From positions 15,983 through 79,982 of the forward strand of contig CAZGXN010000004.1 of the NCBI GenBank assembly GCA_964530135.1: a stretch of DNA of 64,000 nucleotides, in the 5' to 3' direction. Positions 1-64,000 of the stretch are shown here, piece by piece. The translations under genes were made by a program, and so were the position numbers. Within the stretch, counting starts at the first letter, position 1. The number at the start of each line of letters is the position of its first letter. This DNA is from an uncultured Bdellovibrionales bacterium. Lineage in GTDB: Bacteria; Patescibacteriota; Minisyncoccia; Moranbacterales; UBA1568. The notes under the pieces are model-generated. The model was not told the origin of the DNA. It did not search any database and worked only from the letters and a program-made list of their open reading frames with translations.

Positions 1-476
1 TTTTTAGACAGGCCACGCGATTCAGCGAAGAACAGTGCTTCGGCGTTGAGTGGTGCGGTCGTTGCGGCATGGTGACAGATGACATCATGGGCGTGGATTT
101 CGAGCGATGGTCGAGACTGAACGCGGGCATCGGGTGAGAGGAGGAGAGCCCGGCTCTCTTGGGAAGCATCGGAGCGATGAGCGTCTGCGGCGATAGTGAT
201 CACGCCGTCGTAGGAAAACGCTGCAGTGTCGCTGAGTGCGACTTTTATCAGGGCCGAGGAAACGGTATCTGGAGCGATATGTCGCTGGGTGAGGTTGAGT
301 GATTGTTTGGTTGTGTGGCTACCGGTATAGAGTGCAAAGATGTGGGCTGCCGCCTTGGAATGAGCGAGCTCAATCACGATCTTTCCAGTTCGGTTCAGTA
401 TGAAAAAAATCACCGGTTCCCGATCGGTGAGACGGTAGAGCGTCTTTGTGTCTTGTGAGATATCCTGAAAGCGCAT
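1..476 (-). CDS. sufD: SufD-like Fe-S cluster assembly protein (3' end runs off window edge)
   Basis: ATG at 476-474 lies 2 nt after the sufB stop. The frame stays open to position 1. Translation MRFQDISQDTKTLYRL...SRALLLSPDARVQSRPSLEIHAHDVICHHAATTAPLNAEALFFAESRGLS matches the conserved C-terminal block of the SufB/SufD family. Confidence 0.55.
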   Translation of the reverse strand, partial: MRFQDISQDTKTLYRLTDREPVIFFILNRTGKIVIELAHSKAAAHIFALYTGSHTTKQSLNLTQRHIAPDTVSSALIKVALSDTAAFSYDGVITIAADAHRSDASQESRALLLSPDARVQSRPSLEIHAHDVICHHAATTAPLNAEALFFAESRGLSK

Positions 477-477
477 A

Positions 478-1884
478 TTAGCCGACTGAACCTTTCATTT
501 CAAGATTGATAAGCCGATTGAGTTCGATGGAGTATTCGAGTGGGATTTCCTTCACGACGGGATCGATGAAGCCGTTGACGAGGAGTCCCTCGGCATCACT
601 CTTCGTGATACCTCGTGAGGTTAAGTAGAAGAGCTTCTCCTCACCGATCCGTTCGACGGTCGCTTCATGTTCAACCGTCGCAGTCTTTTCGTTCACTCGC
701 ATCGTCGGATAGGTGTCGGAACGCGAGTGTTCGTCGAGGAGGAGCGCATCGCAGACCACCGAGGCTTTGGCATTGGTTGCTCCCTCCGCGATGTGGACCA
801 GACCACGATAGGAAGTGCGCCCGCCGTCTTTGGCGATTGATTTTGAAATGACACGTGAAGTAGTGTCGGGTGCAAGGTGGACCATCTTGGCACCGGCATC
901 CTGGTGTTGATCACGGCCGGCATAGGCGATGGAGAGCACTTCACCGCGGGCGCCACGACCGGCGAGGTAGACCGCGGGATACTTCATCGTGACCCCGGAA
1001 CCGATATTACAGTCGATCCATTCCATGAGGGCATTTTCCTCAGCTCGCGCTCGTTTGGTAACGAGATTATAGATATTTTTAGACCAATTTTGAACGGTTG
1101 TGTAGCGAACGCGGGCATTTTTCTTCACGAAGATCTCGACGACGGCAGAGTGGAGCGAACTGGAGCGATAGATAGGTGCTGTGCAGCCTTCGATATAGTG
1201 CACGGAGCTGCCTTCCTCGGCGATTATGAGGGTCCGTTCGAATTGACCAAAGGACTCAGCATTGATACGGAAATAAGCCTGAAGCGGGAGCTCGACCTTG
1301 ACCCCTTTCGGGACATAGACAAAAGAGCCACCGGACCAGACGGCAGAATTGAGTGCGGCGAACTTGTTGTCTTGGGGCGGGATGAGTGTACCGAAATACT
1401 CCTTTACGATTTTTGGATATTTTTTTACGGCGGTATCCATATCACAAAAAATGACGCCGAGCTTGGTTAGTTCTTTGTGAACGCTTTCATACACGACTTC
1501 GGATTCGTACTGGGCCGAAACTCCGGCAAGGAAATTTTTCTCTGCTTCGGGTACGCCAATCTTGTCATAAGTATCCTTGATCTCTTTTGGCAAATCTTCC
1601 CATGACTGTGACTGCTCTGAAGTTGCTTTTAAATAATAGGTGATTTTTTCGAAATCAATACCCGAAAGATCAGCACCCCAATCGGGCATCGGCTTGTCGA
1701 GAAATGTCTGATAGCTTTTTAAACGAAAATCACGCATCCATTTCCCTTCGCCTTTGACACCGGAGATTTCGACAACTGTGGCTGCGTCCAAACCTGCGCT
1801 CGTCTTATGGACGGAGCGTTCAGGCATGGAGAAGCCGAATTGATAGTCTCCAAGGTCAACTGATTGTTTCTTAGGCGCAGTCAT
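478..1884 (-). CDS. sufB: Fe-S cluster assembly protein SufB
   Basis: 468 aa with full-length SufB-type sequence (…YTTVQNWSKNIYNLVTKRA…, …GLLVNGFIDPV…). It follows sufC in a compact operon. Confidence 0.9.
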   Translation of the reverse strand: MTAPKKQSVDLGDYQFGFSMPERSVHKTSAGLDAATVVEISGVKGEGKWMRDFRLKSYQTFLDKPMPDWGADLSGIDFEKITYYLKATSEQSQSWEDLPKEIKDTYDKIGVPEAEKNFLAGVSAQYESEVVYESVHKELTKLGVIFCDMDTAVKKYPKIVKEYFGTLIPPQDNKFAALNSAVWSGGSFVYVPKGVKVELPLQAYFRINAESFGQFERTLIIAEEGSSVHYIEGCTAPIYRSSSLHSAVVEIFVKKNARVRYTTVQNWSKNIYNLVTKRARAEENALMEWIDCNIGSGVTMKYPAVYLAGRGARGEVLSIAYAGRDQHQDAGAKMVHLAPDTTSRVISKSIAKDGGRTSYRGLVHIAEGATNAKASVVCDALLLDEHSRSDTYPTMRVNEKTATVEHEATVERIGEEKLFYLTSRGITKSDAEGLLVNGFIDPVVKEIPLEYSIELNRLINLEMKGSVG

Positions 1885-1892
1885 GAGAAAGA

Positions 1893-2630
1893 TTATTTGA
1901 TTGAGTCAAAACCTTTTTCTTCGATGCGTTTGGCGAGGGTGGACCGGCCAGTTTTGATGAGACGGCCAGCACGCAATACGAGTACTTTGTCAGGCTGGAT
2001 TGTTTTAAGGAGTCGGGTGGAATGGGTGATGAAGATAAGAGTGGTTTCTTTGGGGAGATGTTTTTTCAGAAACTTTGCAATAGTTTTCAGGGCATCAACA
2101 TCGACGCCGGTGTCAATCTCATCAAAGATAGCAAAACGGGGCGCGAGGAGGACGGCTTGAAGGGCTTCGAGCTTTTTCTTTTCACCACCGGAAAATCCGG
2201 CGTTCAATGAGCGCTTCAATAGTTCATCTTTGATATGGAGCTCGTGGGCATACTTTGTGACAAGCGTGTGGAGTTTTACAGGATCAACTTTTTTTTCGAG
2301 TGCGAGGCGGAGGAGTTCGAAGACAGTAACACCCGCCAATTCCATCGGTGTTTGGAACGAGAGAAACACACCTAGTCGAGCGCGTTCATCGGGTGAGAGA
2401 GACTTCAGATCCTGCGCTCTCTTTGTGTGGGTAGGTTTTCCGATAAGGATCTTACTTGGTCGTGAAAGAGTGTATTTCGGGTGGCCCATAAGTGCGCTGG
2501 CCAGGGTGGACTTACCGGAGCCGTTCGGGCCCATTAGGGCATAGGTCTGACTCGGAAGAAAATCAAAAGAGAACTCATGGATGATTTTCTTGCCTTCGAT
2601 CGAAACGGAGAGATTTTTGAGAGAGAGCAT
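1893..2630 (-). CDS. sufC: Fe-S cluster assembly ATPase SufC
   Basis: Walker A GPNGSGKST and ABC signature LSGGEKKK are present. The start is taken as the ATG at 2630 (MLSLKNLSV…), 2 nt from the Rrf2 stop. The longer ORF reaching 2699 would overlap the regulator. Confidence 0.85.
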   Translation of the reverse strand: MLSLKNLSVSIEGKKIIHEFSFDFLPSQTYALMGPNGSGKSTLASALMGHPKYTLSRPSKILIGKPTHTKRAQDLKSLSPDERARLGVFLSFQTPMELAGVTVFELLRLALEKKVDPVKLHTLVTKYAHELHIKDELLKRSLNAGFSGGEKKKLEALQAVLLAPRFAIFDEIDTGVDVDALKTIAKFLKKHLPKETTLIFITHSTRLLKTIQPDKVLVLRAGRLIKTGRSTLAKRIEEKGFDSIK

Positions 2631-2631
2631 A

Positions 2632-3036
2632 TTAGCGTGCGTTATGTGACATTTGTTCGAGCGAGATATCGGAGAGTGTTTCCTCAATTTTTTCTTCAAG
2701 GGTCCGCCAGACCTGATTGGTTTGACAGTGACTCACTTGGAGACAGGGGAGCGTGCCTTTGATAGGCGGGGTGAACATTTCGATTGGTCCATCCAGGACA
2801 CGGAGGATATCCCAGGCGCTTGTTTCTTTGGCGGAACGGGCGAGGGTATAGCCACCAGTGACGCCTTTGGTGGACTCAACCAAACCGGCCTTGCGGAGCA
2901 TCTGGAGAATTTTTTCGAGATAGTCTTCCGGCAGATGTTCGGATCCGGCCAAAGTATGAATAGAAAGTGCCTGGTTGGACTGAGCGAGGGCGATTGCGGC
3001 CCGCAGGCCATAGTAGGCTTTTTTAGATATTTTCAT
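2632..3036 (-). CDS. Rrf2-family transcriptional regulator (IscR/SufR-like)
   Basis: 134 aa with an N-terminal wHTH (MKISKKAYYGLRAAIALA…) typical of Rrf2. It is first gene of the suf operon. Confidence 0.75.
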   Translation of the reverse strand: MKISKKAYYGLRAAIALAQSNQALSIHTLAGSEHLPEDYLEKILQMLRKAGLVESTKGVTGGYTLARSAKETSAWDILRVLDGPIEMFTPPIKGTLPCLQVSHCQTNQVWRTLEEKIEETLSDISLEQMSHNAR

Positions 3037-3100
3037 AACTCGGACTTATTCAGTCCGATATAGAATACCAGGGTTGATTTGGGCTGTCAATCTTGATAAC

Positions 3101-4144
3101 ATGAGAAGACTTTACTCTATGCAACAAACACCCTGGCTTGGATTTTGGGAGAGGCTCCCACGACCCTTCTTTGTTTTGGCACCTCTGGCCAATATCACGG
3201 ACTACAGCTTCCGTCAGTTCATGACGCGCTATCAAAAGCCGGATGTATTGTGGACAGAATTCGTAGCGGCTGATGGGCTTTGCCATCCGAAAGGCCGAGA
3301 GGCGCTTCTCCGCGACCTGCGTTTTGATGAGAATGAACGGCCCATTGTGGCGCAACTTTTCACTGGTCATCCGGAAAATATGTTTGAAGCCGCCAAGCTT
3401 ATCAAGGAGCTTGGTTTTGATGGGCTGGATATCAATATGGGCTGTCCTGATAAAAATGTGATGAAACAGGGGGCGGGAGCTGCTTGTATGAAAGATCATG
3501 CATTGGCAATCAGTGTGATTCAGGCCGCTCTGGAGGGGGTGCGAGCAGATGGTCGCAAACCCATTCCGGTTTCGGTCAAAACGCGACTGGGAATGAATCA
3601 TGATGAATTGGAAGTATGGTTGCCAAAAATTCTTGAGACGAAACCCGCGGCTATCACGCTCCATCTCCGGACTCGGAAAGAGATGTCACTTGTTCCAGCA
3701 CACTGGGATCGGATGGCGCGCGCCGTTGAGATCGCACAGGGGAGTGGGACGCTCATCCTTGGCAATGGCGATGTGAAATCGGTGGCTGAAGCCCGGCAGA
3801 AGTGTGCTGAAACTGGCTGCGACGGCGTCATGATCGGACGCGGGGTATTTGGCAACCCTTGGTTTTTTGATCCAATGAAAACAAGCGTTACGGTGCGCGA
3901 GCGACTTGAGGCAATGATGCTCCTGACCGTACTCTTTGAACAGACTTGGGGTGGCACGAAAAATTTTGAACTTTTAAAAAAGCATTTCCAAGCCTATGTT
4001 AATAACTTTCCTCTGGCTAAAGAGCTGCGCGTCGATCTCATGGGTTGTCAGAACGCTGATGAGGTAGAAAAAGGAGTAAAAAAATTCCTCAATGAACGAC
4101 CTGATATTGCTGCAGAAAAAGTCATTGAGAGATGGGGAATATAG
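3101..4144 (+). CDS. dus: tRNA-dihydrouridine synthase
   Basis: Dus family motifs LAPLANITDYSFR, DINMGCP and KTRLG (TIM-barrel flavoenzyme). Start is uncertain: TTG 3074, ATG 3101 or ATG 3119. Confidence 0.8.
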   Translation: MRRLYSMQQTPWLGFWERLPRPFFVLAPLANITDYSFRQFMTRYQKPDVLWTEFVAADGLCHPKGREALLRDLRFDENERPIVAQLFTGHPENMFEAAKLIKELGFDGLDINMGCPDKNVMKQGAGAACMKDHALAISVIQAALEGVRADGRKPIPVSVKTRLGMNHDELEVWLPKILETKPAAITLHLRTRKEMSLVPAHWDRMARAVEIAQGSGTLILGNGDVKSVAEARQKCAETGCDGVMIGRGVFGNPWFFDPMKTSVTVRERLEAMMLLTVLFEQTWGGTKNFELLKKHFQAYVNNFPLAKELRVDLMGCQNADEVEKGVKKFLNERPDIAAEKVIERWGI

Positions 4145-4234
4145 TTTTTTTAAACAAAGCCTGAGTGGGGTGAATATGCGGATATTTTCCGTGATTCTAT
4201 CAACATTCTCAGATGTGTGGGGTTGGGATACTGA

Positions 4235-4264
4235 TTGAAATCGGGAAAGTCCCTGTGGTATACT
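4235..4264 (+). promoter_or_regulatory. sigma70-like promoter TTGAAA-18-TATACT
   Basis: -35 TTGAAA at 4235-4240 and -10 TATACT at 4259-4264. It precedes the small ORF and ftsB. Confidence 0.4.
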
Positions 4265-4280
4265 GGCTGAGGAATCATTT

Positions 4281-4391
4281 ATGAGTTTTAAATCACGGCA
4301 TAGGAAGATTTATGTTGTCTGGGTCATCATTTCGGCCCTTGTTGCGTTGTCTATGGTGCTGTTTCTCGTCGCTCCTTTTTTCCTCTACTAG
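4281..4391 (+). CDS. small hydrophobic protein (36 aa), hypothetical
   Basis: ATG at 4281 follows GAGGAA at 4270-4275. The 36-aa product MSFKSRHRKIYVVWVIISALVALSMVLFLVAPFFLY is a single TM helix. It sits directly upstream of ftsB. Confidence 0.25.
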   Translation: MSFKSRHRKIYVVWVIISALVALSMVLFLVAPFFLY

Positions 4392-4394
4392 CAT

Positions 4395-4793
4395 ATGAGT
4401 TGGCGCTCGCCATGGACGCGTTTAGGACTCGTTGTGGTGCTCGGTATCGGTGTGATGGCGGGTTGGGCGAGTTACGGGCAGTATGAGCGTAGCCTCAGGA
4501 TTCAGCAGGAGATTGACAGTCTGAAACAAGAGGCAGAGCACATTGCGCGGGAGAATGAAACGCTTTCGGAAAAAATTCAGTATTTTGCCTCACCCGATTT
4601 CAAAGAGGAAGAAGCAAAAGAGAAACTGGGACTTCGGCGGCAAGAGGAGAAAGTTATCGCTATTGATGGAGATGTCCGACTTGCATCAGAGCCACTCCCA
4701 TCAGACAGTATGGCTGAACCAGAAAAGGTCGTTTGGGAGGTGCCGAATTACAAAAAGTGGTGGTCTCGTTTTTTCTCCTCGACGGCACACTAA
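4395..4793 (+). CDS. ftsB: septum formation initiator (FtsB/DivIC family)
   Basis: N-terminal TM helix, coiled coil (IDSLKQEAEHIARENETLSEKIQY) and the SPDFKEEEAKEKLGL motif typical of FtsB. Confidence 0.65.
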   Translation: MSWRSPWTRLGLVVVLGIGVMAGWASYGQYERSLRIQQEIDSLKQEAEHIARENETLSEKIQYFASPDFKEEEAKEKLGLRRQEEKVIAIDGDVRLASEPLPSDSMAEPEKVVWEVPNYKKWWSRFFSSTAH

Positions 4794-4810
4794 GAAAATA
4801 AAGATATGGT

Positions 4811-5866
4811 ATGGCTGAAGTAACATTGCCCATCAAACCGTTTACACCGCAGTGGCCAAAAATAATCCTCGCGTTTTTTGTGTGCGTGATTTTGCTCGCG
4901 ATTGGTGTTTTGGTGCTTGTTTACAAAATGCCGGACACGGCTGCCGGTCAGTTTTTTGCAAAGCGCTGGCCTTTTCCATTGGTACTTATTGATCAAAAAG
5001 TGGCTGTGACGACTGCGGCACTCTCTGCAAATCGTGAGGCCCTTCGGCGTTTTTATGAATCTCAGGATTTCACGGGGTTGGGTATGCGGGTTGATTTTAC
5101 GACAGCGGACGGTCAAAAGCGATTAAAGATTCGAGAACGAGATCTGATAAATAAAATGCTCGAAGATCAGGCTATTGAGCTCTTGGCCCACCGTCGAAAC
5201 ATCACTGTAACGAGTGAACAGATAGCGGCAGAGACCACAGTCAAGATGAAAGAGCTTGGTACGACGGATAAGGTTGAAGAAACGCTGGCGCGCCTGTACG
5301 GCTGGACAATTCCTGATTTTCAAACACAGATCGTGCGACCGGCCATGTATGAGGCAGCGCTTATCGAGGCATATACTTCCGAAGTTGATCAGACAGCGGC
5401 ACGAGAACGCATCGCTAAAGCTGCGGAGGCTTTGAAAGCGAAACAATCATTTGCTGAAGTAGCGCGAAATTTTTCTCAGGGTGAAACGCGGGCAGAGGGT
5501 GGAGCGCTAGGGTGGTTTCGACTCGAAGATCTCGCGCCGGAGCTCCGAAGTCCAGTGGATAATGCGGTGTTGAATGTGCCGACGGGTGTTGTCGAGAGTT
5601 CATTGGGGTACCATATTCTCCTTGTGGAGGAAACAAAGCTTGAAGCTGGGGAACGACTATATAAAATTCACCAGATTTTTATACGCAAAATGAGTTTTGC
5701 TGATTGGCTTACCCTCCAAATGAAGACACTACCTGTGAGTATTATCTCTGATGAGTACGAATGGCGGCGTGAAGAGGCTCGGATAGAGTTTCGATCCGAA
5801 GAAATGCGTACATTTGAAAAAAAATTACGGGAAAGTTCGGAGAGTGATCCAACTTTGCTCTTCTAA
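4811..5866 (+). CDS. PpiC-type peptidyl-prolyl cis-trans isomerase (PrsA/SurA-like), membrane anchored
   Basis: N-terminal TM helix. The parvulin domain shows GGALGWFRLEDLAPE and GYHILLVEE. Confidence 0.7.
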   Translation: MAEVTLPIKPFTPQWPKIILAFFVCVILLAIGVLVLVYKMPDTAAGQFFAKRWPFPLVLIDQKVAVTTAALSANREALRRFYESQDFTGLGMRVDFTTADGQKRLKIRERDLINKMLEDQAIELLAHRRNITVTSEQIAAETTVKMKELGTTDKVEETLARLYGWTIPDFQTQIVRPAMYEAALIEAYTSEVDQTAARERIAKAAEALKAKQSFAEVARNFSQGETRAEGGALGWFRLEDLAPELRSPVDNAVLNVPTGVVESSLGYHILLVEETKLEAGERLYKIHQIFIRKMSFADWLTLQMKTLPVSIISDEYEWRREEARIEFRSEEMRTFEKKLRESSESDPTLLF

Positions 5867-5879
5867 GTAATATAGATAG

Positions 5880-7190
5880 GTGAGTATGCAAGATAATAAT
5901 GATTTCAATGTTTCTAAAGATGTCGGCACATCACCCAAGGTTGTTGTACCGGAACCCGCTGTTGTTCGTTCGACTTCTTCAGCACCTGTTTCGTCAGTTC
6001 GGTGGATATATATCATGTTCGTGGCAGCTTTCTTTGGTTTGGTAGGTGGATACGTAGCGCAAATAACAGATACACCTGCCGCTATTACAAAACTGCTTCG
6101 TCCTCAGTCGTCGGTGTCGCGTGAGTATTCGGAGACAAGTCAGCGGCCCGTTTTGTCACCGGAGGATCAAACCATTGTTAGGGTGGTGGAGGAGAGTGCT
6201 CCGGCTGTGGTGAGTATTGTCATTACAAAAGATGTCCCAAAGGCTCGGAGCTTCTTTGGGTTTCCCTTTTTCCGCGGCCAATCCGGTATGGGTGGGGAAG
6301 AGAATCAGTCGACACGGCAGACAGTTGGCCATGGTTCCGGGTTTTTTGTGAGTCCGGACGGGTATATTGTTACCAATAAGCATGTTGTGTCCGATACCAA
6401 GGCTGAATACACGGTTATTACGAGTGATCGGCAGGAATTTCCGGCAACAGTGTTGGCGCTTGACCCGGTCAATGATGTGGCAATTATCAAAGTCAACGGC
6501 GATGCTTTTCCAGCTCTGAGGCTTGGTGATTCAGATGCACTACGCGTCGGTCAGACGGCGCTTGCCATTGGCAATCCCCTTGGTGAATTTGCCAATTCAG
6601 TTTCACGGGGCATTGTTTCTGGTCTCAAACGGCAGGTGACGGCTGGGATTTCATACGGACAAGAGGAAGTCCTTCGGGATATTATCCAGACGGATGCTGC
6701 AATCAATCCCGGGAATTCAGGAGGGCCACTCCTTAATCTTTCAGGCGAGGTCATTGGCATCAATGTCGCTGTGGTGAGTGGTGCTGAGAATATCGGTTTT
6801 GCTATTCCAGTGAACCAGATTAAACGCGCCGTGGATGAGGTGAAACAGACAGGCAAGATTGTGACGCCCTATATCGGTGTGCGTTATATTATTTTGAATG
6901 AAGCTCTTGCCCGTCAGGCTGGACTACCCTTTACTTGGGGTGCACTTATCCAGCGTGGTGAGCAACTCACCGATCTTGCAGTGATTCCAGGCTCACCAGC
7001 GGATAAGGCCGGTTTGGTGGAGAATGATATCATTCTCGAGATTGATGGACAGAAAATAGATAGTGAACACTCACTGGCGAGTATTATCGGAGCACATCGA
7101 GTAGGTGATACAGTCAAGCTTCGGGTTTTTCATAAAGGCGATGAGAAAAATGTTTCGGTAACGCTTGAAGAGCGGAAAGTATCGAATTAA
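5880..7190 (+). CDS. htrA: HtrA/DegP family serine protease with PDZ domain
   Basis: Catalytic triad motifs are intact: TNKHVV (His), DVAIIK (Asp) and GNSGGPL (Ser). A C-terminal PDZ domain is present. Start is GTG 5880 or ATG 5886. Confidence 0.85.
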   Translation: MSMQDNNDFNVSKDVGTSPKVVVPEPAVVRSTSSAPVSSVRWIYIMFVAAFFGLVGGYVAQITDTPAAITKLLRPQSSVSREYSETSQRPVLSPEDQTIVRVVEESAPAVVSIVITKDVPKARSFFGFPFFRGQSGMGGEENQSTRQTVGHGSGFFVSPDGYIVTNKHVVSDTKAEYTVITSDRQEFPATVLALDPVNDVAIIKVNGDAFPALRLGDSDALRVGQTALAIGNPLGEFANSVSRGIVSGLKRQVTAGISYGQEEVLRDIIQTDAAINPGNSGGPLLNLSGEVIGINVAVVSGAENIGFAIPVNQIKRAVDEVKQTGKIVTPYIGVRYIILNEALARQAGLPFTWGALIQRGEQLTDLAVIPGSPADKAGLVENDIILEIDGQKIDSEHSLASIIGAHRVGDTVKLRVFHKGDEKNVSVTLEERKVSN

Positions 7191-7252
7191 ATCACAGAAT
7201 CCCTTTGGAGGGAAGGTATCTCCTTGGCACTTTTTCTCAGGGCGAGTAAGAT

Positions 7253-8074
7253 GTGCTCAGGTGTCAGGCGGAGTCCAGACGATTTTCGTCGGACATGGTT
7301 GATTCAAAAGCCCAATCCATGGTTTTTCATTTTACAGTTTTCCTCTTTTCGGCCGTTTTCTACGGTATGCTTATGGTTCTTCTGCAGGAACCTATTGTAC
7401 CATCGTGGTCTTGGTATAGCTCTACGATTTCTGTTTTTGTCATGCTTTCGATGGTCGCTTCGCGTAAGTTGACTGAAAAATGGTATCCGGCATTCTTGCC
7501 AAGCGTCGTATCCTTTAGCACCCTTCTGCTCCTCTCACTGATTGATGTTGTTTTTGAACAACGGGTATTTGTTTGGGTAGCGACGGGACTTTTTTATGCT
7601 GCGCTCCTTGGTATTTATCGGCTGAAACTTTCCCCTGGAGATGAAACTGCGCGGGCGCTTCTGAACACAGCCGCATTTGCGAGCCTTTTTTTCACCTATG
7701 CAGCAGCCTACGGTTTGTACCTGAACTATACTGTTCCTTTGGCACTCCTGATGTTTGTTTTTTTTCTCGCGACGGCCATCATTGCTTTCCAGACACTCTT
7801 TTGGGCGGGGCATGACGATTTTCTCGAGGTCCTTCTTACCGTTCTTGCACTCGGAACTATTTTGGGCGAACTTATTTGGGTCATCCATTTTTGGCCCGTC
7901 GGTTACCTTACAGTCGGTGCTTCAATGCTTATTTTTTTCTATCTCCTCTGGCACTTGGCATTTGATTTTTTTCGCGGGACGGTTAATGGAAAGAAAATTT
8001 TTATTGAAACCGGTATTTTGCTCATACTCCTCGCTCTCCTCCTCGTGACATCACCGTGGCGCGTGCGGGTATAA
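7253..8074 (+). CDS. polytopic membrane protein, hypothetical
   Basis: 273-aa ORF with about 7 hydrophobic helices. It lies between the two HtrA genes. Start is uncertain. Confidence 0.45.
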   Translation: MLRCQAESRRFSSDMVDSKAQSMVFHFTVFLFSAVFYGMLMVLLQEPIVPSWSWYSSTISVFVMLSMVASRKLTEKWYPAFLPSVVSFSTLLLLSLIDVVFEQRVFVWVATGLFYAALLGIYRLKLSPGDETARALLNTAAFASLFFTYAAAYGLYLNYTVPLALLMFVFFLATAIIAFQTLFWAGHDDFLEVLLTVLALGTILGELIWVIHFWPVGYLTVGASMLIFFYLLWHLAFDFFRGTVNGKKIFIETGILLILLALLLVTSPWRVRV

Positions 8075-8126
8075 TCGGTCGTTGCCGAAAAGGGGAGAAT
8101 ATGATACAAACCGTCATAGGCTCATT

Positions 8127-9299
8127 ATGGGATTTCTCACTATCTTCAAGCGATTTTTCCGTAATATCAGTTTTTTCCTGGCGCTTGCACTCGCGGCCGG
8201 TATAGTTGGTATTTTCTTCTTTGCTGTGCTCATCCCGAAGCTTTCAACTTGGTCATGGACAGCCCAGTTTGTGTGGCCAGGATCGTCCATAAATGGGCCG
8301 ACTATTATTCAAAGGACAGAACAGGTAGTACTTTCTCAAGAGGAGGGATTGGAACAATTTGTTCCTGCTCCCCGGACCGCTGTTGTGAGTATCAGCGCTC
8401 TTCCCATGGTGCGTTTAGGACGACTGACGGCCGGAAGTGTTGTTCCCCACACTTTTTCTGGTATTTTGGTGACGAATGATGGTCTCGTGGCGACTTATGC
8501 CAATGAGCCACCACAGATTGAGGGGCAGCGCTTTACCGTTTTCTTCGCTGATGGCAATGCGTCCCAAGCCCGTTTTTTAGCGTATGATCCAGTAGTCAAT
8601 GTTGCTTACTTCCGAACAGAACGAGCAGATACGCCCGCATTTCCTTTTGCAAATTCTACAGATATCCGTCAGGGGCGTCGTTTTATGGCATTGGCTGGAG
8701 CTGTGGATTCTGAAGCAGGAAAACTTGTTGCTGGCTACATCAGTGAACGATCACGTACATTTAACCTTTCCGGAAAGACGGTGGCATCGGCTGATGAATG
8801 GGAGGGTGTCTTTTTTCCTGATCGCTCGCTCGGATCTCGTTTTACGGGTGGCGCAGTGGTAGCGATGAACGGAGAGCTCATCGGACTCATCGGTACGCTC
8901 ACACTTGATACAACGGAACAGTCATTTATCCTTCCAGCGAATGTCCTCCGTCAATCACTGCAGCGCGTCATCAGAGGAAGTGCTGTGGTACAGCGTGCGA
9001 GTATTGGTGCATACTATGTTACCTTGACCAAAGAGACAGCGTTAACGCTGGGTACATCTCGGGATCGGGGAGCGCTTATCTTCACGCCCTCGGAGAAGCC
9101 AGGGTTGGCAGTGATTTCAAATTCTCTGGCAGCGCAAGCGGGACTTCGATACGGTGATATCGTAACGGCGGTGAATGGTCGTGAAATTAACCTTGACTGG
9201 CCGCTCTCAGTTGCCCTGTACGAGGTACCGGAAAATGGAGAGGTAATGTTGACGGTGCTCCGGGGTGGAAACGAGCAAACGCTTTCATTGAAGCGCTGA
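8127..9299 (+). CDS. catalytically inactive HtrA-like protein (trypsin fold + PDZ), membrane anchored
   Basis: It aligns to the adjacent HtrA by eye but lacks the catalytic residues. The His motif is replaced by TYANE and GNSGGP is replaced by GGAVVAMNGEL. An N-terminal TM helix is present. Start is ambiguous: ATG 8127 or TTG 8082. Confidence 0.55.
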   Translation: MGFLTIFKRFFRNISFFLALALAAGIVGIFFFAVLIPKLSTWSWTAQFVWPGSSINGPTIIQRTEQVVLSQEEGLEQFVPAPRTAVVSISALPMVRLGRLTAGSVVPHTFSGILVTNDGLVATYANEPPQIEGQRFTVFFADGNASQARFLAYDPVVNVAYFRTERADTPAFPFANSTDIRQGRRFMALAGAVDSEAGKLVAGYISERSRTFNLSGKTVASADEWEGVFFPDRSLGSRFTGGAVVAMNGELIGLIGTLTLDTTEQSFILPANVLRQSLQRVIRGSAVVQRASIGAYYVTLTKETALTLGTSRDRGALIFTPSEKPGLAVISNSLAAQAGLRYGDIVTAVNGREINLDWPLSVALYEVPENGEVMLTVLRGGNEQTLSLKR

Positions 9300-9349
9300 G
9301 CTTAGCATGAATATAACTTTTATTTAAGGCTTAGAAAGGCCATTTTTCT

Positions 9350-9378
9350 TTGACAGAGTGGTACGCATTCCCTACAAT
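9350..9378 (+). promoter_or_regulatory. sigma70 promoter TTGACA-17-TACAAT
   Basis: TTGACA at 9350-9355 and TACAAT at 9373-9378. It sits inside the 5' extension of the long proS ORF, so the ATG at 9401 is the likely real start. Confidence 0.5.
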
Positions 9379-9400
9379 AAAGAAAAAGTATAAGTTTTGT

Positions 9401-10666
9401 ATGCGTCAATCTACTCTCTTCACGAAAACTTCCAAAACAGCTCCTTCGGACGAAGTGAGCCGGAATGCAGCCCTCCTTATTCGCGCGGGATTTGTCCATA
9501 AAGAAATGGCAGGTGTCTATGCGTATCTACCGCTCGGTTTGCGCGTCTTGGAAAAGATCAAATCAATTGTTCGAGATGAAATGAATCAACTGGGCTGTCA
9601 GGAACTCATCATGACGAGTCTCCAGCGTAAGGAGTTATGGGAGAAGACTGATCGTTGGGATGATGCGAATGTCGATGTTTGGTTCAAGTCAAAGTTGAAA
9701 AACGGTACGGAGGTTGGTTTTGGATGGTCACATGAGGAGCAGATTACCGAAATGATGAAAAACCATCTTTCGAGTTACCGTGATGTACCAATAGCGGTGT
9801 ATCAGTTTCAAACGAAACTGCGTAATGAGCTTCGAGCGAAGTCTGGTATCATGCGGGGCCGAGAGTTTGTGATGAAGGATCTCTATTCTTACAATGAAAA
9901 TGAAGTTGCACATCAGCAATTTTACACCGCTGTAACTCAGGCATATCTTCGGGTTTTTGACCGAGTTGGTTTGGGGGAAGTAACATTTCTCACCTTTGCC
10001 TCTGGCGGGGCATTTACGCAATTTAGTCACGAGTTTCAAACCCTCACTGATGCCGGTGAGGATGTCATCTACCTGCATCGAGAGAAAAAAATAGCGATCA
10101 ATGAAGAGGTGCTGAATGATGCCGTGCTTACTCAACTCGGTGTTGAGCGTGATCAGTTAGAGCGAGTCAAAGCAGCTGAGGTAGGTAATATTTTTAGTTT
10201 TGGGAGCACAAAAAGTGAACAACTCGGGTTGTATTTCAAAGACCAGGCGGGAGTCTCAAAACCGGTCATTCTTGGGTCTTACGGTATCGGGATCACTCGT
10301 CTTATGGGAGTGCTCGTTGAAATATTTTCAGATGATCGTGGTCTCGTGTGGCCAAAATCAGTGGCACCATTTCAGGTCCATCTTCTCTCTCTTGGTGCTG
10401 ACGAAAAAGCAGCTGAGGTTTATGCTGCCTTGGTTCGGGAAGGTATCGACGTTCTTTACGACGATCGGGATGCGAGTGTCGGCGAAAAATTTGCTACGGC
10501 TGATCTACTTGGTATTCCCTGCCGAATTGCGATTGGCAAGCGTTCGCTGGAGAGCGGTCTGGCTGAGGTAAAAATGCGGACGGAGGAAACATCACAGATG
10601 GTAGCTTTTCATCAACTAGGTACTCTGATACGAGAACAGTATGCCGACAAAACAGTATCCCGCTAG
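9401..10666 (+). CDS. proS: prolyl-tRNA synthetase (short form, no editing domain)
   Basis: Class II aaRS with a ProRS-like N-terminus (RQSTLFTKTSKTAPSDEVSRNAALLIRAGFV, GVYAYLPLGLRVLEKI). The anticodon-binding domain is C-terminal. Confidence 0.85.
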   Translation: MRQSTLFTKTSKTAPSDEVSRNAALLIRAGFVHKEMAGVYAYLPLGLRVLEKIKSIVRDEMNQLGCQELIMTSLQRKELWEKTDRWDDANVDVWFKSKLKNGTEVGFGWSHEEQITEMMKNHLSSYRDVPIAVYQFQTKLRNELRAKSGIMRGREFVMKDLYSYNENEVAHQQFYTAVTQAYLRVFDRVGLGEVTFLTFASGGAFTQFSHEFQTLTDAGEDVIYLHREKKIAINEEVLNDAVLTQLGVERDQLERVKAAEVGNIFSFGSTKSEQLGLYFKDQAGVSKPVILGSYGIGITRLMGVLVEIFSDDRGLVWPKSVAPFQVHLLSLGADEKAAEVYAALVREGIDVLYDDRDASVGEKFATADLLGIPCRIAIGKRSLESGLAEVKMRTEETSQMVAFHQLGTLIREQYADKTVSR

Positions 10667-11369
10667 GTCGCCAAAGCGGAAAGAGCGGATTATTATTTCG
10701 CTGGGGGGCTCATTGCTCGTCCCAGAGTCGATTGATGTTGAATTTATTACACATTTTAAAAAGTTTATTACGGAGCATATCAAGCAAGGGTATCATTTTA
10801 TCCTTGTAACCGGCGGTGGAAAGACCGCTCGAAAATATATTGAAGCAGCAACGACCGTGACAAAGATCAACGATGAAGACAAAGATTGGATTGGCATCCA
10901 TGCTACTCGTATGAATGCCCATCTTGTTCGGACCATTTTTCGCGAATATGCCCACCCTAAAATCAATACAAATCCACATGATCTAGAAGATTTTTATTCG
11001 GCACCGGAGCCGATCTTGGTTGCGGCCGGTTGGCGACCAGGCTTTTCGACGGATTTCGATGCGGTTGTTTTGGGTAAGTATCTTGATGTAAAGCGTATTG
11101 TCAATCTTTCAAACATCGAACGCGTTTATGACAAAGATCCGCGATTGCACGCAGATGCAGTACCATTTGACACACTGAGCTGGAAAGCCTTTCGGACAGT
11201 TGTTGGGCATAAGTGGAATCCGGGTATGAATGTCCCTTTTGATCCGATTGCGTCTGCTCTGGCAGAGAAAGAAGGTATGGAAGTGGCCATTCTCCATGGC
11301 GGCGATCTTGCAAATGTAACGCGGTATATCGCTGGCAAACAATTCGTCGGGACGCTCATCAAAAACTAA
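10641..11369 (+). CDS. pyrH: amino-acid-kinase family protein, archaeal-type UMP kinase-like
   Basis: RIIISLGGSLL and ILVTGGGKTARKY motifs are typical of archaeal-type uridylate kinase. The gene overlaps the proS end by 26 nt. Confidence 0.55.
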   Translation: MPTKQYPARSPKRKERIIISLGGSLLVPESIDVEFITHFKKFITEHIKQGYHFILVTGGGKTARKYIEAATTVTKINDEDKDWIGIHATRMNAHLVRTIFREYAHPKINTNPHDLEDFYSAPEPILVAAGWRPGFSTDFDAVVLGKYLDVKRIVNLSNIERVYDKDPRLHADAVPFDTLSWKAFRTVVGHKWNPGMNVPFDPIASALAEKEGMEVAILHGGDLANVTRYIAGKQFVGTLIKN

Positions 11370-11370
11370 T

Positions 11371-12330
11371 ATGGGGGTGGAAAAGGTTCTCATTGCTGAG
11401 CCACATGGATTTTGTGCCGGTGTTGCACGGGCAGTGAAAGCCGTCGAGGACACACTCGCGCTGTGTGGACCACCTGTTTATGTAAAGCATGAAATCGTCC
11501 ATAATAAGCATGTCGTTAATGATATTACGAAAAAAGGTGCCATCACGGTCGAGCATCTTTCGGAAGTACCGAACGGGTCGGTGGTTATCTTTTCTGCTCA
11601 TGGTTCACCGCGCTCTCATTATGCCGAGGCGAAGCAGCGTCGCTTACAGCTGATAGACGCCACTTGTCCGTTGGTGACGAAAGTCCATCTTGAGGTGTTG
11701 CGTTTTGTCAAAGAAGGATATCAGATTATCTACATCGGTCATCGGGGACATATCGAGGGAGTGGGTGTTTTGGGTGAAGTACCGGGGGTTGATATTCCTT
11801 TAGTTGAGACGGTCGCAGATGTCGCTGCTCTTGATATTCCGGCGGCTGAAAAAATGGTGTATCTGACCCAGACAACGCTTGCGGTAGATGAAACGCGCAC
11901 AATTATTGCTGCACTTCAAGAAAAATATCCGCATATTATTGCTCCGCCTTTGGAGGATATTTGCTATGCGACAACGAATCGTCAGGAAGCTGTTCGCCAA
12001 CTTGCCCAGATAGCCCCAGTCGTTATTGTGGTTGGTTCACCCACATCATCCAATTCCAATCGTCTGCGTGAAACAGCTGAGCGTTCCGGCGCTCGGGCGT
12101 ATCTCGTTGATGATGTGAGTGAGCTCAATCCAGATTGGTTTACGGATGTTCGAGTGGTTGGTGTTACGGGTGGTGCGAGTGCGCCGGAATATCGGATGCA
12201 AGAAATTGTTACCTTTTTTCATAACCAAGGGGCTCAGGTTGAACACTTTTCTGTGCGGAAGGAAACCTTGTTTTTTTCCGAACCGGTAGAACTTATGCAG
12301 ATTCGCCGTGAACGGACACTTTCTGTATGA
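11371..12330 (+). CDS. ispH: 4-hydroxy-3-methylbut-2-enyl diphosphate reductase
   Basis: IspH/LytB signature AEPHGFCAGVARAV and conserved Cys/His positions. Confidence 0.85.
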   Translation: MGVEKVLIAEPHGFCAGVARAVKAVEDTLALCGPPVYVKHEIVHNKHVVNDITKKGAITVEHLSEVPNGSVVIFSAHGSPRSHYAEAKQRRLQLIDATCPLVTKVHLEVLRFVKEGYQIIYIGHRGHIEGVGVLGEVPGVDIPLVETVADVAALDIPAAEKMVYLTQTTLAVDETRTIIAALQEKYPHIIAPPLEDICYATTNRQEAVRQLAQIAPVVIVVGSPTSSNSNRLRETAERSGARAYLVDDVSELNPDWFTDVRVVGVTGGASAPEYRMQEIVTFFHNQGAQVEHFSVRKETLFFSEPVELMQIRRERTLSV

Positions 12331-13442
12331 AACTCGCTCTCCAAGTGAGTGATCTTGATCACACGCGTATTGACGGAACGCGGATCTATATCGCTGAACT
12401 CCTCAAGCGTTTTGGAGAAATCGCGCCCGAAACTGAGTTTTGGCTTTATCATAAGAACGCGTTTAACCCGGCTCTGGCTCCCCACGAGCGTTCGAATTAT
12501 GTAGAGCGCACGGTGCCATTTCCGTACGCGTGGATGCAAACTCGCTTTGCTTGGGAGATGTTTCAGCATCCGCCAGACCGACTTTTTCTCCCGATTCAGG
12601 CGGCGCCAATTTTCTTACCCCGTGGCCTACAGGTGACTGCTACGATTCATGATCTCGCTTTTCGACGATTTCCTGAGACTTTTCCGCGTCACCATCTTTG
12701 GAAACTTAACTTTATGCTTGAAACCGTGATTCGACAGGCCGATCGACTCATCGCTGTTTCTGCATCGACCAAGCGTGATCTCCTCGAATTTTTTCCCGAG
12801 ATTGAAGCGCAGCGTGTCAGGGTCATTCATCACGGTTTTGACGGGAATTTTTTTGGATCACCATTGGATCCCACTGATCTCTCGGTTCGACTGCATTCCT
12901 TTGCCCTTCGTCCTAAAACATATGTCCTTTCGGTCGGTGCACTGCAGCCAAGAAAAAATTTAGTTCGACTCATTGAGGCATTTGAAAAAGCAAAACGGAG
13001 CGCACCCGAGATGCGACTTGTATTGACGGGTGAACCAGCCTGGCTTTCTCAATCGATTTTTGCAGCGCGAGAAAAAAGCCGTTTCAGAGAGGATATTGTT
13101 TTTACGGGGAGTGTCGACTCGGCTGATCTCCGCGCCCTCTATCAGGGTGCGCGAGTATTTGCATTTCCATCACTGTATGAGGGTTTTGGGCTTCCGATTC
13201 TCGAAGCATTTGCAGCTGGAACACCCGTGCTCACGGGGGATAATTCTAGTTTGCGGGAGGTTGCAGGTGAGGGTGCGCTGTATGCTGATGTAACAAACCC
13301 TTCCGATATCAGTGAAAAACTTTATCAACTTTGGAGCGATGAGATACTCGGTCATGAGCTTCGAGGGTATGCGCAAAATGAGCTCAAGCGTTTTTCTTGG
13401 GATCAGACTGCAGCAAAAACCCTTGAAGCTATCATCGGTTAG
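12327..13442 (+). CDS. glycosyltransferase family 4 (GT1 fold)
   Basis: The EX7E region EGFGLPILEAFAAGTPVL is present. ATGA overlap with ispH. Confidence 0.8.
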   Translation: MKLALQVSDLDHTRIDGTRIYIAELLKRFGEIAPETEFWLYHKNAFNPALAPHERSNYVERTVPFPYAWMQTRFAWEMFQHPPDRLFLPIQAAPIFLPRGLQVTATIHDLAFRRFPETFPRHHLWKLNFMLETVIRQADRLIAVSASTKRDLLEFFPEIEAQRVRVIHHGFDGNFFGSPLDPTDLSVRLHSFALRPKTYVLSVGALQPRKNLVRLIEAFEKAKRSAPEMRLVLTGEPAWLSQSIFAAREKSRFREDIVFTGSVDSADLRALYQGARVFAFPSLYEGFGLPILEAFAAGTPVLTGDNSSLREVAGEGALYADVTNPSDISEKLYQLWSDEILGHELRGYAQNELKRFSWDQTAAKTLEAIIG

Positions 13443-13855
13443 CGGGTGTGTCGGAACAGGGTGAAAAAAAGCCATCCGATAGACAGGTAGCCACCGAGAA
13501 TAATTGGGATGCTCCACCCAGGGAACCGGTATTGAGCAAATGTAAGAATACCCAATCCAACAATACCGCAGAGGGTGAGGAGTGGTCGGTAGTTACTTTT
13601 TTCTAGAGCATTTTCTGTTCTGCCGAGGAGTCGACCAAGCCACACAAGGAGTGCAGTGAGGATTAAGAGTAAGAGAGAGAACTTTACTAATGAAAGCCGA
13701 GCGCTTACAAAAGTGGGGAGGAGTATCTCCATGGCCACGAGGCCGGTGAAAGTAATCCAGCCAACCAGTACCACATCGAAAAGGAGATTGGCAATGATTG
13801 CGAGTGAGCCGTTTGCTTTACAGCGCTTGAGAAAGTTGTTGAGTGAGGTATACAT
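13439..13855 (-). CDS. small membrane protein, hypothetical
   Basis: 138 aa with 3-4 predicted TM helices. It is the last gene of a minus-strand operon. Confidence 0.45.
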   Translation of the reverse strand: MYTSLNNFLKRCKANGSLAIIANLLFDVVLVGWITFTGLVAMEILLPTFVSARLSLVKFSLLLLILTALLVWLGRLLGRTENALEKSNYRPLLTLCGIVGLGILTFAQYRFPGWSIPIILGGYLSIGWLFFTLFRHTR

Positions 13856-13861
13856 AAACAG

Positions 13862-15016
13862 CTAGCGTGGAGTAAGTCCAAAGCGTGTGAAGAGACGTTG
13901 TTTCACTTGTGCGAGCAGTGTTGTCATATTTGTTCGGTCGAGGCGTGTCTCAAAGGCGAGTGTGAGTGTGGCGATGTCGATATCGACCATGCTGCCAGAG
14001 AGTGTGATCTCGTAGTCCGGTCCGATGGAACTCTGAAGTGGATCGAGAGTGAGGGAACAGTGTAAAGATCGAGAGAAAAGTGTCGGAGTAGCCGTACAGT
14101 GAGTGCTTTGTGAATCGTTTGATTCAAGAGCGCGGATAGGTTGCATCTTTGAGAGGAGAAACGTTTGATAGTCGCCATCCATAACCGGCCGGCGATAGCC
14201 ATTTTCTATAATAAAAAGAGTGTTGCTTTTCTGATCTTGAAAAAGTGTCCCGTCGGGATGAGGAGTGCCCATAAGGACAATCCGACCGCGCCGATAGATA
14301 CCTATATCCTCCGCACTGACAGGGATCACATCCTCGAAGCGATAGCCGAGCGCGAGAAAAATTTCAGCACTCCCAATCGGCCGTATTTCCGTCTCGCTGG
14401 ATACGACATAGATACCGTCAGCAAAGGAGAGAAGGCTGCCGACACGGAATCCAATAAATTCATTTGAGCGAGTGTACTGATTCTTCCAGTCGAGTGATCG
14501 GGGTTGGGCGAGTGAATTTGGATAGCGCGAAAAGAAAGCGGCCGGACTCACAAAGGGGTATAGTGTGCCAGCCCGAAGGGCATAGTAGGTCGTACCGATC
14601 TGATACAGTTCGGCAGCGGGGAAGTGCGCCACTGGTTCACCCAGAGGGAAGCGATAGGCCCGATACGATCTTTGAAGCGTGATGTCAAGGGTGTCTGGTA
14701 TGGCCGACGTTTTTTCTAGGTCGAGTGTGATAGAAAGCTGTGAAAAGTCTCCGAGCGGACTAGTGGACGCGATTAATTGGCCCGCTTGTTCCACCTTTCC
14801 ATTTGTCCGGGGTATGGATTTTTCAGAACGAGGGTCGAAGATTTTGTTTTTGCTTGATTGTGGATTGCGGAAATCAAAACTCATTGTTTGGGTGGGGAAG
14901 AGGAAGGTAGAGGCCAGTGCCACTCCAGCGAACATGAGGCTGAGAGCCAGTGCCATGCGGAATTTCCGGTAGCGGGATTGGAGCGATAGGGGAATGGGCG
15001 TAAAGGGCGGTTGCAT
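13862..15016 (-). CDS. hypothetical protein with N-terminal membrane anchor
   Basis: 384 aa with a hydrophobic N-terminus (ALALSLMFAGVALASTFLF). No recognisable motif. Confidence 0.45.
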   Translation of the reverse strand: MQPPFTPIPLSLQSRYRKFRMALALSLMFAGVALASTFLFPTQTMSFDFRNPQSSKNKIFDPRSEKSIPRTNGKVEQAGQLIASTSPLGDFSQLSITLDLEKTSAIPDTLDITLQRSYRAYRFPLGEPVAHFPAAELYQIGTTYYALRAGTLYPFVSPAAFFSRYPNSLAQPRSLDWKNQYTRSNEFIGFRVGSLLSFADGIYVVSSETEIRPIGSAEIFLALGYRFEDVIPVSAEDIGIYRRGRIVLMGTPHPDGTLFQDQKSNTLFIIENGYRRPVMDGDYQTFLLSKMQPIRALESNDSQSTHCTATPTLFSRSLHCSLTLDPLQSSIGPDYEITLSGSMVDIDIATLTLAFETRLDRTNMTTLLAQVKQRLFTRFGLTPR

Positions 15017-15023
15017 ATAGTAC

Positions 15024-16763
15024 CTAAGGGGTTACTTCAAAGAGAAGGGCATCACTCTTTACGATGGATGTTTCTGGCCAAGCGAATGCTGATGGGACAA
15101 TCAGGGTTGGGGAGGAGAATGAAATAACATCTCTTGGAATGAGGCGGGTGTCAAAGACTTCTGCATAGCGACTGAGACTCTCCGCGGTTGTGAGGAGATA
15201 GGTGTGTTCAAAGGCATGACGATCAATGCGCGAATAGTCCTCGGGATTGAAAAAATAAACAGCGTTTTTCCCGTCGAGGGTGGCGAGTGGTCCAGTGATC
15301 ATCGCAAATGGATCACCGGTAGATCCGCGATCGATAAGAATCAAATCACGGTCGCCAAACTGTTGACCCAGGCTGAGTGTTTGTTCATAGAGCGTCTGAT
15401 ACTCGACGGTTTTGAGTGCTTGAAAACTGGGGGGTATTTGAAAAATGAATAGGAAACTGAAACAGACGGCAGCAAAGAGTTTTTTCTGGCCATCTCCGAG
15501 TTTCGTTTCGAGAGAGTCCCAGAGAACGACAGTCGCGAGGAGGAAAAGAGGAAAGAGGGTAAATGCATAGCGACGCAGGAGCCAGGGATGGTCGTCGGAG
15601 ATATGTCCATTGAGGAGATAGATGAGTGTCGGAGCTGCTAAGAGGATTGGAATAATAAGTCTGGTCCGGCGTTGCATAACCTCGAATATAAGAGCGGCGA
15701 TACCAAGAACAAAAAGAGGAAAAAGACCATAAGAAATGAGGATTGGTCCCAGATTTGGTTCGGTTCCAGCGCTGGTTCCGGCACTCAGTGTATGCCAGTA
15801 TTTGAGCGCAGCTTTTCCGAGCGTGGTATAAAATGGCAGATTCATGAAGAAGTCGCGAAGGAAGAGAAAGCTCAGAAAAAGAAGAGTTGGGACCGTCCAT
15901 TTCTTTGGGAGACGCAGAAGGTGATTTCGGAGCGTTGGTCGATAGAGAATGTAGGCGAGTGCGAGTGGGGCAATGACAAAGCCTTCGATGCGTGTGAGTG
16001 CAAGGAGGAATCCTGTAACAAGGAGAGCAGGAAGGAAGTGTGCATCGTTGTCCTGATGAAAATAGACCAGAGCAACCACCAGCGAGAGGAAAAGAAACAG
16101 TGCGAGATTTTCCGTGAGAGTGATTTGGGTGAGCCAGACTATAATGAAAGAGGTGGCGAAAAGAATAGTTCCGAGGAGAGCATTGCGGCGACTGACAAAA
16201 AGTGTAAGTAATTCAAAAAAAGTCCAGCCGGAGAGAATGAAAAGGAGGGCATTGGCGATGAGGAGGCCTGTAGGACCAAACCAGCTTGTGAAGATGCCGA
16301 GATAGGCAATATAGCCGAGAGGGAACTGCGTAATGAGCGCGCCAGTATCGGTGTAGCTGAACCCGGGAAAGTTTAGTGCTCGGCCAGGGCCATACACCGC
16401 AAAGAAGGCATCGGAAACCGGAGTCCGAAAAGCCAGCTCGTGTTGCGCTGCGAGCTCAAGACTAGCCAGAGCGATTGATCCCTGATCGCGACCGGTAAAG
16501 ACAGTCGGCTCTGTTCTGATTGCGATGAATATCGCCCCGAGAGTGAGCACACCGATCAGAATGAGTCGTAGTCGATCATGTTTCTGATAGAGCACGACGA
16601 GACTGAGGCCAATACCACCGAAGAGGAACACAGCAGCACATAAAGTTAATCCTGGAGAAAACCAACCAAAGAGTGCTAATGTGAGCGCGAGGGTGAGGGC
16701 GAGAACAAAGCCAGAGAGTGTGATGAGCCAGGGATTTTGATTCGTGAGGGAGGAGAATTGCAT
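15024..16763 (-). CDS. polytopic membrane protein, GT-C-like (ArnT/PMT-type) glycosyltransferase candidate
   Basis: 579 aa with more than 10 TM helices over the N-terminal two thirds and a soluble C-terminal domain. This architecture is typical of GT39/GT83 enzymes. Confidence 0.45.
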   Translation of the reverse strand: MQFSSLTNQNPWLITLSGFVLALTLALTLALFGWFSPGLTLCAAVFLFGGIGLSLVVLYQKHDRLRLILIGVLTLGAIFIAIRTEPTVFTGRDQGSIALASLELAAQHELAFRTPVSDAFFAVYGPGRALNFPGFSYTDTGALITQFPLGYIAYLGIFTSWFGPTGLLIANALLFILSGWTFFELLTLFVSRRNALLGTILFATSFIIVWLTQITLTENLALFLFLSLVVALVYFHQDNDAHFLPALLVTGFLLALTRIEGFVIAPLALAYILYRPTLRNHLLRLPKKWTVPTLLFLSFLFLRDFFMNLPFYTTLGKAALKYWHTLSAGTSAGTEPNLGPILISYGLFPLFVLGIAALIFEVMQRRTRLIIPILLAAPTLIYLLNGHISDDHPWLLRRYAFTLFPLFLLATVVLWDSLETKLGDGQKKLFAAVCFSFLFIFQIPPSFQALKTVEYQTLYEQTLSLGQQFGDRDLILIDRGSTGDPFAMITGPLATLDGKNAVYFFNPEDYSRIDRHAFEHTYLLTTAESLSRYAEVFDTRLIPRDVISFSSPTLIVPSAFAWPETSIVKSDALLFEVTP

Positions 16764-16865
16764 AGTAGTCTCAGTATACGCAAAAACTGGTCGGGATTCA
16801 ATTTACGAAAGGCGGGCCAGACGGTACAATAAAGGAAATAATAGAAATATCAAACGCGCTCCAAG

Positions 16866-19319
16866 ATGAATTTTTTTCTGTGGTATTACACAATCGGTAT
16901 CCTTTCGATATCGCGGATTGCGGTGAATTATGTGCGCTATGTATTGCACCGGTTCAATGTTGCTGGACTTTCACGGACTCTGATTTCACCCTGGAAGCGT
17001 GATATCAGTTTTAATACTTGGCGTGGCTTTCATCCGGTTCTTTTTGCTCAGGCGCTCTTGAATAACATCATCACACGCATTTTGGGCGCGCTGGTTCGCT
17101 CAGTGGTACTTATCTGGGGTTTTGGGGCGATTGTGCTCATGGTTTTTGGGGTGTTGGGACTTTCATTATTTACAGTATTCGCTCCTCTATTACTCATTGG
17201 CGGCAGCGTGGTAGTCGGCTGGATTTTCGGAACGCTGGTTGGTATCATCACTTTTATTAGTGCACTCGGTGTAGTCATCGTTGCGGTTTTTGCTTGGCAG
17301 GCATCACTGCGTGATCAGACAAACTACAATAGCCAAGAGCCGGAACATGCACCTTGGCGTGATCGAGCATTGCAACGGCTTGGCCTGAATCCGAAATCGG
17401 TTGATATTGAAACGATTGCTCTCCCAGAAAAACGTGAGATTTTTCTTTTGGCTCAGCGGATTGCCCCTGAACTTTTTGAGGAAGCTTGGGATATTGAAGC
17501 AGCCGCTTTTAACGATCAGAAACAGGCGGCGCGTTTCTGGGAATGGGAACATCTCCGGAAAGCCACGCGGATCGGTAAGTATTGGGCTTATGCATATACG
17601 CCACACCTTGATCATTATGTGCATGATTTGTCGGAGCACGATTTCAGCCACTATCGGGACCAGGTATGCATCGGCCGTGAGAAAGTGATGGAAATGCTGA
17701 CGCTCACCCTATCCCGACCGACCGATAACTCAGTACTTTTAGTAGGTGATCCGGGTATCGGTAAACGCTCTATCATCCATGCGTTTGCCCGTCGGATTCG
17801 TGAAAATTATTTTACCGCCCCGATCATTGATGAGGCACGAATAGTTATTTTTGATCTCGGGCAGGTTATTTCAGATGCCCGAACACGCGGGATAGATCCA
17901 AAGGGTCTCTCGCGTGAACTCCTGAATGAAGCGGTGTATGCAGGCAATGTCGTTCTCGTCATTGAAAATATCAATTTTTTTCTTGATCCTGAAAATGATA
18001 TGGCTTTGGGGGATGTCTTGAATGAGTATTTGGCACTTCCCACCTGTCGGATTATCGGACTTATGACAAGTGAAGCCTACCATACACTTGGTCAACGCCA
18101 GATTCCGGCGCTCAAATATTTTGAGGCGGTTAGGGTGTCTGAACCAACAATCGAAGAAACACTAGTTATTCTTCTGGATACTTTTAAGACACTGGAACAA
18201 AAGCGACCAGTTTTCACATTGCAGGCATTGCGCGCCATTATTACGGGTGCCGAACGGTATAACTGGGAACTCCCATTTCCCGAGCGCGCCATTGACTTGG
18301 CCCAAGAGGTCCTTGTGTATTGGGAAAAACATCCTCATCTCGCTTCCATCGACCGCACGGTTGTCGAAGATTTTCTTGAAGAGAAGTCTGGTATTCCGAT
18401 GGGTGAAGCAAATGAAGAGGAACGCAAAAAGCTGCTCAATCTTGAAACATTGCTCCATGAGCGCGTAATCGGCCAAGAAGAAGCGATCAGACAGATGTCA
18501 GAAGCTTTTCGTAAAGCTCGGGCCGGCTTAGGGAATGATAAGAAGCCGATCGGCTCCTTTCTCTTCCTCGGCCCAACCGGTGTGGGGAAAACCGAAACAG
18601 CCAAGGCACTTGCTGCAGTGTATTTCGGTGCTGAGGAGCGCATGGTCCGGCTGGACATGAGTGAATTTCAGACACCCCAGTCAATTGATGAGCTTATCGG
18701 TTCAGCCGAAATGAATGTCCAAGGGCGGATGACAACACTTATCAAGGAGCATCCGTATTCTATCCTGCTTCTCGACGAGTTGGAAAAGGCCTACCCTCGG
18801 GCGCTCGATCTTTTTCTCCAGATTCTCGACGAGGGGTATGTGACAGATGGTTTTGGTCATAAGGTAAGTTTCCGGAATGCGATTATTATTGCGACCTCAA
18901 ATGCTGGTGCCAACCTCATTCATGAGGCGACGGGTGCGGGCCGATCAATGATTGAGATTGAGGGCGCGCTCATTGATTCCATCATTGCTCAAGGTATTTT
19001 TCGGCCAGAGTTTCTCAATCGTTTTGATGGTGTCATTGTGTTCAATGCGTTGACAGCTGAAGAAATGGAGCGCGTGACAGAATTGAAGCTCAAGTCCTTT
19101 GCTGACAGACTGTACCAAGAAAAGAAAATTCGACTCAGTTTTACACCTGAAGCGATCCGGACTATTGTGTCTCGGGGTTATGAGCGTGAGTTTGGTGCGC
19201 GTTCCATCAATCGTTATATTGCTGATGTTGTCGAAGATACGATCGTTAAACGACTACTCGAAGGAACGCTTGGCGAGGGGGCTGAACTGACTTTCACCGA
19301 AAATGATTTAGGTGAGTGA
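16866..19319 (+). CDS. membrane-anchored Clp/Hsp100-like AAA+ ATPase (degenerate D1, intact D2)
   Basis: Residues 1-140 contain about 4 TM helices. A D1-like region has the altered P-loop GDPGIGKRS. The C-terminal half is canonical ClpA/B D2: LFLGPTGVGKTETAKALA, sensor/arginine finger region, IIIATSNAG. Confidence 0.75.
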   Translation: MNFFLWYYTIGILSISRIAVNYVRYVLHRFNVAGLSRTLISPWKRDISFNTWRGFHPVLFAQALLNNIITRILGALVRSVVLIWGFGAIVLMVFGVLGLSLFTVFAPLLLIGGSVVVGWIFGTLVGIITFISALGVVIVAVFAWQASLRDQTNYNSQEPEHAPWRDRALQRLGLNPKSVDIETIALPEKREIFLLAQRIAPELFEEAWDIEAAAFNDQKQAARFWEWEHLRKATRIGKYWAYAYTPHLDHYVHDLSEHDFSHYRDQVCIGREKVMEMLTLTLSRPTDNSVLLVGDPGIGKRSIIHAFARRIRENYFTAPIIDEARIVIFDLGQVISDARTRGIDPKGLSRELLNEAVYAGNVVLVIENINFFLDPENDMALGDVLNEYLALPTCRIIGLMTSEAYHTLGQRQIPALKYFEAVRVSEPTIEETLVILLDTFKTLEQKRPVFTLQALRAIITGAERYNWELPFPERAIDLAQEVLVYWEKHPHLASIDRTVVEDFLEEKSGIPMGEANEEERKKLLNLETLLHERVIGQEEAIRQMSEAFRKARAGLGNDKKPIGSFLFLGPTGVGKTETAKALAAVYFGAEERMVRLDMSEFQTPQSIDELIGSAEMNVQGRMTTLIKEHPYSILLLDELEKAYPRALDLFLQILDEGYVTDGFGHKVSFRNAIIIATSNAGANLIHEATGAGRSMIEIEGALIDSIIAQGIFRPEFLNRFDGVIVFNALTAEEMERVTELKLKSFADRLYQEKKIRLSFTPEAIRTIVSRGYEREFGARSINRYIADVVEDTIVKRLLEGTLGEGAELTFTENDLGE

Positions 19320-19499
19320 TGAGACTTTGAATATAATTTCAACAACTCCCTTTTTTCCCTGACCGCTGTTACTTTTGGAACCGGAGATTCCTTGTACGGG
19401 GGTAGTACACCCCCGGGTGGTCAATTTCCTTTGAGGGGCTGAACATATCATTTGTAGGGAATTATGGGATTGGGAGCGGTGAGAAATGGAGGTGCTTGA

Positions 19500-20639
19500 G
19501 TGAGTGGAAGATTTCGGTTATACTGGGGTATCCTTGAACTTGCTTTTTTCACTATGCCCCTTTCCTGGACTCTTTTCTGGAAGCGCTTGTATGAGCAGTT
19601 TTTCGGCAATCTCACGCAGGACATCGGTATCGACCTTGGTACGGCGAATACTCTGGTGTATGTCCGTGGGCGCGGGATTGTCATCAATGAACCCTCTGTT
19701 GTTGCGATCAATCAACGGACAGGGCAAATTCTCGCTATTGGTCGGGAAGCAAAAAAAATGGTAGGAAAAACACCCGGGCATATCGTTGCGATACGGCCAT
19801 TGGTTGATGGCGTAGTCTCCGATTTTGAGATTACTCAACAGATGCTCCGGTATTTTATTGGAAAGGTTTCAGAGGGGAGATTTAAATTTCTCCGCCGGCC
19901 GCGAGTACTCATCGGCATTCCTTCTGGGGTTACCGAGGTAGAGAAACGGGCAGTGATCGAAGCGGCTATGAATGCTGGTGCTCGCCAGGCCTTTCTCATT
20001 GATGAACCGATGGCTGCAGCTATTGGTGGCCGCCTCCCTGTCATTGATGCGGCAGGCAATATGGTTGTTGATATCGGCGGTGGTACGACGGAAGTGGCGG
20101 TTATTTCGCTCGGTGGCGTTGTCATTTCCCGCAGTCTTCGGATTGCGGGAGATGAGATGAATGAAGATATCATTCGTTATTGTCGAGATGAGTTCAATCT
20201 CCTTGTCGGCGAGCGGACAGCAGAAGATGTGAAAATTGCCATCGGGAGTGCCTACCCGCTAAAGGAACGACTTCAATATTCAATTCGTGGTCGGGATCTC
20301 GTTTCTGGTCTCCCGAAAGAGGTTGTGATTACTGATGAACATGTGCGTGAAGCCCTTTCCCGATCAATCCGTATTATTGTGAATAATATAAAGACGCTCA
20401 TTGAGGAGACACCCCCTGAATTGGTCTCAGATATTATGCAGCGCGGCATTTCAATTTCGGGTGGGGGGAGTCTCATTCGCGGATTGGACAAATTACTTGC
20501 CGCCCAGACCGGTATGCCAGTGCGACGGGTTGAGGATCCATTGACAGCTGTGGTCCGCGGGACGGGTATCGTGCTCGATGATATGGATACGCTCAAAGAA
20601 GTGCTCATTGAAGACGAACAAGATCATCCGCTTTCTTAG
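19500..20639 (+). CDS. mreB: rod shape-determining protein MreB
   Basis: GIDLGTANTLVYV phosphate-1 motif and actin fold. GTG start at 19500 follows GGAGG by 8 nt; alternative ATG at 19554. Confidence 0.85.
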   Translation: MSGRFRLYWGILELAFFTMPLSWTLFWKRLYEQFFGNLTQDIGIDLGTANTLVYVRGRGIVINEPSVVAINQRTGQILAIGREAKKMVGKTPGHIVAIRPLVDGVVSDFEITQQMLRYFIGKVSEGRFKFLRRPRVLIGIPSGVTEVEKRAVIEAAMNAGARQAFLIDEPMAAAIGGRLPVIDAAGNMVVDIGGGTTEVAVISLGGVVISRSLRIAGDEMNEDIIRYCRDEFNLLVGERTAEDVKIAIGSAYPLKERLQYSIRGRDLVSGLPKEVVITDEHVREALSRSIRIIVNNIKTLIEETPPELVSDIMQRGISISGGGSLIRGLDKLLAAQTGMPVRRVEDPLTAVVRGTGIVLDDMDTLKEVLIEDEQDHPLS

Positions 20640-20642
20640 GTA

Positions 20643-21470
20643 TTGGAATGTATGAGTTCAACGCATTCTTTTTTTCAAAGAAATATTGTTCGAGCCATCA
20701 TCGCCAGTGGATTGGTGTGGTTTTTCATCACATTGGTACCAAATTCATTGCTCGTCCCGTTTCGATCGCTGCTCGCCCCAGTCGCAGCTCCTTTTCAAGG
20801 ATTCTTCTCCTGGGTTGCCTTTGAGACGAGAGATACTTTCCGTTTTCTCACTTCTGTGAGTGATTTGAAACAGGAAAATGATTACTTACTTCGTGAGAAT
20901 CAGCGGCTCAGGCATGAAGTGGCTCTCTCTCTTGAATTAAAAGAGGAAAATCGTATTCTCCGTGAAATCAGCGGACTACCGAAAATCGGAAGTGGTACGC
21001 TGCTTTTGGCTGAAGTGATCAGTCGCGACCGGAAAGAGAACACGTTTTCCTTTACTCTGAATCGGGGGAGTACGGATGGTGTCCAACCAGGGCTTCCGGT
21101 GGTCGTAGGTAGTGGTCAATTAGTTGGGCGGATCGCAACGGCAGAATTGACAAGCTCTCGCGTGCATCTCCTGTCTCACCCCGAAAGTACGATCGCCGCC
21201 CGTATTGCAGGAACCTCTATTCAGGGAGTGGTTCGTGGGGATCATGGCCTGGGACTTATTTTTGATATGGCCCTTTCGGGTGAGCGACTTGAACCAGGTG
21301 TCGCACTCGTAACCTCTGGTTTGGGTGACGATTTACCAAAAGGCTTGTACATCGGTACTATCGGTGAAGTGCGCCCGTCGGCTGACCGACTCTTCCAACA
21401 AGCAACGATTGTAACGGGCTCAGTTGAGAGCGATATTCGCTTCGCTTCGATTATTCTCTCACCAGTATGA
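20643..21470 (+). CDS. mreC: rod shape-determining protein MreC
   Basis: TM helix, coiled coil (LKQENDYLLRENQRLRHEVALSLELKEENRILRE) and a C-terminal beta domain. Its position after mreB supports the call. Confidence 0.7.
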   Translation: MECMSSTHSFFQRNIVRAIIASGLVWFFITLVPNSLLVPFRSLLAPVAAPFQGFFSWVAFETRDTFRFLTSVSDLKQENDYLLRENQRLRHEVALSLELKEENRILREISGLPKIGSGTLLLAEVISRDRKENTFSFTLNRGSTDGVQPGLPVVVGSGQLVGRIATAELTSSRVHLLSHPESTIAARIAGTSIQGVVRGDHGLGLIFDMALSGERLEPGVALVTSGLGDDLPKGLYIGTIGEVRPSADRLFQQATIVTGSVESDIRFASIILSPV

Positions 21471-21970
21471 GTATTTTTTTTCAGCGTTTTTTTCTCCTTC
21501 TCTTGGCGGCGATCATTCAACGCTCTTTCCTTGATATTCTTTGGCCAACCCACGAAGCTCCAGTGCTGATCATTGCCGTTATTATTTCGCTCGTCTTTCT
21601 CTTTGGGTTTGCTCGCGGACTTGGCTGGGTGCTTTTGACGATTTTCCTTTATACTCTTCTCGGTGATACGGAAACTTTTCCGGTCTTTGCGGTGGGAATT
21701 GCCTATGGAACAAGTTTTCTCTCACGACGACTCGTTATCGAGCGTTGGGGAGAGAGTAGTTTCGGACTCTCTTTGGTTGCAGCTGTTTCGGTTATACTGT
21801 ATCTGTTCTTTCTCACAGTCGGTCGGGGAATAGAAATCACAACGCTTATGGTCATCGCAAATATGGTTGCGGCACTGATCGTGTTCCCACTGGTTTTTAG
21901 CATCATGCGCGTTCGGGAGAAGCAAATCCAAGAGAGTCTTCGATCAGAATTCCGTGGTTTACGAACATAG
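21467..21970 (+). CDS. mreD: rod shape-determining protein MreD (polytopic membrane)
   Basis: 167 aa with 4-5 TM helices. It overlaps the mreC stop and precedes mrdA. Confidence 0.5.
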   Translation: MSIFFQRFFLLLLAAIIQRSFLDILWPTHEAPVLIIAVIISLVFLFGFARGLGWVLLTIFLYTLLGDTETFPVFAVGIAYGTSFLSRRLVIERWGESSFGLSLVAAVSVILYLFFLTVGRGIEITTLMVIANMVAALIVFPLVFSIMRVREKQIQESLRSEFRGLRT

Positions 21971-21973
21971 CAT

Positions 21974-23827
21974 ATGTTTTTTTTTCGATCCAAACAGAAT
22001 CGTTCGAGAGTTACCGGAGAAATTGACGATGCTGTCTTGACGCTTTCTGAACCAGAAGCGGCACGTATCGAGTGGCGGCTCGACCGAAAACCAACCCGAT
22101 ACTTTTTGGCTATTGCGCTACTGACGATTATGATTCTCGCCGGTCGCCTTGTCTATTTGAATTTCTGGCGAGGTGATTATTACGGAGAGATCGCTCGAAA
22201 CAATAGTGTGCGTTCGATTGTGCTGACCGCTCCGCGGGGTATTATTTCGGATCGTTTTGGTGAACCTTTGGTGAAAAATATTCCGAGTCTCGATGGTATC
22301 GTCATCCCGGGTGCGTTACCGAAGGATGCTGATGAACGTCAACGCGTTTTGGATACCATTGAAAAAATTTTTCAGCCGAGCACTGCATTGTGGCGGTCCA
22401 CTTTGGATGCGGGAACTCTCAGCTCCACTAAGGCTGTCCTCATCAAAGAGGACCTGACACAGGAAGAGGCGATTATGTATTATAGTCAGTCGCATCGGCT
22501 GCCAGGTATCAGCATTCAGAAATCAGTCCGGCGCGAATATATCAATGGACCAATTTTTTCACCAGTAATCGGCTACGAGGGTAAGATACAAAAAGAAGAA
22601 TTGAGAGATCATCCAGAATATCTTTTTACTGATTCGATTGGTAAGCAGGGCGTGGAAAAAGTCTATGAGTCGGAGCTTCGGGGAGTTCATGGTCGTGAAG
22701 TTGCCGAAGTGGATTCCTTGGGTCGAGTCAAAAAAGAACTGGGTATTATCCCTCCGAATCAGGGGAAAGATATCCGACTGACACTTGATAAAGAACTAAC
22801 AGAAAAGATCTATACGACAATGGCCGATTGGTTTATGGCCAATAATCTCACGGCGGGGGCCGCCATTGCGCTTGATCCGCGTTCTGGTGCGATCCGAGCA
22901 CTCGTGTCATATCCTGGGTATGACAATAATTTGTTCTCAGGTGGGATAACGAGTGATGAGTATGCCCAGCTTATCGAAAATCCAGCCAAACCACTCTTTA
23001 ATCGAGCGATTGCCGGAGAGTATCCACCTGGCTCGACTCTCAAACCAGTGATTGCAGTTGCAGCACTCGCTGAGCGTATTATCACCCCTGCGACGATGAT
23101 TGAAAGTCGAGGTGGTATCAGTGTGGGAAAATTTTTTTTCGGTGATTGGAAAGCTCACGGATTCACTGATCTGCGACGGGCCATTGCCGTTTCGAGCGAT
23201 GTCTATTTCTATACACTGGGCGGGGGGTATGGTGGAATTAGTGGACTTGGTATGGAGCGGATGAAAAAATATGAGAACCTGTTTGGATATGGGTATCAGA
23301 CCGGCATTGATCTGCCGGGGGAAGCGAGTGGATTCATCCCTGATCCGGCGTGGAAAAAAGATGTTATTGGAGAACCGTGGCGTCTTGGTGATGATTATAA
23401 TGCGTCGATTGGTCAGGGATTTATTACCGCGACACCACTACAGATTGTCAATTCGATTGCGACTATTGCCAATGGAGGAACGCGGTACACACCGCATGTC
23501 CGTGAAGGGGAAATTCACAATGAACGCCTATCAATCGCGCCGGAGATCCTGCGTGTCATACAAGAGGGGATGCGTGAAACAGTCACCGAAGGAACAGCGC
23601 AGATGCTCCAGACACTGCCTGTCGCGGTAGCTGGAAAAACGGGAACGGCACAATATGGGAACGAAGAGAAGACTTATGGCTGGTTTGTCTCATATGGGCC
23701 CTATGAAAATCCCGAATTGGCATTGATCATTCTCGTTGAGGGGCAACCGAAAGAGAGTACCTATCATGCCGTACCGATCACGAAATCAATTTTTGAATGG
23801 TATGTTTCTCGAAAAAATAAGCCTTAG
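21974..23827 (+). CDS. mrdA: penicillin-binding protein 2 (elongasome transpeptidase)
   Basis: N-terminal TM helix. Transpeptidase motifs GSTLKP (SxxK), SSD and KTGTAQ are present. Confidence 0.85.
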   Translation: MFFFRSKQNRSRVTGEIDDAVLTLSEPEAARIEWRLDRKPTRYFLAIALLTIMILAGRLVYLNFWRGDYYGEIARNNSVRSIVLTAPRGIISDRFGEPLVKNIPSLDGIVIPGALPKDADERQRVLDTIEKIFQPSTALWRSTLDAGTLSSTKAVLIKEDLTQEEAIMYYSQSHRLPGISIQKSVRREYINGPIFSPVIGYEGKIQKEELRDHPEYLFTDSIGKQGVEKVYESELRGVHGREVAEVDSLGRVKKELGIIPPNQGKDIRLTLDKELTEKIYTTMADWFMANNLTAGAAIALDPRSGAIRALVSYPGYDNNLFSGGITSDEYAQLIENPAKPLFNRAIAGEYPPGSTLKPVIAVAALAERIITPATMIESRGGISVGKFFFGDWKAHGFTDLRRAIAVSSDVYFYTLGGGYGGISGLGMERMKKYENLFGYGYQTGIDLPGEASGFIPDPAWKKDVIGEPWRLGDDYNASIGQGFITATPLQIVNSIATIANGGTRYTPHVREGEIHNERLSIAPEILRVIQEGMRETVTEGTAQMLQTLPVAVAGKTGTAQYGNEEKTYGWFVSYGPYENPELALIILVEGQPKESTYHAVPITKSIFEWYVSRKNKP

Positions 23828-23847
23828 TTGAGCCTCGAATAGCTGTG

Positions 23848-23876
23848 TTGACAGTGTCCATTGTGTGTAGTAGCAT
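23848..23876 (+). promoter_or_regulatory. sigma70 promoter TTGACA-17-TAGCAT
   Basis: TTGACA at 23848-23853 and TAGCAT at 23871-23876, upstream of greA. Confidence 0.45.
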
Positions 23877-23928
23877 GGGTGGCATCGTGTGTGTGATACA
23901 AATATCGTTATTGTGTAAACCAAACTCT

Positions 23929-24384
23929 ATGTCGCGAATATTTACTGAGGAGGGGCTAAAAAAACTTCACACTGAGTTGGAGGACCGAAAGTCTCGGGTG
24001 CGTCAGGAAATTGCGCATTCTATCAAGGAGGCGAAGGAGCAGGGTGATTTGTCCGAAAATGCCGAGTATAGTGAGGCGAAGCGTCATCAGAATGAAAATG
24101 AGACCCGTATCGCCGAGCTCGAAGCGCTTTTGAAGGAGTCTATTGTTGCTGTCCCTCACAAAAAATCTTCAAAAGTTCAGGTTGGGTCGCGACTAGTGGT
24201 CAAGTTGCATGGCAAGGAAATGGAGTTTGAGATTGTTGGTGCCAACGAAGTGGATCCGACTCAAGGAAAGATTTCGAGTGAATCACCACTCGGACGCGAA
24301 TTTATGGGCAAGGAGAAGGGTGATACTGTGACCGTAACCGCTCCGGCGGGACATAGCAAGTATGAAATTCTCTCAGTGAAATAA
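23929..24384 (+). CDS. greA: transcription elongation factor GreA
   Basis: The N-terminal coiled coil carries the acidic tip GDLSENAEYSEAK. A C-terminal FKBP-like domain is present. Start is taken at MSRIFTEEGL. Confidence 0.85.
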   Translation: MSRIFTEEGLKKLHTELEDRKSRVRQEIAHSIKEAKEQGDLSENAEYSEAKRHQNENETRIAELEALLKESIVAVPHKKSSKVQVGSRLVVKLHGKEMEFEIVGANEVDPTQGKISSESPLGREFMGKEKGDTVTVTAPAGHSKYEILSVK

Positions 24385-24403
24385 GAATTGTGTTATTTTT
24401 CCA

Positions 24404-24430
24404 CCGCCCTTTCATCAGGGGCGGTTTTTT
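24404..24430 (+). terminator. intrinsic terminator
   Basis: CCGCCC-tttcatcag-GGGCGG hairpin followed by TTTTTT. Confidence 0.6.
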
Positions 24431-24480
24431 CTTTTCACTTCACTTGCTTTGAGCCAAAAAAACGGATACAGTGAACCCAT

Positions 24481-25941
24481 ATGCGTGAAGATATTCTCTC
24501 AGTAAAACACGAAAAACTCGCCAAACTTGTGGCCGTGCACGGGTCGGCTTACCCAGAAAAGGCTGCCCGAACACATACGAATCAGGCGGTGCTCGATGAC
24601 TTTGAAAGTCTAAACGGAACAGATACGCAGGTGTCTGTTGTTGGTCGGGCCCGATCATTGCGCGTCATGGGGAAAATTGCGTTTTGTCATATTGAGGATG
24701 GAACAGCGAAGATTCAGGCTTTTTTCTCTCTCGAGACAATGGGCGAAGAAAGTTTTAAGCTTTTCAAGGAGACGGTTGAAATCGGTGATTTTCTTTCAGT
24801 AACGGGCAGGATTTTCCTGACAAAACAGGATGAGAAAAGCGTCCGCGTTGAGCATTGGCAGATGTTATCCAAATCGCTCCTCCCTCTCCCTACCGAATTT
24901 TATGGATTAAAGGACGAGGAGGTGCTCCTCCGCCGCCGTTACCTTGATCTTCTTATGAATCCGGAAACGCGAATGCTCTTTGTGAAGAAAAATGCGTTTT
25001 GGCAGACTATTCGAACATTTCTGGCACAGCAGAATTTTCTCGAAGTGCAAACACCGGTCTTGGAGCATGTGCCCGGCGGGGCCGAAGCCGAACCTTTTGT
25101 GACACATCATCATGCACTTGACCAGGATTTCTACCTCCGTATTTCACTGGAACTACCGCTCAAGCGCCTTCTCGTTGGTGGGTTTGAGCGAGTGTTTGAA
25201 ATCGGTCGCGTATTCCGGAATGAAGGTATCGACCGTGAACACCTTCAGGAGTTTGATCACATGGAGTTTTATAGTGCCTATACTGACTTTGAAACAGGCT
25301 GTGCCCTGGTGGAGACACTCTACCGAGAAATCGTTCGCGTTATCGCAGGGGATACATTGAAGACGACTCATGACGGTGAGACACTTGATTGGTCACGACC
25401 CTTTCCACGCATCGATTATTTTGAAGCCTTTAAAAAAGAAACAGACATCGATCTTTCAGGTGAAATAACCGTTGAGGCCTTGCGCGCGAAAGCCGATGAG
25501 CTTGGTATTAGATATGAACCGGCTGCCGGCAAAGGCCGACTCATTGATGTGATATACAAGAAAACAGTACGCCAGAAGCTTGTCCAGCCGTGCTTGTTGG
25601 TTGGACATCCGATTGAAGTATCGCCCCTCGCAAAGCTTGATCCGGAGAATCCGCGCCGGGCGCTTCGTATGCAGCCCGTGGCGGGACGCAGTGAGCTGGG
25701 CAATGGTTTTGCAGAATTAAATGATCCGATTGATCAGCGGGCACGCTTCGAGGCGCAGATGGAGCTTCGCAAGGCGGGGGATGCTGAGGCACAAATGCTG
25801 GATGAAGATTTTCTTGAAGCACTCGAATACGGCATGCCGCCGGCTTTTGGATTTGGTATGAGTGAACGACTCTTTGCGATTCTCATGGACAAGAGTGTGC
25901 GTGAGACTGTTATCTTCCCACCTATGAAGATGAAAGAGTAG
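24481..25941 (+). CDS. lysS: lysyl-tRNA synthetase (class II)
   Basis: N-terminal OB anticodon-binding domain (VSVVGRARSLRVMGKIAFCHIEDG). Class IIb motifs FRNEGIDREHLQEFDHMEFYSAY and GFGMSERL are present. Confidence 0.85.
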   Translation: MREDILSVKHEKLAKLVAVHGSAYPEKAARTHTNQAVLDDFESLNGTDTQVSVVGRARSLRVMGKIAFCHIEDGTAKIQAFFSLETMGEESFKLFKETVEIGDFLSVTGRIFLTKQDEKSVRVEHWQMLSKSLLPLPTEFYGLKDEEVLLRRRYLDLLMNPETRMLFVKKNAFWQTIRTFLAQQNFLEVQTPVLEHVPGGAEAEPFVTHHHALDQDFYLRISLELPLKRLLVGGFERVFEIGRVFRNEGIDREHLQEFDHMEFYSAYTDFETGCALVETLYREIVRVIAGDTLKTTHDGETLDWSRPFPRIDYFEAFKKETDIDLSGEITVEALRAKADELGIRYEPAAGKGRLIDVIYKKTVRQKLVQPCLLVGHPIEVSPLAKLDPENPRRALRMQPVAGRSELGNGFAELNDPIDQRARFEAQMELRKAGDAEAQMLDEDFLEALEYGMPPAFGFGMSERLFAILMDKSVRETVIFPPMKMKE

Positions 25942-25980
25942 ACAGGGTGAAAGAAAAACGCTAGATTGAGGGCTGTCAAT

Positions 25981-26054
25981 GGTCGCATAGTTCAGTTGGT
26001 TAGAACGTTCGGTTCACATCCGAAAGGTCCCTGGTTCGAGTCCAGGTGCGACCA
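25981..26054 (+). tRNA. tRNA-Val (anticodon CAC)
   Basis: Cloverleaf folded by hand. Acceptor GGTCGCA/TGCGACC, D stem GTTC/GAAC, anticodon stem TTCGG/CCGAA with loop TTCACAT, T arm CCTGG-TTCGAGT-CCAGG. No encoded CCA. Confidence 0.85.
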
Positions 26055-26068
26055 CAAAAAATATTCTT

Positions 26069-27397
26069 ATGCTCGATATTGGATTCATCCGGGACAATGA
26101 GGCGGCGATTCGTTCAGTGATCGCGAATAAGAACATCACACTGAATCTCGATCGATTGTTTGATGTGGATAAGCGGCGGCGTGAGCTTTTGCAAAGAATA
26201 GAAGAGTTGAAGTCGCTCAAGAATGACATCAATAATTTGATTCAGTCGGCTATAACACCAGAGGAGCGGGACGAAGTGATCGTGAAAGGAAAAGAAATCA
26301 AGGCCGCGCTCGAAGGAGCTGAACCGGAGTGGAAAGACGTGAAAGAGGAATTTGACGCACTCATGGCGCTAGTGCCCAATATTGTGTCGCCCGACACCCC
26401 GATCGGCAAGAGTGAAGCTGAAAACAAGGAAGTGTTTGTTTGGGGTGAGAAGCCAAACTTTACCTTCACGGCGAAAACACATATCGAGCTCGGGCGCGAC
26501 CTCGATATCCTTGATCTCGAGCGGGGAGTGAAGGTGGGTGGGTATCGCAGCTATTATGTGAAGAATGAGGGCGTGCTCCTTGTCATGGGGCTGATGCTGT
26601 ATGCATTGCAGAAACTTGCAGCCAAAGGCTATCAGTCGATGATTCCACCGACCCTCGTGAAAGGATTTCCTCTTTTCGGCTCTGGCTACTTCAAAGGTCT
26701 TGAATATGATAGTTCAGTTGATGAGGTTTATGAGATAGCTTCAAGGGACAAAGAAAGCGATGGGAGCATTTCCAGGGAAAAGAAATTTCTCGTTGGGACA
26801 GCCGAACCGTCGTTGCTCGCTTACTACAGCGATGAGGTTCTTGATGGAGCCACCTTACCGCTCCGTTTGGCCGGTTTTAGTCAGTGTTACCGGAGCGAGA
26901 TCGGTTCGTATGGCAAAGATACAAAGGGTATCTATCGCGTACATGAGTTCATGAAAGTGGAGCAGGTCGTGATCGCACCAGCAGATATTGATCAGGCAGA
27001 TGTATTACAAGAGGAAATGATTGGTTTATCACAAGAGATGCATGAGGAGCTTGGACTACCTTACCGTAAGATTCAAATTTGCACGGGCGATCTCTCGGCA
27101 GGGAAATACCGACAGTTTGATCTCGAGGCCTGGATGCCGGGGCTCAATCGCTATGGTGAGACAGGATCGGCTTCAACTTTTCTCGATTGGCAATCCCGTC
27201 GCCTCAATGTGAAGTATATGGACAAAGAAACAGGCGAGAAACGCTTTGTGTATATGCTGAATAATACGGCACTACCAACCCCGCGCATCCTCATCGCGCT
27301 CCTTGAGAATCATCAGGATGCCGAGGGAAATGTCCGCGTTCCGGTAGTCCTGAGGCCGTTTGTCGGGACAGATACCATCCGGAAAAAGCGGGTGTGA
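26069..27397 (+). CDS. serS: seryl-tRNA synthetase
   Basis: N-terminal coiled-coil arm. Class II core carries FSQCYRSEIGSYGKDTKGIYRVHEFMKVEQ. Confidence 0.85.
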   Translation: MLDIGFIRDNEAAIRSVIANKNITLNLDRLFDVDKRRRELLQRIEELKSLKNDINNLIQSAITPEERDEVIVKGKEIKAALEGAEPEWKDVKEEFDALMALVPNIVSPDTPIGKSEAENKEVFVWGEKPNFTFTAKTHIELGRDLDILDLERGVKVGGYRSYYVKNEGVLLVMGLMLYALQKLAAKGYQSMIPPTLVKGFPLFGSGYFKGLEYDSSVDEVYEIASRDKESDGSISREKKFLVGTAEPSLLAYYSDEVLDGATLPLRLAGFSQCYRSEIGSYGKDTKGIYRVHEFMKVEQVVIAPADIDQADVLQEEMIGLSQEMHEELGLPYRKIQICTGDLSAGKYRQFDLEAWMPGLNRYGETGSASTFLDWQSRRLNVKYMDKETGEKRFVYMLNNTALPTPRILIALLENHQDAEGNVRVPVVLRPFVGTDTIRKKRV

Positions 27398-27400
27398 GTA

Positions 27401-27428
27401 TTGACCAAGGTAGCCAGTTTGCTACAAT
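27401..27428 (+). promoter_or_regulatory. sigma70 promoter TTGACC-16-TACAAT
   Basis: TTGACC at 27401-27406 and TACAAT at 27423-27428, 22 nt upstream of tRNA-Lys. Confidence 0.45.
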
Positions 27429-27449
27429 GCTTGTGTTTTGTGATATTTT

Positions 27450-27525
27450 GGGTGCGTAGCTCAGTCGGTAGAGCAGTGGCCTTTTAAGCCAACGGTCGAG
27501 GGTTCGATTCCCCCCGCACCCACCA
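27450..27525 (+). tRNA. tRNA-Lys (anticodon UUU)
   Basis: Acceptor GGGTGCG/CGCACCC, anticodon loop CTTTTAA, T loop TTCGATT, encoded CCA. Very similar to canonical bacterial tRNA-Lys. Confidence 0.85.
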
Positions 27526-27566
27526 AATCTATCTCTCAAAAAGCCATCTCCTGTTGTTGTAGTACA

Positions 27567-27575
27567 TGGTATAAT
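27567..27575 (+). promoter_or_regulatory. extended -10 element TGgTATAAT
   Basis: TGGTATAAT lies 24 nt upstream of the lipoprotein ATG at 27599. Confidence 0.35.
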
Positions 27576-27598
27576 GGGGCAGAACCAAATTCTGTCAT

Positions 27599-28762
27599 AT
27601 GATGCAGCGTATTGTTAACCCTCTCCTCCTCACCTTTATTCTCGTGTCGCTTTCGGGCTGCACACTTTCTCCCCCGAAGATTGGGGGTGGAGAAAAAAGC
27701 GATACAACGGCGTTTGAAACACAGGCACTTCCTGGGAGTGTGTGGCGTTCGGATGATGGCGGAAAGACTTTTGTGCCAAAAATTTTTGTCGATGAGAAAC
27801 GAAAGCTCACCAAAGCGGATGTTCTCGATATCTCTTTTCTCTTGCGCGAGGATACACGTGAAAGAGCGAATGAGCTTCGGCGTACTCCAGATGTTTATGT
27901 CGGAACGGTGGATGACATGATTTTTAAGACCGAGGATGGTGCTGAAGTGTGGCAGCCTGTCAATTTTCCACCAAATAAAGTCTATAGTTTCATCGCTTCC
28001 CGCCGTAGTCTTGACCGGATGTATGCGACCGGTGTCGTTGGTGAGCGAGGAAAGATATTTCGGACCACTGATGGAGGAACAACCTGGGCAGATGTCTACA
28101 GCGAGCCTGGGACAGGTTCGTCGCTCCCTTCTCTTGCGGAACATCCGACAGACATCAATCTCCTCTTTGCTGGAACGAGTACAGGTACTGTTGTAAAGAG
28201 TACAGATGGGGGGGATACCTGGAAGAATGTTGGTACGAAAGTGAATGGGCCAATCACCACTATCGCATTTGATGCCAAGGATAGGAATATCATGTACTTG
28301 TTGGCGTTTAATTCAAAAATATATATTTCACTGAATGCGGGAGAAACATGGAATGACTGGGAAAGTATTCAGCAGGAGGAGCGGAAAAAAAATCCCAACG
28401 CTCCCTATGTGAACACGGTCGCCTTGCAGGGGTTTGCTTCGTTGGTGGCTGATCCAAATATCTCTGGAACATTGTATGCGGGCACCAAGAGCGGTCTCTA
28501 TCGAAGTCGTGACTTTGGTAAGGGTTGGGAAAAAGTGAATATTATCGAGAGTGCTGAAAAATTCCAGATTCGTTCCTTTGCAGTGAATCCGAAAAATTCT
28601 AATGAGATCATCTTTGTGGCTGGTCGGGCGCTCTACAAGTCGCTGAATGCCGGCGAAACCTGGTCAGTCCATATGCTCAATGTTGATCGCGAAGTATCTG
28701 TCATCACCTATGATCCGGCGTATCCAGAAGTCATCTATCTCGGTCTCCGGAAGACGAAATAA
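27599..28762 (+). CDS. BNR/Asp-box repeat beta-propeller lipoprotein (Ycf48-like)
   Basis: Signal peptide with lipobox LSGC. Repeated S/T-x-D-G-G-x-T-W motifs: DDGGKTF, TDGGTTWA, TDGGDTWKNV, NAGETWND, NAGETWSV. Confidence 0.6.
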   Translation: MMQRIVNPLLLTFILVSLSGCTLSPPKIGGGEKSDTTAFETQALPGSVWRSDDGGKTFVPKIFVDEKRKLTKADVLDISFLLREDTRERANELRRTPDVYVGTVDDMIFKTEDGAEVWQPVNFPPNKVYSFIASRRSLDRMYATGVVGERGKIFRTTDGGTTWADVYSEPGTGSSLPSLAEHPTDINLLFAGTSTGTVVKSTDGGDTWKNVGTKVNGPITTIAFDAKDRNIMYLLAFNSKIYISLNAGETWNDWESIQQEERKKNPNAPYVNTVALQGFASLVADPNISGTLYAGTKSGLYRSRDFGKGWEKVNIIESAEKFQIRSFAVNPKNSNEIIFVAGRALYKSLNAGETWSVHMLNVDREVSVITYDPAYPEVIYLGLRKTK

Positions 28763-28777
28763 TATCTCTGTACTCCT

Positions 28778-29335
28778 ATGATAAAAGACATCATCGACCG
28801 TCGGCACGCCGCCTTTGAAAAAGCACTCGACCATTTTACTGAAGAAGCCGGAACACTCCGGACTGGGCGGGCCAATCCAGCGATGGTTGAAGGCCTGCTT
28901 ATCGATTACTACAATGCGCAAACACCGCTGAAACAAGTTTCAAGCATCTCGATTCCAGAGCCGCGTCAAATTGTTATTTCACCCTGGGATAAGGGATCGC
29001 TGACACAGATTGAAGCAGCAATTCGTGAATCAGATCTCGGACTTAATCCGGTGAATGATGGTTCTGTTGTTCGTATAACATTACCAGCTTTGACCGAAGA
29101 ACGGCGACGCGAACTCGTCAAAACACTCAATAGCCGAGCAGAAGAAGCGCGGATTTCTATCCGGAATGCTCGCGAAGAAGCTTGGAAAGAAATCCAAGAA
29201 GCAGAAAAAAACAGTCACATCAGTGAAGATGAAAAATTTCGCGGGAGAGATGATCTCCAGAAAGTTGTCGATGAATATAATGTGAAACTTGAAGCAGTGC
29301 GTGAGAAGAAAGAGAGAGAAATTATGACTGTCTAA
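28778..29335 (+). CDS. frr: ribosome recycling factor
   Basis: 185 aa with full-length RRF sequence (…LRTGRANPAMVEGLLIDYY…). Confidence 0.9.
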   Translation: MIKDIIDRRHAAFEKALDHFTEEAGTLRTGRANPAMVEGLLIDYYNAQTPLKQVSSISIPEPRQIVISPWDKGSLTQIEAAIRESDLGLNPVNDGSVVRITLPALTEERRRELVKTLNSRAEEARISIRNAREEAWKEIQEAEKNSHISEDEKFRGRDDLQKVVDEYNVKLEAVREKKEREIMTV

Positions 29336-29357
29336 TCACCACTATCTACCCCTGAGT

Positions 29358-30506
29358 ATGCTGACTATCCTGATATTTGTTTTGGTTCTTGGTGTGTTGG
29401 TGTTTGTCCATGAACTTGGTCACTTTGTTGTTGCGCGAATGAATGGTATCAAAGCCGATGAGTTTGGCTTTGGTTTCCCGCCGCGTATATTTGGTTTTGT
29501 CAAAGATACTACGACTGGACGCTATCGGATTGTCCGAGGTAATGCTGAGGTGGTGAGCCCACACACAGTGTATTCATTGAACTGGATTCCGTTGGGTGGT
29601 TTTGTGAAAATTAAAGGTGAAGATCGAAATAGCGTTCAAGATGTCGACAGTTTTGCTGGACGGAGCGCCTGGACGAGGGTCAAGGTACTGGGTGCGGGGG
29701 TCGTCATGAATTTCCTCCTTGCTTGGGTACTTTTTTCGATTGTGCTCATGTTGGGTTTTCCTGAGCAGATCGATCCAGCTGAGCGGGGAAAGTATGCACA
29801 GACGGATGTTCAGATTCTCCAGGTCCAACCCAACACACCGGCAGCTGAGATTGGACTGAAGGCAGGGGATATCATTCTTGCAATTGATACCGTTCCAGTA
29901 ACGACACTGGAAGCCGTCTCTCGATATATTTATGAGCATCGTGGACAATCGATTGTAGTACATGTTCGGCGGGGTGGAGCGGAACTCTCGCTCATAGGAA
30001 TGCCTCGTCTTTCAGCTCCTGAAGGAGAAGGAGCACTCGGTATCAGTTTTTCTGAGACAGCGATTGTTCGGTATCCATGGTATCGAGCGATCCAGCTTGG
30101 TTTTGAACAGACCTATGTAAAAACTGCAGAAATCCTTGGTGCCTTGGGAGGGTTGGTAACGAGTATGTTTACTGGTGCGAAGACAGAGGTGGATATTGCG
30201 GGACCGGTCGGTATCGTGACATTGACAAAACAAATGTCCGAACTTGGTCTGACATACCTCCTCTACTTTGCCGCCATCCTCTCTATCAATCTCGGTATCA
30301 TCAATATCTTGCCGATACCCGCACTTGATGGCGGACGCATTCTTTTTGTGTTGATTGAGAAATTAAAAGGATCGCCCGTAAGCACTCGGATTGAGGGGTA
30401 TGTACATCAAGTTGGATTCATCCTTCTTATTCTTCTCATGGTTCTTGTTACACTGAACGATATTTTTCGCTTAGAGTTTTGGGGTCGTTTTTCTGGTTGG
30501 TTTTGA
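29358..30506 (+). CDS. rseP: RIP site-2 metalloprotease RseP (M50 family)
   Basis: HELGH zinc motif in TM1, a PDZ domain, and the C-terminal LDGG motif (LPIPALDGGRILF). Confidence 0.85.
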   Translation: MLTILIFVLVLGVLVFVHELGHFVVARMNGIKADEFGFGFPPRIFGFVKDTTTGRYRIVRGNAEVVSPHTVYSLNWIPLGGFVKIKGEDRNSVQDVDSFAGRSAWTRVKVLGAGVVMNFLLAWVLFSIVLMLGFPEQIDPAERGKYAQTDVQILQVQPNTPAAEIGLKAGDIILAIDTVPVTTLEAVSRYIYEHRGQSIVVHVRRGGAELSLIGMPRLSAPEGEGALGISFSETAIVRYPWYRAIQLGFEQTYVKTAEILGALGGLVTSMFTGAKTEVDIAGPVGIVTLTKQMSELGLTYLLYFAAILSINLGIINILPIPALDGGRILFVLIEKLKGSPVSTRIEGYVHQVGFILLILLMVLVTLNDIFRLEFWGRFSGWF

Positions 30507-30532
30507 ACCTGGGCTGAAAACATTTTTTCCAA

Positions 30533-30563
30533 AGGGGCTATATTGACAAAAAGCCTCTTTTTT
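30533..30563 (+). terminator. candidate intrinsic terminator overlapping the next promoter
   Basis: AGGGGCT (30533-39) pairs with AGCCTCT (30552-58) with one G·U, followed by TTTTT. The 12-nt loop contains the TTGACA of the downstream promoter. Confidence 0.35.
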
Positions 30564-30571
30564 GCTACTAT
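30543..30571 (+). promoter_or_regulatory. sigma70 promoter TTGACA-17-TACTAT
   Basis: TTGACA at 30543-48 and TACTAT at 30566-71. It shares an extended motif with the promoter at 43752. Confidence 0.5.
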
Positions 30572-30601
30572 CCAGCGTTACTTCATTATGCCTCAAACAC
30601 T

Positions 30602-31249
30602 ATGCCGATGACGAATATTTTGGCTCTATTGTGGGAAAAGAAAGGAAGCGTGTTCCTTTTTGGATTTTTTATTGCGGCAGCAGTATTCTTCACTGAAACA
30701 CTTATTTCTCCGCGTTATGCTGTACGCACAGATTTCATGGTGCTCCAGTCATCTGGCTCACAAGATTTCTATACCCTTTTTAAATCGTCCGAATATTTGG
30801 GGAAAATCCTCTCCGAATCAATGTACAGTGAACGGTTCATCAATGCTGTTATTGAAACGGGGAAGGTAAGCGAGCGGGGATTTCTACCAACGGATAAGCG
30901 TGCCCGACTGAAGGCGTGGCGCTCGATGGTGAGTGTAGAAAAGAATATCGAGCTCGGTATACTCTCGGTAACGGTGAAGTCCGATACTGAACGGGAAGCG
31001 AGTAAGACGATGGAAGCGATATCCGATGTACTTATCAATCGCAATCATGAATTCCGTGGAGGTGAAGAGAAGGCGGTTGAGGTTCGCATCCTCTCGGGAC
31101 CGATTGCTGATCGCAATCCGACGCCAAAAGAACTCGTAATACTATCGCTCCTCGGATTTTTTGCGGGCGTGTTTGTTTACGCTATGTGGTTGGCGCTGAA
31201 GATGCTTGATCGAACGGGGACGAAAAGTACTTCGTTCGCTCAGCGATAA
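30602..31249 (+). CDS. Wzz/PCP-like polysaccharide chain-length determinant (small form)
   Basis: N-terminal TM helix, periplasmic segment, C-terminal TM helix (LVILSLLGFFAGVFVYAMWL). This is the Wzz topology. Confidence 0.45.
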   Translation: MPMTNILALLWEKKGSVFLFGFFIAAAVFFTETLISPRYAVRTDFMVLQSSGSQDFYTLFKSSEYLGKILSESMYSERFINAVIETGKVSERGFLPTDKRARLKAWRSMVSVEKNIELGILSVTVKSDTEREASKTMEAISDVLINRNHEFRGGEEKAVEVRILSGPIADRNPTPKELVILSLLGFFAGVFVYAMWLALKMLDRTGTKSTSFAQR

Positions 31250-31418
31250 GTTTTTTTGAGAAGAGGCTTTGACCATGTCCTGCAGCCGCAGGCAGGCGCA
31301 AGCCTCCTCTGGATTGTTTCTCTTTCGAGGGGGATGTTCCAGAGGATAGAATCGAAAAAGTTCGTTTAAAACTTACTGCTTACAAATCTCAAGCTCTCAA
31401 CAGTTCAAGGAGTTCGTC

Positions 31419-32270
31419 ATGCGAAGAAAAATCTTGCTCGCTGCAAGTATGGCTCTGACATTCCTCGCCGGCTGTTCGTCTCTTCCTCGCGAAAGCGGGT
31501 ACGAAGTGCGGACAGTTCAAGCCGAGGGGCGCCAGGAGCCCTGGCAGAACCGCGCGATTCGTCGCGAAGTGTTCAGTCCCGGTGGAGTGGCGGTCGTCTA
31601 TGTCAGATTGCCGCAACCCATCCCTGACCGGTGGAAGAAGGAATTCGTTGATCCGGCCCGTACCTATGAAGTGCGGGATGGTCAGCGCAAAGTCCGGAAG
31701 CCCCTGTTCCGTGAAGTGTTTCGTGCGATTGCGTTTATGGACGCTGGGGAAACTCAGACCTATGACGCGGTCCTCGATCGGGAGGTGCGAGGCTTCAGTG
31801 TCTTCGTGCCGCTCACGGATGCCGAGCGCATCCGAGGTAAGTCGCTCCTCATTCTGTCTTCGGACGGGAAGTGGGGGATGACAGTCCTCGGCGTGCTTGT
31901 GGAGTTCGAAAAGGGGCTCGCCCCCGATCGGCTTCCGATTGGATTCTTCACGACTCATCCGTCCACTGTGACGCAAGTGATTCGTTTAGATCCGATCGAC
32001 AATGAGCATGCCCGCCTGGCCCTTGATGGTGTGGCGGCAGCGTTTCCGGTGCAGTTTTCGCTTCGGGACAAGAATGGATCATATGTCGGGAAGTCCGACA
32101 TCGCTACCGTCCTCGCCGAGTTTACCTCGGTCGATGGCGTGGCAGATCGGCTGATCTCATGCACGAGCCTCAAGCTCGGTCTGGAGTCAGCATCGGCACT
32201 CCCTATTGTCGCGACACTGTACAGTTATCAAGCTGTGCGTGCCGTGGTGAAGGAGGATTGTTTGAAGTAG
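31419..32270 (+). CDS. lipoprotein, hypothetical (GC-rich island gene A)
   Basis: Signal peptide with lipobox LAGC. SD CAAGGAG lies 8 nt upstream. Composition is GC-rich. No known motif. Confidence 0.5.
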   Translation: MRRKILLAASMALTFLAGCSSLPRESGYEVRTVQAEGRQEPWQNRAIRREVFSPGGVAVVYVRLPQPIPDRWKKEFVDPARTYEVRDGQRKVRKPLFREVFRAIAFMDAGETQTYDAVLDREVRGFSVFVPLTDAERIRGKSLLILSSDGKWGMTVLGVLVEFEKGLAPDRLPIGFFTTHPSTVTQVIRLDPIDNEHARLALDGVAAAFPVQFSLRDKNGSYVGKSDIATVLAEFTSVDGVADRLISCTSLKLGLESASALPIVATLYSYQAVRAVVKEDCLK

Positions 32271-32293
32271 AGTGAAAGAAAGGAGAGCTCACC

Positions 32294-32410
32294 ATGAGCG
32301 ACCCAGTTGTCTTGAAACTGTCCAGGTATCAAGCGTGGGTCGCCTCAATCGACCCACCTTTATTCCTGAGTTCCCTCATTGAATTCATGGCTGAAGGAGG
32401 CCGAACATGA
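32294..32410 (+). CDS. small protein (38 aa), hypothetical, translationally coupled to LysM gene
   Basis: AAGGAG at 32279-84 then ATG 32294. Product is MSDPVVLKLSRYQAWVASIDPPLFLSSLIEFMAEGGRT. Its 3' end carries the GAAGGAGG SD of the next gene and the ATGA stop/start overlap at 32407-32410. Confidence 0.25.
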   Translation: MSDPVVLKLSRYQAWVASIDPPLFLSSLIEFMAEGGRT

Positions 32411-34308
32411 CTGATCGAATCCCTCAAACCGGCACTCCTATCCTGGATGCCAAATCAAAACGTCCTGTCTGGCATTGGATCATTGGAGTCCTACTCCTCT
32501 GTTTCACGGCCTGGATTATCTGGGACATTAACTTCAATCAGGAGAAGCAACCCGTTCACTCAGTATCGCAGTCTGTCTTTGTACCGATTGCTGCTACTCC
32601 GAGTGCTTCGGCACCGGAAACAGTGGCTTCGACGGGTACGCCTGTACCTGTTGCACCGCCCAAGACCTACACAGTTGAACAGGGTGACTGGCTCTCGCTG
32701 GTTTTCCCGAACAATTGGAAGGCGGTGTGCGACCTGAACGCCAAAATCCTGAAGAAGGGTTGCAGCCACATTGTCGCCGGCCAAGAGTTGCAGCTCCCCG
32801 TCGGCGTCGAGCCAACGGAAAAGAGTGCTCGCGCCGCGAAGCCCAAAATGGTTAAGGCCCCCAGGCCCCAAACCACCACGGCTCCGATCGCTGCCACGCC
32901 CAAGACAAATGCTGCAGGCGAAATCCTGTATCGTCGCGTCGGCACAGCACCCTTGAATGGTTGCGGGAAGCGCGACATCGCTGACATCAGCCGCGATGCA
33001 TGGGAAGTGCTCGGTCTGTCGAAGGACGACCAGGCATGGCTCCAGCTGAACGCTGATCTCGCTAACGGTCCACGCATCAACATCACGGCCGCCGAAGGTT
33101 TGGCGAAGCTCGATACTGATACCCGCTTGGAACAAGTTACCTTCTGCCGCAAGGGCACGGTGGTCTCTCGGGGTCCCATGCGTACTGCGTGGGATGCCGA
33201 TCAAGCGGTCTATGGTGAGCGTTTCGTACTCCCGTCGGGCAAGGTGCTCGTCTGGATGCGGAATTGCTTTAACTGGGTCATCCTCCCCGAGGAGAAGAAG
33301 GAGCCACCTGCTCCTCCTCCGCCTCCCGCGGAGTCCCCAGTCGTGCCAACTCCGGCACCACCTACGCCGATACCCGAACCAAGTGCTTCCGTTCCGGTGG
33401 CCGAAGCGCCCAAGGGAATCTGTGACCGATTTGATCCGCACGCGGTCATCGGTCAGGAGTACGAGCCCAGGCATGACGGTGGCGATCGAGCTGATTCGAG
33501 CTATCTGTCGGCCGCACTGTTCTGCACCTGGTACGACGAAAAGCGTCAAGGGACTCACGGCCTCGGTCTGAGTCTGACTGCTTCTACTTGGAGCGGTACC
33601 GTCAATCAGCGTGCAGGAAAGTATCAGGGCAATATGCATCTGGTCGGACCGGCATACGAGTTCATCTCGGATAACGGCTGGGACGCAACCGTCTCAGTCC
33701 CGATGGTGGGCCGTCTCCACGAAAAGTTCAGTCAGGACCAGTACCGTTCACAGCGGGACTTCAGCCTGATCGGTCTTTCGGCCGGCTACAACAACTACGA
33801 ACGCCGCCTCCGCGGTGAAAAGTGGTTTCCCGAAACGCAAGTCTTTGGGACCTGGGCCAAGCCGCTTTCACGCACGGTCGCACATAGCTGGGAAGGTCAG
33901 CCGATTGCCGATACCGCGGAGCTTTCCCGGTTCGACACCTACCTCAATTTGGGGGTGCGTCAATGGCTGTACGAGACCGATGAATCGCTAGTGCTGCCGT
34001 ACGCACAGCTCGGCTATTTCCTCGAGTCCCCAGGATCTGAATCTCTCAGTGTTCGTATGGGCATCTCTGACCCCGCGAGAATCGTGGGTGTCGGAGTGGG
34101 GTTCGATCATGATCTGGAGCGTGGTGGTGATGTTGCGGCCTGGGGCTGGTGGCTGGATGTCGCGAAAGGCATCCAAGTCGGGCGGTCCAAATACCGTAAA
34201 CATCAGATCCTCGTCGATGCAGAGCGTCGCGGGATTACGGTCGAGGAAAACCGTCGAGGCTACATCGAAAGCATCCGCTTCGGTGAACCCAAGCCTGATA
34301 AGCAGTAA
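32407..34308 (+). CDS. LysM domain membrane-anchored protein with Pro-rich linker (island gene B)
   Basis: TM helix at residues 22-40. LysM-like YTVEQGDWLSLVF…IVAGQELQLP. Linker PPAPPPPPAESPVVPTPAPPTPIPEP. Unknown C-terminal domain of about 300 aa. Confidence 0.55.
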   Translation: MTDRIPQTGTPILDAKSKRPVWHWIIGVLLLCFTAWIIWDINFNQEKQPVHSVSQSVFVPIAATPSASAPETVASTGTPVPVAPPKTYTVEQGDWLSLVFPNNWKAVCDLNAKILKKGCSHIVAGQELQLPVGVEPTEKSARAAKPKMVKAPRPQTTTAPIAATPKTNAAGEILYRRVGTAPLNGCGKRDIADISRDAWEVLGLSKDDQAWLQLNADLANGPRINITAAEGLAKLDTDTRLEQVTFCRKGTVVSRGPMRTAWDADQAVYGERFVLPSGKVLVWMRNCFNWVILPEEKKEPPAPPPPPAESPVVPTPAPPTPIPEPSASVPVAEAPKGICDRFDPHAVIGQEYEPRHDGGDRADSSYLSAALFCTWYDEKRQGTHGLGLSLTASTWSGTVNQRAGKYQGNMHLVGPAYEFISDNGWDATVSVPMVGRLHEKFSQDQYRSQRDFSLIGLSAGYNNYERRLRGEKWFPETQVFGTWAKPLSRTVAHSWEGQPIADTAELSRFDTYLNLGVRQWLYETDESLVLPYAQLGYFLESPGSESLSVRMGISDPARIVGVGVGFDHDLERGGDVAAWGWWLDVAKGIQVGRSKYRKHQILVDAERRGITVEENRRGYIESIRFGEPKPDKQ

Positions 34309-34335
34309 GTCCAAAGTCGGGGGATTCTCCCGCAG

Positions 34336-34370
34336 GGCGGCGTCGAGCACATTCGACCCGCCTTTTTCTT
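34336..34370 (+). terminator. intrinsic terminator
   Basis: GGCGG-c-GTCGA gcacat TCGAC-CCGCC hairpin followed by TTTTTCTTTG. Confidence 0.55.
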
Positions 34371-34531
34371 TGCTTACAACTCTACATAATTTTATTGATG
34401 TCTTATCTCGGTTATTTTATTGGGGTTGACCCGGTTTAGAAAAAACTTTAGAAATTTAAGTGTGGCTTTCGAGAAGCTTATCGGTTAATTTTTTATGATT
34501 TTCCTTTTCAGGCAAGCCCTTTCTAGCGGGG

Positions 34532-34560
34532 TTGACAAAAACCAGATTCCCCCCTAGTAT
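34532..34560 (+). promoter_or_regulatory. sigma70 promoter TTGACA-17-TAGTAT
   Basis: TTGACA at 34532-37 and TAGTAT at 34555-60, about 100 nt upstream of island gene C. Confidence 0.5.
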
Positions 34561-34661
34561 GAGGAGTCATCTTTCTGTCCGGCATTTCCCGGCAGGGGAA
34601 TGGCGAACTCACTTCTTTCCCAACCTCTTTCCACTACAGCCTCAAAGGAGGGGCTTGCATC

Positions 34662-35390
34662 ATGAAGACTCGCTTCATTACTTTTTTCTGGGCGTGCGCT
34701 ACGCTCATCACCCTGCCGAGCATTGTGCTCGCTCAGGCCACCAAGACCCTGGCTGTTCAGGGATATACCGACTCGGCTGGCAATACGCTGCCAGGCGGTG
34801 ATACCCGAATGACCGTCACTTCTGACGGCAAGACGACGACCATGCGGCTGGCCAACTTGTACGCTTACGGTGAAGCCGGCACACGGCCGGACGAGAATGG
34901 CAAGCGCGAGGCCTGGTATGGTGCCAATAAGGTGTACTTCGCCGGTGGCACTGTCTATGCCATGAAGCTCGGCAATGATTGGCGCGGCAGCCGTACGGCG
35001 GCCTCAGTCGATCTGAAGGCTGACAATGGGCTGGCTATCTTGGCTCAGGGCAAGATCGGCGACAATGAAGTTACGCTGACCTTCCCGTCGCGCAAGGCAG
35101 CGGCGAATGTCAAGTGGGACTGCCAGCCGCTCAATTACTTGCTCGTCAAAGCGGATGGCAAGCGCGCCTGGCTTGGCCACCCGGGCTGGGCGACGTCGAA
35201 CACAGCGTCAAGTATTGGGGACTTCACCGTTCTCGCGGACAATGACAAGCGGTTTCCGGCCCAAGCCGTCTGCTACGACGCCAATGGCCAAGTGGTCAGG
35301 TTGACGCCGGCGATGCGCGCCGAGCTGGCCAAGGTCATCCAGCCCCCGGCTGGTGCGAAGGAAGCAACTGCCCAGGCCAACGAGCAGTAA
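34662..35390 (+). CDS. secreted protein, hypothetical (island gene C)
   Basis: SD AAGGAGG. Signal peptide MKTRFITFFWACATLITLPSIVLAQA. No known domain. Confidence 0.5.
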   Translation: MKTRFITFFWACATLITLPSIVLAQATKTLAVQGYTDSAGNTLPGGDTRMTVTSDGKTTTMRLANLYAYGEAGTRPDENGKREAWYGANKVYFAGGTVYAMKLGNDWRGSRTAASVDLKADNGLAILAQGKIGDNEVTLTFPSRKAAANVKWDCQPLNYLLVKADGKRAWLGHPGWATSNTASSIGDFTVLADNDKRFPAQAVCYDANGQVVRLTPAMRAELAKVIQPPAGAKEATAQANEQ

Positions 35391-35414
35391 ATCAACTGTC
35401 TTCGCGGCCCACAC

Positions 35415-35461
35415 GGGCCCCCATCGAGCGTAATGCGTTCACCGGGGGCCCGATTTTTTTT
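35415..35461 (+). terminator. intrinsic terminator
   Basis: Perfect 8-bp GGGCCCCC/GGGGGCCC stem followed by T8. Confidence 0.6.
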
Positions 35462-35540
35462 ACGCAATAAGATTTTAAATAGTCGTTCATTAGAGTTTAA
35501 GAATGGCTTGTATAAAGCTTAAAATGTTGTTATCTTTGTG

Positions 35541-35569
35541 TTGACAGAATAGTAAATTTATAGTAGACT
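35541..35569 (+). promoter_or_regulatory. sigma70 promoter TTGACA-17-TAGACT
   Basis: TTGACA at 35541-46. The TATAGT/TAGACT region is 12-17 nt downstream. It is upstream of island gene D. Confidence 0.4.
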
Positions 35570-35652
35570 CGGGAGTCAATTCTGGGCTTGAAAAAGTCCG
35601 GCATTGGCGGATTTTTCACCCGTCCCTTTCCAATCTGAATAAGGAGATTGCC

Positions 35653-36213
35653 ATGCAATCCAAGTCTTTCGCGTTTCCCCATCGCCGTTTCGTCATCTCG
35701 CTTCTCTTTGCCTTTCTCATCGCGGCTGCGTTTGCGCTCGTCTCCAAGACGGCTCAGGCGCAGACCGTCGCCGGCTATCCCACCCAGGGCAGTTCAGCCA
35801 TCACGAGTGTCGTCTCCAAGAGCGCCGGCCAAGCCGAGATCACCATCACCGGCGTCGCGCTGAAGTCGGGCCTGTCCTACTGCCTTATCGGTGTCGGTCA
35901 CGGCAACTGGTACGGCAGTGCTACCCGGGTGCAGCTCGACAAGATCGGCTGCGCCCAGCCCGTCGGCGGCAAGGTCGTTGTCCCGATTCGTCTCGAGTCC
36001 AAGCGCTATGAGGTGAATGGTGCGACAATCGGCTATGTCCCGATCGGGGTGGACGCTGAAGGCAAGATTGCCACTTGGCCACCCAAGCCGACGGGCTCAC
36101 TGCCGTTCGAACGGTCGAATGGCACCAAAGACGACATCGTCGCTGTCCATTGGACGGCCGGCGGTATCGCGCAGCTCGCCACGGCCCAACAGGCCATGAC
36201 CATCAACGACTAG
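35653..36213 (+). CDS. secreted protein, hypothetical (island gene D)
   Basis: SD AAGGAG. Signal peptide …LIAAAFALVSKTAQAQ. No known domain. Confidence 0.5.
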   Translation: MQSKSFAFPHRRFVISLLFAFLIAAAFALVSKTAQAQTVAGYPTQGSSAITSVVSKSAGQAEITITGVALKSGLSYCLIGVGHGNWYGSATRVQLDKIGCAQPVGGKVVVPIRLESKRYEVNGATIGYVPIGVDAEGKIATWPPKPTGSLPFERSNGTKDDIVAVHWTAGGIAQLATAQQAMTIND

Positions 36214-36223
36214 GAGGTCGAAA

Positions 36224-36970
36224 TTGAACAAGCAATTCGCTGCCGCGCTCGTAGCACTTTCTCTGTCGGGGTTCGCCCTGGCTCAGAACTGCACGCGGGA
36301 CATGCCCGATCGTGTCATCCCACAGGCGGGCGATAAGGGTATCGCCATGTTCGCAGAAGAAACCGTCAAGGAAGAATACCGTCCTCCGAAGAAGATGGCC
36401 GAGCGCCAGTTCGACCATGCGGTTGGCATGTGGAACGCTGTGACGGCGTACCCCTGCGATCGTGGCCGGCCAGCAAACATCGAGTTCCAGAGCTTCGAAA
36501 TCGTCCGCCTCGATCCATCGACGGGCAAGCTCATCCCTGAGCTCACACTCCGGTTCGATGGCACGGGCGGCTCATCATTCGATGGTGGTGGCCAATGGCA
36601 CCGCTCGCCCGAGTGGTTCATCTCGGGCCAGCCCGAGCGCCAGCCGACGGTGGCCAGCACCCGGAGTAGCGTCTTCATGGTCGACCTCAAGTCGATCCCG
36701 AAGGCGATCGTCCACATGTGGACGAGTCGTACCCCGGCCATGGCAGGCCAGGTCTATGGCATTCGAGCGAAGGTCCGTGTTACTGGCGATGCACGTCTGC
36801 AGCTCGCCATGGACTATTGGAAGGGTCGCGACAGCGCCTACAACGGCTGGACGCCAGGTTGTACTGGGTCCAACAACTGTGAAGCCTGGCTCGGGGACTG
36901 GTACGGCGACACGGGTGGCAAGTTCGTCACCATCGTCTCGCCGCGCACGCTCCTCGGCAACTCCCATTAG
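36224..36970 (+). CDS. secreted Cys-containing protein, hypothetical (island gene E, paralog 1)
   Basis: TTG start 6 nt after SD AGGAGG and 11 nt after the gene D stop. Signal peptide. It shares conserved blocks with the downstream paralog (VTAYPCDRG; VRVTGDARLQLAMDYW; GWTPGCTGSNNCEAWLGDW). Confidence 0.5.
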   Translation: MNKQFAAALVALSLSGFALAQNCTRDMPDRVIPQAGDKGIAMFAEETVKEEYRPPKKMAERQFDHAVGMWNAVTAYPCDRGRPANIEFQSFEIVRLDPSTGKLIPELTLRFDGTGGSSFDGGGQWHRSPEWFISGQPERQPTVASTRSSVFMVDLKSIPKAIVHMWTSRTPAMAGQVYGIRAKVRVTGDARLQLAMDYWKGRDSAYNGWTPGCTGSNNCEAWLGDWYGDTGGKFVTIVSPRTLLGNSH

Positions 36971-36996
36971 CTAGCGGCAACGCCACACCCCTCAAG

Positions 36997-37039
36997 GCCC
37001 CAATGGATTTCACATCCGGCGGGGCATTTTCTTTTTTTA
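36997..37039 (+). terminator. intrinsic terminator (copy 1 of duplicated module)
   Basis: GCCCCAATGGAT ttcac ATCCGGCGGGGC imperfect hairpin followed by ATTTTCTTTTTTT. Confidence 0.45.
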
Positions 37040-37060
37040 AAGTGAACAGGATTTTAACCA

Positions 37061-37089
37061 TTGACAAAAGAATTATTTTATACTATTAT
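37061..37089 (+). promoter_or_regulatory. sigma70 promoter TTGACA-17-TATTAT
   Basis: TTGACA at 37061-66 and TATTAT at 37084-89, upstream of paralog 2. Confidence 0.5.
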
Positions 37090-37162
37090 CATATGTCATT
37101 TCCAGACACTTCCGTTTGGAAGTGACATCCCTTTTGCCCCTTACCAACAAGGAGTCATCGCC

Positions 37163-37933
37163 ATGCAGGCACACTGGAAACGACATTTTTTCACCCTCTT
37201 TATCGCTTTGGGAATGACCTCAGCTATGGCCCAGTCTCTGTACGAGGTCTGTCCGAGTCCGGTGCCAACTGCCAATCCAACCGTGCCGCAAGGTGTGGCG
37301 GCTGGTGATCCGGCATTCTTCGCGAGTGAAACTATCGCGCCGGAGTATCGGCCGTCGCAACTGATGGCCGACAACGGCTTCAACTACCTCGTCGGCATGC
37401 TGAACATTGTGACCGTGTATCCATGCGATCGCGGCAAAGCGGCGACGGTAGAATTGAAAGCGCTCCGCGTCATCCGCAAGGACCCAAACAGCGGGTATGA
37501 GACAGTCGAACAACTCGTAACATTCGGCAATGGATGGAATCTGCCCAATGGCCTGGTTTACAAGACCTTTTATCGCCAGCCGGGTTGGTTCACGAGTGGT
37601 GAGCCAACGATCCAGCCGACGCTCGTCGGAATCGGCAAACAGATTTATACGGTCAATGTGAAATCTATTCCGAAGGGTATCTACCATGCGTGGACTGCTC
37701 CGCGTGTGGCTGCTGTACCAGGCCATCCGTACTTCGTCGAAGTCGTGGTCCGTGTGACCGGCGACGCGCGCCTGCAGCTCGGTATGGACTATTGGCGTGG
37801 TAGCACCTCAGACTACACTGGTTGGACGCCAGGTTGTACTGGGTCCAACAACTGTCAGGCCTGGCTTTCCAATTGGCTCGGCGACACCCGCGGCAAGTTC
37901 GTCACCTGGCGTGCACCAAGCATGATGTTTTAG
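37163..37933 (+). CDS. secreted Cys-containing protein, hypothetical (island gene E', paralog 2)
   Basis: SD AAGGAG at 37149-54 then ATG 37163. Signal peptide FFTLFIALGMTSAMAQS. Conserved blocks VTVYPCDRGK, VRVTGDARLQLGMDYW and GWTPGCTGSNNCQAWLSNW are shared with paralog 1. A 32-nt stretch is identical between the copies. Confidence 0.5.
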   Translation: MQAHWKRHFFTLFIALGMTSAMAQSLYEVCPSPVPTANPTVPQGVAAGDPAFFASETIAPEYRPSQLMADNGFNYLVGMLNIVTVYPCDRGKAATVELKALRVIRKDPNSGYETVEQLVTFGNGWNLPNGLVYKTFYRQPGWFTSGEPTIQPTLVGIGKQIYTVNVKSIPKGIYHAWTAPRVAAVPGHPYFVEVVVRVTGDARLQLGMDYWRGSTSDYTGWTPGCTGSNNCQAWLSNWLGDTRGKFVTWRAPSMMF

Positions 37934-37955
37934 CGGCAACGCCGCACCTCTCAAG

Positions 37956-37999
37956 GCCCCAATGGATTCATTTTCCGCTGGGGCTTCTTCTTTTCTATT
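37956..37999. terminator. intrinsic terminator (copy 2), probably bidirectional
   Basis: GCCCCAATGG…CCGCTGGGGC hairpin followed by TTCTTCTTTTCT. It overlaps the stop of the convergent minus-strand gene at 37998. Confidence 0.4.
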
Positions 38000-39398
38000 A
38001 AAAGTGATCGCGGAGCTCGCTTGGAAGCGATGTGTGATAGAGTGACAGGAATCCGCCAATGACGACGGCAAGTATCCATTGGACGGGTGTATTTTTGAAG
38101 ACATTATCAGAGAAACTCGCGATTATCAGGGTGAGCAAAAGAAGGAGCAAAAGTGTGGCCATATTTTTCAGACTGTGACTGGGAGTGAGGCGGCGTACAT
38201 TGATCACAGGAAAGGCCAAAGTCAGGAGGTAGAACACAAAGACGGACAATCCCACGATACCTCCATCGACATAGAATTTCACAAAGTCATTGTGTGATTC
38301 ATTGGAGCCAAATCGTCCACCTCGCAGTTGTTCGGCAGAAACGCGGAAAGTATCTACACCGCTTCCGAGCCACACTCTTTCCTCGAGATTGGTCTTGAGT
38401 ATCATGTCATGCCAGAGGTTTTGTCGCCAGACGATTGAAGAGTCGGGAGTCGGATGGAATGCCTCGCTGACGCGCTCATTCACGGCGGGGATAAATGTCA
38501 TGAGAACAATCGGGAGGAGGATGAGTGGCAAGAGGAGGAAGCGATAGCGCCAGATGGCAATGAGTGTCGCGAAAACAAAGAACGCAATCCAAGCAATGCG
38601 GGCATATGTGAGGATAAGCGTGATGAGTACGAGTCCAAGATAGAGACTTGTTAAGAGGCGGGCCTGGTCTTTTCGGGCATAGACTAGGAGGTAGATACTG
38701 GCGACTGCAGCGACAGTGAACAGGTAGAGACTGAAGACATTTGGGTGGCTAAAAGTGCCAAAGATACGGATGGCTGAAACATTTTCATCAACGAGACCAA
38801 TCCCAAAGAGGAACTGATAGAGTCCGAAGACTATCGGAAGGAGGCTGGATATGAAAATTGCTCTGAGCAAGGTGCGATAGTCGCGATAGCGTTCAACTGA
38901 AGCGTATGCGATGAAGCCGATACTGAAGAGATCAAAGATCCGGAGTACTTCTTGGGCGGATGAGGTTGGATCGATAGAGTAGGTGAGTGTGCTGAGTCCC
39001 CAGAAAATGAGGAGGCCGTACGGTAAGAGGAGTGGGTAACGACCCAGTGGTCGCAGATGAAAGAGAACAAAGAGCATACCCAGGCCCGCAATGCCGAGAC
39101 CGAGGATCTGGGAAAGGGAAACGACACGATCGAAAAGTGAGAAAGTGATGAATTGCGAGGAGTAGTCGAGTGACATGCGGATGACAATGAGCGTAGCGAG
39201 CAGGAAGAGGGGATTGTGGAAAAGACCGATGACCGCTGCGACACTCAGCAAAGCAATAACCGGCAGGAAAAGCGAGACGCCGACCAGAGCGGCGCAAAAC
39301 ATCAGGACAAAGAAAACAGTACCTGCAATGAGATAGGTGCGAGGGTCAGTCCAGAATGATTGTTCGGGGATGGTAGGGATTACTCGGGTTGTTTCCAT
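37998..39398 (-). CDS. O-antigen ligase/polymerase-like membrane protein (Wzy_C family)
   Basis: 466 aa with more than 10 TM helices and a periplasmic loop carrying SHNDFVKFYVDGGIVGL, the H-N-x(n)-E/D-x-G pattern of WaaL/Wzy_C. Confidence 0.55.
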   Translation of the reverse strand: METTRVIPTIPEQSFWTDPRTYLIAGTVFFVLMFCAALVGVSLFLPVIALLSVAAVIGLFHNPLFLLATLIVIRMSLDYSSQFITFSLFDRVVSLSQILGLGIAGLGMLFVLFHLRPLGRYPLLLPYGLLIFWGLSTLTYSIDPTSSAQEVLRIFDLFSIGFIAYASVERYRDYRTLLRAIFISSLLPIVFGLYQFLFGIGLVDENVSAIRIFGTFSHPNVFSLYLFTVAAVASIYLLVYARKDQARLLTSLYLGLVLITLILTYARIAWIAFFVFATLIAIWRYRFLLLPLILLPIVLMTFIPAVNERVSEAFHPTPDSSIVWRQNLWHDMILKTNLEERVWLGSGVDTFRVSAEQLRGGRFGSNESHNDFVKFYVDGGIVGLSVFVFYLLTLAFPVINVRRLTPSHSLKNMATLLLLLLLTLIIASFSDNVFKNTPVQWILAVVIGGFLSLYHTSLPSELRDHF

Positions 39399-40039
39399 AT
39401 AAGAGTGAAGGTCATAGTCCAGCCGAGAAAACGGTTGCGGATAATTTCAAATTCTTTCACGCCGGCGGTGATGGCCAAGGAACGCAGTTCGTGTTCTGAG
39501 AGGAGGTGCATATAGTCTCCAGCAGCCCAGCTTTTACCGAGTATTGTTAGGATACGGTCAAAGGCTGGTTTTGAAAGCAGGAGGTGAAGAAGTGGGATGC
39601 GCGTATGGACTTCGATGGGGAAGAGTCGATTTGGCGTGGTAATATATCCACGTTTTCCGACACGGTACAGTTCGCGAAGAAAGGCAATCTGTTTGTCTCG
39701 CGGGCCTACATGTTCAATAACAGCATTGGAATAGGCGATGTCAAAGGCGTGATCGGCAAAGGGAAGTCGAGTACCGTCGCTGGTGATTGTTGTGACAGCT
39801 GGATACCGGCGCTTGAATTCAGTGAAATCCGTTTCCACTCCGACGGCGGTGATGTTTTCTGGGTGCACATAATGCCGTTCGAGAAAATTGTCGGATTCGG
39901 AGTACTCGAGGGTATTGACGCCAACATCGATAATGCGATCCGTTGGCCCGGGGGTCATAAGCACGAGAAATTGTGTCCATTTTTTGGTTCGGCTTCTTTT
40001 CGAGATATTGTCAGCGAGTGTTTCAGTGAGACGAGCCAT
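39380..40039 (-). CDS. class I SAM-dependent methyltransferase
   Basis: Motif I IIDVGVNTLEYSE and post-I acidic residue. AFDIAYSNAVIEHV (Methyltransf_11/23-like). Start taken at MARLTETLAD. Confidence 0.6.
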   Translation of the reverse strand: MARLTETLADNISKRSRTKKWTQFLVLMTPGPTDRIIDVGVNTLEYSESDNFLERHYVHPENITAVGVETDFTEFKRRYPAVTTITSDGTRLPFADHAFDIAYSNAVIEHVGPRDKQIAFLRELYRVGKRGYITTPNRLFPIEVHTRIPLLHLLLSKPAFDRILTILGKSWAAGDYMHLLSEHELRSLAITAGVKEFEIIRNRFLGWTMTFTLIWKQPE

Positions 40040-40079
40040 AGGGATTATGAGGGAGAGGGAAAACGAGTATACTGAATCT

Positions 40080-41270
40080 ATGCGTGTGCTGCTTATCAAC
40101 AAATTTCATTATCAGAAGGGTGGCGCCGAACGAGCCTATTTTGATACTGCTCATATTTTAGCAGAAAAAGGCCACTCAGTCGCTTTTTTCTCGATGCAAC
40201 ATCCAAATAATCTCAATACCCCCTGGAGCCAATTTTTTGTCTCTTCAGTCGACTATCATGATGCGGATGCTGGATTTTGGTCGAAACTTCGGGCAGCTGG
40301 CCGCATTCTCTGGAATCACGAAGCCGCGAAAAAACTCGAAGTACTCATTGAGACATTCAAGCCTGAGGTCGCTCACCTTCATAACATCTATCATCAGCTC
40401 TCACCATCGATCATTTGGATGTTGCGAAAACACCGAGTGCGGATTGTGATGACACTCCATGATTATAAGCTCATCTCGCCGAATTATAGTCTCTTGGTTC
40501 GGGGAAAAATTTGGGATCATACGAGCGGACTTTTAGCGATAGTTGATCGGGCGGTTCAGGATTCCTATCTGAAGAGCTTGGTATGTGCAATTGAAAAATG
40601 GTTTCATGCTTTGATTGGTAGTTTTGGAAAGGTTGACGCTTTCATCGCCCCATCTCGTTTCCTGATTGAAAAATTTCATACGGCTGGTTTCCCATATCCA
40701 ATTTTGCACGTCGTCCAACCGATTCAACCATTTCCAGTTGTACCGGAAAATTCAAGCGGAGCATATTTCCTCTACATTGGCCGTTTGTCGAAAGAAAAAG
40801 GAGTAGCGACACTCATTGATGCCTGGGAATTACTCCAAGGTGCGGCAATGCTCAAGATCATCGGATCTGGTCCTGAAGAGTCAGTTCTCCGTAAACGGGC
40901 AAAAAGTATCCCAGGGATTGAATTCTTGGGTTATCAGACGGGCGAGGTCTGGGAACAGGTGCTTCAGGGATCCAGGGCGCTTATCATACCATCGATCTGG
41001 TATGAGAATATGCCGTATGTCGTTCTCGAAGCGCTCTCGCGTGGAAAGCCTGTCATTGCCACTCGGCTCGGAGGTATACCGGAACGGATTCGCGAGGGTG
41101 AAAATGGCTGGCTCTTTGAAGCTGGACAACCCAAAGATCTCGCCCGGGCGATACACAAATGTCTTCTTTATCCGGATCCAAATCAACTCGCAGTAACTGC
41201 GTATGACAGCGTCGCGGATGCTCAGCCAGAGGCATACTATACAGCCCTCATGAAAGTCTATCAAGCTTGA
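40080..41270 (+). CDS. glycosyltransferase family 4
   Basis: GRLSKEKGV and ENMPYVVLEALSRGKPVIATRLGGIPE (EX7E). Start at MRVLLINKF. It is divergent from the methyltransferase. Confidence 0.8.
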   Translation: MRVLLINKFHYQKGGAERAYFDTAHILAEKGHSVAFFSMQHPNNLNTPWSQFFVSSVDYHDADAGFWSKLRAAGRILWNHEAAKKLEVLIETFKPEVAHLHNIYHQLSPSIIWMLRKHRVRIVMTLHDYKLISPNYSLLVRGKIWDHTSGLLAIVDRAVQDSYLKSLVCAIEKWFHALIGSFGKVDAFIAPSRFLIEKFHTAGFPYPILHVVQPIQPFPVVPENSSGAYFLYIGRLSKEKGVATLIDAWELLQGAAMLKIIGSGPEESVLRKRAKSIPGIEFLGYQTGEVWEQVLQGSRALIIPSIWYENMPYVVLEALSRGKPVIATRLGGIPERIREGENGWLFEAGQPKDLARAIHKCLLYPDPNQLAVTAYDSVADAQPEAYYTALMKVYQA

Positions 41271-41421
41271 ACCAGGGGGATACAGAGAATGATTCCCCAA
41301 CGCAGTAAGTGAGACAAAGACCCGCTCTTATTCCGAGTACAGGGCTGGCAAAACCAGACACCATATAAATACTTTGGATAGTGCGTTTCTGAGCCCCGAG
41401 ATTGTTCGGGGTGAATACTGG

Positions 41422-43533
41422 TTATCTTTTTGCGATTCGGATACGCGCATCGAGCACGCGAAAGGCATCACCTTCAGGGAAAGCCAGAAGAGGATTGATA
41501 TCGAGCTCTTCGATTTCGGGGAAATCAGTAGCGACTTGTGAGAGTCGGGCGATGGTGGCCTTTAATCGGTCGAGATCAATACCAGTCTCACCTCTCGTCC
41601 CAAGGAGGAGCGGGAGGCTTTTGAGCTCATCGAGCATTTCGGTAATATCAGATGGAAAAAGTGGTGCGAAACGCAGTGCGATATCTTTGAGAGTTTCGAC
41701 ATAGATGCCACCCAGTCCAACGACAACCAGTGTCCCAAGACCTGGTTCTTTTTTCAGTCCAAGCAAGAGTTCACGCCCACCTGCGGCGGCCATCTCAACT
41801 GCATGCGCACCTTCAATTCGTGCCTCGGGGGCATGAATTTTTACGGTAGCCATAAGGTGCTCATACGCGACATCAGCTTCTTCGGGTTTGATACTGAGGA
41901 GAACGCCGCCAACATCAGATTTATGGATAATATCTGGGGAAACAATCTTCAATGCGATCGGCTTTTTGATTTTTGCCGCAAATGCCTGCGCCTCTTTGCG
42001 TGTTGTAACCAGCGCGCTCTCGAGAAAGGGAAATCCATAGCTCGCCAGAAATTCAGCGGACTCGCGTTCGTTGAGCTGAGTCCGCCCATCAGCCGTCGCC
42101 TGCGAGAGTATGCGACGCGCCTGATCAGTGTCGACCGTGAAGGTCAGTGGGGATTCGGTGCGCCGAGTGCGTTGCCATTCACCAAATTGGGCAAGCACAC
42201 CCAGTGAGCGAGCGCCCGATTCGGGGTACAGCAGATTAGGGAGGCCGGCTTTCTGGAGTATCTGGTGGCTTTCCCGAACGAGCGCGGCACCAGAAAAAAC
42301 AGTCACAATCGGGAGCGTTGGGTAGAGGGCTCGGAGTTTTACAATTTCCTGGGCAGTTTTTTCTGTTTCCGTCATGGTTTGGGGTGTGAGGATAACGAGG
42401 AGAAGATCAACGCCATCATCCGTCGCAATGATTTTGAGGGCGGCAGCATAGCGTGCCGCGAGGGCATCGCCGAGGACATCAACCGGGTTATGCGTATTCG
42501 CGGCTGGCGGGAGGATGGTCTGGAGTTGCTGTTGGGTTGCATCGCTTAACGTTGCGAGCTCGAGACCACTTTCGATGGCAGCATCGGTCGCGAGGACACC
42601 GAGACCGCCGGCATTCGTTACGATTGCCAGACGCTTGCCCCGGGGAATGGGATTTTGATTGAGAACGAGGAGGAGCTCCATGAGTGTCTCAAAATTTTCT
42701 GCTCGAAACATGCGGGCTTGTTTGAACAGTGCAGTATAGGCAGCATCACTGCCGGCAACCGCACCAGTGTGTGAACTTGAAGCAGTTGTTCCAGCGGCAG
42801 TGGTTCCGGACTTCAGCACTACAATTGGTTTAGAGTGTTGAGCACTGAGATTATTGCGCCCGAGAGTAACAAAGCGTTCGGCATCAGTGAGGCTTTCAGT
42901 GTACATCCCGATCGTTTTTGTCTGTTCATCTTTGAAAAAGTACTCGAGGAGTGCGTGTTCACCAATCATCGCTTTATTACCGATGGATGCAAAGAGTGAA
43001 AACCCGAGCTTCCCATGAGTGAGGTCGAGAAAAGCGCTGGTCAGGGCACCGCTTTGAGAAAAAAAGGCGATTGATCCGGCTATGGGGAGCGATGAAGCAA
43101 AGGAGGCATTGAGAAAATGGCGTGGATTGATGAAGCCGAGGCAATTGGGGCCGAGGAGGGTGATATGAAACTCCTTGGCAATCGCGACAATCTCTGCCTC
43201 GAGAGCTTGGCCCGCTGGCCCACTTTCTTTGAATCCCGCGCTGATAATAACAGCGGCTCGGATCATGCGTTCACCGACTTCGCGGAGGACAGCGGGGACG
43301 ATAGCGGCGGGGACGATGATCAGGGCGAGATCAATTGATCCAGGGACAGCATCAATAGAGGGATAGCAGGGCCGCCCCAAAAGTGTTGTGGTTTTGGGGT
43401 TGATGAGATGAAGTGTACCGGAGAAATCACTTTCAACGAGGTTTTTGGCGATATCATTTCCCACACTGCCAGGGGTGGTCGAAGCACCGATCACCGCAAT
43501 GGATTGGGGAGCGAAAAGACTTTGGAGGGACAT
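41422..43533 (-). CDS. ADP-forming acyl-/acetyl-CoA synthetase (fused alpha-beta, NDP-forming)
   Basis: N-terminal CoA-binding Rossmann domain (SIAVIGASTTPGSVGNDI…). A succinyl-CoA-synthetase-like ligase domain follows. The C-terminal ATP-grasp domain shows IIHKSDVGGVLLSI. Start taken at MSLQSLF (43533). Confidence 0.65.
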   Translation of the reverse strand: MSLQSLFAPQSIAVIGASTTPGSVGNDIAKNLVESDFSGTLHLINPKTTTLLGRPCYPSIDAVPGSIDLALIIVPAAIVPAVLREVGERMIRAAVIISAGFKESGPAGQALEAEIVAIAKEFHITLLGPNCLGFINPRHFLNASFASSLPIAGSIAFFSQSGALTSAFLDLTHGKLGFSLFASIGNKAMIGEHALLEYFFKDEQTKTIGMYTESLTDAERFVTLGRNNLSAQHSKPIVVLKSGTTAAGTTASSSHTGAVAGSDAAYTALFKQARMFRAENFETLMELLLVLNQNPIPRGKRLAIVTNAGGLGVLATDAAIESGLELATLSDATQQQLQTILPPAANTHNPVDVLGDALAARYAAALKIIATDDGVDLLLVILTPQTMTETEKTAQEIVKLRALYPTLPIVTVFSGAALVRESHQILQKAGLPNLLYPESGARSLGVLAQFGEWQRTRRTESPLTFTVDTDQARRILSQATADGRTQLNERESAEFLASYGFPFLESALVTTRKEAQAFAAKIKKPIALKIVSPDIIHKSDVGGVLLSIKPEEADVAYEHLMATVKIHAPEARIEGAHAVEMAAAGGRELLLGLKKEPGLGTLVVVGLGGIYVETLKDIALRFAPLFPSDITEMLDELKSLPLLLGTRGETGIDLDRLKATIARLSQVATDFPEIEELDINPLLAFPEGDAFRVLDARIRIAKR

Positions 43534-43751
43534 GTGAGTGTTTCTTTCTCTCTCATAGTAGCCGACTGGCATTGAATTGACAAAAGGGATGTTGGATACA
43601 TTCTCTATATAACATGGATAACCCGCATAATACCGATTGACTGTATTGGTACCTGTGGCGGGCGTAGGGGAGTTCGTGAGCCCGTTCTTTATCCACTGTA
43701 AAGGGAAGAAAAAAAATTCTATTTTTGGCTTCCAGAGGCGATAGAAAGCCA

Positions 43752-43780
43752 TTGACAGAAAGCTGATTCTTTGCTACTGT
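43752..43780 (+). promoter_or_regulatory. sigma70 promoter TTGACA-17-TACTGT
   Basis: TTGACA at 43752-57 and TACTGT at 43775-80. The extended sequence ATTGACAgAAAGC…TTTGCTACTgT closely resembles the promoter at 30543. Confidence 0.5.
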
Positions 43781-43812
43781 GTTTTGTTAACCATTGGCAC
43801 AAGGTAGGCGCT

Positions 43813-44982
43813 ATGAAGATTGCTTTTATCGGACAAAAAGGCATTCCAACCCATTCTGGAGGGGTCGAAAAGCATGTTGAGAAGCTGGCTACCCGCTTGG
43901 TGCAGCTTGGTCATGAAGTGAGTGTCTATACGCGGCCGCATTACACACCGAAAACAATGACAATGTTTCGTGGTGTTCGACTTGTTTCATTGCCGTCGAT
44001 TGCGACAAAACATCTCGATGCTATTACCCATACACTCGTCGCTACGCTGCACGCGCTTTTTCAGGACTATGATGTTATTCATTATCACTCCATCGGACCA
44101 TCTATACTCTCAATACTGCCGCGTATTTTGAAACCGCGGACACGCGTTATATCAACTTTCCATAGCCGTGACTATTTTCATAAGAAGTGGGGGGTTGTTG
44201 CCCGGAACTTTCTCAAGGCTGCTGAATTTTTCACCTGCAAAGTTCCAGAACGAACCATCACTGTGAGTCAGGAATTGGCACAGTATGCAAAGGATTTCTA
44301 TAGTTGTGATGCAGTCTATATCCCGAATGGTGCTGAGGTAGAAATGGAAGCTTCGGCTGAAATGCTTGCCGTATGGGGACTTCGACCTGGCCGCTATACA
44401 CTTTCGGTCTCACGTCTGGTTGGACACAAAGGGATCCAGTATCTCATCAAAGCATTTATAGAACTTGAGGATACGAATCGTCTGCCCAATAATTATAAAT
44501 TGGTTATTGTCGGAGCTTCGGCCAATACGCCGGAGTATGAGCAGTACCTGCGGGCGATGGCTGTGGGTCGGGCAAATATTCTTTTTCTTGGTGAACAACA
44601 GGGCAAATCACTCGCAGCACTGTTTGCATTCGCCGGACTCTTTGTGCAGCCATCGGAAAATGAGGGGATGTCAATGGCGCTGCTCGAGGCGATGGCCTAC
44701 AGCCTCCCGGTTGTCGTGTCTGATATCGCGCCAAATATTGAGGTCGTCCGCGGTGGTTATGGGGCAGTTTTCCCTGTGAAAAATGTTGCGGCGTTGAAAC
44801 AAGAAATGGCCCATTACATCAATCGGCCAGATGAGGCGCAGCGTCTCGGAGCACTGGCTAAGGAACGAATCGATGATGCGTTTAGCTGGGATGCTATCGC
44901 GCGTCGGACGGTGGAAGTGTATCAGGAAACGATCGCTGCGCGGGCGCATGAATATCAATGGACTACAAAACATGTCGCGTAA
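43813..44982 (+). CDS. glycosyltransferase family 4
   Basis: MKIAFIGQKGIPTHSGGVEKHV N-terminus and EGMSMALLEAMAYSLPVVVSD (EX7E). Confidence 0.75.
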   Translation: MKIAFIGQKGIPTHSGGVEKHVEKLATRLVQLGHEVSVYTRPHYTPKTMTMFRGVRLVSLPSIATKHLDAITHTLVATLHALFQDYDVIHYHSIGPSILSILPRILKPRTRVISTFHSRDYFHKKWGVVARNFLKAAEFFTCKVPERTITVSQELAQYAKDFYSCDAVYIPNGAEVEMEASAEMLAVWGLRPGRYTLSVSRLVGHKGIQYLIKAFIELEDTNRLPNNYKLVIVGASANTPEYEQYLRAMAVGRANILFLGEQQGKSLAALFAFAGLFVQPSENEGMSMALLEAMAYSLPVVVSDIAPNIEVVRGGYGAVFPVKNVAALKQEMAHYINRPDEAQRLGALAKERIDDAFSWDAIARRTVEVYQETIAARAHEYQWTTKHVA

Positions 44983-46090
44983 CTTTTCAGTCAAACTTTT
45001 TTGGGGAGTATTTATACCGCTTCTGTTTGTAGCGGGATTGTTTTGGTTGGATGAATTGCCCATGTATCGCAGCGAGATGTCGATCCTCGCATTGCCCAAG
45101 ACCGGAGTCGCTATAGGTGCTGCAAATAATCTGGTCGCATTGGCGCAAGAGGTATCTTTCGTTTCAACTCTCTCTCTCGCAAATGAGACGGCTGTGGGTT
45201 CGCGCGTGGGAAAGGCTGGGATCGAGAAAAAATTCATGTGGCCGGACACCGTGGATATCCGGACGGTCGGTCGAAGTGATGTTATCCGGATTGCCTCAGT
45301 TGGCAATAGTCAGATCGAAGCGCTCGGGAGAACTCGGGCGACAGCGGTGGAGATCGTTCGGATAGCGAGTCGGTATTACAATCAGAAGACGGATCTTGAA
45401 ATCCGGATTGTTGGAGAGGCGACTGTTCGACTCAATATGACAGTGTGGCCGTATTTTATCCTGTACAGTCTCGTAACAGCTCTGTTATTCACAACCCTCT
45501 TTTTTGTTGTTCACTCGGTGGTTGAGCGTCTGTCATCGCCGATGCGCTGGCAGCACTCGGGTCCGGGTGAATACATCATTACACCAGAGACATTCAAACC
45601 GCGCATCCCAGCTTACTGGGGTGGCGAGGATCAATCATCACCATCTGAACGACCACTCTCTGAATCGGACTCGCAGACCAAAACAGCTGAAGTGATTGAA
45701 GGCGGTGTGCAGTTTCATGACTGGCCAGATGGGGCAGATGGACCGGTGGACGCAACAACCGAAGATGCTATCGTTCCTGAAGAGTGGGATACTCTGAGTT
45801 TTTCGGATGGAGAGAGTCCTGACGAATCAGCGGGAGTAAATTCGGTAGAGAGGGTCGTGCAAGCTGAAGCGCCGGACAACCTTCCTATTGTGGATAGGCC
45901 ACTCACCCCACTGCAGGGTGCTCAAGCTCGATTGATGAAGATGGATATCGATGCAACAGCAGCAGCACACGAAGCATTCAGTGAATCTATCCTTGAGGAG
46001 GTGAAAGAGGAAGTGAAACCACAAACTCATGAGCCGACACCGGAAGAGTATCGCCGTCGTTTGAATGAACTTTTGTCTGGTAAGATGTAA
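44972..46090 (+). CDS. Wzz-like bitopic membrane protein with long acidic C-terminal tail
   Basis: TM helix at the N-terminus and a second TM around residue 190 (YFILYSLVTALLFTTLFFVV). The C-terminal 150 aa are D/E/P/S-rich and low complexity. The gene overlaps the glycosyltransferase stop by 11 nt. Confidence 0.4.
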   Translation: MSRNFSVKLFWGVFIPLLFVAGLFWLDELPMYRSEMSILALPKTGVAIGAANNLVALAQEVSFVSTLSLANETAVGSRVGKAGIEKKFMWPDTVDIRTVGRSDVIRIASVGNSQIEALGRTRATAVEIVRIASRYYNQKTDLEIRIVGEATVRLNMTVWPYFILYSLVTALLFTTLFFVVHSVVERLSSPMRWQHSGPGEYIITPETFKPRIPAYWGGEDQSSPSERPLSESDSQTKTAEVIEGGVQFHDWPDGADGPVDATTEDAIVPEEWDTLSFSDGESPDESAGVNSVERVVQAEAPDNLPIVDRPLTPLQGAQARLMKMDIDATAAAHEAFSESILEEVKEEVKPQTHEPTPEEYRRRLNELLSGKM

Positions 46091-46115
46091 GTATCCGCTC
46101 GTTTTTCAAATCACC

Positions 46116-47450
46116 ATGAAAACTTTTTTCGCCATTTTTTTTATCTTTATTCTCCTCGTCGGTGGCGCGGGGTATTATTGGATGACGCGATATCAAGATA
46201 CACCGACGGAATTTTTCTCTCATGAACTGATGGGTGATCTCAAGACGCTCTCTCAGCTTGCGGGTGCATTTATGAATACGGGCGGGGAGGAACGGATATT
46301 TCTTATTTTGTTCCAGAATAATATGGAATTGCGTCCAGGGGGCGGGTTTATTGGTTCCTTTGGGATTTTGAAAGTGAAGGATGGTGCTATTACAAGTTTC
46401 ACTTCGCATGATGTTGTTAATTTTGACGGTCGGATTCCTGATACAGTTCCAGCTCCCTATCCGTTGCCTGAGACACTTGGGGTAAAGAGCTTGAAACTGC
46501 GTGATTCAAATGTCTCTCCAGACTGGTCGGTGAACGCAAAAATGGCCGAGGATTTCTACCGGATGGGTCGAGGTGAAGAGTCTTTTGATGGTGTGATTGG
46601 GATTACGACCAATGTCCTCACCTCCTTTCTCTCTGTGGTCGGTCCCGTTACTGTGCCAGGCTATCCCGGGACATATGATGCTGAGACTGGTGTGATTGAT
46701 CTCGAGTACCAAGTTGAACAGGCGTTTTACAAGCAGGGTATTGCTCGGGGTGAGCGCAAAAGTATTATGAATCTTCTCGGTAATATTATTCTTGAGGAGG
46801 CCAAGGCATTGCCTCTTTCTGGAAAGTACGCACTCTTTCGAGCGGTACTCGATGATCTTCACAAGAAAGATATTCAGCTTTCATTTCAAGACGAGCGGTT
46901 GCAGGAGATTGTTCGGGCAGCCGGATGGAGCGGTGAGGTGGATCAAGAGTGGAAACAGGACTATCTTTTGGCAGTTGATTCCAATCTGAATGCTTTCAAA
47001 ACCGACTTTCGGATGCGTCGGAAAATGGCCTACACACTTGATCTTTCGGGGGCTGTCCCGACGGCTCAGTTTGTTATGACCTATGAACATACGGCCACAG
47101 AAAAAGATTTTATGACCAAAGACTATCAGTCATTTGCGCGATTGTATGTTCCTGAAGGCAGCTGGCTCAAATCTGTTTCGGGCAATATTCGTCCCCCAGT
47201 ATACGGGAGCGAACTCGGAAAGAAGTATTTTGGGGCGCTCATCCATGTACCCCTTGGCACGACTCGTACGCTGACATGGAACTATGCATTGCCTGAGGAT
47301 TTTGATAAAGAACACTATGACTTGCTGATTGAAAAACAACCCGGACTCAATGATGTACCGATGACAGTGACGGTGATTGGGAAAGAGGGTACAACCCAAG
47401 AGAAAAATTTTGTTCTCAACCGCCCAGTCAAGTGGAGTGAGATCAAGTAA
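46116..47450 (+). CDS. DUF4012-like secreted/membrane-anchored protein
   Basis: N-terminal TM helix and the motif LFQNNMELRPGGGFIGSFG characteristic of DUF4012 proteins, which are often found in polysaccharide loci. Confidence 0.5.
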   Translation: MKTFFAIFFIFILLVGGAGYYWMTRYQDTPTEFFSHELMGDLKTLSQLAGAFMNTGGEERIFLILFQNNMELRPGGGFIGSFGILKVKDGAITSFTSHDVVNFDGRIPDTVPAPYPLPETLGVKSLKLRDSNVSPDWSVNAKMAEDFYRMGRGEESFDGVIGITTNVLTSFLSVVGPVTVPGYPGTYDAETGVIDLEYQVEQAFYKQGIARGERKSIMNLLGNIILEEAKALPLSGKYALFRAVLDDLHKKDIQLSFQDERLQEIVRAAGWSGEVDQEWKQDYLLAVDSNLNAFKTDFRMRRKMAYTLDLSGAVPTAQFVMTYEHTATEKDFMTKDYQSFARLYVPEGSWLKSVSGNIRPPVYGSELGKKYFGALIHVPLGTTRTLTWNYALPEDFDKEHYDLLIEKQPGLNDVPMTVTVIGKEGTTQEKNFVLNRPVKWSEIK

Positions 47451-47608
47451 GTGAGCATTTGGAAACAGGCCTCTCATGCCCTGTTTCCGGCAGTTCAAAG
47501 GGGATCTGTTTGTGTGCCCGAACCTATCCCCTTTGAACTGCCTTGGCAGTATCAGTGTTCCTTCCCAATCAACCCGCACCTCAAGTGCTTTTTCCTGAAA
47601 GGTTTTTT

Positions 47609-48337
47609 ATGACTGACGGACAACTTGGTTTCATGCTCATCGCAGTTGGGCTGATCATCTCCTCTGTTCTGTTAAGTGCACGAATTCGGACGCTTGGGCT
47701 TGATAGGCAAGATCTCTTGCAGCGGCGGGTTGAATACGAAGAACGGCGGAAAACCAGGCTCGGCACCAAAGCACATCGGCCACATTTGATCCGACGGACA
47801 GAGAGTTTCGGACATCTGTGCTGTTGGGCTTTGGGGCCAATGGTGGCCAATGGTGTCGGTCTGCACTTGCTGTATCGGTTTGGCTTGTCTGGCCGGTCAG
47901 TACTCCTGGTCGGATTACTTGTGTGTCTCGAATTTGGCTTCGTTTGGTGGTTGCAATACCATCACTGGCCGCAGTATCGGGTCGACTATGACAACTACAT
48001 GCGGCTGACGCAGGCGGGCAATCAGTATTTTGATGGAACTCTTGTTGATCAGCGCAGCAATGCTGCCAACCTCGTCGATGGCGGGCGTATTGTCCAGGCT
48101 TCACAGATCGTTTTTGGCCGCATCAAGAGTCTCCAACTCTTTATCTCATTCAAAACCGATCAGCACTTTCCGATCAGACAACTGAAGACCGATCGGATCC
48201 GCATCTTCTATCGGCCACATGACCGGCAGTCCTCTGAGAGAGGCCTGTTTGGTGAGGGTGAACTCATTGGATTCCAATCTCACCAGTTTCGGTCCGATTC
48301 GAATTTGGATTTTGAAACGCGGGTCGTGATGAATTGA
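47609..48337 (+). CDS. hypothetical membrane protein
   Basis: ATG 47609 (MTDGQLGFMLIAVGLIISSVLL…) with two hydrophobic helices. A competing antisense ORF spans 47655-48104, so the coding strand is uncertain. Confidence 0.3.
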   Translation: MTDGQLGFMLIAVGLIISSVLLSARIRTLGLDRQDLLQRRVEYEERRKTRLGTKAHRPHLIRRTESFGHLCCWALGPMVANGVGLHLLYRFGLSGRSVLLVGLLVCLEFGFVWWLQYHHWPQYRVDYDNYMRLTQAGNQYFDGTLVDQRSNAANLVDGGRIVQASQIVFGRIKSLQLFISFKTDQHFPIRQLKTDRIRIFYRPHDRQSSERGLFGEGELIGFQSHQFRSDSNLDFETRVVMN

Positions 48338-48453
48338 CCTCACAACGGTGAGTTTTGTGTCGGGACGCAGATTGCTGCGCTCCCGACATTTTCTTTTTCT
48401 CTCAAATATCCCGTGATACTATGGGGGAGTATTCAAGGACTTATTTTCATTCT

Positions 48454-49125
48454 ATGCACTTCGATATCCTCTCTCTTTTCCCCGAGGCGTTCGAGAGTTA
48501 TTTTCAGACTTCTATTTTGAAGCGCGCTCAGACGGCCGGACACATTACACTTGCGGTGCATAATATTCGGGATTTTTCCCTCGACCGACATCACCGAGTC
48601 GATGATACGCCCTATGGCGGTGGAGCGGGGATGGTAATGCAGGTGGAGCCATTTGATCGGGCGCTCCAGTCGATTCAGGCACAGCCGAAAACTCCCGGGA
48701 CACGTATCATTCTGCTGTCAGCGAAGGGACGGCCCTTTGATCAAGCGCGGGCGCGGCAGTTGGCAGAATATGACCGTATCGTGCTCCTAGCCGGGCGTTA
48801 TGAGGGCGTCGATGAGCGTGTAGCCGAATACTTGGTTGATGAAGAGCTTTCCATCGGTCCTTTTGTGTTGACCGGTGGTGAGCTTCCAGCCATGCTCGTG
48901 GTTGATGCCGTTTCACGGCTGATCCCAGGCGTTCTCGGTAATGCCGAAAGCTCTGTGCATGAGTCCTTTTCGATTGGTACGATAGTGGAGTGCCCTCAGT
49001 ACACCAAACCGGAAGTGTATCGCTCCTGGCCTGTACCGGCCGTGCTTCTCTCGGGGCATCATGCAGAGATTGAACAGTGGAGGCGAACACAATCTGAACA
49101 ACAAACGAAAAAACGCCATGACTAA
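48454..49125 (+). CDS. trmD: tRNA (guanine37-N1)-methyltransferase
   Basis: MHFDILSLFPE N-terminus. SPOUT knot motifs RHHRVDDTPYGGGAGM and LLAGRYEGVDER. Confidence 0.85.
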   Translation: MHFDILSLFPEAFESYFQTSILKRAQTAGHITLAVHNIRDFSLDRHHRVDDTPYGGGAGMVMQVEPFDRALQSIQAQPKTPGTRIILLSAKGRPFDQARARQLAEYDRIVLLAGRYEGVDERVAEYLVDEELSIGPFVLTGGELPAMLVVDAVSRLIPGVLGNAESSVHESFSIGTIVECPQYTKPEVYRSWPVPAVLLSGHHAEIEQWRRTQSEQQTKKRHD

Positions 49126-50254
49126 AAAGATTAGTTGGGCACTCTTTCGGTCGAATGGCGCCGAAAGCGATCGATGGCTCAAGCTCTCAGTGTTTACGTT
49201 GATCGGTATTGGCCTCATCAGTATCGCCTCAGCCGGTGTTTCATATGGCAATATCCGCTTTGGGGATCCGTACTATTTTTTCAAGGAACAGCTCATCGGA
49301 CTAGCCGTCGGGACGCTATTGCTTTTGGTGGCGGAACGCATCCCGTATCAATTCTGGCGGCGGTTTGTCGTACCGCTTTTCGGGTTGGCACTTCTTTTAC
49401 TCATCCTCGTTTTTATTCCAGGTCTTGGAACTACCGTCTATGGTGCCGCCCGCTGGGTTGATCTCGGTCTTTTTTCTTTTCAGCCATCGGAAATTATGAA
49501 AATTGCTATCATTTTTTATTTGGCGGCTTGGCTTTCAAAACGCGGATCAAAAGTAGCCTATGACTTTTATGAAGGCTTTGTTCCATTTCTTATTGTTCTC
49601 TCAGGTGTTGGTTTTCTTATCATCAAACAGCCCGATACAGGGACACTGGGTCTCATTTTCTGTATTGCATTGACTATTTTTTTCGCCTCGGGAGCCAATC
49701 TGCGGCACATTTTTGTATTGATTGCGAGCGCCTTCCTGACCCTTTTTATCCTCATCAAGATGGCACCCTATCGGATGCAGCGATTTCTTGTGTTTCTCAA
49801 TCCAGAACATGACCCACTCGGGGCTGGCTACCAGATGACACAGGCATTTCTCGCGATCGGGACCGGCGGCTGGTTTGGGGTGGGACTTGGTCAGAGCCGA
49901 CAGAAGTTTAACTATCTCCCTGAACCAGTTACTGATTCAATTTTTGCAGTGCTGGCCGAAGAAACAGGTCTGCTGGGGAGTACGATAGTGATTCTCCTTT
50001 TTCTCTTTTTCCTCTGGCGTGGTATCCGTGTCGCTCGCTCTGCCCCAGATGCATTTGGACAGCTCTTGGCGGTCGGAATTGTCGCCTGGGTTGTTTGTCA
50101 GGCATTTATCAATATCGCGGCGATTACAGGACTAATCCCATTGACTGGCATCCCCCTCCCTTTTATTAGTTTTGGTGGGACATCGCTGGCGGTGATTATG
50201 GGGGCGGTTGGTGTCTTGCTCAATATATCTCGGCACTCTACACTGAGAACATAA
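49118..50254 (+). CDS. ftsW: SEDS-family peptidoglycan glycosyltransferase (FtsW by context)
   Basis: 10-TM SEDS protein with the conserved motif SFGGTSL near the C-terminus (…LPFISFGGTSLAVIM…). It is followed by murG-murC-murB. Confidence 0.8.
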   Translation: MTKKISWALFRSNGAESDRWLKLSVFTLIGIGLISIASAGVSYGNIRFGDPYYFFKEQLIGLAVGTLLLLVAERIPYQFWRRFVVPLFGLALLLLILVFIPGLGTTVYGAARWVDLGLFSFQPSEIMKIAIIFYLAAWLSKRGSKVAYDFYEGFVPFLIVLSGVGFLIIKQPDTGTLGLIFCIALTIFFASGANLRHIFVLIASAFLTLFILIKMAPYRMQRFLVFLNPEHDPLGAGYQMTQAFLAIGTGGWFGVGLGQSRQKFNYLPEPVTDSIFAVLAEETGLLGSTIVILLFLFFLWRGIRVARSAPDAFGQLLAVGIVAWVVCQAFINIAAITGLIPLTGIPLPFISFGGTSLAVIMGAVGVLLNISRHSTLRT

Positions 50255-50257
50255 TCT

Positions 50258-51370
50258 ATGGCAAAACGAGTTGTATTAACGGGCGGATTGTCGGGTGGCC
50301 ATGTCTTTCCCTTGATTGCGGTCGCACGGGCCTTATCTCAGGAAATGCAGGGTGATGTGGAGTTTCTCTTCATCGGTTCACGCGGAAAATTCGAAGAAGA
50401 GGCGATGAAAGCCGCCGGTATTCCCTGTCGTTTTATTCTGACGGCAAAGTGGCGCCGCTATTTTTCATTGGATAATTTTATCGATTTGTTCAAGCTCCCC
50501 ATTGCCGTTTTTCAATCCCTCTGGTATCTCTTGTGGTTCATGCCGGATGCAATATTTTCCAAGGGAGGTGCGGCTTCGGTTCCGATTGCGCTGGCTGCTG
50601 CGGCGTATCGCATCCCGATTTTATTGCACGATTCGGATGCGGTGGCGGGTCGAGCCAATCGCTTTGTCGCACATTTTTCGACACGCATCGCGATTGCATA
50701 CGAAAAAGCACGGCAGTATTTTCCGGCGAATAAAATTGCGCTGACAGGGAACCCGATACGGGAAGAAATTCTCTCAGGTGATGCTGCTCGGGGTCGTGCG
50801 AGTCTTGGTTTTGTTGTTGATCGACCAGTCGTCCTTGTCATTGGAGGGAGTCTCGGTGCGGAACGCCTGAATCAGAGTATTGTGAATATGGTACCGGAAT
50901 TACTGGCCAACCAATATCAGGTCCTTCACCTGACTGGTGAACGCAATATACACCAGGTTCAGACGGAGGCTGTTGCTCTTGGTATTCAGCCGGGAGCTGG
51001 CTATATTGCCCTTCCCTTTCTTCCAGTGGCCGAGTTGTCGGATGCGTATGCACTTGCGACGGTTGTCATATCGCGGGCGGGAGCAGGGACGATCGCCGAG
51101 CTTGCGGCCCTGGCCAAACCAGCTATTCTCATTCCGTTGTCGACTGCTGCAAACAATGAGCAACGGGAAAATGCATATGAGATATTTCGGCGGGGCGGGG
51201 CAGTCGTCATCGAGGACGCAAATCTTGGCGGACACATTATTCGAGAAGTACTTGCGGATATTATCGCTCACCCAGAAAAATCCAAAGCGATGGGGGAGGC
51301 ACTTCAGAAATATTACTATCACCCCGATGCGGCCCAGGCTATTGCACGCGGCCTCATGACGCTCTCTTAG
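50258..51370 (+). CDS. murG: UDP-GlcNAc:lipid I GlcNAc transferase MurG
   Basis: GGLSGGHVFPLIAVARAL N-terminal motif. Two Rossmann halves (GT28). Confidence 0.85.
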   Translation: MAKRVVLTGGLSGGHVFPLIAVARALSQEMQGDVEFLFIGSRGKFEEEAMKAAGIPCRFILTAKWRRYFSLDNFIDLFKLPIAVFQSLWYLLWFMPDAIFSKGGAASVPIALAAAAYRIPILLHDSDAVAGRANRFVAHFSTRIAIAYEKARQYFPANKIALTGNPIREEILSGDAARGRASLGFVVDRPVVLVIGGSLGAERLNQSIVNMVPELLANQYQVLHLTGERNIHQVQTEAVALGIQPGAGYIALPFLPVAELSDAYALATVVISRAGAGTIAELAALAKPAILIPLSTAANNEQRENAYEIFRRGGAVVIEDANLGGHIIREVLADIIAHPEKSKAMGEALQKYYYHPDAAQAIARGLMTLS

Positions 51371-51371
51371 T

Positions 51372-52766
51372 ATGGTATCGGCTCACCTCCACTGGCACCT
51401 CATCGGCATCAAAGGCGCAGGGATGACTGCTCTGGCCGAACTCCTCGTTGGTTCTGGAAAACGCGTTACGGGTTCGGATACTCAGGAAGTTTTTTATACT
51501 GATACGATTCTGAAGCGCATCGGGATTACAGTTAGTAGTCCTTTTCAGCCAGCCAATATCCCGCAATCGACCGAGGTGATTGTCTATTCAACCGCCTACA
51601 CTGTTGAAAATAACACCGAACTTGCTGCTGCGTTTGCGAGTGGTATACCGATACTTTCTTATCCCGAAGCCCTTGGCGCGCTGACAAAAGAAAAGATGAC
51701 GCTTGCGGTTTGTGGTACGCACGGAAAAACGACAACCGCCGCGCTCCTGGCCGAAGTTTTGCGTTCGACTGGTACAGACCCTTCGGCTATTATCGGCAGT
51801 GAAATTAAGCGTTGGCAGGGTAGTGCGCTTGTTGGAAAGGGCCCTTTTTTTGTGATTGAAGCGGATGAATATCAAAACAAGCTCGCTCATTATCATCCAT
51901 TGGGTGTTATTCTTACTAATGTTGATTGGGATCATCCAGATTATTTTCCGACGGTCGGAGCCTATGAGCAGATTTTTTCTGATTTTCTCAACCGAATTCC
52001 GCGGCATGGCTTTCTGGTTGTTTCGGGTGATCATGCTCGCGCTGAATTTCTCTCACGCGCCGTGGCAGTATCGCGCTCTACATATGGGTTTCTCGCTGGC
52101 AATACTGTGCGAGCGGTTGAACAGCGTATTCTTCCAGCATCTGAGCGCCAGGCAGGAGCGCTCCAAGAGTTTTCGGTTGAATATCAGGGCGAACATCTCG
52201 GCCCGTTTCGTCTCCAGCTTGCTGGTCGGCATAATGTCGAAAATGCTCTGGCGGTGATCGCTGTGGCACTGCATCTGAAACTAGATCTGGCTGGACTTAT
52301 GAAGGGAATTGCCGGATTTTCTGGGACCAAACGCCGGTTTGAGTATATCGGGACACGCCAGGGTGCCCTGGTGTATGACGACTATGCCCATCACCCAGTC
52401 GAAATCCAAGCGACACTGGCAGCTTTTCATGAGTTGTATCCAGATCAGCATTTGAAGGTTATCTTTCATCCTCACACCTTCACTCGGACGAAAGCACTCT
52501 TTGAGGCATTTGCGAGTAGTTTTGAGCTTGCTGAGAGCGTGAGTATTCTCGATATCTATGGGAGTGCGCGCGAACAGCAGGGCGGTGTTTCGTCTCAGGA
52601 TCTCGTTGATCAGATCAATCGGTATACACCCACCAAGGCGACCTATGCGCCTGACCGTGCGGCTCTTGTGAAAAAAACTATTCGCGAAATGCAGGCGGGG
52701 GATGTTATTATCACTATGGGTGCGGGAGATGTCTGGCAAATTGCTCAGGCGATTCTCGAAACATAA
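51372..52766 (+). CDS. murC: UDP-N-acetylmuramate--L-alanine ligase MurC
   Basis: HLIGIKGAGMTALAELL and ATP-binding loop CGTHGKTTTAALLAEVL. Confidence 0.9.
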   Translation: MVSAHLHWHLIGIKGAGMTALAELLVGSGKRVTGSDTQEVFYTDTILKRIGITVSSPFQPANIPQSTEVIVYSTAYTVENNTELAAAFASGIPILSYPEALGALTKEKMTLAVCGTHGKTTTAALLAEVLRSTGTDPSAIIGSEIKRWQGSALVGKGPFFVIEADEYQNKLAHYHPLGVILTNVDWDHPDYFPTVGAYEQIFSDFLNRIPRHGFLVVSGDHARAEFLSRAVAVSRSTYGFLAGNTVRAVEQRILPASERQAGALQEFSVEYQGEHLGPFRLQLAGRHNVENALAVIAVALHLKLDLAGLMKGIAGFSGTKRRFEYIGTRQGALVYDDYAHHPVEIQATLAAFHELYPDQHLKVIFHPHTFTRTKALFEAFASSFELAESVSILDIYGSAREQQGGVSSQDLVDQINRYTPTKATYAPDRAALVKKTIREMQAGDVIITMGAGDVWQIAQAILET

Positions 52767-52828
52767 TGCAGAACAGTATTTCTTTGTATCTCGCGCGAGA
52801 GTGATACGCGGTGTTTATTGGTGATCCT

Positions 52829-53758
52829 ATGCTTTCAATTCAAAGAGAGGTTCCTCTCGCTCCATTTTCAACTTTTCATATCGGCGGCCCGGCTGATTTT
52901 TTTGCCGCTGTTACGACCGTTACTGAGCTCATCGAGGCACTCGAGTATGCCGAAAAAAACCAGCTAAAGACATTTGTTTTTTCCGGTGGGAGCAATCTCC
53001 TTATCGCTGATCAGGGTTTCCGCGGGCTTGTTATCCGTATAGCCAACACAGCCTTCAGGATCACTGAAACAGATATCTTGGCTGATGCTGGGACACCGCT
53101 CTTCCATATCGTTCAATCAGCTGCCGAGCAGGGTCTAGCGGGGATGGAGCGTCTCGCCGGTATCCCTGGGTCATTCGGTGGTGCCCTCCGAGGAAATGCG
53201 GGTGCGTTTGGGACAGAGATTCGAGAGAGCGTCATTTCGGTAAAGGTGTATGATCGTCAAGCAAGCTCTTTGCGAGAGTTTTCTCCCCAACAGTGCGCAT
53301 GGGGATATCGGACGAGTTATTTCAAAACGCATCCAGAGCTCGTCATCTTGTCGGCGCAGCTTCGACTGGTTATGGGGGATACGCATGAACTTATGCGGAT
53401 TGTCCGTGAGACGATTGCTACCCGTGAGGCGAAGCATCCACAACAGGTTCAATGTGCTGGATCATTCTTTATGAACCCCGAGGTTACAGATGAAAAACTT
53501 CGATCGGAATTTGCACAGGATACTGGAAAAACACCGAAAGACAATCGACTGCCGGCTGGCTGGCTCATCGACCAGGTGGGGCTGCGCGGTACATTGATCG
53601 GTGGTGCCCAAGTGAGTCTGTTGCATCCAAACTATATCATCAACACTGGTACTGCGACGGCCGAAGATGTCCTGATGCTTGTTTCAATTATCAAACAGCG
53701 TGTCCGGACCGAGCTCGGTGTCCAGCTCCGCGAGGAAGTCCAATTTGTCGGGTTTTGA
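52829..53758 (+). CDS. murB: UDP-N-acetylenolpyruvoylglucosamine reductase MurB
   Basis: FAD-binding FSGGSNLL. The GxxR and Ser catalytic region are conserved. Start taken at MLSIQRE. Confidence 0.85.
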   Translation: MLSIQREVPLAPFSTFHIGGPADFFAAVTTVTELIEALEYAEKNQLKTFVFSGGSNLLIADQGFRGLVIRIANTAFRITETDILADAGTPLFHIVQSAAEQGLAGMERLAGIPGSFGGALRGNAGAFGTEIRESVISVKVYDRQASSLREFSPQQCAWGYRTSYFKTHPELVILSAQLRLVMGDTHELMRIVRETIATREAKHPQQVQCAGSFFMNPEVTDEKLRSEFAQDTGKTPKDNRLPAGWLIDQVGLRGTLIGGAQVSLLHPNYIINTGTATAEDVLMLVSIIKQRVRTELGVQLREEVQFVGF

Positions 53759-53868
53759 ATACTGGTACATGGAAGAATGGATAGTCTTGACGCTCCGCAA
53801 GGAATGAAAGTATGCTATAAAGGCCTTCTATTTTCTTTGGCTCAATGCAGCGCATAGGAGATTGTACC

Positions 53869-54051
53869 GTGCAACAAAATGGCGAGATAATTCCGGATGA
53901 TGAATCCGGTCAAGTTGGGCAGCAGCGTGAAGTTCAAGGTGATCAAGCAAAATCAAACGGGACGCGAACGGGTGAGACACAGGCGGAAGTCTATCAACCT
54001 CTCGAACAGTATCCACTGAAGTGGGATCCCAAACTACCATCGAGTCGCTGA
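53869..54051 (+). CDS. small acidic protein (60 aa), hypothetical
   Basis: GTG 53869 lies 8 nt after AGGAG (53856-60). An in-frame ATG at 53845 is upstream. No motif. Confidence 0.2.
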   Translation: MQQNGEIIPDDESGQVGQQREVQGDQAKSNGTRTGETQAEVYQPLEQYPLKWDPKLPSSR

Positions 54052-54169
54052 TGCGGCAAAATATTTCCGGGGGGTCGGTATTTAGAACGAATCATATATC
54101 ACATATATGGCGCGTTCTTTTTTTATTACCAACCGGAAAGAGCGGGAGAGGGTGATTTTTTAGCCGCGA

Positions 54170-54178
54170 TGGTATACT
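54170..54178 (+). promoter_or_regulatory. extended -10 TGgTATACT giving a leaderless transcript
   Basis: TGGTATACT ends 6 nt before the ATG at 54185. Confidence 0.3.
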
Positions 54179-54184
54179 GATGGT

Positions 54185-54394
54185 ATGGAACAAGACATTT
54201 CTGAAGTTTTGAAAAAAATAAACGAACGGCTGAACACCGTTTATGATTCGGTGGAGCGGACACGAAAGTACATACTGTGGAGCCTCATCATGCAGGTCGC
54301 TGTAGTGCTTCTGCCGCTCGTGGTGCTTATGTTTGCTGTGCCATTTCTTCTCTCGAGCGTCTCTGGTCTTTCGGGTTTGTACCAGGGACTCTAG
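54185..54394 (+). CDS. small membrane protein (69 aa), hypothetical
   Basis: N-terminal amphipathic segment plus one TM helix (LWSLIMQVAVVLLPLVVLMFAVPFLL). Confidence 0.35.
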   Translation: MEQDISEVLKKINERLNTVYDSVERTRKYILWSLIMQVAVVLLPLVVLMFAVPFLLSSVSGLSGLYQGL

Positions 54395-54447
54395 TCTGGC
54401 AGACAGATATGCTAGCATGAGGGTGTAATGTTTAGAATCAAAACTGT

Positions 54448-54795
54448 ATGATCAGGTTTCTCCAACGAGGTGTTGAGATTGATAAGCGTACGGGTGAGTA
54501 TATTGAAAAGCGGCTCACACGGATAGCGAAATTCGTCGATCCAGTAACACAATTTGAAGTAGAAATTGACCGAGATAAAAAAGGGCTCTTTCGGGTCGAG
54601 GTGATGGTGAAAACACCGCACAATTTGTATCGAGCCGAAGAGATATCGGAGAGCATCGAGGGTTCAGTGGATGTCGCCATTGATGAACTCGAAGCGCAAT
54701 TGGCCAAACATCGTGGAAAGAACCGTGATTTGAAGCGTCGCGGACTGCGGTCGATCAAGAAGAAACTGGTGGTGGATGAGGCCGCTCGGTTTTGA
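54448..54795 (+). CDS. hpf: ribosome hibernation promoting factor / RaiA (short form)
   Basis: 115 aa. The pattern VEIDKRTGEYIEKRL…VEVMVKTPHNLYRAEEI…AIDELEAQLAKHRGK fits the YfiA/HPF fold. It sits upstream of secA. Confidence 0.7.
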   Translation: MIRFLQRGVEIDKRTGEYIEKRLTRIAKFVDPVTQFEVEIDRDKKGLFRVEVMVKTPHNLYRAEEISESIEGSVDVAIDELEAQLAKHRGKNRDLKRRGLRSIKKKLVVDEAARF

Positions 54796-54895
54796 CTACT
54801 TGGGTGGTGGAGAGTCGGTGGGTGAGTTTGCTGTGTACACTGCATGCTAGTTTTTCAGGTCCTGGATCGGTGGTCAAAGAGTGAAGAATGGCTTT

Positions 54896-54924
54896 TTGAC
54901 GGGTGCTTTTCTGTCTGTTAAAAT
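54896..54924 (+). promoter_or_regulatory. sigma70 promoter TTGACG-17-TAAAAT
   Basis: TTGACG at 54896-54901 and TAAAAT at 54919-24, upstream of secA. Confidence 0.45.
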
Positions 54925-54970
54925 CCCTTTATTCAAGCGAAAAATATCTCTGTTTGTCTGATTCTCTCTG

Positions 54971-57631
54971 ATGTTCGATTTTATGTCTTTCTTCCAAAAA
55001 CTCTTTGGGTCCAATGAGCGCGAAATTGCCAAGATCCGTCCGCTCGTGGATGTGATTAATAGTCATGATGCAGTAACCACCACGCTTTCCGATGCAGCAC
55101 TCCAGGCCAAGACCGACGAATTTCGGAAGCGCCTCTCGTCTGGTGAAACGCTCGAGGATATCTTGCCGGAAGCCTATGCGGTTGTGCGTGAGGCCGCTCG
55201 TCGCGCGATTGGGGAGCGTCACTATGATGTGCAGCTCATTGGTGGCACCGTACTTCATCGTGGGACAATCGCCGAGATGAAGACAGGTGAAGGCAAGACA
55301 CTCACTTCGACACTACCGATCTATCTGAACGCGATCGCTGGAAAGGGCGTGCATGTGGTAACGGTAAACGATTATCTGGCCAAGCGTGATGCGAATTGGA
55401 TGGGCCGAGTGTACCATTTTCTCGGTCTGTCTACGGCCTGTATTTTGGGGCAGGGGGTATCGTACCGTTTTGAGCCAAAGACCACCGATACAGATGCAGT
55501 TTCGGTTGAGATGGAAAATTTGTTGGTGATTGATCGTCGAGCGGCTTATGCCTGTGATATCACCTACGGCACAAATAATGAGTTTGGCTTTGATTACCTG
55601 CGCGACAATATGGTTGCGAGCCTTGAGGATAAAGTGCAGCGTGCGTTGAATTTCGCCATCGTTGATGAAGTCGACTCTATCCTCATCGACGAGGCGCGGA
55701 CACCACTCATCATTTCGGCTCCTGATAATGAATCCACCAAGCTCTATGAGCGTTTTGCCGGTATCGTACCGCGGCTCAAAGCCGAGGAAGACTATGCGAT
55801 TGATGAAAAAATGAAGGTGGTAACCTTGACGGATGCCGGTATCGAACATGTTGAAAAATTGCTCGGTATGGAAAATATTTATGCGACGGGCAATGTCCAG
55901 TATGTGCATCATCTCGAGCAGTCGCTCAAGGCTCACATTATCTTCAAAGCTGATCGTGACTATGTCGTAAAGGATGGTGAAGTGATCATCGTTGATGATT
56001 TTACTGGTCGCCTCATGCCGGGCCGCCGTTACAGCGAGGGTTTGCACCAGGCCATCGAAGCGAAGGAGGGTGTCGCCGTGCAACGCGAGTCCCGCACGCT
56101 CGCCACGATCACATTTCAGAACTATTTCCGTCTCTATAATAAACTCGCCGGTATGACCGGTACGGCTTCAACTTCAGCTGAGGAGTTTGCCAAAGTTTAT
56201 AAGATTGATGTAACCGAGATCCCGACACACCGGCCGATGGTTCGTAAAGACTTGGCTGATGTCATCTACAAAACGGAAGTCGCCAAGTTTCAGGCGATCG
56301 CGAATAGAGTAAAGGCAGTCCATGCGACGGGACAACCAGTGCTCATCGGTACTATCGCTATCGAAAAGTCCGAATACCTCTCAGCCCTCCTCACGCGTGA
56401 GGGTATACCACACCAGGTCCTCAATGCCAAAAACCACGAGAAGGAAGCACAGATCGTCGCGGGTGCTGGTCAGAAGGGTGCGGTTACGATTGCGACGAAC
56501 ATGGCAGGGCGTGGTACCGATATCAAGTTGGGTTCGGGCGTACAAGAACTTGGTGGACTCATGATCATTGGCAGTGAACGGCATGAGGCACGGCGTATCG
56601 ATAATCAACTCCGTGGACGGGCGGGGCGTCAAGGAGACCCTGGCGTATCACAGTTTTTTGTTTCACTTGAGGATGAACTCATGCGGCGTTTCGGCGGCGA
56701 TCGGATGAAAAATATGATGACAAGTCTCGGTTTACCAGATGACGAAGCGATCGAAAATGGCCTGGTATCCAAGACGATTGAATCGGCCCAGTCAAAGATT
56801 GAGGGTTACAATTTTGATATTCGGAAGCATGTCCTTGACTATGATGATGTGATGAACAAACAGCGCGAAGTCGTCTATAAAAAACGATCCGAGTGGCTTC
56901 AAACGACTGAATACCGTGATACGACGCTTGGGCTAGTGAGTGATGAATTCGAACGCGTTGTGGGTTTTCATACGGCGAGCGATGAGAGCGAGTGGAATAT
57001 TGTCGATATTGTGGGTGAAGCCAACAATCTCTTTTCCGAGCTTGATGAAAAGGCCGCGCTGACAAAACTCGAAACGATCCGCGAAGATCGTTCACGGACT
57101 GAACCCGAAAAAAAGTCCGCCATCACCGAATACCTCGTCGGTGAAGCCAAGCGGACCTATGCGGCCAAGGAGAACGGCATCGGCAAGTCAGATTGGAATC
57201 GTTTGCAACGACTCCTTCTCCTCCAATCACTCGACACGCTTTGGATGAATCATCTCGATGAGATCGATTATCTGCGCCAGGGTATCGGGCTCAGGGGCTA
57301 CGGCCAGCGCGACCCTCTGATCGAGTACAAGCGCGAAGCCTACGATCTCTTTGTCGGTCTCATGGACACCGTGCGTAAGACCTATCTTGTAACCTTGTTC
57401 AAGATCACTCCGCTGCATCCAGGCATCACTTCTTCTACTCCTCGAGCCGTCGAGTACAAGGGCGCATCGGACACTATTGAACAATTTGCGGGTGTCAGTC
57501 TCGAAGGGAAAGAGCAGAAAGTGAAACCGTCCGAAACCCAGTCGCCCATCCACAACGCCGACTCAGTCGGTCGCAACGACCTATGCCCGTGCGGCAGCGG
57601 CAAGAAGTATAAGAAGTGTCATGGAGCATAG
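54971..57631 (+). CDS. secA: preprotein translocase ATPase SecA
   Basis: 886 aa with DEAD-like motor motifs ([37 protein letters not shown]) and a C-terminal zinc finger [14 protein letters not shown]. Confidence 0.95.
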
Positions 57632-57633
57632 GT

Positions 57634-58089
57634 ATGAAAAAAACGTTCGATCTCAAGAAAGGTGTGGATTTTATCGGGGTAACCTGTGTATTTTTTTGTC
57701 ATGATGGGCAGGGGAATTTGCTTATGCACAAGCGCAGTAAAAATTGCCGTGATGAGATTGGTCGGTGGGATACTGGGTCAGGATCGATGGAATTTGGTGA
57801 GACACCAAAACAGACGGTAGTTCGTGAAATAGAAGAGGAATACTGTGTGAAGCCGAAGAAATTGCAGTTTTGCGGGGTGCGTAACGTGCTTCGAATGAAC
57901 GGTGATACGGAGACGCACTGGGTGGCCTTTCTCTTTGTGGCGCAAGTGAATCCGAAAAAAGTGCATATCGGTGAACCGGAAAAAATGGAAGAGCTTTCCT
58001 GGTTTCCTTTGACAAAATTACCCAAGCCTCTCCACTCAGCATTCAAAGATCAGTTGAAGATGATTGAAAAGTTCGGGGTAAAGATATAA
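57634..58089 (+). CDS. NUDIX hydrolase
   Basis: Nudix box GSMEFGETPKQTVVREIEEEYC. ATG 57634 follows GGAG by 6 nt and lies 3 nt after the secA stop. Confidence 0.7.
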   Translation: MKKTFDLKKGVDFIGVTCVFFCHDGQGNLLMHKRSKNCRDEIGRWDTGSGSMEFGETPKQTVVREIEEEYCVKPKKLQFCGVRNVLRMNGDTETHWVAFLFVAQVNPKKVHIGEPEKMEELSWFPLTKLPKPLHSAFKDQLKMIEKFGVKI

Positions 58090-58091
58090 CT

Positions 58092-58364
58092 ATGGCGCGG
58101 ATTGAGAAAAAATTGTGGTCAGAGTATTTTGATCAGGTGGTCTCTGGTAAGAAAAAGTACGAGCTCCGCCTCAATGATTTTGAGGTGGCCGAGGGCGATA
58201 CCCTCGTTTTACGTGAATGGGATAAAGAAAAGAAAGAGTATACCGGAAGGGAAATTGTGAAACAGGTGACCGAAGTTAGTCGTTTCAAGCTGGAAGATAT
58301 TTACACCTTTAATTCAAAAGAAGAGGTGGACAGGCTGGGTATCCAGATTATTTCAATAGAGTAG
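58092..58364 (+). CDS. DUF3850/ASCH-like small protein
   Basis: KKLWSEYFDQVVSGKKKYELRLNDFEVAEGDTLVLREWD matches my memory of the DUF3850 consensus (…EYF..V.SGKK.FE.R.ND…GD.LVL.E…). Confidence 0.45.
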   Translation: MARIEKKLWSEYFDQVVSGKKKYELRLNDFEVAEGDTLVLREWDKEKKEYTGREIVKQVTEVSRFKLEDIYTFNSKEEVDRLGIQIISIE

Positions 58365-58372
58365 TTGCAACA

Positions 58373-58837
58373 TTGCGTATCTGCAAAGAAATGGAAGGGT
58401 TAGGGGGTATGTTTCTTTCTATTATCGCTGGTGCGGCCTCCTATATGGCAGCCCAACTTCTTTGGTATGCGCCGTTTGCCTTTGGACCCGAATACCTCCG
58501 GACCCGTGGCATCACTGAAGACGAGACATCTGAGATTGCATCGAAACCAGGGTATGAAGGGGAAGTTTTTGCGAGCGTTATCGTACCTGCATTCCTTATG
58601 AGCATGGCCTTGGTCACGCTCAAAACAGTAACGGACCAGTTTATCGGGACAAATAGAGGATTCCTTTTCTTTTCACTCCTCCTCTGGAGCGCCGTCAGTG
58701 TGCCCAAATATATTTTCGCATACAGTGCCGGCCGACGGCTCGAGCAGCGTTCCTTCATTCAGGAGGGTGCTTTCCTTCTGAGCTTTCTGGCCACTGTATT
58801 TGCTATCATAGGAAGCAGGCCACACATTATTTTTTGA
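58373..58837 (+). CDS. membrane protein, DUF1761-like
   Basis: 4 TM helices. LLWYAPFAFG resembles the DUF1761 signature. Start is uncertain (58373, 58391 or 58409). Confidence 0.35.
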   Translation: MRICKEMEGLGGMFLSIIAGAASYMAAQLLWYAPFAFGPEYLRTRGITEDETSEIASKPGYEGEVFASVIVPAFLMSMALVTLKTVTDQFIGTNRGFLFFSLLLWSAVSVPKYIFAYSAGRRLEQRSFIQEGAFLLSFLATVFAIIGSRPHIIF

Positions 58838-59973
58838 AATACATGTCGCGTTCACTTTCAATTCTGTTTTGGTTTATTTTTTTCTTCATTCTTATTCTTT
58901 TCGTTGGAGGGATTGGTTTTTTTGAAAAATGGCGAAATGAACGAGTAACAGCGATAGTTGAAACAACGACGCTTGCGGGTCCGCGAGAAGCCCTTGTCAT
59001 TGATTTTTCCAAATCAATTCGCGAAGCCAGTCTCGCCGGCAAAGTGATGCTCTCGCCAGCGATTCCATTCAAGACTGAGTGGCATAATTTTGGTAAACGG
59101 CTTGTCATCACACCTGAGGAAAATTGGCCTCTTGATACTCGGTATCAGTTGGTGATTGGTCGGGGGAGTACATCATTCTTTGTCCGGACACCGATCTTTT
59201 CTTTTAGTGTTGAGTCGCCGCAGTTGCCGAGGATTGTCTCGGTAACACCAACTGATCAGACGACTGATGTTGTGCTTGGCATAGAAGACCCTCTTCAAGT
59301 AGTGTTTGAGAGTTCCGTTCGAGATTTTTTTATTGATTTCCAATTTGATCCGAAGGTGGATGTCGTGTATCAAAATAATCCCGAAAAGACTGCTTTCGAG
59401 ATCTTGCCCGCTGCTGAATTATTGGCCGGAAAAAATTATACACTGAGTATTTATGCTCGCTGGCGAAGTGAAGAGGATGGTGCGGCGCGCCTCCTCAAAC
59501 AGATCACATTCACGACTCGGCCACCACTTTCGTTGCTTGCGAGTCGCGACTTCACTACTCGGATCGATACCGCCAAGCGTTCGGTACGGGCCAGACGAAC
59601 AGAGGGGAAGTATGTTGATGTAAATCTCTCCACTCAAGTACTGACACTCTTTGAGAATGGCCAGGCCGTCGATGCTTACATGATTTCATCTGGTAAGCGG
59701 GGGATGGATACCCCAACGGGTGAATTCAAGATTGAAAATAAGGCAATCCGTCCTTGGTCAAAGCGTTACAATCTCTATATGCCGTACTGGCAGGCCATCA
59801 CGCCGGATGGGTTGTATGGTATCCATGAGTTGCCGGAGTGGCCTGGTGGATATAAAGAGGGTGCAAATCATCTCGGGACACCGGTGTCGCATGGCTGTAT
59901 GCGACTGGGTGTTGGTCCTGCCAAACGCGTCTATGAGTGGGCGCCTGTTGGAACGCCGGTGGTGATATACTAA
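58834..59973 (+). CDS. L,D-transpeptidase (YkuD domain) with N-terminal membrane anchor
   Basis: The C-terminal catalytic domain carries ...HGIHE...SHGCMRL (His/Cys active-site pair). Confidence 0.75.
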   Translation: MKYMSRSLSILFWFIFFFILILFVGGIGFFEKWRNERVTAIVETTTLAGPREALVIDFSKSIREASLAGKVMLSPAIPFKTEWHNFGKRLVITPEENWPLDTRYQLVIGRGSTSFFVRTPIFSFSVESPQLPRIVSVTPTDQTTDVVLGIEDPLQVVFESSVRDFFIDFQFDPKVDVVYQNNPEKTAFEILPAAELLAGKNYTLSIYARWRSEEDGAARLLKQITFTTRPPLSLLASRDFTTRIDTAKRSVRARRTEGKYVDVNLSTQVLTLFENGQAVDAYMISSGKRGMDTPTGEFKIENKAIRPWSKRYNLYMPYWQAITPDGLYGIHELPEWPGGYKEGANHLGTPVSHGCMRLGVGPAKRVYEWAPVGTPVVIY

Positions 59974-59977
59974 CCGT

Positions 59978-60439
59978 ATGAAACGGAAACTCCTCACGCT
60001 CGTCCTCGCTATCCGTGGCACCGATATCTTGCTTGGCATGAAAAAGCGTGGCTTTGGAGCGGGTCGCTGGAACGGCTTTGGCGGCAAAGTCGAGGCAGAC
60101 GAAAGTATCGAAGCGGCGGCGCGCCGAGAAACGAAGGAAGAATGCGGTATCGACATTACTAGGATGGAAGAGGTGGGGGTGCATGAGTTCGAATTCGAAA
60201 AGGAACGCGGTACGATTTTGGAAGTCCATGTCTTCCGTGCCGATGCCTGGCATGGCGAACCCGTCGAAACCGAGGAAATGCGGCCGCAGTGGTTTCCTAT
60301 TGATGTGATTCCTTATACTGAGATGTGGCCCGACGATCGGTACTGGTTCCCGCTCTTTCTCGCCGGCAAGAAGTTCCGGACGAAATTTCTCTTCGGAGAC
60401 GGGGACGCGGTTTTGGAGCAGGATATCCGCGAAGTATAA
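59978..60439 (+). CDS. NUDIX hydrolase, MutT/MTH1-like (oxidised nucleotide sanitiser)
   Basis: GFGAGRWNGFGGKVEADESIEAAARRETKEECGI has the Nudix box plus the MTH1-type GxGxGxWNGFGGK lead-in. Confidence 0.7.
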   Translation: MKRKLLTLVLAIRGTDILLGMKKRGFGAGRWNGFGGKVEADESIEAAARRETKEECGIDITRMEEVGVHEFEFEKERGTILEVHVFRADAWHGEPVETEEMRPQWFPIDVIPYTEMWPDDRYWFPLFLAGKKFRTKFLFGDGDAVLEQDIREV

Positions 60440-60475
60440 AAGAAGATGCGCTTCGGAAGTCCGAAGCGCATGAGG

Positions 60476-61114
60476 CTAGTGGCGGCAATGCCATCGAGGA
60501 TTGGATGTTGGGGATCGGTAGATGTAGACCTCGTAGATGGCGACGAATATGCGCAGCCAGATGATGCCGACAATACCGATGACAGCCCAACTATCAGCGC
60601 ACTCAAAACCCCGCATGTGTGAGAGTCCGGTACCGATGAGGGCGGTAATACTGGCTGCGACATCAGTGATGAGGTGGAGCCATTGAGCCCAATGGTTGAT
60701 GTTTTTGTAGGCCTTGGGAACCTTCAGATGAAGCCACAGTTGACGTAGTCCGACAGCGAGAGCAAAAGCGGCGATAGCGGGGGTCCAAAGTGGTAAGACC
60801 TCAGTTGTTGACATAGCGAGTTTCAGTATCGCCTCATAGAGCATGAGGCCGCTCGTTATGCCGATGAGGAGGAGGCTTATGGCAAAGCCCCACTTGCGGA
60901 GACGAACTACATTTGAAACGAGTGTTGCGCGGTGCGCGATGTACGCATTGAGCCGATTTTCCACATAGTCGATACCCGAATGGAAACCATCAGTGATGAG
61001 TGCGAGACTTCCGGATAGAAAGCCTGCGGCGAGCTCGATGACACAGACAAGTAAAGAAAGCGGGGCGAGACCGAGGAGGTAGTGGTCCCGTTCGGAATGG
61101 TGGTGATGAACCAT
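60476..61114 (-). CDS. cation diffusion facilitator-family transporter (membrane domain only, His-rich N-terminus)
   Basis: MVHHHHSERDH N-terminus. CDF signature SLALITDGFHSGIDY in TM2. 5-6 TM helices. No C-terminal cytoplasmic domain. Confidence 0.55.
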   Translation of the reverse strand: MVHHHHSERDHYLLGLAPLSLLVCVIELAAGFLSGSLALITDGFHSGIDYVENRLNAYIAHRATLVSNVVRLRKWGFAISLLLIGITSGLMLYEAILKLAMSTTEVLPLWTPAIAAFALAVGLRQLWLHLKVPKAYKNINHWAQWLHLITDVAASITALIGTGLSHMRGFECADSWAVIGIVGIIWLRIFVAIYEVYIYRSPTSNPRWHCRH

Positions 61115-61254
61115 GGCGGCACCTCTCGATTGGTAAAGAAGAAAAGACAGTATGTCGGACAAGTGGTACAACTGTCAAATTGCGGCTTGATTTGGGGCTT
61201 GGAATGTGGTAAAAAAGACTTTGTAGGTCAAATGTCATTTGAAGTTTATAGAAG

Positions 61255-61328
61255 GGGCCTGTAGTAAAGTGGTATTACGCAGCATTCGCATTGCTGAGTC
61301 GGGAGTTCGATTCTCCCCAGGTCCACCA
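61255..61328 (+). tRNA. tRNA-Ala (anticodon CGC)
   Basis: Acceptor GGGCCTG/CAGGTCC includes the G3·U70 alanine identity pair. Anticodon stem CAGCA/TGCTG with loop TTCGCAT. T arm GGGAG-TTCGATT-CTCCC. Encoded CCA. Confidence 0.85.
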
Positions 61329-61483
61329 CAAAGGAGCTTTTTGTTGTTCGAGTCCATTTTGAGGGAAGCTGACTCGTCTTCGTTTCGTTTGAGCACAGCG
61401 GAAATTTCCCCCCGCCATATACCTCACTTGGGCTTGGAAAATTTTTTGGCAGAATTGAGAAAAGGATAGAATATTGATATAAT

Positions 61484-61531
61484 TGATTTGCAAGTCATAT
61501 AATTATTATATTATATTCAATATATTATAAT
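61484..61531 (+). promoter_or_regulatory. candidate C-box operator plus -10 (leaderless) of the restriction-modification controller gene
   Basis: Imperfect palindrome TGATTTGCAAGTCA at 61484-97. TATAAT at 61526-31 ends 5 nt before the ATG at 61537. No SD is present. Confidence 0.3.
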
Positions 61532-61536
61532 CTACT

Positions 61537-61737
61537 ATGTCTACAATAGGGAGGAACATCAAACGATACCGGCAGGACAAAAGGCTTTCGCAGGATAAGT
61601 TGTCCAAACTTGCTGATTTATCACTCAATACAGTTGTGAAGATAGAGCTGGATGAAAGTCCAAACCCGACCATTGAGACGATCCAAAAAATTGCGAAAGC
61701 TCTTGAAGTGTCAGTTGATGATTTGCTAAAAAAATAA
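61537..61737 (+). CDS. XRE-family HTH protein, probable R-M controller (C) protein
   Basis: 66 aa. HTH LSQDKLSKLADLSLNTVVKIE. It lies immediately upstream of the endonuclease candidate, with a 2-nt gap. Confidence 0.6.
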   Translation: MSTIGRNIKRYRQDKRLSQDKLSKLADLSLNTVVKIELDESPNPTIETIQKIAKALEVSVDDLLKK

Positions 61738-61739
61738 CT

Positions 61740-62534
61740 ATGAAAAAAACTTTAAACCCTTGGACACAATTAAGTATTGAATACGCAAACCAACGGAGCT
61801 ACTTGGATGATTTGTTTCAGGTATATCCAACAATTCCTGAAGGGATTCGGGAACTTAATGTCGAGCATTGGAATGATGTAAAAAAGGCATTTGAAAAGCG
61901 GGATAATAATGCTCTTCTGAAAAACCTTGTGAAGTTAAATTTATTTCCGATTAAGGATTCCTATGTCGCTTACTTAAAGAGAGACAAAACTGCCCTAGAA
62001 CGCAATCCTGCGACTGCCGCACGTCTTTCGGGTCGTTTGTATGAAATGGGGCTTGATACTATTTATGCTCGTTGCTCCGAAGCAAAAGAAACCAACCGAC
62101 AAATTGGTCCGCTTTTCAAACGCTGGCTCAATAAGAAATCTTTGGGAATCCAACCAGTAAAATTGGAGCAATTCCTAGCCACAAAAGAAAATGCAATATT
62201 AGACGCTAGTGATGCCCAGTTAATGGCATTCGCACGAGAACATTTGAACTACAAACACAACAAAGGACTGGATTTTGTTGGGCGTTTCAACGGGAAATAT
62301 GTTATTGGTGAAGCAAAGTTTTTAACCGACTTTGGTGGACACCAAAACGCTCAATTCAATGACGCTATTTCTACAATCAAAGCCAAAAATGTTAAGGCGA
62401 TCAAGATAGCAATTCTTGATGGCGTTCTTTTTATCAAGGGCAAAAATAAAATGTATAAGGATATTACGGGAAAGCTAAAAGACGAAAATATTATGAGTGC
62501 GCTTGTTTTGCGCGAATTTCTCTATCAAATATAG
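61740..62534 (+). CDS. Type II restriction endonuclease candidate (PD-(D/E)XK)
   Basis: 264 aa located between the C gene and the methyltransferase. It has a D…GEAKF (D-x(n)-E-x-K) motif (LDFVGRFNGKYVIGEAKF). AT-rich composition. Confidence 0.45.
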   Translation: MKKTLNPWTQLSIEYANQRSYLDDLFQVYPTIPEGIRELNVEHWNDVKKAFEKRDNNALLKNLVKLNLFPIKDSYVAYLKRDKTALERNPATAARLSGRLYEMGLDTIYARCSEAKETNRQIGPLFKRWLNKKSLGIQPVKLEQFLATKENAILDASDAQLMAFAREHLNYKHNKGLDFVGRFNGKYVIGEAKFLTDFGGHQNAQFNDAISTIKAKNVKAIKIAILDGVLFIKGKNKMYKDITGKLKDENIMSALVLREFLYQI

Positions 62535-62539
62535 ATGTT

Positions 62540-63655
62540 ATGTTTATCACTTATGACAATAAAAAACATGAGAAAGATATTCTCGAAAAAACTTCAAGAG
62601 CAGAACTAAAAACTGTATCAGGCAAGGGAGCGAAAAATAAGCTCATACACGCTGATAATCTTTCCACCCTTAAAACTTTGCTTGACGATTATTCCGGCAA
62701 AGTTGATTTAGTTTATATTGACCCTCCATTTGCAACCAACGGACATTTCAAAATCAGCGAGGGTCGCGCAAACACAATCAGTAGTAGCAACGGAGACGCA
62801 ATTGCATACAGCGATACTTTGCTAGGTGCTGATTTTTTAGAATTTTTGCGCGAGAGATTGATTTTGCTACGAGAATTGATGTCAGATCGCGGTTCTATTT
62901 ATTTGCATATTGACTACAAAATCGGACACTATGTAAAACTCATAATGGACGAGGTTTTTGGAATAAAAAATTTTAGAAATGATATTACACGAATTAAGTG
63001 CAACCCTAAAAATTTTCAACGGAAAGCATACGGAAATACTAAAGACCTAATCCTTTTTTATTCCAAAGCAGAAAATCCTGTATGGAATGACCCAAAAGCA
63101 CCTTATTCTCATGATGACGTAGAGCGTCTTTTTAAGAAAACTGATAAAGACAATAGAAAATATACAACCATTCCTCTACATGCACCAGGCGAGACAGCAA
63201 ATGGCAATACTGGTAAAGAATGGCGGGGAGTAACTCCGCCAAAGGGAAGACACTGGCGGAGCGATCCCGCCATTCTGGAAGAATGGGATAAACAAGGACT
63301 TATCGAATGGTCGTCAAATGGTGTGCCGAGAAAAAAGATTTTTGTTGATGAAAGAGATGGGAAAAAAATGCAGGATATTTGGGAGTTCAAAGACCCTCAA
63401 TATCCCGATTATCCTACGGAAAAAAATCTTGATTTGCTCAAATTTATAGTTGGAGCTTCCTCAAACGAGGGCGATTTAGTCCTTGATTGTTTTTGCGGTT
63501 CAGGGACTACGCTTGTTGCAGCGCAAGAGTTAAATCGAAATTGGATTGGAATTGATAAATCAGAGCCAGCAATCAAAGTTGTTCAGAAAAAATTAAACAA
63601 TATGCCGAGTAGTTTATTCTCAAAAGTTGAATATGAATTTTTGATGCAAAAATAA
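62540..63655 (+). CDS. DNA methyltransferase, beta-class amino-MTase (probably N6-adenine)
   Basis: Motif IV VYIDPPF precedes motif I VLDCFCGSGTT; this is the beta order. DPPF favours m6A over m4C. Confidence 0.8.
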   Translation: MFITYDNKKHEKDILEKTSRAELKTVSGKGAKNKLIHADNLSTLKTLLDDYSGKVDLVYIDPPFATNGHFKISEGRANTISSSNGDAIAYSDTLLGADFLEFLRERLILLRELMSDRGSIYLHIDYKIGHYVKLIMDEVFGIKNFRNDITRIKCNPKNFQRKAYGNTKDLILFYSKAENPVWNDPKAPYSHDDVERLFKKTDKDNRKYTTIPLHAPGETANGNTGKEWRGVTPPKGRHWRSDPAILEEWDKQGLIEWSSNGVPRKKIFVDERDGKKMQDIWEFKDPQYPDYPTEKNLDLLKFIVGASSNEGDLVLDCFCGSGTTLVAAQELNRNWIGIDKSEPAIKVVQKKLNNMPSSLFSKVEYEFLMQK

Positions 63656-63656
63656 C

Positions 63657-63905
63657 ATGACAACAAAGGCAGAAAAAATTTTCAAAGCATCGCTATATAT
63701 CCTTGTGGTCTTTTTTTATTGGCACTTATGTTTTAGGCAAAGCTTTTGGATGGATTTACCAAACAAAAAAGCGAGTAGGATTAGAGTGCTTCATTCGGGA
63801 AATTTTGAAGATATGAGCAAATGGGAAGATGCCTTTGAGTGGCTTATTTCTGAAGCTGAAAAGTTCCATAGCGTATTTCCAAAGTATATTCGCCTTGAAG
63901 AATAA
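63657..63905 (+). CDS. hypothetical small protein
   Basis: 82 aa. ATG lies 1 nt after the MTase stop. AT-rich. One hydrophobic segment. Confidence 0.3.
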   Translation: MTTKAEKIFKASLYILVVFFYWHLCFRQSFWMDLPNKKASRIRVLHSGNFEDMSKWEDAFEWLISEAEKFHSVFPKYIRLEE

Positions 63906-64000
63906 TTCTTTATCGCAATGTATCATCCCATCCAACCACCAGAAGGAAGTATTGAATGGATGAAGGAGATGGTGAAGAAGAATGAGGGGCGTGAACTGAC

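Follow-up and report, generated by a model that had tools for sequence, protein, structure and literature searches.

A membrane-anchored Clp/Hsp100-like AAA+ protein of Moranbacteria with a degenerate D1 module and a complete D2 ATPase site

Introduction

Clp/Hsp100 proteins are the textbook soluble threading machines. ClpA couples a soluble Clp_N domain to two active rings and carries pore-1 tyrosines as well as an IGL loop for ClpP; in ClpC the N-domains bind adaptors, the M-domain is short and the loop is of the VGF type; and ClpB/Hsp104 combine Clp_N with a coiled-coil M-domain and a GYVG pore loop. Membrane-anchored AAA+ rings that act on membrane clients include FtsH, Msp1/ATAD1 and Bcs1, which are members of the classical AAA clade with a single AAA+ module and no D1-D2 core of the Hsp100 type. 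FtsH and Msp1, a membrane-anchored AAA+ machine (PMC12793716), use aromatic pore loops, and FtsH carries in addition an M41 protease.

Aromatic pore loops are conserved in Clp/HSP100 proteins and critical for their processive unfolding (PMC5425593). The Torsins are eukaryotic AAA+ proteins of the ER lumen and nuclear envelope with a single AAA+ module that has no Arg finger of its own. Related to Clp/HSP100, they associate with the membrane through a hydrophobic stretch at the N-terminus, have no aromatic pore loops and are thus thought not to thread, and each pairs with a partner of degenerate AAA+ fold (LAP1/LULL1) that binds no nucleotide (PMC5425593). Here we describe an 817-residue protein encoded in the window (the whole 64,000-nucleotide stretch of DNA that was analysed) and compare it with these systems.

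Results

Reading frame and start codon

The gene and its features are listed in Table 1. Public collections hold an identical protein (P0001), its full-length homologues align over 100% of the sequence at 43-81% identity, and its AlphaFold2 (AF2) model has a pLDDT of 88.9 and a pTM of 0.80. Homologues share the initial MNFFLWYY... sequence with the query, and in an alignment of 23 sequences W6, G11, L35, T38, W43, R45, D46, G54, P57, N67, R71, G74 and R78 are invariant. Because homologues open alike and these N-terminal residues do not vary, the alignment indicates that the 817-aa ORF is real and its start correctly called. The original prediction had allowed for a mis-called start, with the real protein beginning downstream, which the conserved opening and N-terminal residues rule out; nor is the normal D1 Walker A that such a correction might have restored to be seen, since the start is correct and D1 is degenerate throughout the family.

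That the architecture is an artefact of annotation or assembly, produced by a mis-called start or by the joining of a small membrane-protein gene to a Clp gene, was considered because the N-terminal module (N-module) is elsewhere a separate gene overlapping the ATPase gene, so that a frameshift could mimic a fusion. Against this, about 90 protein clusters show the uninterrupted frame of ~816 aa, which is complete in 72 of the 79 loci from independent assemblies found in a species-level genome scan, and the junction is a continuous hydrophobic segment modelled by AF2 with high confidence. On the homologue clusters, the 23-sequence alignment and the species-level scan we reject both the mis-called start and the gene-fusion artefact, and give the artefact virtually no weight.

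Table 1 Sequence features of the Clp-like gene and its divergent neighbours, in positions of the window.
Feature	Position	Strand	Basis
Complete gene, membrane-anchored Clp/Hsp100-like AAA+ protein, 817 aa	16866..19319	+	ORF list
Stop codon of the Clp-like gene	19317-19319	+	
N-module, aa 1-79, conserved, basic, predicted cytoplasmic and helical	16866..17102	+	Conservation, charge, AF2
Hydrophobic membrane anchor, aa 80-146	17103..17303	+	Hydropathy, charge, AF2
Helical linker, aa 147-245, ending in conserved pre-D1 motif YAYTPHLDHY..DLSE	17304..17600	+	Alignment
D1 AAA+ module, large and small subdomains, ~aa 246-520, catalytically degenerate	17601..18425	+	phmmer, Foldseek, motif counts
D1 Walker A GDPGIGKRS, Lys kept, canonical Thr/Ser replaced by Arg	17745..17771	+	Alignment
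D1 pore-1 loop SDARTRG where AGTKYRG is expected, tyrosine lost	17871..17891	+	Alignment with ClpB/ClpC references
D1 Walker B VVLVIEN for hhhhDE, catalytic Glu replaced by Asn	17949..17969	+	Alignment, counts
D1 Arg-finger positions, KY for RR	18114..18119	+	Alignment, counts
D2 AAA+ module (AAA_2 + ClpB_D2-small), sole ring whose ATPase site is complete	18426..19316	+	Pfam, phmmer
D2 Walker A GPTGVGKTE	18570..18596	+	G, G, V, G, K, T, E invariant in 73/73
D2 pore-1 loop IGSAEMNVQGRM, 4-5 residues shorter, without aromatic residue, variable	18696..18731	+	Alignment, counts
D2 Walker B ILLLDELE	18762..18785	+	L635, L636, D637, E638 invariant in 73/73
D2 stretch with sensor-1, Arg finger and sensor-2	18900..19202	+	Motif counts, loop alignment
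Divergent intergenic region, 102 bp	16764..16865		Promoter-like hexamers on both strands
Conserved divergent three-gene membrane operon, candidate functional partner	13439..16763	-	Synteny
Multipass membrane protein, 579 aa	15024..16763	-	Divergent operon
N-terminally anchored (exported) protein, 384 aa	13862..15016	-	Divergent operon
Membrane protein, 138 aa	13439..13855	-	Divergent operon

N-module, membrane anchor and linker

The protein consists of four parts: a basic N-module, a hydrophobic anchor, a helical linker and a tandem AAA+ core of ClpA length without an M-domain. The N-module is among the best-conserved parts of the family (mean pairwise identity 0.44) and is non-hydrophobic and net basic, with on average 10.3 K/R against 3.3 D/E. 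AF2 places helices at residues 3-29 and 32-37 and a loop at 38-56 that contains the motif SPWKRD...W.GFHP; the family consensus, which the query carries, is W[YH]Y...N...F[SN]...L..TL.SPW[KR]RD...GF.P...N..SR..G..VR followed by the hydrophobic anchor. No Pfam family was found for the N-module, either here or in the stand-alone small proteins described below, and a Foldseek search of the PDB with the N-terminal model returned no match better than E = 3.

Kyte-Doolittle windows exceed 1.6 across aa 68-149, around a charge-free core of about aa 80-146. The anchor is nearly devoid of charged residues throughout the family, and its mean identity is just 0.21. The first ~140 residues had been read as about four transmembrane (TM) helices; one long hydrophobic block is indeed present, but aa 1-79 are basic and non-hydrophobic, and AF2 covers the block with two long helices (H57-121 and H123-151). 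An even number of spans fits the charge distribution best, two being the simplest case, rather than four. Together, hydropathy, charge bias and the AF2 model predict a topology in which the anchor probably forms two long spans as a hairpin, of uncertain geometry in that helix 57-121 exceeds a simple single span.

The expectation that the N-terminus would replace the usual Clp N-domain held: Pfam gave no Clp_N match to the 817-aa protein, even at E values up to 10 on aa 1-263, and hhalign comparison with a Clp_N-bearing TM relative and with ClpC aligned only the pre-D1 TP.LD..DL motif, with no N-domain remnant.

A degenerate D1 module

Pfam identified AAA_2 (E 2e-41, 142 bits) and ClpB_D2-small (E 2e-18, 66.6 bits), both above cut-offs, and phmmer aligned D1 to the D1 modules of ClpB, ClpC and ClpA. 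Foldseek superimposed about 575 residues of the AF2 model on ClpC/ClpB protomers with a TMt of about 0.8 and an rmsd of about 4.4 Å. The protein thus has the tandem AAA+ modules and the AAA_2 and ClpB_D2-small domains of class-I Clp/Hsp100 proteins, and lacks their aromatic pore-1 loops (KYRG, GYVG).

Motifs were counted in 73 species-level sequences, with columns 301 and 368 of D1 given as their five commonest residues. The Walker A lysine at position 300 is largely kept (K59/R13), and the arginine that had been noticed after it, where serine or threonine is usual, is borne out by the alignment; position 301 reads K44/R12/H6/Q4/M3, with no T/S among these five residues (69 of the 73 sequences). 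The degeneracy goes further than the original prediction stated, extending to Walker B, the Arg fingers and the pore loop. At position 368 of Walker B the five commonest residues, N42/D15/H12/G2/Q1 (72/73 sequences), do not include Glu; the Arg-finger columns are K60/R5 at 417 and Y29/F25/H7 at 418; and the column of the pore tyrosine varies among R, V, T, A and I. To judge from these columns, D1 has lost the residues for ATP hydrolysis and substrate gripping across the family.

A complete D2 ATPase site with an altered pore loop

D2 is the most conserved part of the protein (0.61) and gives a 245-bit match to the D2 of ClpB. Besides the Walker motifs (Table 1), sensor-1 N679 and the Arg finger R719 (FRPEFLNRFD) are invariant in 73/73 sequences and sensor-2 R779 (GAR) in 72/73. 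A pseudo-Hsp100 that serves solely as a non-enzymatic scaffold or regulator, by analogy with the plant SMAX1/D53-type Clp-like proteins, might be suggested by the degenerate D1 and the loss of both pore loops, and a SMAX1 structure is among the weak PDB sequence matches; yet the invariance of D2 Walker A and B, sensor-1, Arg finger and sensor-2 in 72-73 of the 73 sequences would be expected only if ATP hydrolysis were under selection, and we consider such a role very improbable.

The description of D2 as canonical ClpA/ClpB applies to its ATPase motifs and not to its pore-1 loop, which is shortened, variable and without tyrosine: ClpB/ClpC references have GSPPGYVGHEEGG where the query has GSAE----MNVQG, a deletion of 4-5 residues. 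Across the 73 species-level sequences few stretches of D2 are less conserved than this loop. Every TM-anchored homologue examined has the D2 loop deletion and lacks the pore-1 tyrosines; canonical ClpB from other candidate-phyla bacteria retains GYVG. Loop positions 616 and 618 are aliphatic in many members (L/M and V/I/L, respectively), and may still permit weak substrate gripping.

Between sensor-1 and the Arg finger of D2, where ClpC references carry an H-M-G-F/MGF insertion, the query and its family have a short, ClpB-like segment; no ClpP-docking insertion of the IGL, IGF or VGF type is present in the alignment, as anticipated when no obvious IGF-type loop was seen.

These features bear on the proposal that the protein is an unfoldase or disaggregase with a single active ring, of which the single ring stands and the threading is weakened by the missing pore-1 aromatics and M-domain. 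In that proposal a membrane-tethered unfoldase or extractase would thread misfolded or mislocalised membrane proteins, or aggregates, by D2 alone, like Msp1, FtsH minus its protease, or ClpB minus DnaK. The Hsp100 fold, the completely conserved D2 ATPase site, an anchor that puts the ring where membrane clients occur and the partly hydrophobic residues at positions 616 and 618 are consistent with it, and threading driven by a single ring is known from ClpA, ClpB and Hsp104 mutants. Set against these are pore-1 loops of which neither has the aromatic residue that is normally critical (PMC5425593), a D2 loop that is both shorter and among the least conserved stretches, and the absence of M-domain, ClpP loop and Clp_N domain alike. 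We regard threading as a minority possibility, though a substantial one.

Comparison with described AAA+ systems

The Walker A motifs of D1 and D2 are 275 residues apart, compared with 337 in the ClpC reference and 402-417 in ClpB references; this short spacing, and the break of the ClpB alignment at the location of the M-domain, indicate that no M-domain is present, and therefore no site for DnaK/Hsp70 coupling. ClpA is alike in its D1-D2 spacing, in an uninterrupted phmmer alignment (aa 268-810 to 188-733 of ClpA) and in sharing D2-small; the query differs in its membrane module in place of the N-domain, its dead D1 and the lack of pore tyrosines and ClpP loop. Two hydrolysis-competent rings, as in ClpA/ClpC, are not found, D1 having GK[K/R/H/Q] and [E/D][N/D/H], and the score for the ClpA model TIGR02639 is 356, below the cut-off of 993. 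ClpB/Hsp104 provide the best sequence match for D2, a similar protomer fold and a likewise absent ClpP-binding loop, but the query is membrane-integrated, without coiled-coil M-domain, GYVG loop or Clp_N, and scores 378 with TIGR03346 (ClpB), below the cut-off of 1232. Foldseek matched the AAA+ core best to ClpC, ClpE and ClpL; none of the M-domain, VGF-type loop and adaptor-binding N-domains of ClpC occurs in the query.

Like FtsH, Msp1/ATAD1 and Bcs1, the protein would hold an AAA+ ring at the membrane face by an N-terminal anchor, but it has neither the aromatic pore loops nor the protease; where FtsH has a C-terminal M41 peptidase, Pfam finds ClpB_D2-small. The Torsins share with it membrane association and the lack of pore aromatics, and their pairing with a degenerate partner resembles that of degenerate D1 and active D2 at the membrane. 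Unlike the Torsins, the query is bacterial and has tandem AAA+ modules and the invariant Arg finger R719, and the resemblance is best read as functional analogy, not membership.

Pfam, phmmer, Foldseek, hydropathy and motif counts thus agree with the original prediction of a membrane-anchored, Hsp100/Clp-like double AAA+ protein with one complete ring. As judged from its sequence, it is an integral-membrane, lineage-specific member of class-I Clp/Hsp100, with one dead D1 and one live D2.

Neighbouring genes

The intergenic region contains, by consensus scan, TTTACG-17-TACAAT at 16802-16830 on the + strand and sites at 16853-16826 and 16801-16773 on the - strand, all of them candidate hexamers. 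On its far side lies a divergent operon whose orthologues (33-49% identity) have the same arrangement in two related loci (L002 and L003). Of the 66 loci with enough upstream sequence, 55 have the 579-aa gene as an adjacent, divergent neighbour and 53 have the 384-aa gene in this arrangement. The gene does lie divergent from an operon with a multipass membrane protein, as had been claimed; the naming of that operon as GT-C rests on a PMT_2 match of the 579-aa protein that is sub-threshold (E 0.0018) and occurs in 2 of 18 family members. Profile searches of PDB sequences with the 579-aa and 384-aa families found nothing, and Pfam has no family for the 384-aa and 138-aa proteins.

An IspH gene and a GT4 gene upstream are likewise syntenic in many loci, and L002 and L003 have GT4 genes downstream. 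Distant homologues are found beside PMT_2, MurT/GatD and Acyl_transf_3 genes in one locus (L005) and beside mraZ, mraW and a PBP gene in another (L004); distant lineages have different neighbours. Adjacency to mreBCD-pbp2 was rejected as a functional clue, as it recurs in only one other locus (L010), there 5.3 kb downstream.

From this context the protein could be the energising subunit of a machine for the assembly or export of an envelope glycan or polymer, encoded with the divergent operon, whose multipass protein may be GT-C-like, and the nearby GT4 enzymes, its anchor ring forming part of a membrane conduit or a mechanotransmission device. The divergent arrangement in 55/66 loci, at a neighbour identity of just 33-49% (two pairs compared), the recurring GT4 and IspH genes and the envelope genes in L005 and L004 speak for such a role. 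Against it, no part of the protein is less conserved than the anchor helices (0.21 identity), as would not be expected of a specific channel; the neighbour's assignment to GT-C is weak; and the synteny is missing in several family members, including a sub-clade at 60-67% identity (L012-L015) that lacks the neighbouring operon, and in other lineages. We consider this role improbable.

Family distribution and fused and split genes

Members of the family were found in at least 100 genomes at species level, of which almost all belong to Candidatus Moranbacteria. A HMMER profile search with the N-module, used in place of a word-index search with the N-terminal 255 aa that gave just two fragments, retrieved 1374 clusters at 50% identity, including stand-alone proteins of ~125 aa. 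In three loci (L004, L005 and L088) a TM-Clp gene is immediately preceded or overlapped by a gene for such a ~125-aa protein, and in a fourth (L086) the stop of the small gene overlaps the start of an ORF downstream of it, which encodes a membrane protein and is truncated by the contig end. Because N-module and TM-Clp are adjacent or overlapping genes in other candidate-phyla lineages, the Moranbacteria protein is a fusion of a small membrane protein with a TM-anchored Clp-like ATPase. The protein currently carries no annotation beyond 'AAA family ATPase' or 'ClpC'.

We define here a candidate-phyla N-module + TM-Clp family, in which the module is fused or adjacent to a Clp-like ATPase without pore tyrosines, as in the query. 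Neither this family nor a bacterial Hsp100 with a membrane anchor was found described in the searchable literature, and as far as that literature shows the family is previously undescribed. The architecture, which had been called unusual, is so among characterised Clp proteins, having no described counterpart; within Moranbacteria it is the rule, and the 1374 clusters with the N-module make it part of a broad candidate-phyla family.

Discussion

The best explanation of these results, in which we place slightly less than even confidence, is that the protein is a membrane remodelling ATPase driven by D2 and independent of ClpP and DnaK, not a classical threading unfoldase; this function we infer from the features above. 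The ring, whose oligomeric state and topology are predicted, would assemble under the cytoplasmic face of the membrane. D1 would serve as a non-hydrolysing scaffold, possibly still binding nucleotide, and ATP hydrolysis by D2 would drive conformational work on a membrane-associated client or on the protein's own N-module and anchor, the basic N-module sitting where Clp N-domains bind substrates or adaptors. The protein would act without ClpP and without coupling to DnaK, and a short-stroke remodelling or assembly factor seems likelier than a processive, polypeptide-threading unfoldase. With neither pore tyrosines, nor a ClpP loop, nor a DnaK-coupling domain, it probably works differently from its known relatives.

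The most plausible clients of this remodelling ATPase in Moranbacteria would be the products of the divergent syntenic operon (579, 384 and 138 aa), which would imply a part in the construction or upkeep of an envelope assembly. Set against this link, the synteny is confined to Moranbacteria, extends to IspH and a GT4 gene and is lost in one sub-clade, and could reflect vertical inheritance in small, stable genomes rather than shared function. More speculatively, the SPWKRD small protein and the Hsp100-like ATPase may constitute an undescribed two-component membrane machine of candidate-phyla bacteria, fused in Moranbacteria, that remodels envelope assemblies by a non-threading, Torsin-like mechanism powered by D2; we put this forward as tentative, and as doubtful in its full form.

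If true, it would bring a bacterial, Torsin-like, non-threading mode of action into the Clp/Hsp100 family. The loss of pore tyrosines, ClpP loop, M-domain and D1 catalysis, with the D2 ATPase kept, implies a different conversion of ATP into work. For a family found widely among candidate-phyla bacteria, a group whose envelope biology and proteostasis are still poorly understood, the fused and split arrangements directly nominate the small membrane protein as a partner, and the divergent operon nominates candidate clients.

Gene model and relationship to Hsp100 proteins

The start codon of the Clp-like gene is right, and the original prediction's concern about a mis-called start can be set aside: homologues in ~90 protein clusters (43–81% identity, 100% query coverage) have the same length and begin, as the query does, with an MNFFLWYY-type sequence, and thirteen positions within the N-terminal 79 residues are invariant in a 23-sequence alignment. 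Pfam assigned AAA_2 to residues 560–721 (E = 2e-41) and ClpB_D2-small to residues 729–808, gave only weak generic P-loop matches for the first AAA+ module (D1), and found no Clp_N domain in the protein. When PDB sequences were searched with phmmer, the matches were ClpB, ClpC, and ClpA, with a weak alignment over D1 (~84 bits, residues 245–556) and a strong one over the second module, D2 (~245 bits, residues 500–809). Residues 268–810 aligned in a single stretch with residues 188–733 of ClpA, so the D1–D2 spacing matches that of Clp ATPases that lack an M-domain. NCBIfam equivalog scores were far under the cut-offs for ClpB (378 vs 1232) and ClpA (356 vs 993), and those for ClpV, ClpK, and ClpG were likewise far from reached; public records name the protein "AAA family ATPase" or "ClpC".

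Location and conservation of the features discussed (window positions unless a locus, L, in another genome is named; residues are those of the Clp-like protein; identities are means over 73 species-level sequences)
Feature	Location	Strand	Mean pairwise identity
Three-gene operon: multipass membrane protein (579 aa), N-terminally anchored protein (384 aa), membrane protein (138 aa)	13439-16763	-	
Clp-like gene (one uninterrupted ORF, 817 aa)	16866..19319	+	
N-module	residues 1-79		0.44
Hydrophobic anchor	residues 80-149		0.21
Linker (anchor to D1)			0.31
D1			0.41-0.42
D2 large subdomain			0.61
Rod-shape genes mreB, mreC, mreD, pbp2 (mrdA), directly downstream of the Clp-like gene	19500-23827		
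HtrA-like serine protease with PDZ domain	5880-7190		
RseP-like M50 site-2 protease	29358-30506		
SecA	54971-57631		
ORFs of the high-GC block	32407..34308, 34662..35390, 35653..36213, 36224..36970, 37061..37933		
Stand-alone N-module homologues (~125-aa membrane proteins)	L004 7606-7995; L005 6967-7350; L088 6634-7008; L086 289-681		

Predicted structure and membrane anchor

AlphaFold2 modeled the protein with confidence (pLDDT 88.9, pTM 0.80; 66-sequence alignment), placing helices at residues 3–29 and 32–37, two long helices at 57–121 and 123–151, and small helices to ~residue 230, followed by the two AAA+ modules. The loop at 38–56, which contains an SPWKRD...W.GFHP motif, was of lower confidence. 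The AAA+ core superimposed on ClpC, ClpB, and ClpA protomers of substrate-bound hexamers with a TMt of ~0.8 and an rmsd of ~4.4 Å over ~575 residues. A fold search of the PDB with the N-terminal 263 residues modeled on their own (pLDDT 84.6) gave nothing better than E = 3.

Hydropathy (19-residue window) showed one single long hydrophobic block, at residues 68–149. The N-module averages 10.3 K/R vs 3.3 D/E among the 73 sequences, residues 80–122 are nearly free of charge, and the segment past the anchor is charged as well. By the positive-inside rule both flanks would be cytoplasmic, which implies an even number of membrane spans; with ~67 hydrophobic residues and two helices in the model, the anchor is better explained by two long spans than by the four TM helices proposed originally.

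A predicted single active ring with an altered pore loop

Motifs were aligned with ClpC (P0101, P0103), an actinobacterial ClpB (P0106), and canonical candidate-phyla ClpBs (P0115, P0117), and columns were counted in 73 sequences, one genome per species. In D1, the Walker A lysine is kept (K59/R13), the Thr/Ser position is K44/R12/H6/Q4/M3, with no T/S among these five commonest residues (69/73 sequences), and Walker B reads [E/D][N/D/H] instead of DE, with no catalytic glutamate among the five commonest residues (72/73). The twin arginine fingers are replaced by K-[Y/F/H], and the KYRG pore loop is not recognizable. In D2, GPTGVGKTE, LLDE, sensor-1 N679, and the arginine finger R719 are invariant, and sensor-2 R779 is present in 72/73. 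The prediction of a degenerate D1 and a single active ring is thus borne out across the family. Between sensor-1 and the arginine finger the segment is short and ClpB-like, without the MGF-containing insertion of the ClpC references, in agreement with the predicted lack of a ClpP loop.

D2, described as canonical, is so in its ATPase motifs but not in its pore-1 loop, which reads GSAE----MNVQG vs GSPPGYVGHEEGG in the references, a deletion of 4–5 residues that leaves no aromatic residue and a run of variable positions (616 L/M/T/S/D; 617 G/N; 618 V/Q/I/L/T). This altered loop is common to every TM-anchored relative examined, including the distant P0093-P0100, P0105, P0107, P0194, and P0212; as read from its sequence, P0249 has a full-length loop but a lysine in place of the tyrosine. 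Judged from the alignment, the missing element is the one that defines threading. The main rival, a threading extractase that grips through aliphatic pore residues, seems to us less likely but plausible.

Distribution and origin by fusion

A pattern scan for the N-module across 185,579 species (one genome each) yielded 100 confirmed loci, nearly all labeled Candidatus Moranbacteria or Moraniibacteriota, with a minority labeled Portnoybacteria, Pacebacteria/Paceibacteria, Minisyncoccota, or Parcubacteria. Several lie in MAGs labeled "uncultured Bdellovibrionales" but resemble Moranbacteria loci in other respects. Many such records (L007, L010, L012-L015, and others) have genes 65–78% identical to those of Moranbacteria, some (L007, L010) in the same gene order, and these taxonomic labels are probably wrong.

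An exhaustive HMMER search of 1.84 billion representatives with the N-terminal profile matched 1374 clusters at E up to 1e-3 and 572 at E up to 1e-10. The majority are Clp-like proteins of ~800–910 aa; one distant member, P0107, retains a Pfam Clp_N domain after the TM helices. Many others are proteins of ~113–136 aa that align to profile positions 4–118 only. In other candidate-phyla lineages, genes for ~125-aa homologues, a family for which no Pfam model was found, either immediately precede TM-anchored Clp-like genes or overlap them. Together, the small stand-alone homologues and the Clp-like matches identify the Moranbacteria protein as a Rosetta-stone fusion: by homology, a small membrane protein joined to a membrane-anchored Clp-like ATPase. 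Such a fusion is good evidence that the two cooperate physically.

Genomic context

The three-gene operon is divergent from the Clp-like gene, and its orthologues are identically arranged in distant Moranbacteria. In the 66 loci whose upstream sequence reaches 3.5 kb or more, the 579-aa gene is adjacent and divergent 55 times and the 384-aa gene is present 53 times; beyond the operon lies a GT4 gene, often with ispH. In the sub-clade L012-L015 (homologues of 60–67% identity) the operon is absent beside the Clp-like gene. The 579-aa protein has an invariant GRDQG loop and the 384-aa protein conserved cysteines, and none of the three products had a Pfam or PDB sequence match. The predicted divergence from this operon stands, but the "GT-C" label for the 579-aa protein is weakly supported: PMT_2 similarity was under the cut-off (E = 0.0018) and matched 2/18 family members, and a family profile found nothing in the PDB. 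Syntenic across Moranbacteria, the operon reads as an envelope system in its own right.

No terminator-like site was seen between the Clp-like gene and the mre genes, and a promoter-like site lies ahead of the latter (19496-19524). From a gene call on an identical contig, MreB probably starts at ~19554 rather than at the GTG listed (19500). In the other loci examined in detail, GT4 glycosyltransferase genes, not mre genes, lie downstream, and mre genes recur nearby in L010 only; mreB-mreC-mreD-pbp2 was therefore rejected as a conserved neighbor. Elsewhere, a ~6 kb block (32000-38000) has a GC content of 0.55–0.58 and near-zero GC skew vs 0.47–0.51 and ~+0.1 in the rest of the window, and contains no rRNA. 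Its five ORFs had no Pfam matches, and most open with a signal-peptide-like sequence; the block could have been acquired as an island encoding secreted proteins. Two adjacent paralogous ORFs (36224-36970 and 37061-37933) have a common C-terminal region (…VTGDARLQLxMDYWxG…GWTPGCTGSNNCxAWL…GDTxGKFVT) without an assigned family. Among ~30 larger window ORFs scanned with Pfam, ClpP, ClpX, and canonical ClpB were not found.

Discussion

As read from the sequences, an Hsp100 core sits at the membrane, ATP hydrolysis is possible in D2 only, and the protein has no canonical polypeptide grip, ClpP docking site, or DnaK-coupling domain. A basic, conserved juxtamembrane module replaces the substrate- and adaptor-binding N-domain, and the anchor helices are under little apparent sequence constraint. 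We infer a ring below the membrane in which D1, perhaps still able to bind nucleotide, would serve as a scaffold, and in which hydrolysis in D2 would remodel either a client associated with the membrane or the protein's own N-module. In Moranbacteria, candidate clients would be the products of the syntenic divergent operon. The closest functional analogy is the Torsin/LAP1 system: Torsins are Clp/HSP100-related and membrane-associated, lack aromatic pore loops, and pair with a degenerate AAA+-fold partner (PMC5425593). Unlike the Torsin family, the Clp-like protein has an invariant arginine finger and tandem AAA+ modules, and membership in that family fails for this reason.

No account of a membrane-anchored Clp-like protein of this type turned up in full-text literature searches. 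The protein involves neither a new fold nor a new principle; the architecture on the Hsp100 fold is new, the mode of action is probably new, and the protein is relevant to both AAA+ biology and candidate-phyla biology.

Follow-up and report, generated by a model that had tools for sequence, protein, structure and literature searches.

Is the GC-rich segment at 31.4-38.0 kb of the window (the whole 64,000-nucleotide stretch of DNA analysed here) a foreign island, as an earlier note had proposed, or a native part of the locus in which it lies? Moranbacteria are tiny candidate-phyla bacteria, and the proposed source was a donor of high GC, for instance an actinobacterial host. Drawing on composition, synteny, mosaicism, predicted folds and leader covariation, all directly established, we lean towards regarding the segment as native and not as a foreign insert. 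It would be the variable core of a cell-envelope locus that is ancestral in, and specific to, Moraniibacteriota (Parcubacteria group, CPR) and has been inherited vertically, and it would constitute a clade-specific, highly expressed surface or contact module.

The deviant composition that raised the question was confirmed. In 1-kb windows, GC is 0.531-0.617 over 31-38 kb versus 0.45-0.51 in the adjacent 10 kb (flank GC of about 0.48, compared to 0.53-0.62 in the cluster), GC skew falls relative to the surroundings to ~0 within the cluster, and tetranucleotide usage of the island correlates with that of the rest of the window at 0.768, compared to 0.88-0.94 for other 6.75-kb segments. GC3 of the six long cluster genes (g1 and g3-g7) is 0.632-0.775, with a mean of 0.70, whereas the 46 remaining long open reading frames (ORFs) in the window have a mean of 0.479 (sd 0.057, maximum 0.63). 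GC2 is above background as well (0.45-0.51 versus ~0.40), and the spacers inside the cluster are AT-rich (GC 0.42-0.51), as previously described. Codon usage shifts mainly to C-ending codons (TTC 0.71 versus 0.31, ATC 0.72 versus 0.44, GGC 0.48 versus 0.22), and AAG rises as well (0.82 versus 0.40). The high GC and GC3 thus reflect both a preference for C- and G-ending codons and proteins rich in Ala, Gly, Pro, Thr and Trp.

The cluster indeed lies between a Wzz-like and an O-antigen-ligase-like gene (all features are on the + strand unless indicated). The left anchor (30602..31249) encodes a polysaccharide co-polymerase-like protein with two membrane segments, which matches TIGR01006 (E 3.5e-7) far under the curated cut-off; a promoter-like site, TTGACA-17-TACTAT, is located at 30543, and in related loci this gene is 49-82% identical and in every case directly 5' of the cluster. 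The right anchor (37998..39398, - strand) encodes Wzy_C, an O-antigen ligase/polymerase-type membrane protein (Pfam PF04932, E 8.3e-15, over the gathering score), found in every related locus extending that far. Beyond it are genes for a methyltransferase (39380-40102, - strand; Pfam Methyltransf_11) and a GT4 glycosyltransferase (about 40080-41270; Pfam Glycos_transf_1 and Glyco_transf_4), both syntenic in relatives, so that the gene order is rseP, wzz-like, cluster, Wzy_C, methyltransferase, GT4. In 13 of the 13 related Moraniibacteriota loci that span both flanks (L001, L002, L004-L006, L008, L010-L014, L016 and L018), a counterpart cluster, consisting of a g3-type gene and exported-protein genes, occupies the same site between the wzz-like and Wzy_C genes, down to 32% g3 identity, and distant g3 family members also occupy this site. 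In none of the relatives are the two anchors adjacent without the cluster. These findings contradict the insertion of an island into the polysaccharide locus. No cluster homologue was detected beyond the Moraniibacteriota clade (informative source names are all Moraniibacteriota or Moranbacteria) or in IMG/VR viral contigs or plasmids, and the cluster borders contain no att-like repeats, integrase or tRNA; a high-GC actinobacterial donor is without support. The cluster proteins are 50-80% identical compared to 70-87% for the flanks, indicating faster evolution of the cluster.

The central protein of the cluster is g3 (32407..34308, 633 aa), the membrane-anchored LysM protein with a poly-Pro linker already recognised in the earlier note. 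It consists of an uncharged signal-anchor of roughly 20 residues, read from the translation (aa 21-43, 32467-32535), a LysM domain (about aa 85-130, 32659-32796), a conserved globular domain with the C-terminal end WMRNCFNW (aa 166-295, 32902-33291), a Pro-rich spacer (aa 296-340, 33292-33426), a predicted outer-membrane-type twelve-stranded beta-barrel (aa 341-584, 33427-34158) and a tail made up of a helix and a hairpin (aa 585-633, 34159-34305). The LysM assignment comes from the profile search only (E 5e-7 to the LytE LysM); a Pfam search with the single g3 sequence yielded no match, but across the family, which comprises 173 representative clusters, Pfam LysM was found in 57 of the 86 members scanned. 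The barrel prediction was built on 48 related sequences, and its closest structural matches are 12-stranded autotransporter-type barrels.

Upstream of g3 lies a structured leader RNA (32280..32411), identified by conservation, RNAalifold, covariation and a covariance model. Four segments are distinguished, at 32296-32305, 32333-32343, 32349-32360 (the anti-Shine-Dalgarno CCACCTT) and 32392-32403 (the g3 Shine-Dalgarno). The leader nucleotides are near-invariant across 10 loci. The RNAalifold consensus, with pairings 1:2 and 3:4, contains 34 pairs (92.9% paired, 11 covarying), was matched by 0 of 500 shuffles and is reproduced by the minimum-free-energy fold of the window's own leader; the corresponding figures for the alternative 2:3 hairpin are 98.8% paired and 2 covarying, so that covariation backs both folds. 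The covariance model hits 11 of the 14 loci, each of them once, and an Rfam search with the leader gave no match. The 38-aa coupled exported peptide of the earlier note corresponds to g2 (32294-32410), which is present as an ORF with a Shine-Dalgarno sequence but sits within this conserved two-state RNA as a 38-codon upstream ORF (uORF). The arrangement resembles ermC/cat-type attenuators, in which segments 1:2 and 3:4 pair, with 2:3 as the alternative, the Shine-Dalgarno is in segment 4, and a short uORF with its own Shine-Dalgarno overlaps segments 1-3; however, there is no sequence relation, and the controlled gene encodes an envelope protein and not a resistance protein. In the default fold, the anti-Shine-Dalgarno would pair with the g3 Shine-Dalgarno and hide the ribosome-binding site, and translation of, or stalling on, the uORF would favour the 2:3 hairpin and free it, following an ermC-type logic. 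Translational coupling between g2 and g3 may add to this effect because the stop codon of the uORF and the start codon of g3 overlap (ATGA).

The remaining genes encode exported proteins, as judged from the translations. The 283-aa lipoprotein g1 (31419..32270), with an LAGC lipobox, as first noted, and a conserved C-terminal D-C (alignment A3, 9 orthologues), is hypervariable, with 25% identity in L010 although the flanks of that locus are 82-84% identical. The four signal-peptide proteins reported earlier are g4-g7, with apparently cleavable signal peptides ending in AQA, AQA, ALA and AMA, respectively. The 242-aa g4 (34662..35390), preceded by AAGGAGG, has 7 orthologues at 46-75% identity (alignment A4), across all of which GC3 is 0.71-0.92. 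The 186-aa g5 (35653..36213) contains two conserved Cys (alignment A5) and is unrelated to g4 by hhalign. The paralogous pair is g6 (36224..36970, 248 aa), which initiates at a TTG, and g7 (37163..37933, 256 aa), 45% identical to each other; g6 is predicted to adopt a beta-sandwich (jelly-roll) fold, and both paralogues are regarded as lectin/CBM-like. The g7 3' UTR is a duplicate of that of g6 (repeats D1 and D2), and g7 is missing in L001 and found in L002, L004 and L006. An alternative g7 start at 37061 was disfavoured, 37163 being most likely the true start. Searches of g1, g4 and g5 against Pfam, NCBIfam, PHROG and PDB profiles yielded no family match and, LysM aside, no cluster protein matched Pfam, NCBIfam, PHROG or PDB sequences, in agreement with the reported lack of a catalytic motif. 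The cluster encodes exported proteins only, g3 with its signal-anchor, and none is of a recognisable catalytic family. It still stands out as a promising candidate for a surface or host-interaction system not described before.

The Shine-Dalgarno sequences were slightly overstated as "textbook": all seven ORFs carry a strong Shine-Dalgarno (AAGGAG, AGGAGG or AAGGAGG) 6-10 nt 5' of the start, but the exact heptamer AAGGAGG precedes g3 and g4 only. Besides the wzz-like site, TTGACA-17-TAnnnT sites precede g4 (34532-34560), g5 (35541-35569) and g7 (37061-37089), and promoter-like sites number 10 in all, compared to 4.1±1.9 in shuffles; the scan found none for g1, g2/g3 or g6. The g6 gene is probably co-transcribed with g5 because it starts 10 nt past the g5 stop. 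GC-rich hairpins followed by T-runs are visible 3' of g3 (34336..34368, with the inner stem at 34342-34357 in the scan), g4 (about 35414-35461, a 9-bp GC stem and T8), g6 and g7, although the scan total is within chance (11 versus 8.4±2.6). Together with the codon usage, these signals suggest that the cluster may be highly expressed.

What, then, maintains the unusual composition? Across 17 loci, cluster GC is 0.566-0.616 and flank GC 0.452-0.592, and GC3 is 0.63-0.78 for g3 (sd 0.036) compared to 0.44-0.76 for the flanks (sd 0.089; r = 0.35); the clusters of L001 and L014 are not GC-richer than their own flanks. High GC and GC3 are a property of the locus itself, independent of the genomic background, and a cluster at ~0.57-0.62 in any background is conspicuous only in low-GC genomes such as that of the window. 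Codon selection acting on highly expressed genes, gene flow among members of the clade, or both are the probable causes.

Gene flow is apparent as mosaicism. L005 and L009 share 82% identity in RseP and 94% in the g3 middle domain but just 28% in the barrel; for L001 and L010, the respective values are 87%, 89% and 36%. At the nucleotide level, the latter pair is 85-96% identical in the middle domain versus 66-88% in rseP, identity shifts abruptly at segment boundaries, and L010 carries a different set of downstream secreted genes. These comparisons indicate that lineages of Moranbacteria trade the barrel and downstream secreted genes, including g6/g7, as cassettes; horizontal exchange does affect parts of the cluster, but among Moranbacteria. 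Conserved stretches would serve as anchors for recombination: the flanks, the leader RNA and, within g3, the middle domain as far as the Pro-rich linker. It is thus conceivable, although somewhat unlikely, that the composition derives from a recombining Moranbacteria gene pool and not from codon selection, the window copy being a fairly recent import from a higher-GC Moranbacterium; the swaps, the similarity of the L001 and L010 middle domains and the homogeneous cluster GC across backgrounds are compatible with this. However, the window barrel type, common to L001, L002, L006, L007 and L008, is 72-76% identical, in step with RseP (82-87%), giving no sign of recent barrel replacement in the window lineage; g4 orthologues retain their high GC3 despite divergence, which calls for a sustained force; and strong codon bias likewise reduces synonymous divergence. 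The two accounts are not mutually exclusive.

Under the favoured reading of a native envelope module, g3 would span the envelope, with its N-terminal helix in the cytoplasmic membrane, LysM on the peptidoglycan, then the strongly conserved globular domain, a spacer whose ~45 residues would suffice to traverse the wall and, outermost, the autotransporter/intimin-translocator-type barrel with a hydrophobic belt. Together with g1, g4, g5 and g6/g7 as putative abundant partners, g3 may form a surface structure that contacts a partner cell or surface glycans. We infer this surface location and contact function, as well as the membrane or layer that would hold the barrel; Patescibacteria are thought to be without an outer membrane (PMC12102498), which leaves the placement of a lipid-facing barrel unexplained. 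Alternatively, the cluster could serve the adjacent glycan pathway in export and anchoring. The g3 barrel would then act as an outer conduit or attachment point for the polymer that the Wzz-like, Wzy_C, methyltransferase and GT4 proteins produce, much as barrel porins and Wzi do in the polysaccharide systems of Gram-negative bacteria, and g6/g7 would bind this glycan and hold it on the surface. This is unlikely given that the best matches are not 16-18-stranded polysaccharide porins, a lineage presumed to be without an outer membrane (PMC12102498) would have no need of a conduit, the barrel is swapped whereas the glycan genes stay conserved, and the wzz-like match is so weak.

The barrel prediction might also mislead, g3 being an ordinary wall LysM protein (e.g. 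in peptidoglycan remodelling or scaffolding) with unrelated small secreted neighbours at a permissive site. No sequence family backs the barrel (Pfam OMP_b-brl matched sub-threshold in 1 of 86 family members), the middle domain and not the barrel is the most conserved part of g3, and the presumed lack of an outer membrane (PMC12102498) points the same way; we nevertheless regard this as improbable. Recent transfer of the entire 6.7-kb block out of a high-GC donor into an existing polysaccharide locus, suggested by its GC, GC3, tetranucleotide signature and flat GC skew, is barely credible in view of the 13 counterpart clusters, their uniform composition in genomes of differing GC, the failure to find homologues beyond the clade or among viral and plasmid sequences, and borders without repeats or mobility genes.

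The favoured module has partial counterparts among known systems. Compared to inverse autotransporters (type Ve, intimin/invasin), g3 does not match the IAT_beta family, has an uncleaved membrane anchor in place of a signal peptide, carries an additional conserved domain as well as a long Pro-rich spacer, leaves only ~49 residues after the barrel and thus no Ig-like or lectin passenger, and occurs in a lineage thought to be without an outer membrane and BAM. Classical autotransporters (type Va; BrkA, AIDA-I, EspP, Hbp, NalP) thread an N-terminal passenger out via the barrel, whereas the N-terminal part of g3 would be fixed in membrane and wall; sequence identity to them is 10-15%, and g3 has no Pfam Autotransporter match. 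OmpM/SlpA-type outer membrane-peptidoglycan tethers, found in deep-branching/Terrabacteria lineages, similarly combine a wall-binding domain, an extended stalk and an outer-layer beta-barrel (PMC10628300, PMC9388160), but g3 has LysM where they have SLH and a Pro-rich spacer where they have a coiled coil, its 12-stranded barrel is smaller, no trimer is indicated, a cytoplasmic-membrane anchor is added, and no homology was detected. Finally, the cluster shares conserved flanks, sharp identity breaks, swapped modules and deviant composition with variable surface-antigen loci (O-antigen/capsule, pilin or tail-fibre cassettes), but it varies in protein modules (the barrel and small secreted proteins) and not in glycosyltransferase sets, and its composition, uniform throughout the clade, is rich in GC instead of AT. 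The apparent swapping of barrels and secreted genes is the pattern expected of exposed specificity determinants.

The window has approximately 48% GC overall, and the seven 1-kb windows between 31 and 38 kb are GC-richer (0.531–0.617), with a GC skew that drops to approximately zero across them. This stretch holds the six long genes of the cluster, namely g1, a lipoprotein gene (31419–32270), g3, encoding a 633-aa protein with a LysM domain and a predicted β-barrel (32407–34308), g4 and g5, encoding signal-peptide proteins (34662–35390 and 35653–36213), and g6 and g7, encoding paralogous, possibly lectin/CBM-like secreted proteins (36224–36970 and 37163–37933, with 37163 the most likely start of g7). 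GC3 is 0.632–0.775 in these genes versus 0.479 ± 0.057 (maximum 0.63) in 46 other long ORFs, and GC2 is raised as well, reflecting a high content of Ala, Gly, Pro, Thr and Trp in the proteins; the spacers within the cluster are AT-rich. Tetranucleotide usage of the cluster correlates with the rest of the window at r = 0.768, compared with 0.88–0.94 for other segments of equal size. Thus, GC, GC3 and tetranucleotide usage all deviate in the manner of a genomic island, which confirms the G/C enrichment that the earlier note had described.

That note took the stretch for an insertion between the wzz-like gene (30602–31249, plus strand) and the Wzy_C-type polymerase/ligase gene (37998–39398, minus strand). 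We compared the genomic contexts of g3 homologues, including that in the complete 1.2-Mb genome CP064975.1, the source of locus L001, and found a counterpart cluster at the same site in all 13 related loci with both flanks; none of the relatives has the wzz-like gene beside Wzy_C. Orthologues thus occupy the same position in relatives, an outcome that the note itself had named as contradicting its reading. The gene order is constant, with serS, a BNR lipoprotein gene, frr, rseP, the wzz-like gene, a g1-type lipoprotein gene, a short ORF and a g3-type gene on the left, and small exported proteins, Wzy_C (minus), a methyltransferase (minus) and a GT4 glycosyltransferase on the right. We identified 48 full-length g3 homologues (32–76% identity), and this site is also occupied by two members of a wider barrel family, whose match to g3 is limited to the barrel and the sequence leading up to it from the end of the middle domain; a metagenome scan added only five loci, mostly short. 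At the borders, the search detected no flanking direct repeats or att-like repeats and no tRNA, the nearest being tRNA-Lys at 27450, and no mobility ORFs are present in 30.4–38.6 kb. The cluster is therefore very probably an ancestral locus rather than a foreign island.

The BNR/Sortilin-type β-propeller lipoprotein gene between tRNA-Lys and frr (27599–28762; lipobox LSGC) is kept in all related loci reaching that far upstream. In the MAG of one related locus (L008), frameshifts split rseP, g1 and g4 (6418–7559, 9033–9870 and 12139–12893), and these splits are probably assembly errors rather than pseudogenes.

Across 17 loci, the GC3 of g3 stays within 0.63–0.78 (s.d. 0.036) and that of the flanks spans 0.44–0.76 (s.d. 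0.089), with a correlation of r = 0.35 between the two; cluster GC is 0.566–0.616 and flank GC 0.452–0.592. All g4 orthologues, diverged to 46–75% identity, have GC3 of 0.71–0.92, and in two higher-GC genomes (L001 and L014) the cluster is not distinct from its surroundings. The locus holds its own composition as genomic GC drifts, so that an “island” is visible only in low-GC members such as the window. The codon shift in the window cluster is chiefly to C-ending codons of two-fold and four-fold families, plus AAG, and, together with the strong signals for translation and transcription, is consistent with selection on codons in highly expressed genes. With respect to these signals, the AAGGAGG Shine–Dalgarno sequence previously ascribed to every gene proved exact at only two, although a site of the AAGGAG or AGGAGG type precedes each of the seven ORFs. 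TTGACA-17-TAnnnT promoter-like sites, said to precede most of the genes, number four and lie ahead of the wzz-like gene, g4, g5 and g7; g5 and g6 are probably co-transcribed. Terminators, each a hairpin with a T-run, follow g3, g4, g6 and g7, and the lipobox, signal-anchor and signal peptides are as first described.

Gene flow inside the clade could be an alternative or added homogenizer of cluster composition. Cluster proteins share 50–80% identity with relatives and flank proteins 70–87%, and the divergence is modular, as two pairs of loci illustrate. L005 and L009 group as sisters in both RseP (82%) and the g3 middle domain (94%), but with 28% identity in the barrel; the L005 barrel groups with that of L012 (51%), the RseP identity between these two being 59%. 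Similarly, L001 and L010 share 87% in RseP, 89% in the middle domain and 36% in the barrel, and the downstream secreted genes of L010 differ. Sliding nucleotide identity in both pairs switches abruptly at segment limits, from 75–90% in rseP and wzz to 35–45% in g1, approximately 80% in the leader, 26–42% in the g3 N-terminus, 85–96% in the middle domain and 35–48% from the Pro-rich linker onward. These sequence patterns fit recombination at conserved anchors combined with diversifying turnover of exposed modules. The closest relatives have the barrel type of the window, at identities that parallel those of RseP, and hence a recent swap in this lineage is not indicated. That the composition is due to a recombining gene pool overlaps with the reading as an expressed surface module, and as the explanation we give it roughly one chance in four.

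A second alternative is that the cluster serves as a conduit or anchor for the adjoining glycan pathway, which we consider unlikely and slightly less plausible than the recombining pool. In the flanks, the Wzy_C-type polymerase/ligase is a confident match (PF04932, E = 8.3e-15, 55.3 bits versus a cut-off of 31.7) and is followed by the methyltransferase and GT4 genes. The wzz-like gene matches TIGR01006 over its whole length (E = 3.5e-7) with 29.9 bits against a cut-off of 296, and has no Pfam Wzz match. Scans of the cluster proteins other than g3 against Pfam, NCBIfam and PHROG returned nothing. The longest GT4 ORF (39888–41270) overlaps the opposite-strand methyltransferase gene (39380–40102) by approximately 215 nt; judging by relatives and Pfam, the GT4 start lies later, near 40080.

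The accessory proteins g1, g4 and g5, for which homologues were taken from related loci, have orthologues in this clade only, have no detectable family or PDB relative, and are mutually unrelated. PDB sequence-profile searches with g1, g4, g5 and g6 gave chance-level matches only, and hhalign comparisons between g4, g5 and g6 aligned the signal peptides alone. A β-sandwich jelly-roll fold, as in carbohydrate-binding modules and lectins, is a possibility for the g6/g7 family, which has 29 invariant residues, aromatic and charged ones among them; g7 is missing from the complete genome of L001. The duplication that relates g6 and g7 (36772–37035 and 37747–37994) extends over the 3′ gene end and a 3′ UTR that bears the terminator (64 nt, 83% identical).

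The central protein, g3, was modeled with AF2 from the 48-sequence alignment (mean pLDDT 81.9). The model has a helix at aa 21–43, a compact α/β domain at aa 166–295 (window 32902–33291), a disordered Pro-rich spacer at aa 296–340, twelve long hairpin-connected strands at aa 341–584 (pLDDT mostly 92–98) and a C-terminal tail of one helix and a short hairpin at aa 585–633; the N-terminal LysM domain matches the profile of LytE LysM chains (E = 5e-7). The aa 166–295 domain is the best-conserved part, with three nearly invariant Cys and a nearly invariant terminal WMRNCFNW, and at the nucleotide level some lineage pairs share 85–96% here versus 66–88% in rseP. Pfam has no family for g3 at E ≤ 0.1, and the Pfam, NCBIfam and PHROG scans gave only weak LysM/endolysin hints. 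A search of 1.84 billion proteins with a profile built from the middle domain, the linker and the barrel recovered 173 representative clusters, a family that no Pfam entry covers. In the majority, the match is confined to the C-x-N motif, Pro-rich linker and barrel, and Pfam LysM is the only recurrent domain (57 of 86 scanned members). From the model, we consider a C-terminal barrel fold likely. That the barrel is an artefact or that g3 is an unrelated wall protein is distinctly improbable.

One member of the wider family, P0230 (a 7.3-kb Logan contig), has weak matches to NapC/NirT and MtrC/MtrF-like multihaem cytochromes (E = 1.7e-4 and 1.1e-3) between its LysM domain and barrel, and may be a redox-active variant of the LysM-barrel architecture.

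Among known systems, g3 recalls the inverse autotransporters (intimin/invasin, T5eSS), with which it shares the N-terminal LysM, a predicted 12-stranded β-barrel and the order of the two. In contrast to these proteins, g3 retains a membrane anchor, has only aa 585–633 beyond the barrel in place of a C-terminal Ig-like/lectin passenger, and does not match the IAT_beta sequence family (E ≤ 0.1), nor do any of 86 relatives. The likeness is thus one of architecture, not of family membership. OmpM/SlpA-type outer-layer tethers combine SLH with a coiled-coil stalk, whereas g3 has LysM and a Pro-rich spacer, with no SLH match. The CPR “Pam” pilus operon, reported mainly in other classes, Saccharimonadia and Microgenomatia, was set aside as an analogue, its components not being evident at the locus (bioRxiv 10.64898/2026.03.03.709456). 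An outer membrane is thought to be absent in this lineage (PMC12102498). Other genes of the window are CPR-typical (PrsA-like PPIase, HtrA-like proteases, DUF5656, DUF4012 and L,D-transpeptidase), with no diderm markers among them.

The g1–g3 spacer ranks among the best-conserved DNA of the locus. The 38-aa coupled peptide (g2) of the earlier note is indeed an open ORF whose stop overlaps the g3 start, as ATGA, but it sits within a conserved two-state leader RNA (32280–32411). In the RNAalifold consensus, segment 1, GAGCGACCCA, at the uORF start, pairs with segment 2, TGGGTCGC, and segment 3, TCGACCCACCTT, pairs with the g3 Shine–Dalgarno site, with a small hairpin between the 1:2 and 3:4 pairings. 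This fold comprises 34 pairs (92.9% paired, 11 covarying); none of 500 shuffles reached the observed pairing, and slid controls gave 34–52%. A mutually exclusive 2:3 hairpin is 98.8% paired, with two covarying pairs, and the variable columns of segment 2 are compensated in both partners. The window sequence alone folds as the consensus, and a covariance model detected a single copy in each of 11 of 14 loci, one of which was outside the training set; no Rfam family matches. The ORF over the leader is open in all 10 loci examined, with 37–41 codons in seven and, in L004, L006 and L008, a longest reading of 53–80 codons from an upstream start. The window's uORF start position is ATG in nine of the ten and GTG in L004, a purine-rich, Shine–Dalgarno-like AGGAG/GGAG element lies upstream, and gene callers also predict the uORF. 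Mutually exclusive pairings, one masking the downstream Shine–Dalgarno site, and a conserved translatable uORF over the switch are also features of leader-peptide translational attenuators; by analogy, the g3 leader has the logic of such an attenuator, and control of this kind is predicted. In the window, segment 3 contains a D-P-P motif, which is no more than a lead to a possible stalling element.

Recent transfer of the cluster from a high-GC donor, such as the actinobacterial host proposed earlier, would account for the deviant composition but is very improbable, as the informative source names of homologues are exclusively Moraniibacteriota/Moranbacteria and searches of IMG/VR viral contigs and of plasmids yielded no relatives. 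One match is labeled Undibacterium sp., and five loci come from TPA MAGs titled “uncultured Bdellovibrionales bacterium” (L006, L007, L009, L011 and L012, GTDB species representatives), which carry Moranbacteria synteny and the g3 family; such labels suggest misclassification or mis-binning. What may really be foreign DNA in the window is a low-GC block (GC 0.38, GC3 0.32–0.37) approximately 0.4 kb downstream of tRNA-Ala (61255–61328; block and tRNA together 61255–63655), which encodes a Tsp45I-type type II restriction enzyme (61740–62534; Pfam E = 1e-120) and an N6/N4 DNA methylase (62540–63655).

To conclude, we favor, with some reserve, a reading in which the cluster as a whole would be a clade-specific module of the cell surface or of cell contact, highly expressed and centered on an envelope-spanning LysM-barrel protein; a function in partner contact is a more tentative proposal. 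The kinds of element involved are known, namely an autotransporter-type barrel, a wall-to-outer-layer tether, a variable surface locus and an attenuator leader, and it is the phylogenetic setting that is unexpected. The chief difficulty is the seat of a predicted lipid-facing barrel in a lineage thought to lack an outer membrane (PMC12102498); Moranbacteria belong to a radiation for which a single membrane is assumed. With its barrel tied by a long stalk to the cell's own cytoplasmic membrane and peptidoglycan, the protein might speculatively reside in an unrecognized outer layer of these cells, lipid-containing or barrel-based and toga-like or OmpM-like, or might be inserted into the membrane of the partner cell, as a pore for attachment or exchange. 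If the latter is true, partner specificity would be determined by the exchanged cassettes, both barrel and lectin-like.

Little is known about envelope construction and partner attachment in CPR/Patescibacteria, and annotation is lacking for the majority of their surface proteins. In the literature on Moranbacteria and CPR envelopes (β-barrel, outer membrane, LysM, S-layer), we found no description of the locus, the barrel family or the leader, and neither the family nor the leader has an entry in family libraries. The locus also offers a methodological caution, in that a sharp compositional island can be ancestral, and the leader is a new structured RNA with two alternative folds backed by covariation. 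For the clade, the hypervariable cassette system could plausibly determine specificity toward partners or phages. The clade-wide barrel family joins a wall-binding domain to a predicted outer-membrane-type barrel in a lineage for which no outer membrane is assumed; it is relevant to whether CPR are monoderm or diderm and provides a concrete protein to localize.

Follow-up and report, generated by a model that had tools for sequence, protein, structure and literature searches.

Copies A and B, two genes encoding paralogous secreted proteins, are arranged in tandem on the forward strand of the window, the whole 64-kb stretch of DNA that was analyzed (Table 1). The start codon of copy A is a TTG positioned 5 nt 3' of AGGAGG, and that of copy B is an ATG positioned 8 nt 3' of AAGGAG. 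The two products are identical at 115 of 254 positions (45%) and both contain the blocks VT(A/V)YPCDRG, VRVTGDARLQL(A/G)MDYW, and GWTPGCTGSNNC(E/Q)AWL. Chance similarity is excluded by the BLASTP E-value of 1e-74 and by the 32 close homologs in public data. The product of copy A is identical to the public protein P0020. The paralogous secreted pair noticed in the preliminary description of the locus is a real feature of the DNA, with both reading frames, the quoted blocks, and signal peptides judged by eye in place.

Table 1 Features of the tandem pair and its surroundings, in positions of the window
Feature	Positions	Strand	Remarks
LysM-barrel neighbor, 633 aa	32407-34308		LysM assignment from homologs, by PF01476 or by protein name
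Sigma-70-like promoter (TTGACA-17-TAGACT), putative	35541-35569	+	upstream of the 186-aa gene and copy A; 10/12 consensus matches; function inferred
186-aa exported protein	35653-36213	+	10-nt gap to copy A; apparently co-transcribed
Copy A, 248-aa A-clade paralog	36224-36970	+	signal peptide ending ALA, followed by Q; four Cys
B-type conversion tract in copy A	36839-36880 (about)	+	holds the 33-nt identical run; encodes YNGWTPGCTGSNNC
Small stem-loop just 3' of the copy A stop codon	36974-36983	+	kept in orthologs; two compensated cases at one pair
Copy A terminator, predicted	36997-37039	+	hairpin GGCCCC..ATGGAT/ATCC..GGGGC, then U-tract
Sigma-70-like promoter of copy B (TTGACA-17-TATTAT), putative	37061-37089	+	11/12 matches
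5' UTR stem-loop of copy B, GTCA-TTTCCAGAC...GTTTGGAAG-TGAC	37095-37126	+	stem kept in four genomes; loop length variable
Copy B, 256-aa B-clade paralog	37163-37933	+	signal peptide ending AMA, followed by Q; four Cys
Donor segment of the 33-nt run in copy B	37823-37855	+	
Small stem-loop just 3' of the copy B stop codon, GCGGC-AAC-GCCGC	37933-37945	+	
Copy B terminator, predicted	37954-37998	+	hairpin and U-rich tract; abuts the 3' end of the convergent Wzy_C gene

The signal peptides were recognized by eye as MNKQFAAALVALSLSGFALA followed by Q in copy A and MQAHWKRHFFTLFIALGMTSAMA followed by Q in copy B, and the AF2 model of B contains an isolated helix at residues 4–22. Among the distant relatives are a Bacteroidales lipoprotein, proteins that carry T9SS sorting tails, and proteins fused to PKD, fn3, or CHAP domains, which indicates that the module is extracellular; a further fusion partner is the InlB B-repeat domain. 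The export of A and B is thus supported by their putative signal peptides and by the lipoprotein and T9SS-cargo relatives. The four cysteines are conserved, as described previously: residues C30, C88, C225, and C231 (B numbering) are present in 30, 32, 33, and 33 of 33 close homologs. Both cysteines of the C-terminal C-x5-C pair occur together in 55 sequences, neither is present in 18, and one alone is found in a single sequence. This co-occurrence matches the expectation for a disulfide, which the pair probably forms in a surface loop. The second pair, C30 and C88, is likewise conserved.

Copies A and B belong to a family of exported beta-sandwich proteins, ~230 residues long and so far unannotated, which comprises 109 clusters at 50% identity distributed over CPR, Bacteroidota, and Acidobacteriota. 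Copy A matched no Pfam family, the only match of copy B, to PadR (E 0.23), was below threshold, and no family was matched by more than one of 74 members searched. NCBIfam, PHROGs, and PADLOC gave no match for A or B, and searches of PDB sequences with two profiles returned only chance-level matches to CFAP68 (E 0.014). The AF2 model of B is all-beta (pLDDT 87.1, pTM 0.84). In a Foldseek search with this model, no PDB structure was found at E ≤ 0.001. Confident fold matches were limited to domains in three predicted phage tail proteins from BFVD: A0A8S5NCN9, named "SH3 domain protein" (920 aa), A0A8S5TWL1, named "Tail protein" (839 aa), and A0A8S5T3V6 (755 aa), with probability 1.0, E-values of 2e-5 to 2e-4, and TMq of 0.33–0.51 over 172–217 columns. 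The matched regions are extracellular beta-sandwich modules in proteins that contact cell surfaces. However, the likeness is one of fold, at a sequence identity of only 12%, and the phage proteins are large and composed of multiple domains, of which the matching one is itself uncharacterized. Neither tblastn against 50,697 phage records nor a pattern scan of IMG/VR identified a relative.

The 3' UTRs of the two genes are homologous and share a 19-nt identical run, CTCAAGGCCCCAATGGATT. Each contains, 3' of the stop codon, a predicted GC-rich stem-loop followed by a U-rich tract (UUUUCUUUUUUU in copy A and UUCUUCUUUUCU in copy B), as is characteristic of intrinsic terminators. The hairpin of A has a predicted energy of −19.1 kcal/mol and that of B one of −25.9 kcal/mol (z −3.65). 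The terminator stem is kept across nine orthologous and paralogous copies, with compensated pairs changing from CG to UA and from GC to AU. Two earlier proposals, that the 3' UTRs are duplicated with a terminator hairpin each and that the unit of tandem duplication included the terminator, agree with this homology, with the folds, and with the presence of A-type and B-type hairpins in several genomes. Gene conversion is not needed as a source of the UTR similarity: the same hairpin is present in L006_B and a compensated version in L026_B and L027_B, so conservation of an ancestral terminator suffices. The original duplication would thus have copied the gene plus its intrinsic terminator. Subsequently, copy B may have come to be driven by its own consensus promoter, the TTGACAAAA box of which is conserved in genomes L001, L006, and L026, and copy A may be read together with the upstream gene for the 186-aa protein. 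No match to Rfam was found in the UTRs or the intergenic region, and three tRNAs are the only Rfam matches within the window.

The pair is part of an envelope cluster in which genes for a Wzz-like protein, a lipoprotein, a protein with LysM and a predicted 12-stranded barrel, and secreted proteins are followed by Wzy_C, methyltransferase, and GT4 genes. The genomic context was examined in the 64 kb of the window genome and in 20-kb pieces of related genomes. The cluster is syntenic across Moranbacteria genomes and GC3-rich, and in L001 and L006 an ortholog of the 186-aa gene immediately precedes the A-type gene. Horizontal transfer of a GC-rich island was considered and rejected, since the synteny and high GC3 of the block extend to genomes whose divergence is saturated. 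Comparison of the family profile with the 242-aa and 186-aa neighbors by hhalign gave probabilities below 1%, and these neighbors are not related to A and B. Outside the Moranbacteria lineage, none of the cluster genes travel with the A/B domain, and in Bacteroidota and Terriglobia the relatives lie beside genes of unknown or housekeeping function (gidA, PEP mutase) that are uninformative.

The AF2 model of the 633-aa neighbor has 12 long strands (pLDDT 90.9) and matches the barrels of BrkA, AIDA-I, EspP, NalP, invasin, and intimin in Foldseek (E 5e-8 to 1e-4). This protein, rather than A or B, resembles the inverse autotransporters intimin and invasin (type Ve) in that a predicted 12-stranded barrel accompanies a LysM region. 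In contrast to type Ve proteins, it has no C-terminal passenger, since only a 23-residue helix and about 25 residues follow the barrel, and it has no match to an inverse-autotransporter barrel family in Pfam. The organism itself belongs to CPR, of which the few members described so far are monoderm (PMC8871954). A literature search returned nothing on surface proteins or outer membranes of Moranbacteria.

The duplication that gave rise to A and B is old and predates the diversification of this Moranbacteria clade. In a tree of the N-terminal 160 codons, the sequences from nine Moranbacteria genomes separate cleanly into A and B clades, and the RRF proteins of those genomes are 66–86% identical to that of the window genome. 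Both copies are present in L001, L002, L006, L009, L010, and L026; only A is found in L004, L012, and L028, and only B in L003 and L008. Synonymous sites are saturated between A and B over the first two thirds of the genes (pS about 0.8). In blocks of 30 codons, the amino-acid identity is 20–50% in the N-terminal part and 57–73% at residues 166–224 of A. The N-terminal divergence and the conservation of the C-terminal part and cysteines pointed out in the preliminary description are thus present, but the diversifying family that it derived from them is contradicted by the age of the duplication, the synonymous saturation, and the dN/dS ratios. Between orthologs, these ratios are 0.07–0.15 for B and 0.21–0.34 for A, and below 1 in every region, so selection is purifying rather than diversifying. 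Both copies have been retained under such selection since before the clade diversified, B as the slow, constrained copy and A evolving two to three times faster. The Cys-loop of copy A differs between genomes; it is the sole variable element that fits the idea of a specificity loop.

One segment of copy A departs from this pattern. The identical stretch reported earlier as 32 nt exists and is 33 nt long, TGGACGCCAGGTTGTACTGGGTCCAACAACTGT (36848–36880 in A). Informative sites switch from A-type to B-type over 36839–36875, with A-type sites on either side, at 36834 and 36881. Within the 48-nt segment 36834–36881, there are 7 differences between the two copies and 25–26 between copy A and its closest orthologs. 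In the flanks the relation is reversed, with 48 and 24 differences to B as opposed to 22–24 and 10–16 to the A orthologs, and none of 100,000 permutations of the informative sites reached the observed run. A tract that is paralog-like within ortholog-like flanks is the mark of gene conversion. The closest orthologs of A read PLPWAEDCRGMNHC in the Cys-loop, and this divergent loop is overwritten in copy A. The alignment therefore points to a short B-to-A gene conversion (~40 nt) in the lineage of the window genome, which pasted the loop of B into A and accounts for the 33-nt identity; its direction and timing are based on five comparison sequences. Short gene-conversion tracts are known to cause concerted evolution of paralogs in bacteria, as for tufA/tufB in enterobacteria. 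As in that system, a patch of A was overwritten by the resident paralog and became paralog-like rather than ortholog-like. Unlike in tufA/tufB, the tract is only ~40 nt long, lies in saturated paralogs, and replaces a lineage-variable surface loop instead of homogenizing whole genes.

The 33 identical nucleotides and the 19-nt UTR run could also be regarded as leftovers of a recent duplication, in which a young copy acquired a fast-diversifying N-terminus. This explanation is hardly tenable. Outside the conversion tract the synonymous sites are saturated, A and B fall in separate clades common to distant genomes, the flanks of the tract are nearer to orthologs than to the paralog, and dN/dS is below 1 everywhere. 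The mosaic of a B-type tract in A-type flanks likewise rules out residual duplication identity as the origin of the 33-nt run.

Taken as a whole, the reading of A and B as ancient exported paralogs, with conversion from B to A and a surface ligand-binding role that most likely concerns carbohydrate, is assigned a probability of about 0.5. Binding of a ligand or glycan at the surface is the most likely function proposed for the pair. After Sec export, the proteins would bind ligands at the cell surface as part of a lineage-specific envelope cluster that adjoins the genes for Wzy-dependent glycan, with specificity set in part by the Cys-loop region. The family resembles concanavalin-A-like lectins and carbohydrate-binding beta-sandwich modules such as Pfam CBM_4_9 in being an extracellular all-beta sandwich, in its co-occurrence with PKD, fn3, and T9SS tails, and in conserved Trp, His, Arg, Gln, and Asp residues typical of sugar sites. 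It differs from them in that ConA-type chains in the PDB are reached by Foldseek only at E 0.06–0.25 with TM 0.16–0.18, which is not a significant superposition of the B model on the lectin/glucanase fold. The A/B domain does not match the CBM_4_9 profile (PF02018), and the weak CBM_4_9 matches in the distant relatives P0064 and P0114 fall outside the homologous region. In the Pfam, PDB profile, and Foldseek searches, A and B had no significant match to any characterized lectin, CBM, adhesin, or toxin.

The polar and charged residues that are near-invariant across phyla, R127, H164, R169, Q193, D197, and N218 (A numbering), would be equally compatible with an active site and with a binding site. 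It is conceivable, although unlikely, that the family consists of extracellular enzymes, such as glycan hydrolases, lyases, or modifying enzymes with a beta-jelly-roll scaffold, whose substrate would be the surface polymer made by the neighboring Wzy/GT4 genes or the host cell wall. The position of the pair within a glycan-biosynthesis neighborhood and the fusion of one relative to a GT4 glycosyltransferase and of another to a CHAP peptidase domain would agree with catalysis. However, the fusion partners are mostly typical surface-display modules, profile and fold searches matched no GH, PL, or CE family, and the wide family has no invariant pair of acidic residues. Near-consensus promoters, strong predicted terminators, the 5' stem-loop, the high and conserved GC3 of the cluster, which may mark high expression, and strict synteny with the lipoprotein and barrel genes would suit abundant structural components of the envelope, coat- or S-layer-like or accessory to the LysM-barrel, that lack a ligand specificity of their own. 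Such a role is rather improbable, because either paralog is dispensable in single-copy genomes and in unrelated phyla without the cluster the domain is also found as one module of surface proteins with several domains. Small, exported, disulfide-stabilized proteins with a fold resembling phage tail domains, which contact bacterial surfaces, and with a loop variable in one paralog, might also serve an episymbiotic lineage as effectors or toxins against its host bacterium or competitors. This appears very improbable given the strong purifying selection, especially on B, and the stable, syntenic chromosomal position, and no immunity-like gene, toxin domain, or defense or conflict family was found with Pfam and PADLOC. 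A further proposal, to which we give very low credence, is that the whole cluster encodes an outer-membrane-type surface apparatus in a CPR bacterium. In it, the lipoprotein, the LysM-barrel, and four exported beta-sandwich proteins, A and B among them, would act together, the barrel would reside in an unrecognized outer layer or in the host cell membrane, and A and B would be separately encoded, exchangeable tip or passenger subunits binding the host surface. If this were true, the swapping of loops by gene conversion would retune specificity.

The pair is part of a conserved, strongly signaled Moranbacteria cluster of exported proteins that includes a predicted outer-membrane-type beta-barrel. 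The A/B pair offers a clean case in which conversion over a very short tract has reset a variable surface loop of one ancient paralog to that of the other. As an unannotated extracellular family with a confidently predicted fold and no solved counterpart, it is a target for structure determination and glycan-binding work. Provided that the cluster is real and expressed, it would bear on the nature of the cell envelope in CPR and on how these small-genome bacteria make contact with other cells.

The tandem paralogs, copy A and copy B, encode probably exported proteins of 248 and 256 amino acids, respectively. Both open reading frames are located where the preliminary description had placed them, and the three conserved sequence blocks that it quoted were all found. 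The products align over their full lengths with 45% identity (115/254, E 1e-74). The longest DNA run identical in the two copies has 33 nucleotides (36848-36880, equal to 37823-37855), and the second longest, of 19 nucleotides, is located in the 3' untranslated regions. The feature is real, and the observed gene pair is confirmed as a duplication. Public data contain 32 close homologs of about 250 amino acids, named only "hypothetical protein" and without a Pfam domain in any of them. Searches of Pfam, NCBIfam, PHROGs, PADLOC, and PDB sequences with the A/B family returned no match.

Positions of the paralogs, their control elements, and selected cluster genes in the window
Feature	Position	Strand	Remarks
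Copy A	36224-36970	+	TTG start 5 nt 3' of AGGAGG
Copy B	37163-37933	+	ATG start 8 nt 3' of AAGGAG
Wzz-like gene opening the cluster, 215 aa	30602-31249	+	membrane segment at each end
633-aa gene, three positions 5' of the pair	32407-34308	+	N-terminal membrane segment, LysM-type region, Pro-rich linkers, C-terminal domain
Wzy_C gene	37998-39398		opposite end of cluster from 215-aa gene
Promoter-like site, Wzz-like gene	30543-30571		TTGACA-17-TAnnnT, near-consensus
Promoter-like site, 242-aa gene	34532-34560		TTGACA-17-TAnnnT, near-consensus
Promoter-like site, 186-aa gene and copy A	35541-35569		TTGACA-17-TAnnnT, near-consensus
Promoter-like site, copy B	37061-37089		TTGACA-17-TATTAT, near-consensus, 11/12 consensus matches
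5' stem-loop, start of predicted copy B transcript	37095-37126		GTCA-TTTCCAGAC ... GTTTGGAAG-TGAC
Small stem-loop after copy A	36974-36983		3-5 bp, directly after stop codon, 5' of terminator hairpin
Small stem-loop after copy B	37933-37945		3-5 bp, directly after stop codon, 5' of terminator hairpin

Over the first two thirds of the gene, synonymous substitutions between A and B have reached saturation (pS 0.6-0.87 in blocks of 30 codons), whereas residues 195-224 of A are far less diverged (pS 0.38). Of the identical amino acids within the first 100 alignment columns, 12 of 37 have the same codon in A and B, compared to 29 of 40 within the last 74 columns. The neighbour-joining tree built on 160 aligned N-terminal codons has two clean clades, in which related public loci are numbered with the prefix L and suffixes mark A-type and B-type genes. 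The A clade contains window A, L006_A, L001_A, L009_A, L010_A, L004, and L012; the B clade contains window B, L006_B, L001_B, L003, L008, L009_B, L010_B, and L011_2. Because the clades are clean and the RRF proteins of these genomes are 66-86% identical to that of the window, the duplication is older than a deep split in the Moranbacteria lineage. Some genomes have a single copy, A in L004, L012, and L028, and B in L003 and L008. In L028, the A-type gene (72-779) is followed directly by Wzy, without a B copy. At L011 8338-9117 and 9143-10003, a deep-branching third type lies beside a B-type gene.

Calculated by the Nei-Gojobori method, the dN/dS ratio is 0.21-0.34 between A orthologs and 0.07-0.15 between B orthologs. 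The ratio exceeds 1 in no region and is highest over the signal peptide and the linker at the N-terminus; diversifying selection, which had been proposed from the divergence of the N-terminal halves, is therefore unsupported at the level of regions. Synonymous saturation, the A and B clades shared among genomes, and dN/dS below 1 make a recent-duplication or diversifying reading wrong. The sole remainder of the diversifying idea is the A-clade Cys-loop (C-x5-C), which is too short for a dN/dS test. This loop is variable among A genes, with PEGRPWKPACEGMANC in L001_A and an eight-residue insertion in L006_A, and fixed among close B-clade orthologs.

The closest A orthologs of window A, L026_A (80% amino acid identity) and L028_A (73%), contain DSEPLPWAEDCRGMNHCEAW at the site where window A has DSAYNGWTPGCTGSNNCEAW, which is the invariant B-clade sequence. 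In a DNA alignment of six sequences, identity between window A and its orthologs is 73-90% on either side of this tract; in 30-nucleotide windows around the tract it falls to 33-50%, while identity between window A and window B is 87-97% there. The sites separating A orthologs from window B are A-type, then B-type at 36839-36875, and A-type again from 36881. The observed run was reached in none of 100,000 permutations of the informative sites. Within 36834-36881, window A differs at 7 of 48 positions from window B, at 11 from other B genes, and at 25-26 from the A orthologs; the fewest differences, to window B, indicate that the donor was the resident B copy. Judged from these alignments, the 33-nucleotide identical stretch is part of a gene-conversion tract, a clear short-tract case.

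The 3' untranslated regions fold into a GC-rich hairpin followed by a U-tract (-19.1 kcal/mol for A; -25.9 kcal/mol, z -3.65, for B). The hairpin GGCCCCAA(T/C)GGAT ... ATCC(G/A)GCGGGGC is found behind window A, window B, L001_A, L006_A, L006_B, L026_A, and L028_A. In L026_B and L027_B, it is changed on both sides to GGTCTCAAAGAAT ... GAGACC, and L001_B has another terminator. RNAalifold predicts 14 pairs from nine copies, with compensated changes in six. Since the hairpin is common to A- and B-type genes and has compensated pairs, the duplicated unit included the terminator, which bears out the earlier proposal. The similarity of the untranslated regions needs no explanation beyond retention of an ancestral terminator. 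In the small stem-loop after the stop codon, CAGCAATGCTG of L001_A replaces CGGCAACGCCG with pairing kept.

Four promoter-like sites are each positioned just 5' of a cluster gene; the scan found 10 such sites, compared to 5.0 expected in shuffles. Copy A begins 10 nucleotides 3' of the 186-aa gene, and the predicted promoter of that gene is common to both. The -35 box of copy B is kept in three other genomes. The 5' stem-loop of copy B has no Rfam match and is kept, with variable loop length, in L001, L006, and L026.

When 1.84 billion representatives were searched exhaustively with HMMER, 109 clusters of homologs were identified at E <= 0.001, of which 73 also reached E <= 1e-10. Genome matches beyond Moranbacteria belong to Bacteroidales, Lentimicrobium, Flavobacteriales, and Terriglobia. 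One Bacteroidales relative is a 230-aa lipoprotein with the full-length architecture. In multi-domain relatives, the module is combined with PKD, fn3, Kre9-like Ig, CHAP, InlB B-repeats, DUF4214, or T9SS sorting tails, and in one architecture with a GT4 enzyme that has a membrane segment. The lipoprotein and the surface-type fusions indicate that the module is consistently extracellular. Both C-terminal cysteines are present in 55 family members, one alone in 1, and neither in 18, a co-occurrence that is compatible with a disulfide. C30 and C88 also co-occur, within the close family. The AF2 model is all-beta with 11 strands (pLDDT 87.1, pTM 0.84), and the C-x5-C loop is located between the two most conserved strands. 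The pair adds a new, unannotated case to the broad group of extracellular beta-sandwich modules.

The locus is syntenic across related genomes. The conserved gene order is SerRS, BNR protein, RRF, RseP, Wzz-like protein, lipoprotein, a protein of about 600 aa, one of about 240 aa, sometimes one of about 185 aa, one or two A/B family members, convergent Wzy_C, methyltransferase, and GT4. The 215-aa Wzz-like protein matches the polysaccharide chain-length determinant TIGR01006 weakly (E 3.5e-7, below cut-off). Homologs of the 633-aa protein, a family found only in Moranbacteria, contain PF01476 or are named LysM proteins. Its C-terminal 299 residues (33409-34305) are predicted by AF2 to form a barrel of 12 long antiparallel strands (pLDDT 90.9), many with alternating hydrophobic and polar faces, and Foldseek matches them to 12-stranded autotransporter and intimin/invasin outer-membrane barrels (E 5e-8 to 1e-4). 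Moranbacteria are a CPR lineage, and the few CPR members with a described envelope are monoderm (PMC8871954).

The six exported-protein genes (31419-37933) have GC3 of 0.63-0.78, compared to 0.38-0.57 in the flanks. Recent horizontal transfer fails as an explanation because three distant syntenic loci show the same contrast (L001 4300-10768, up to 0.91; L003 4964-9237; L004 5942-10747). Public minus-strand gene calls at L001 7548-8390, L003 8572-9198 and 9422-9772, and L004 9012-9581 are probably on the wrong strand, as suggested by the plus strand, which encodes a conserved homolog, 25-53% identical, of the exported 242-aa protein in the window. Syntenic records are labelled Candidatus Moranbacteria or Moraniibacteriota, and several instead "uncultured Bdellovibrionales". 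Seven genomes with the latter label (L006, L008-L012, and L014) have the SerRS-RRF-RseP-cluster-Wzy synteny in common with Moranbacteria-labelled records and encode RRF proteins with 62-86% identity to that of the window. The label is probably a wrong placeholder.

The A and B proteins have exported-type N-termini, conserved cysteine pairs, a predicted beta-sandwich, and an extracellular module distribution; they are under purifying selection and belong to a conserved envelope cluster. They may bind a surface ligand (probability about 0.4-0.5), most likely a carbohydrate, which would be either the product of the adjacent Wzy-dependent pathway or located on a partner cell. The Cys-loop, beside the DYW and NNC-AW motifs, would add to specificity. 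It is unlikely that the proteins act as enzymes, slightly less likely still that their role is purely structural, and improbable that they are effectors. The significance of these putative ligand-binding modules is raised by the unusual cluster that hosts them and by their predicted fold, for which there is no counterpart among solved structures.
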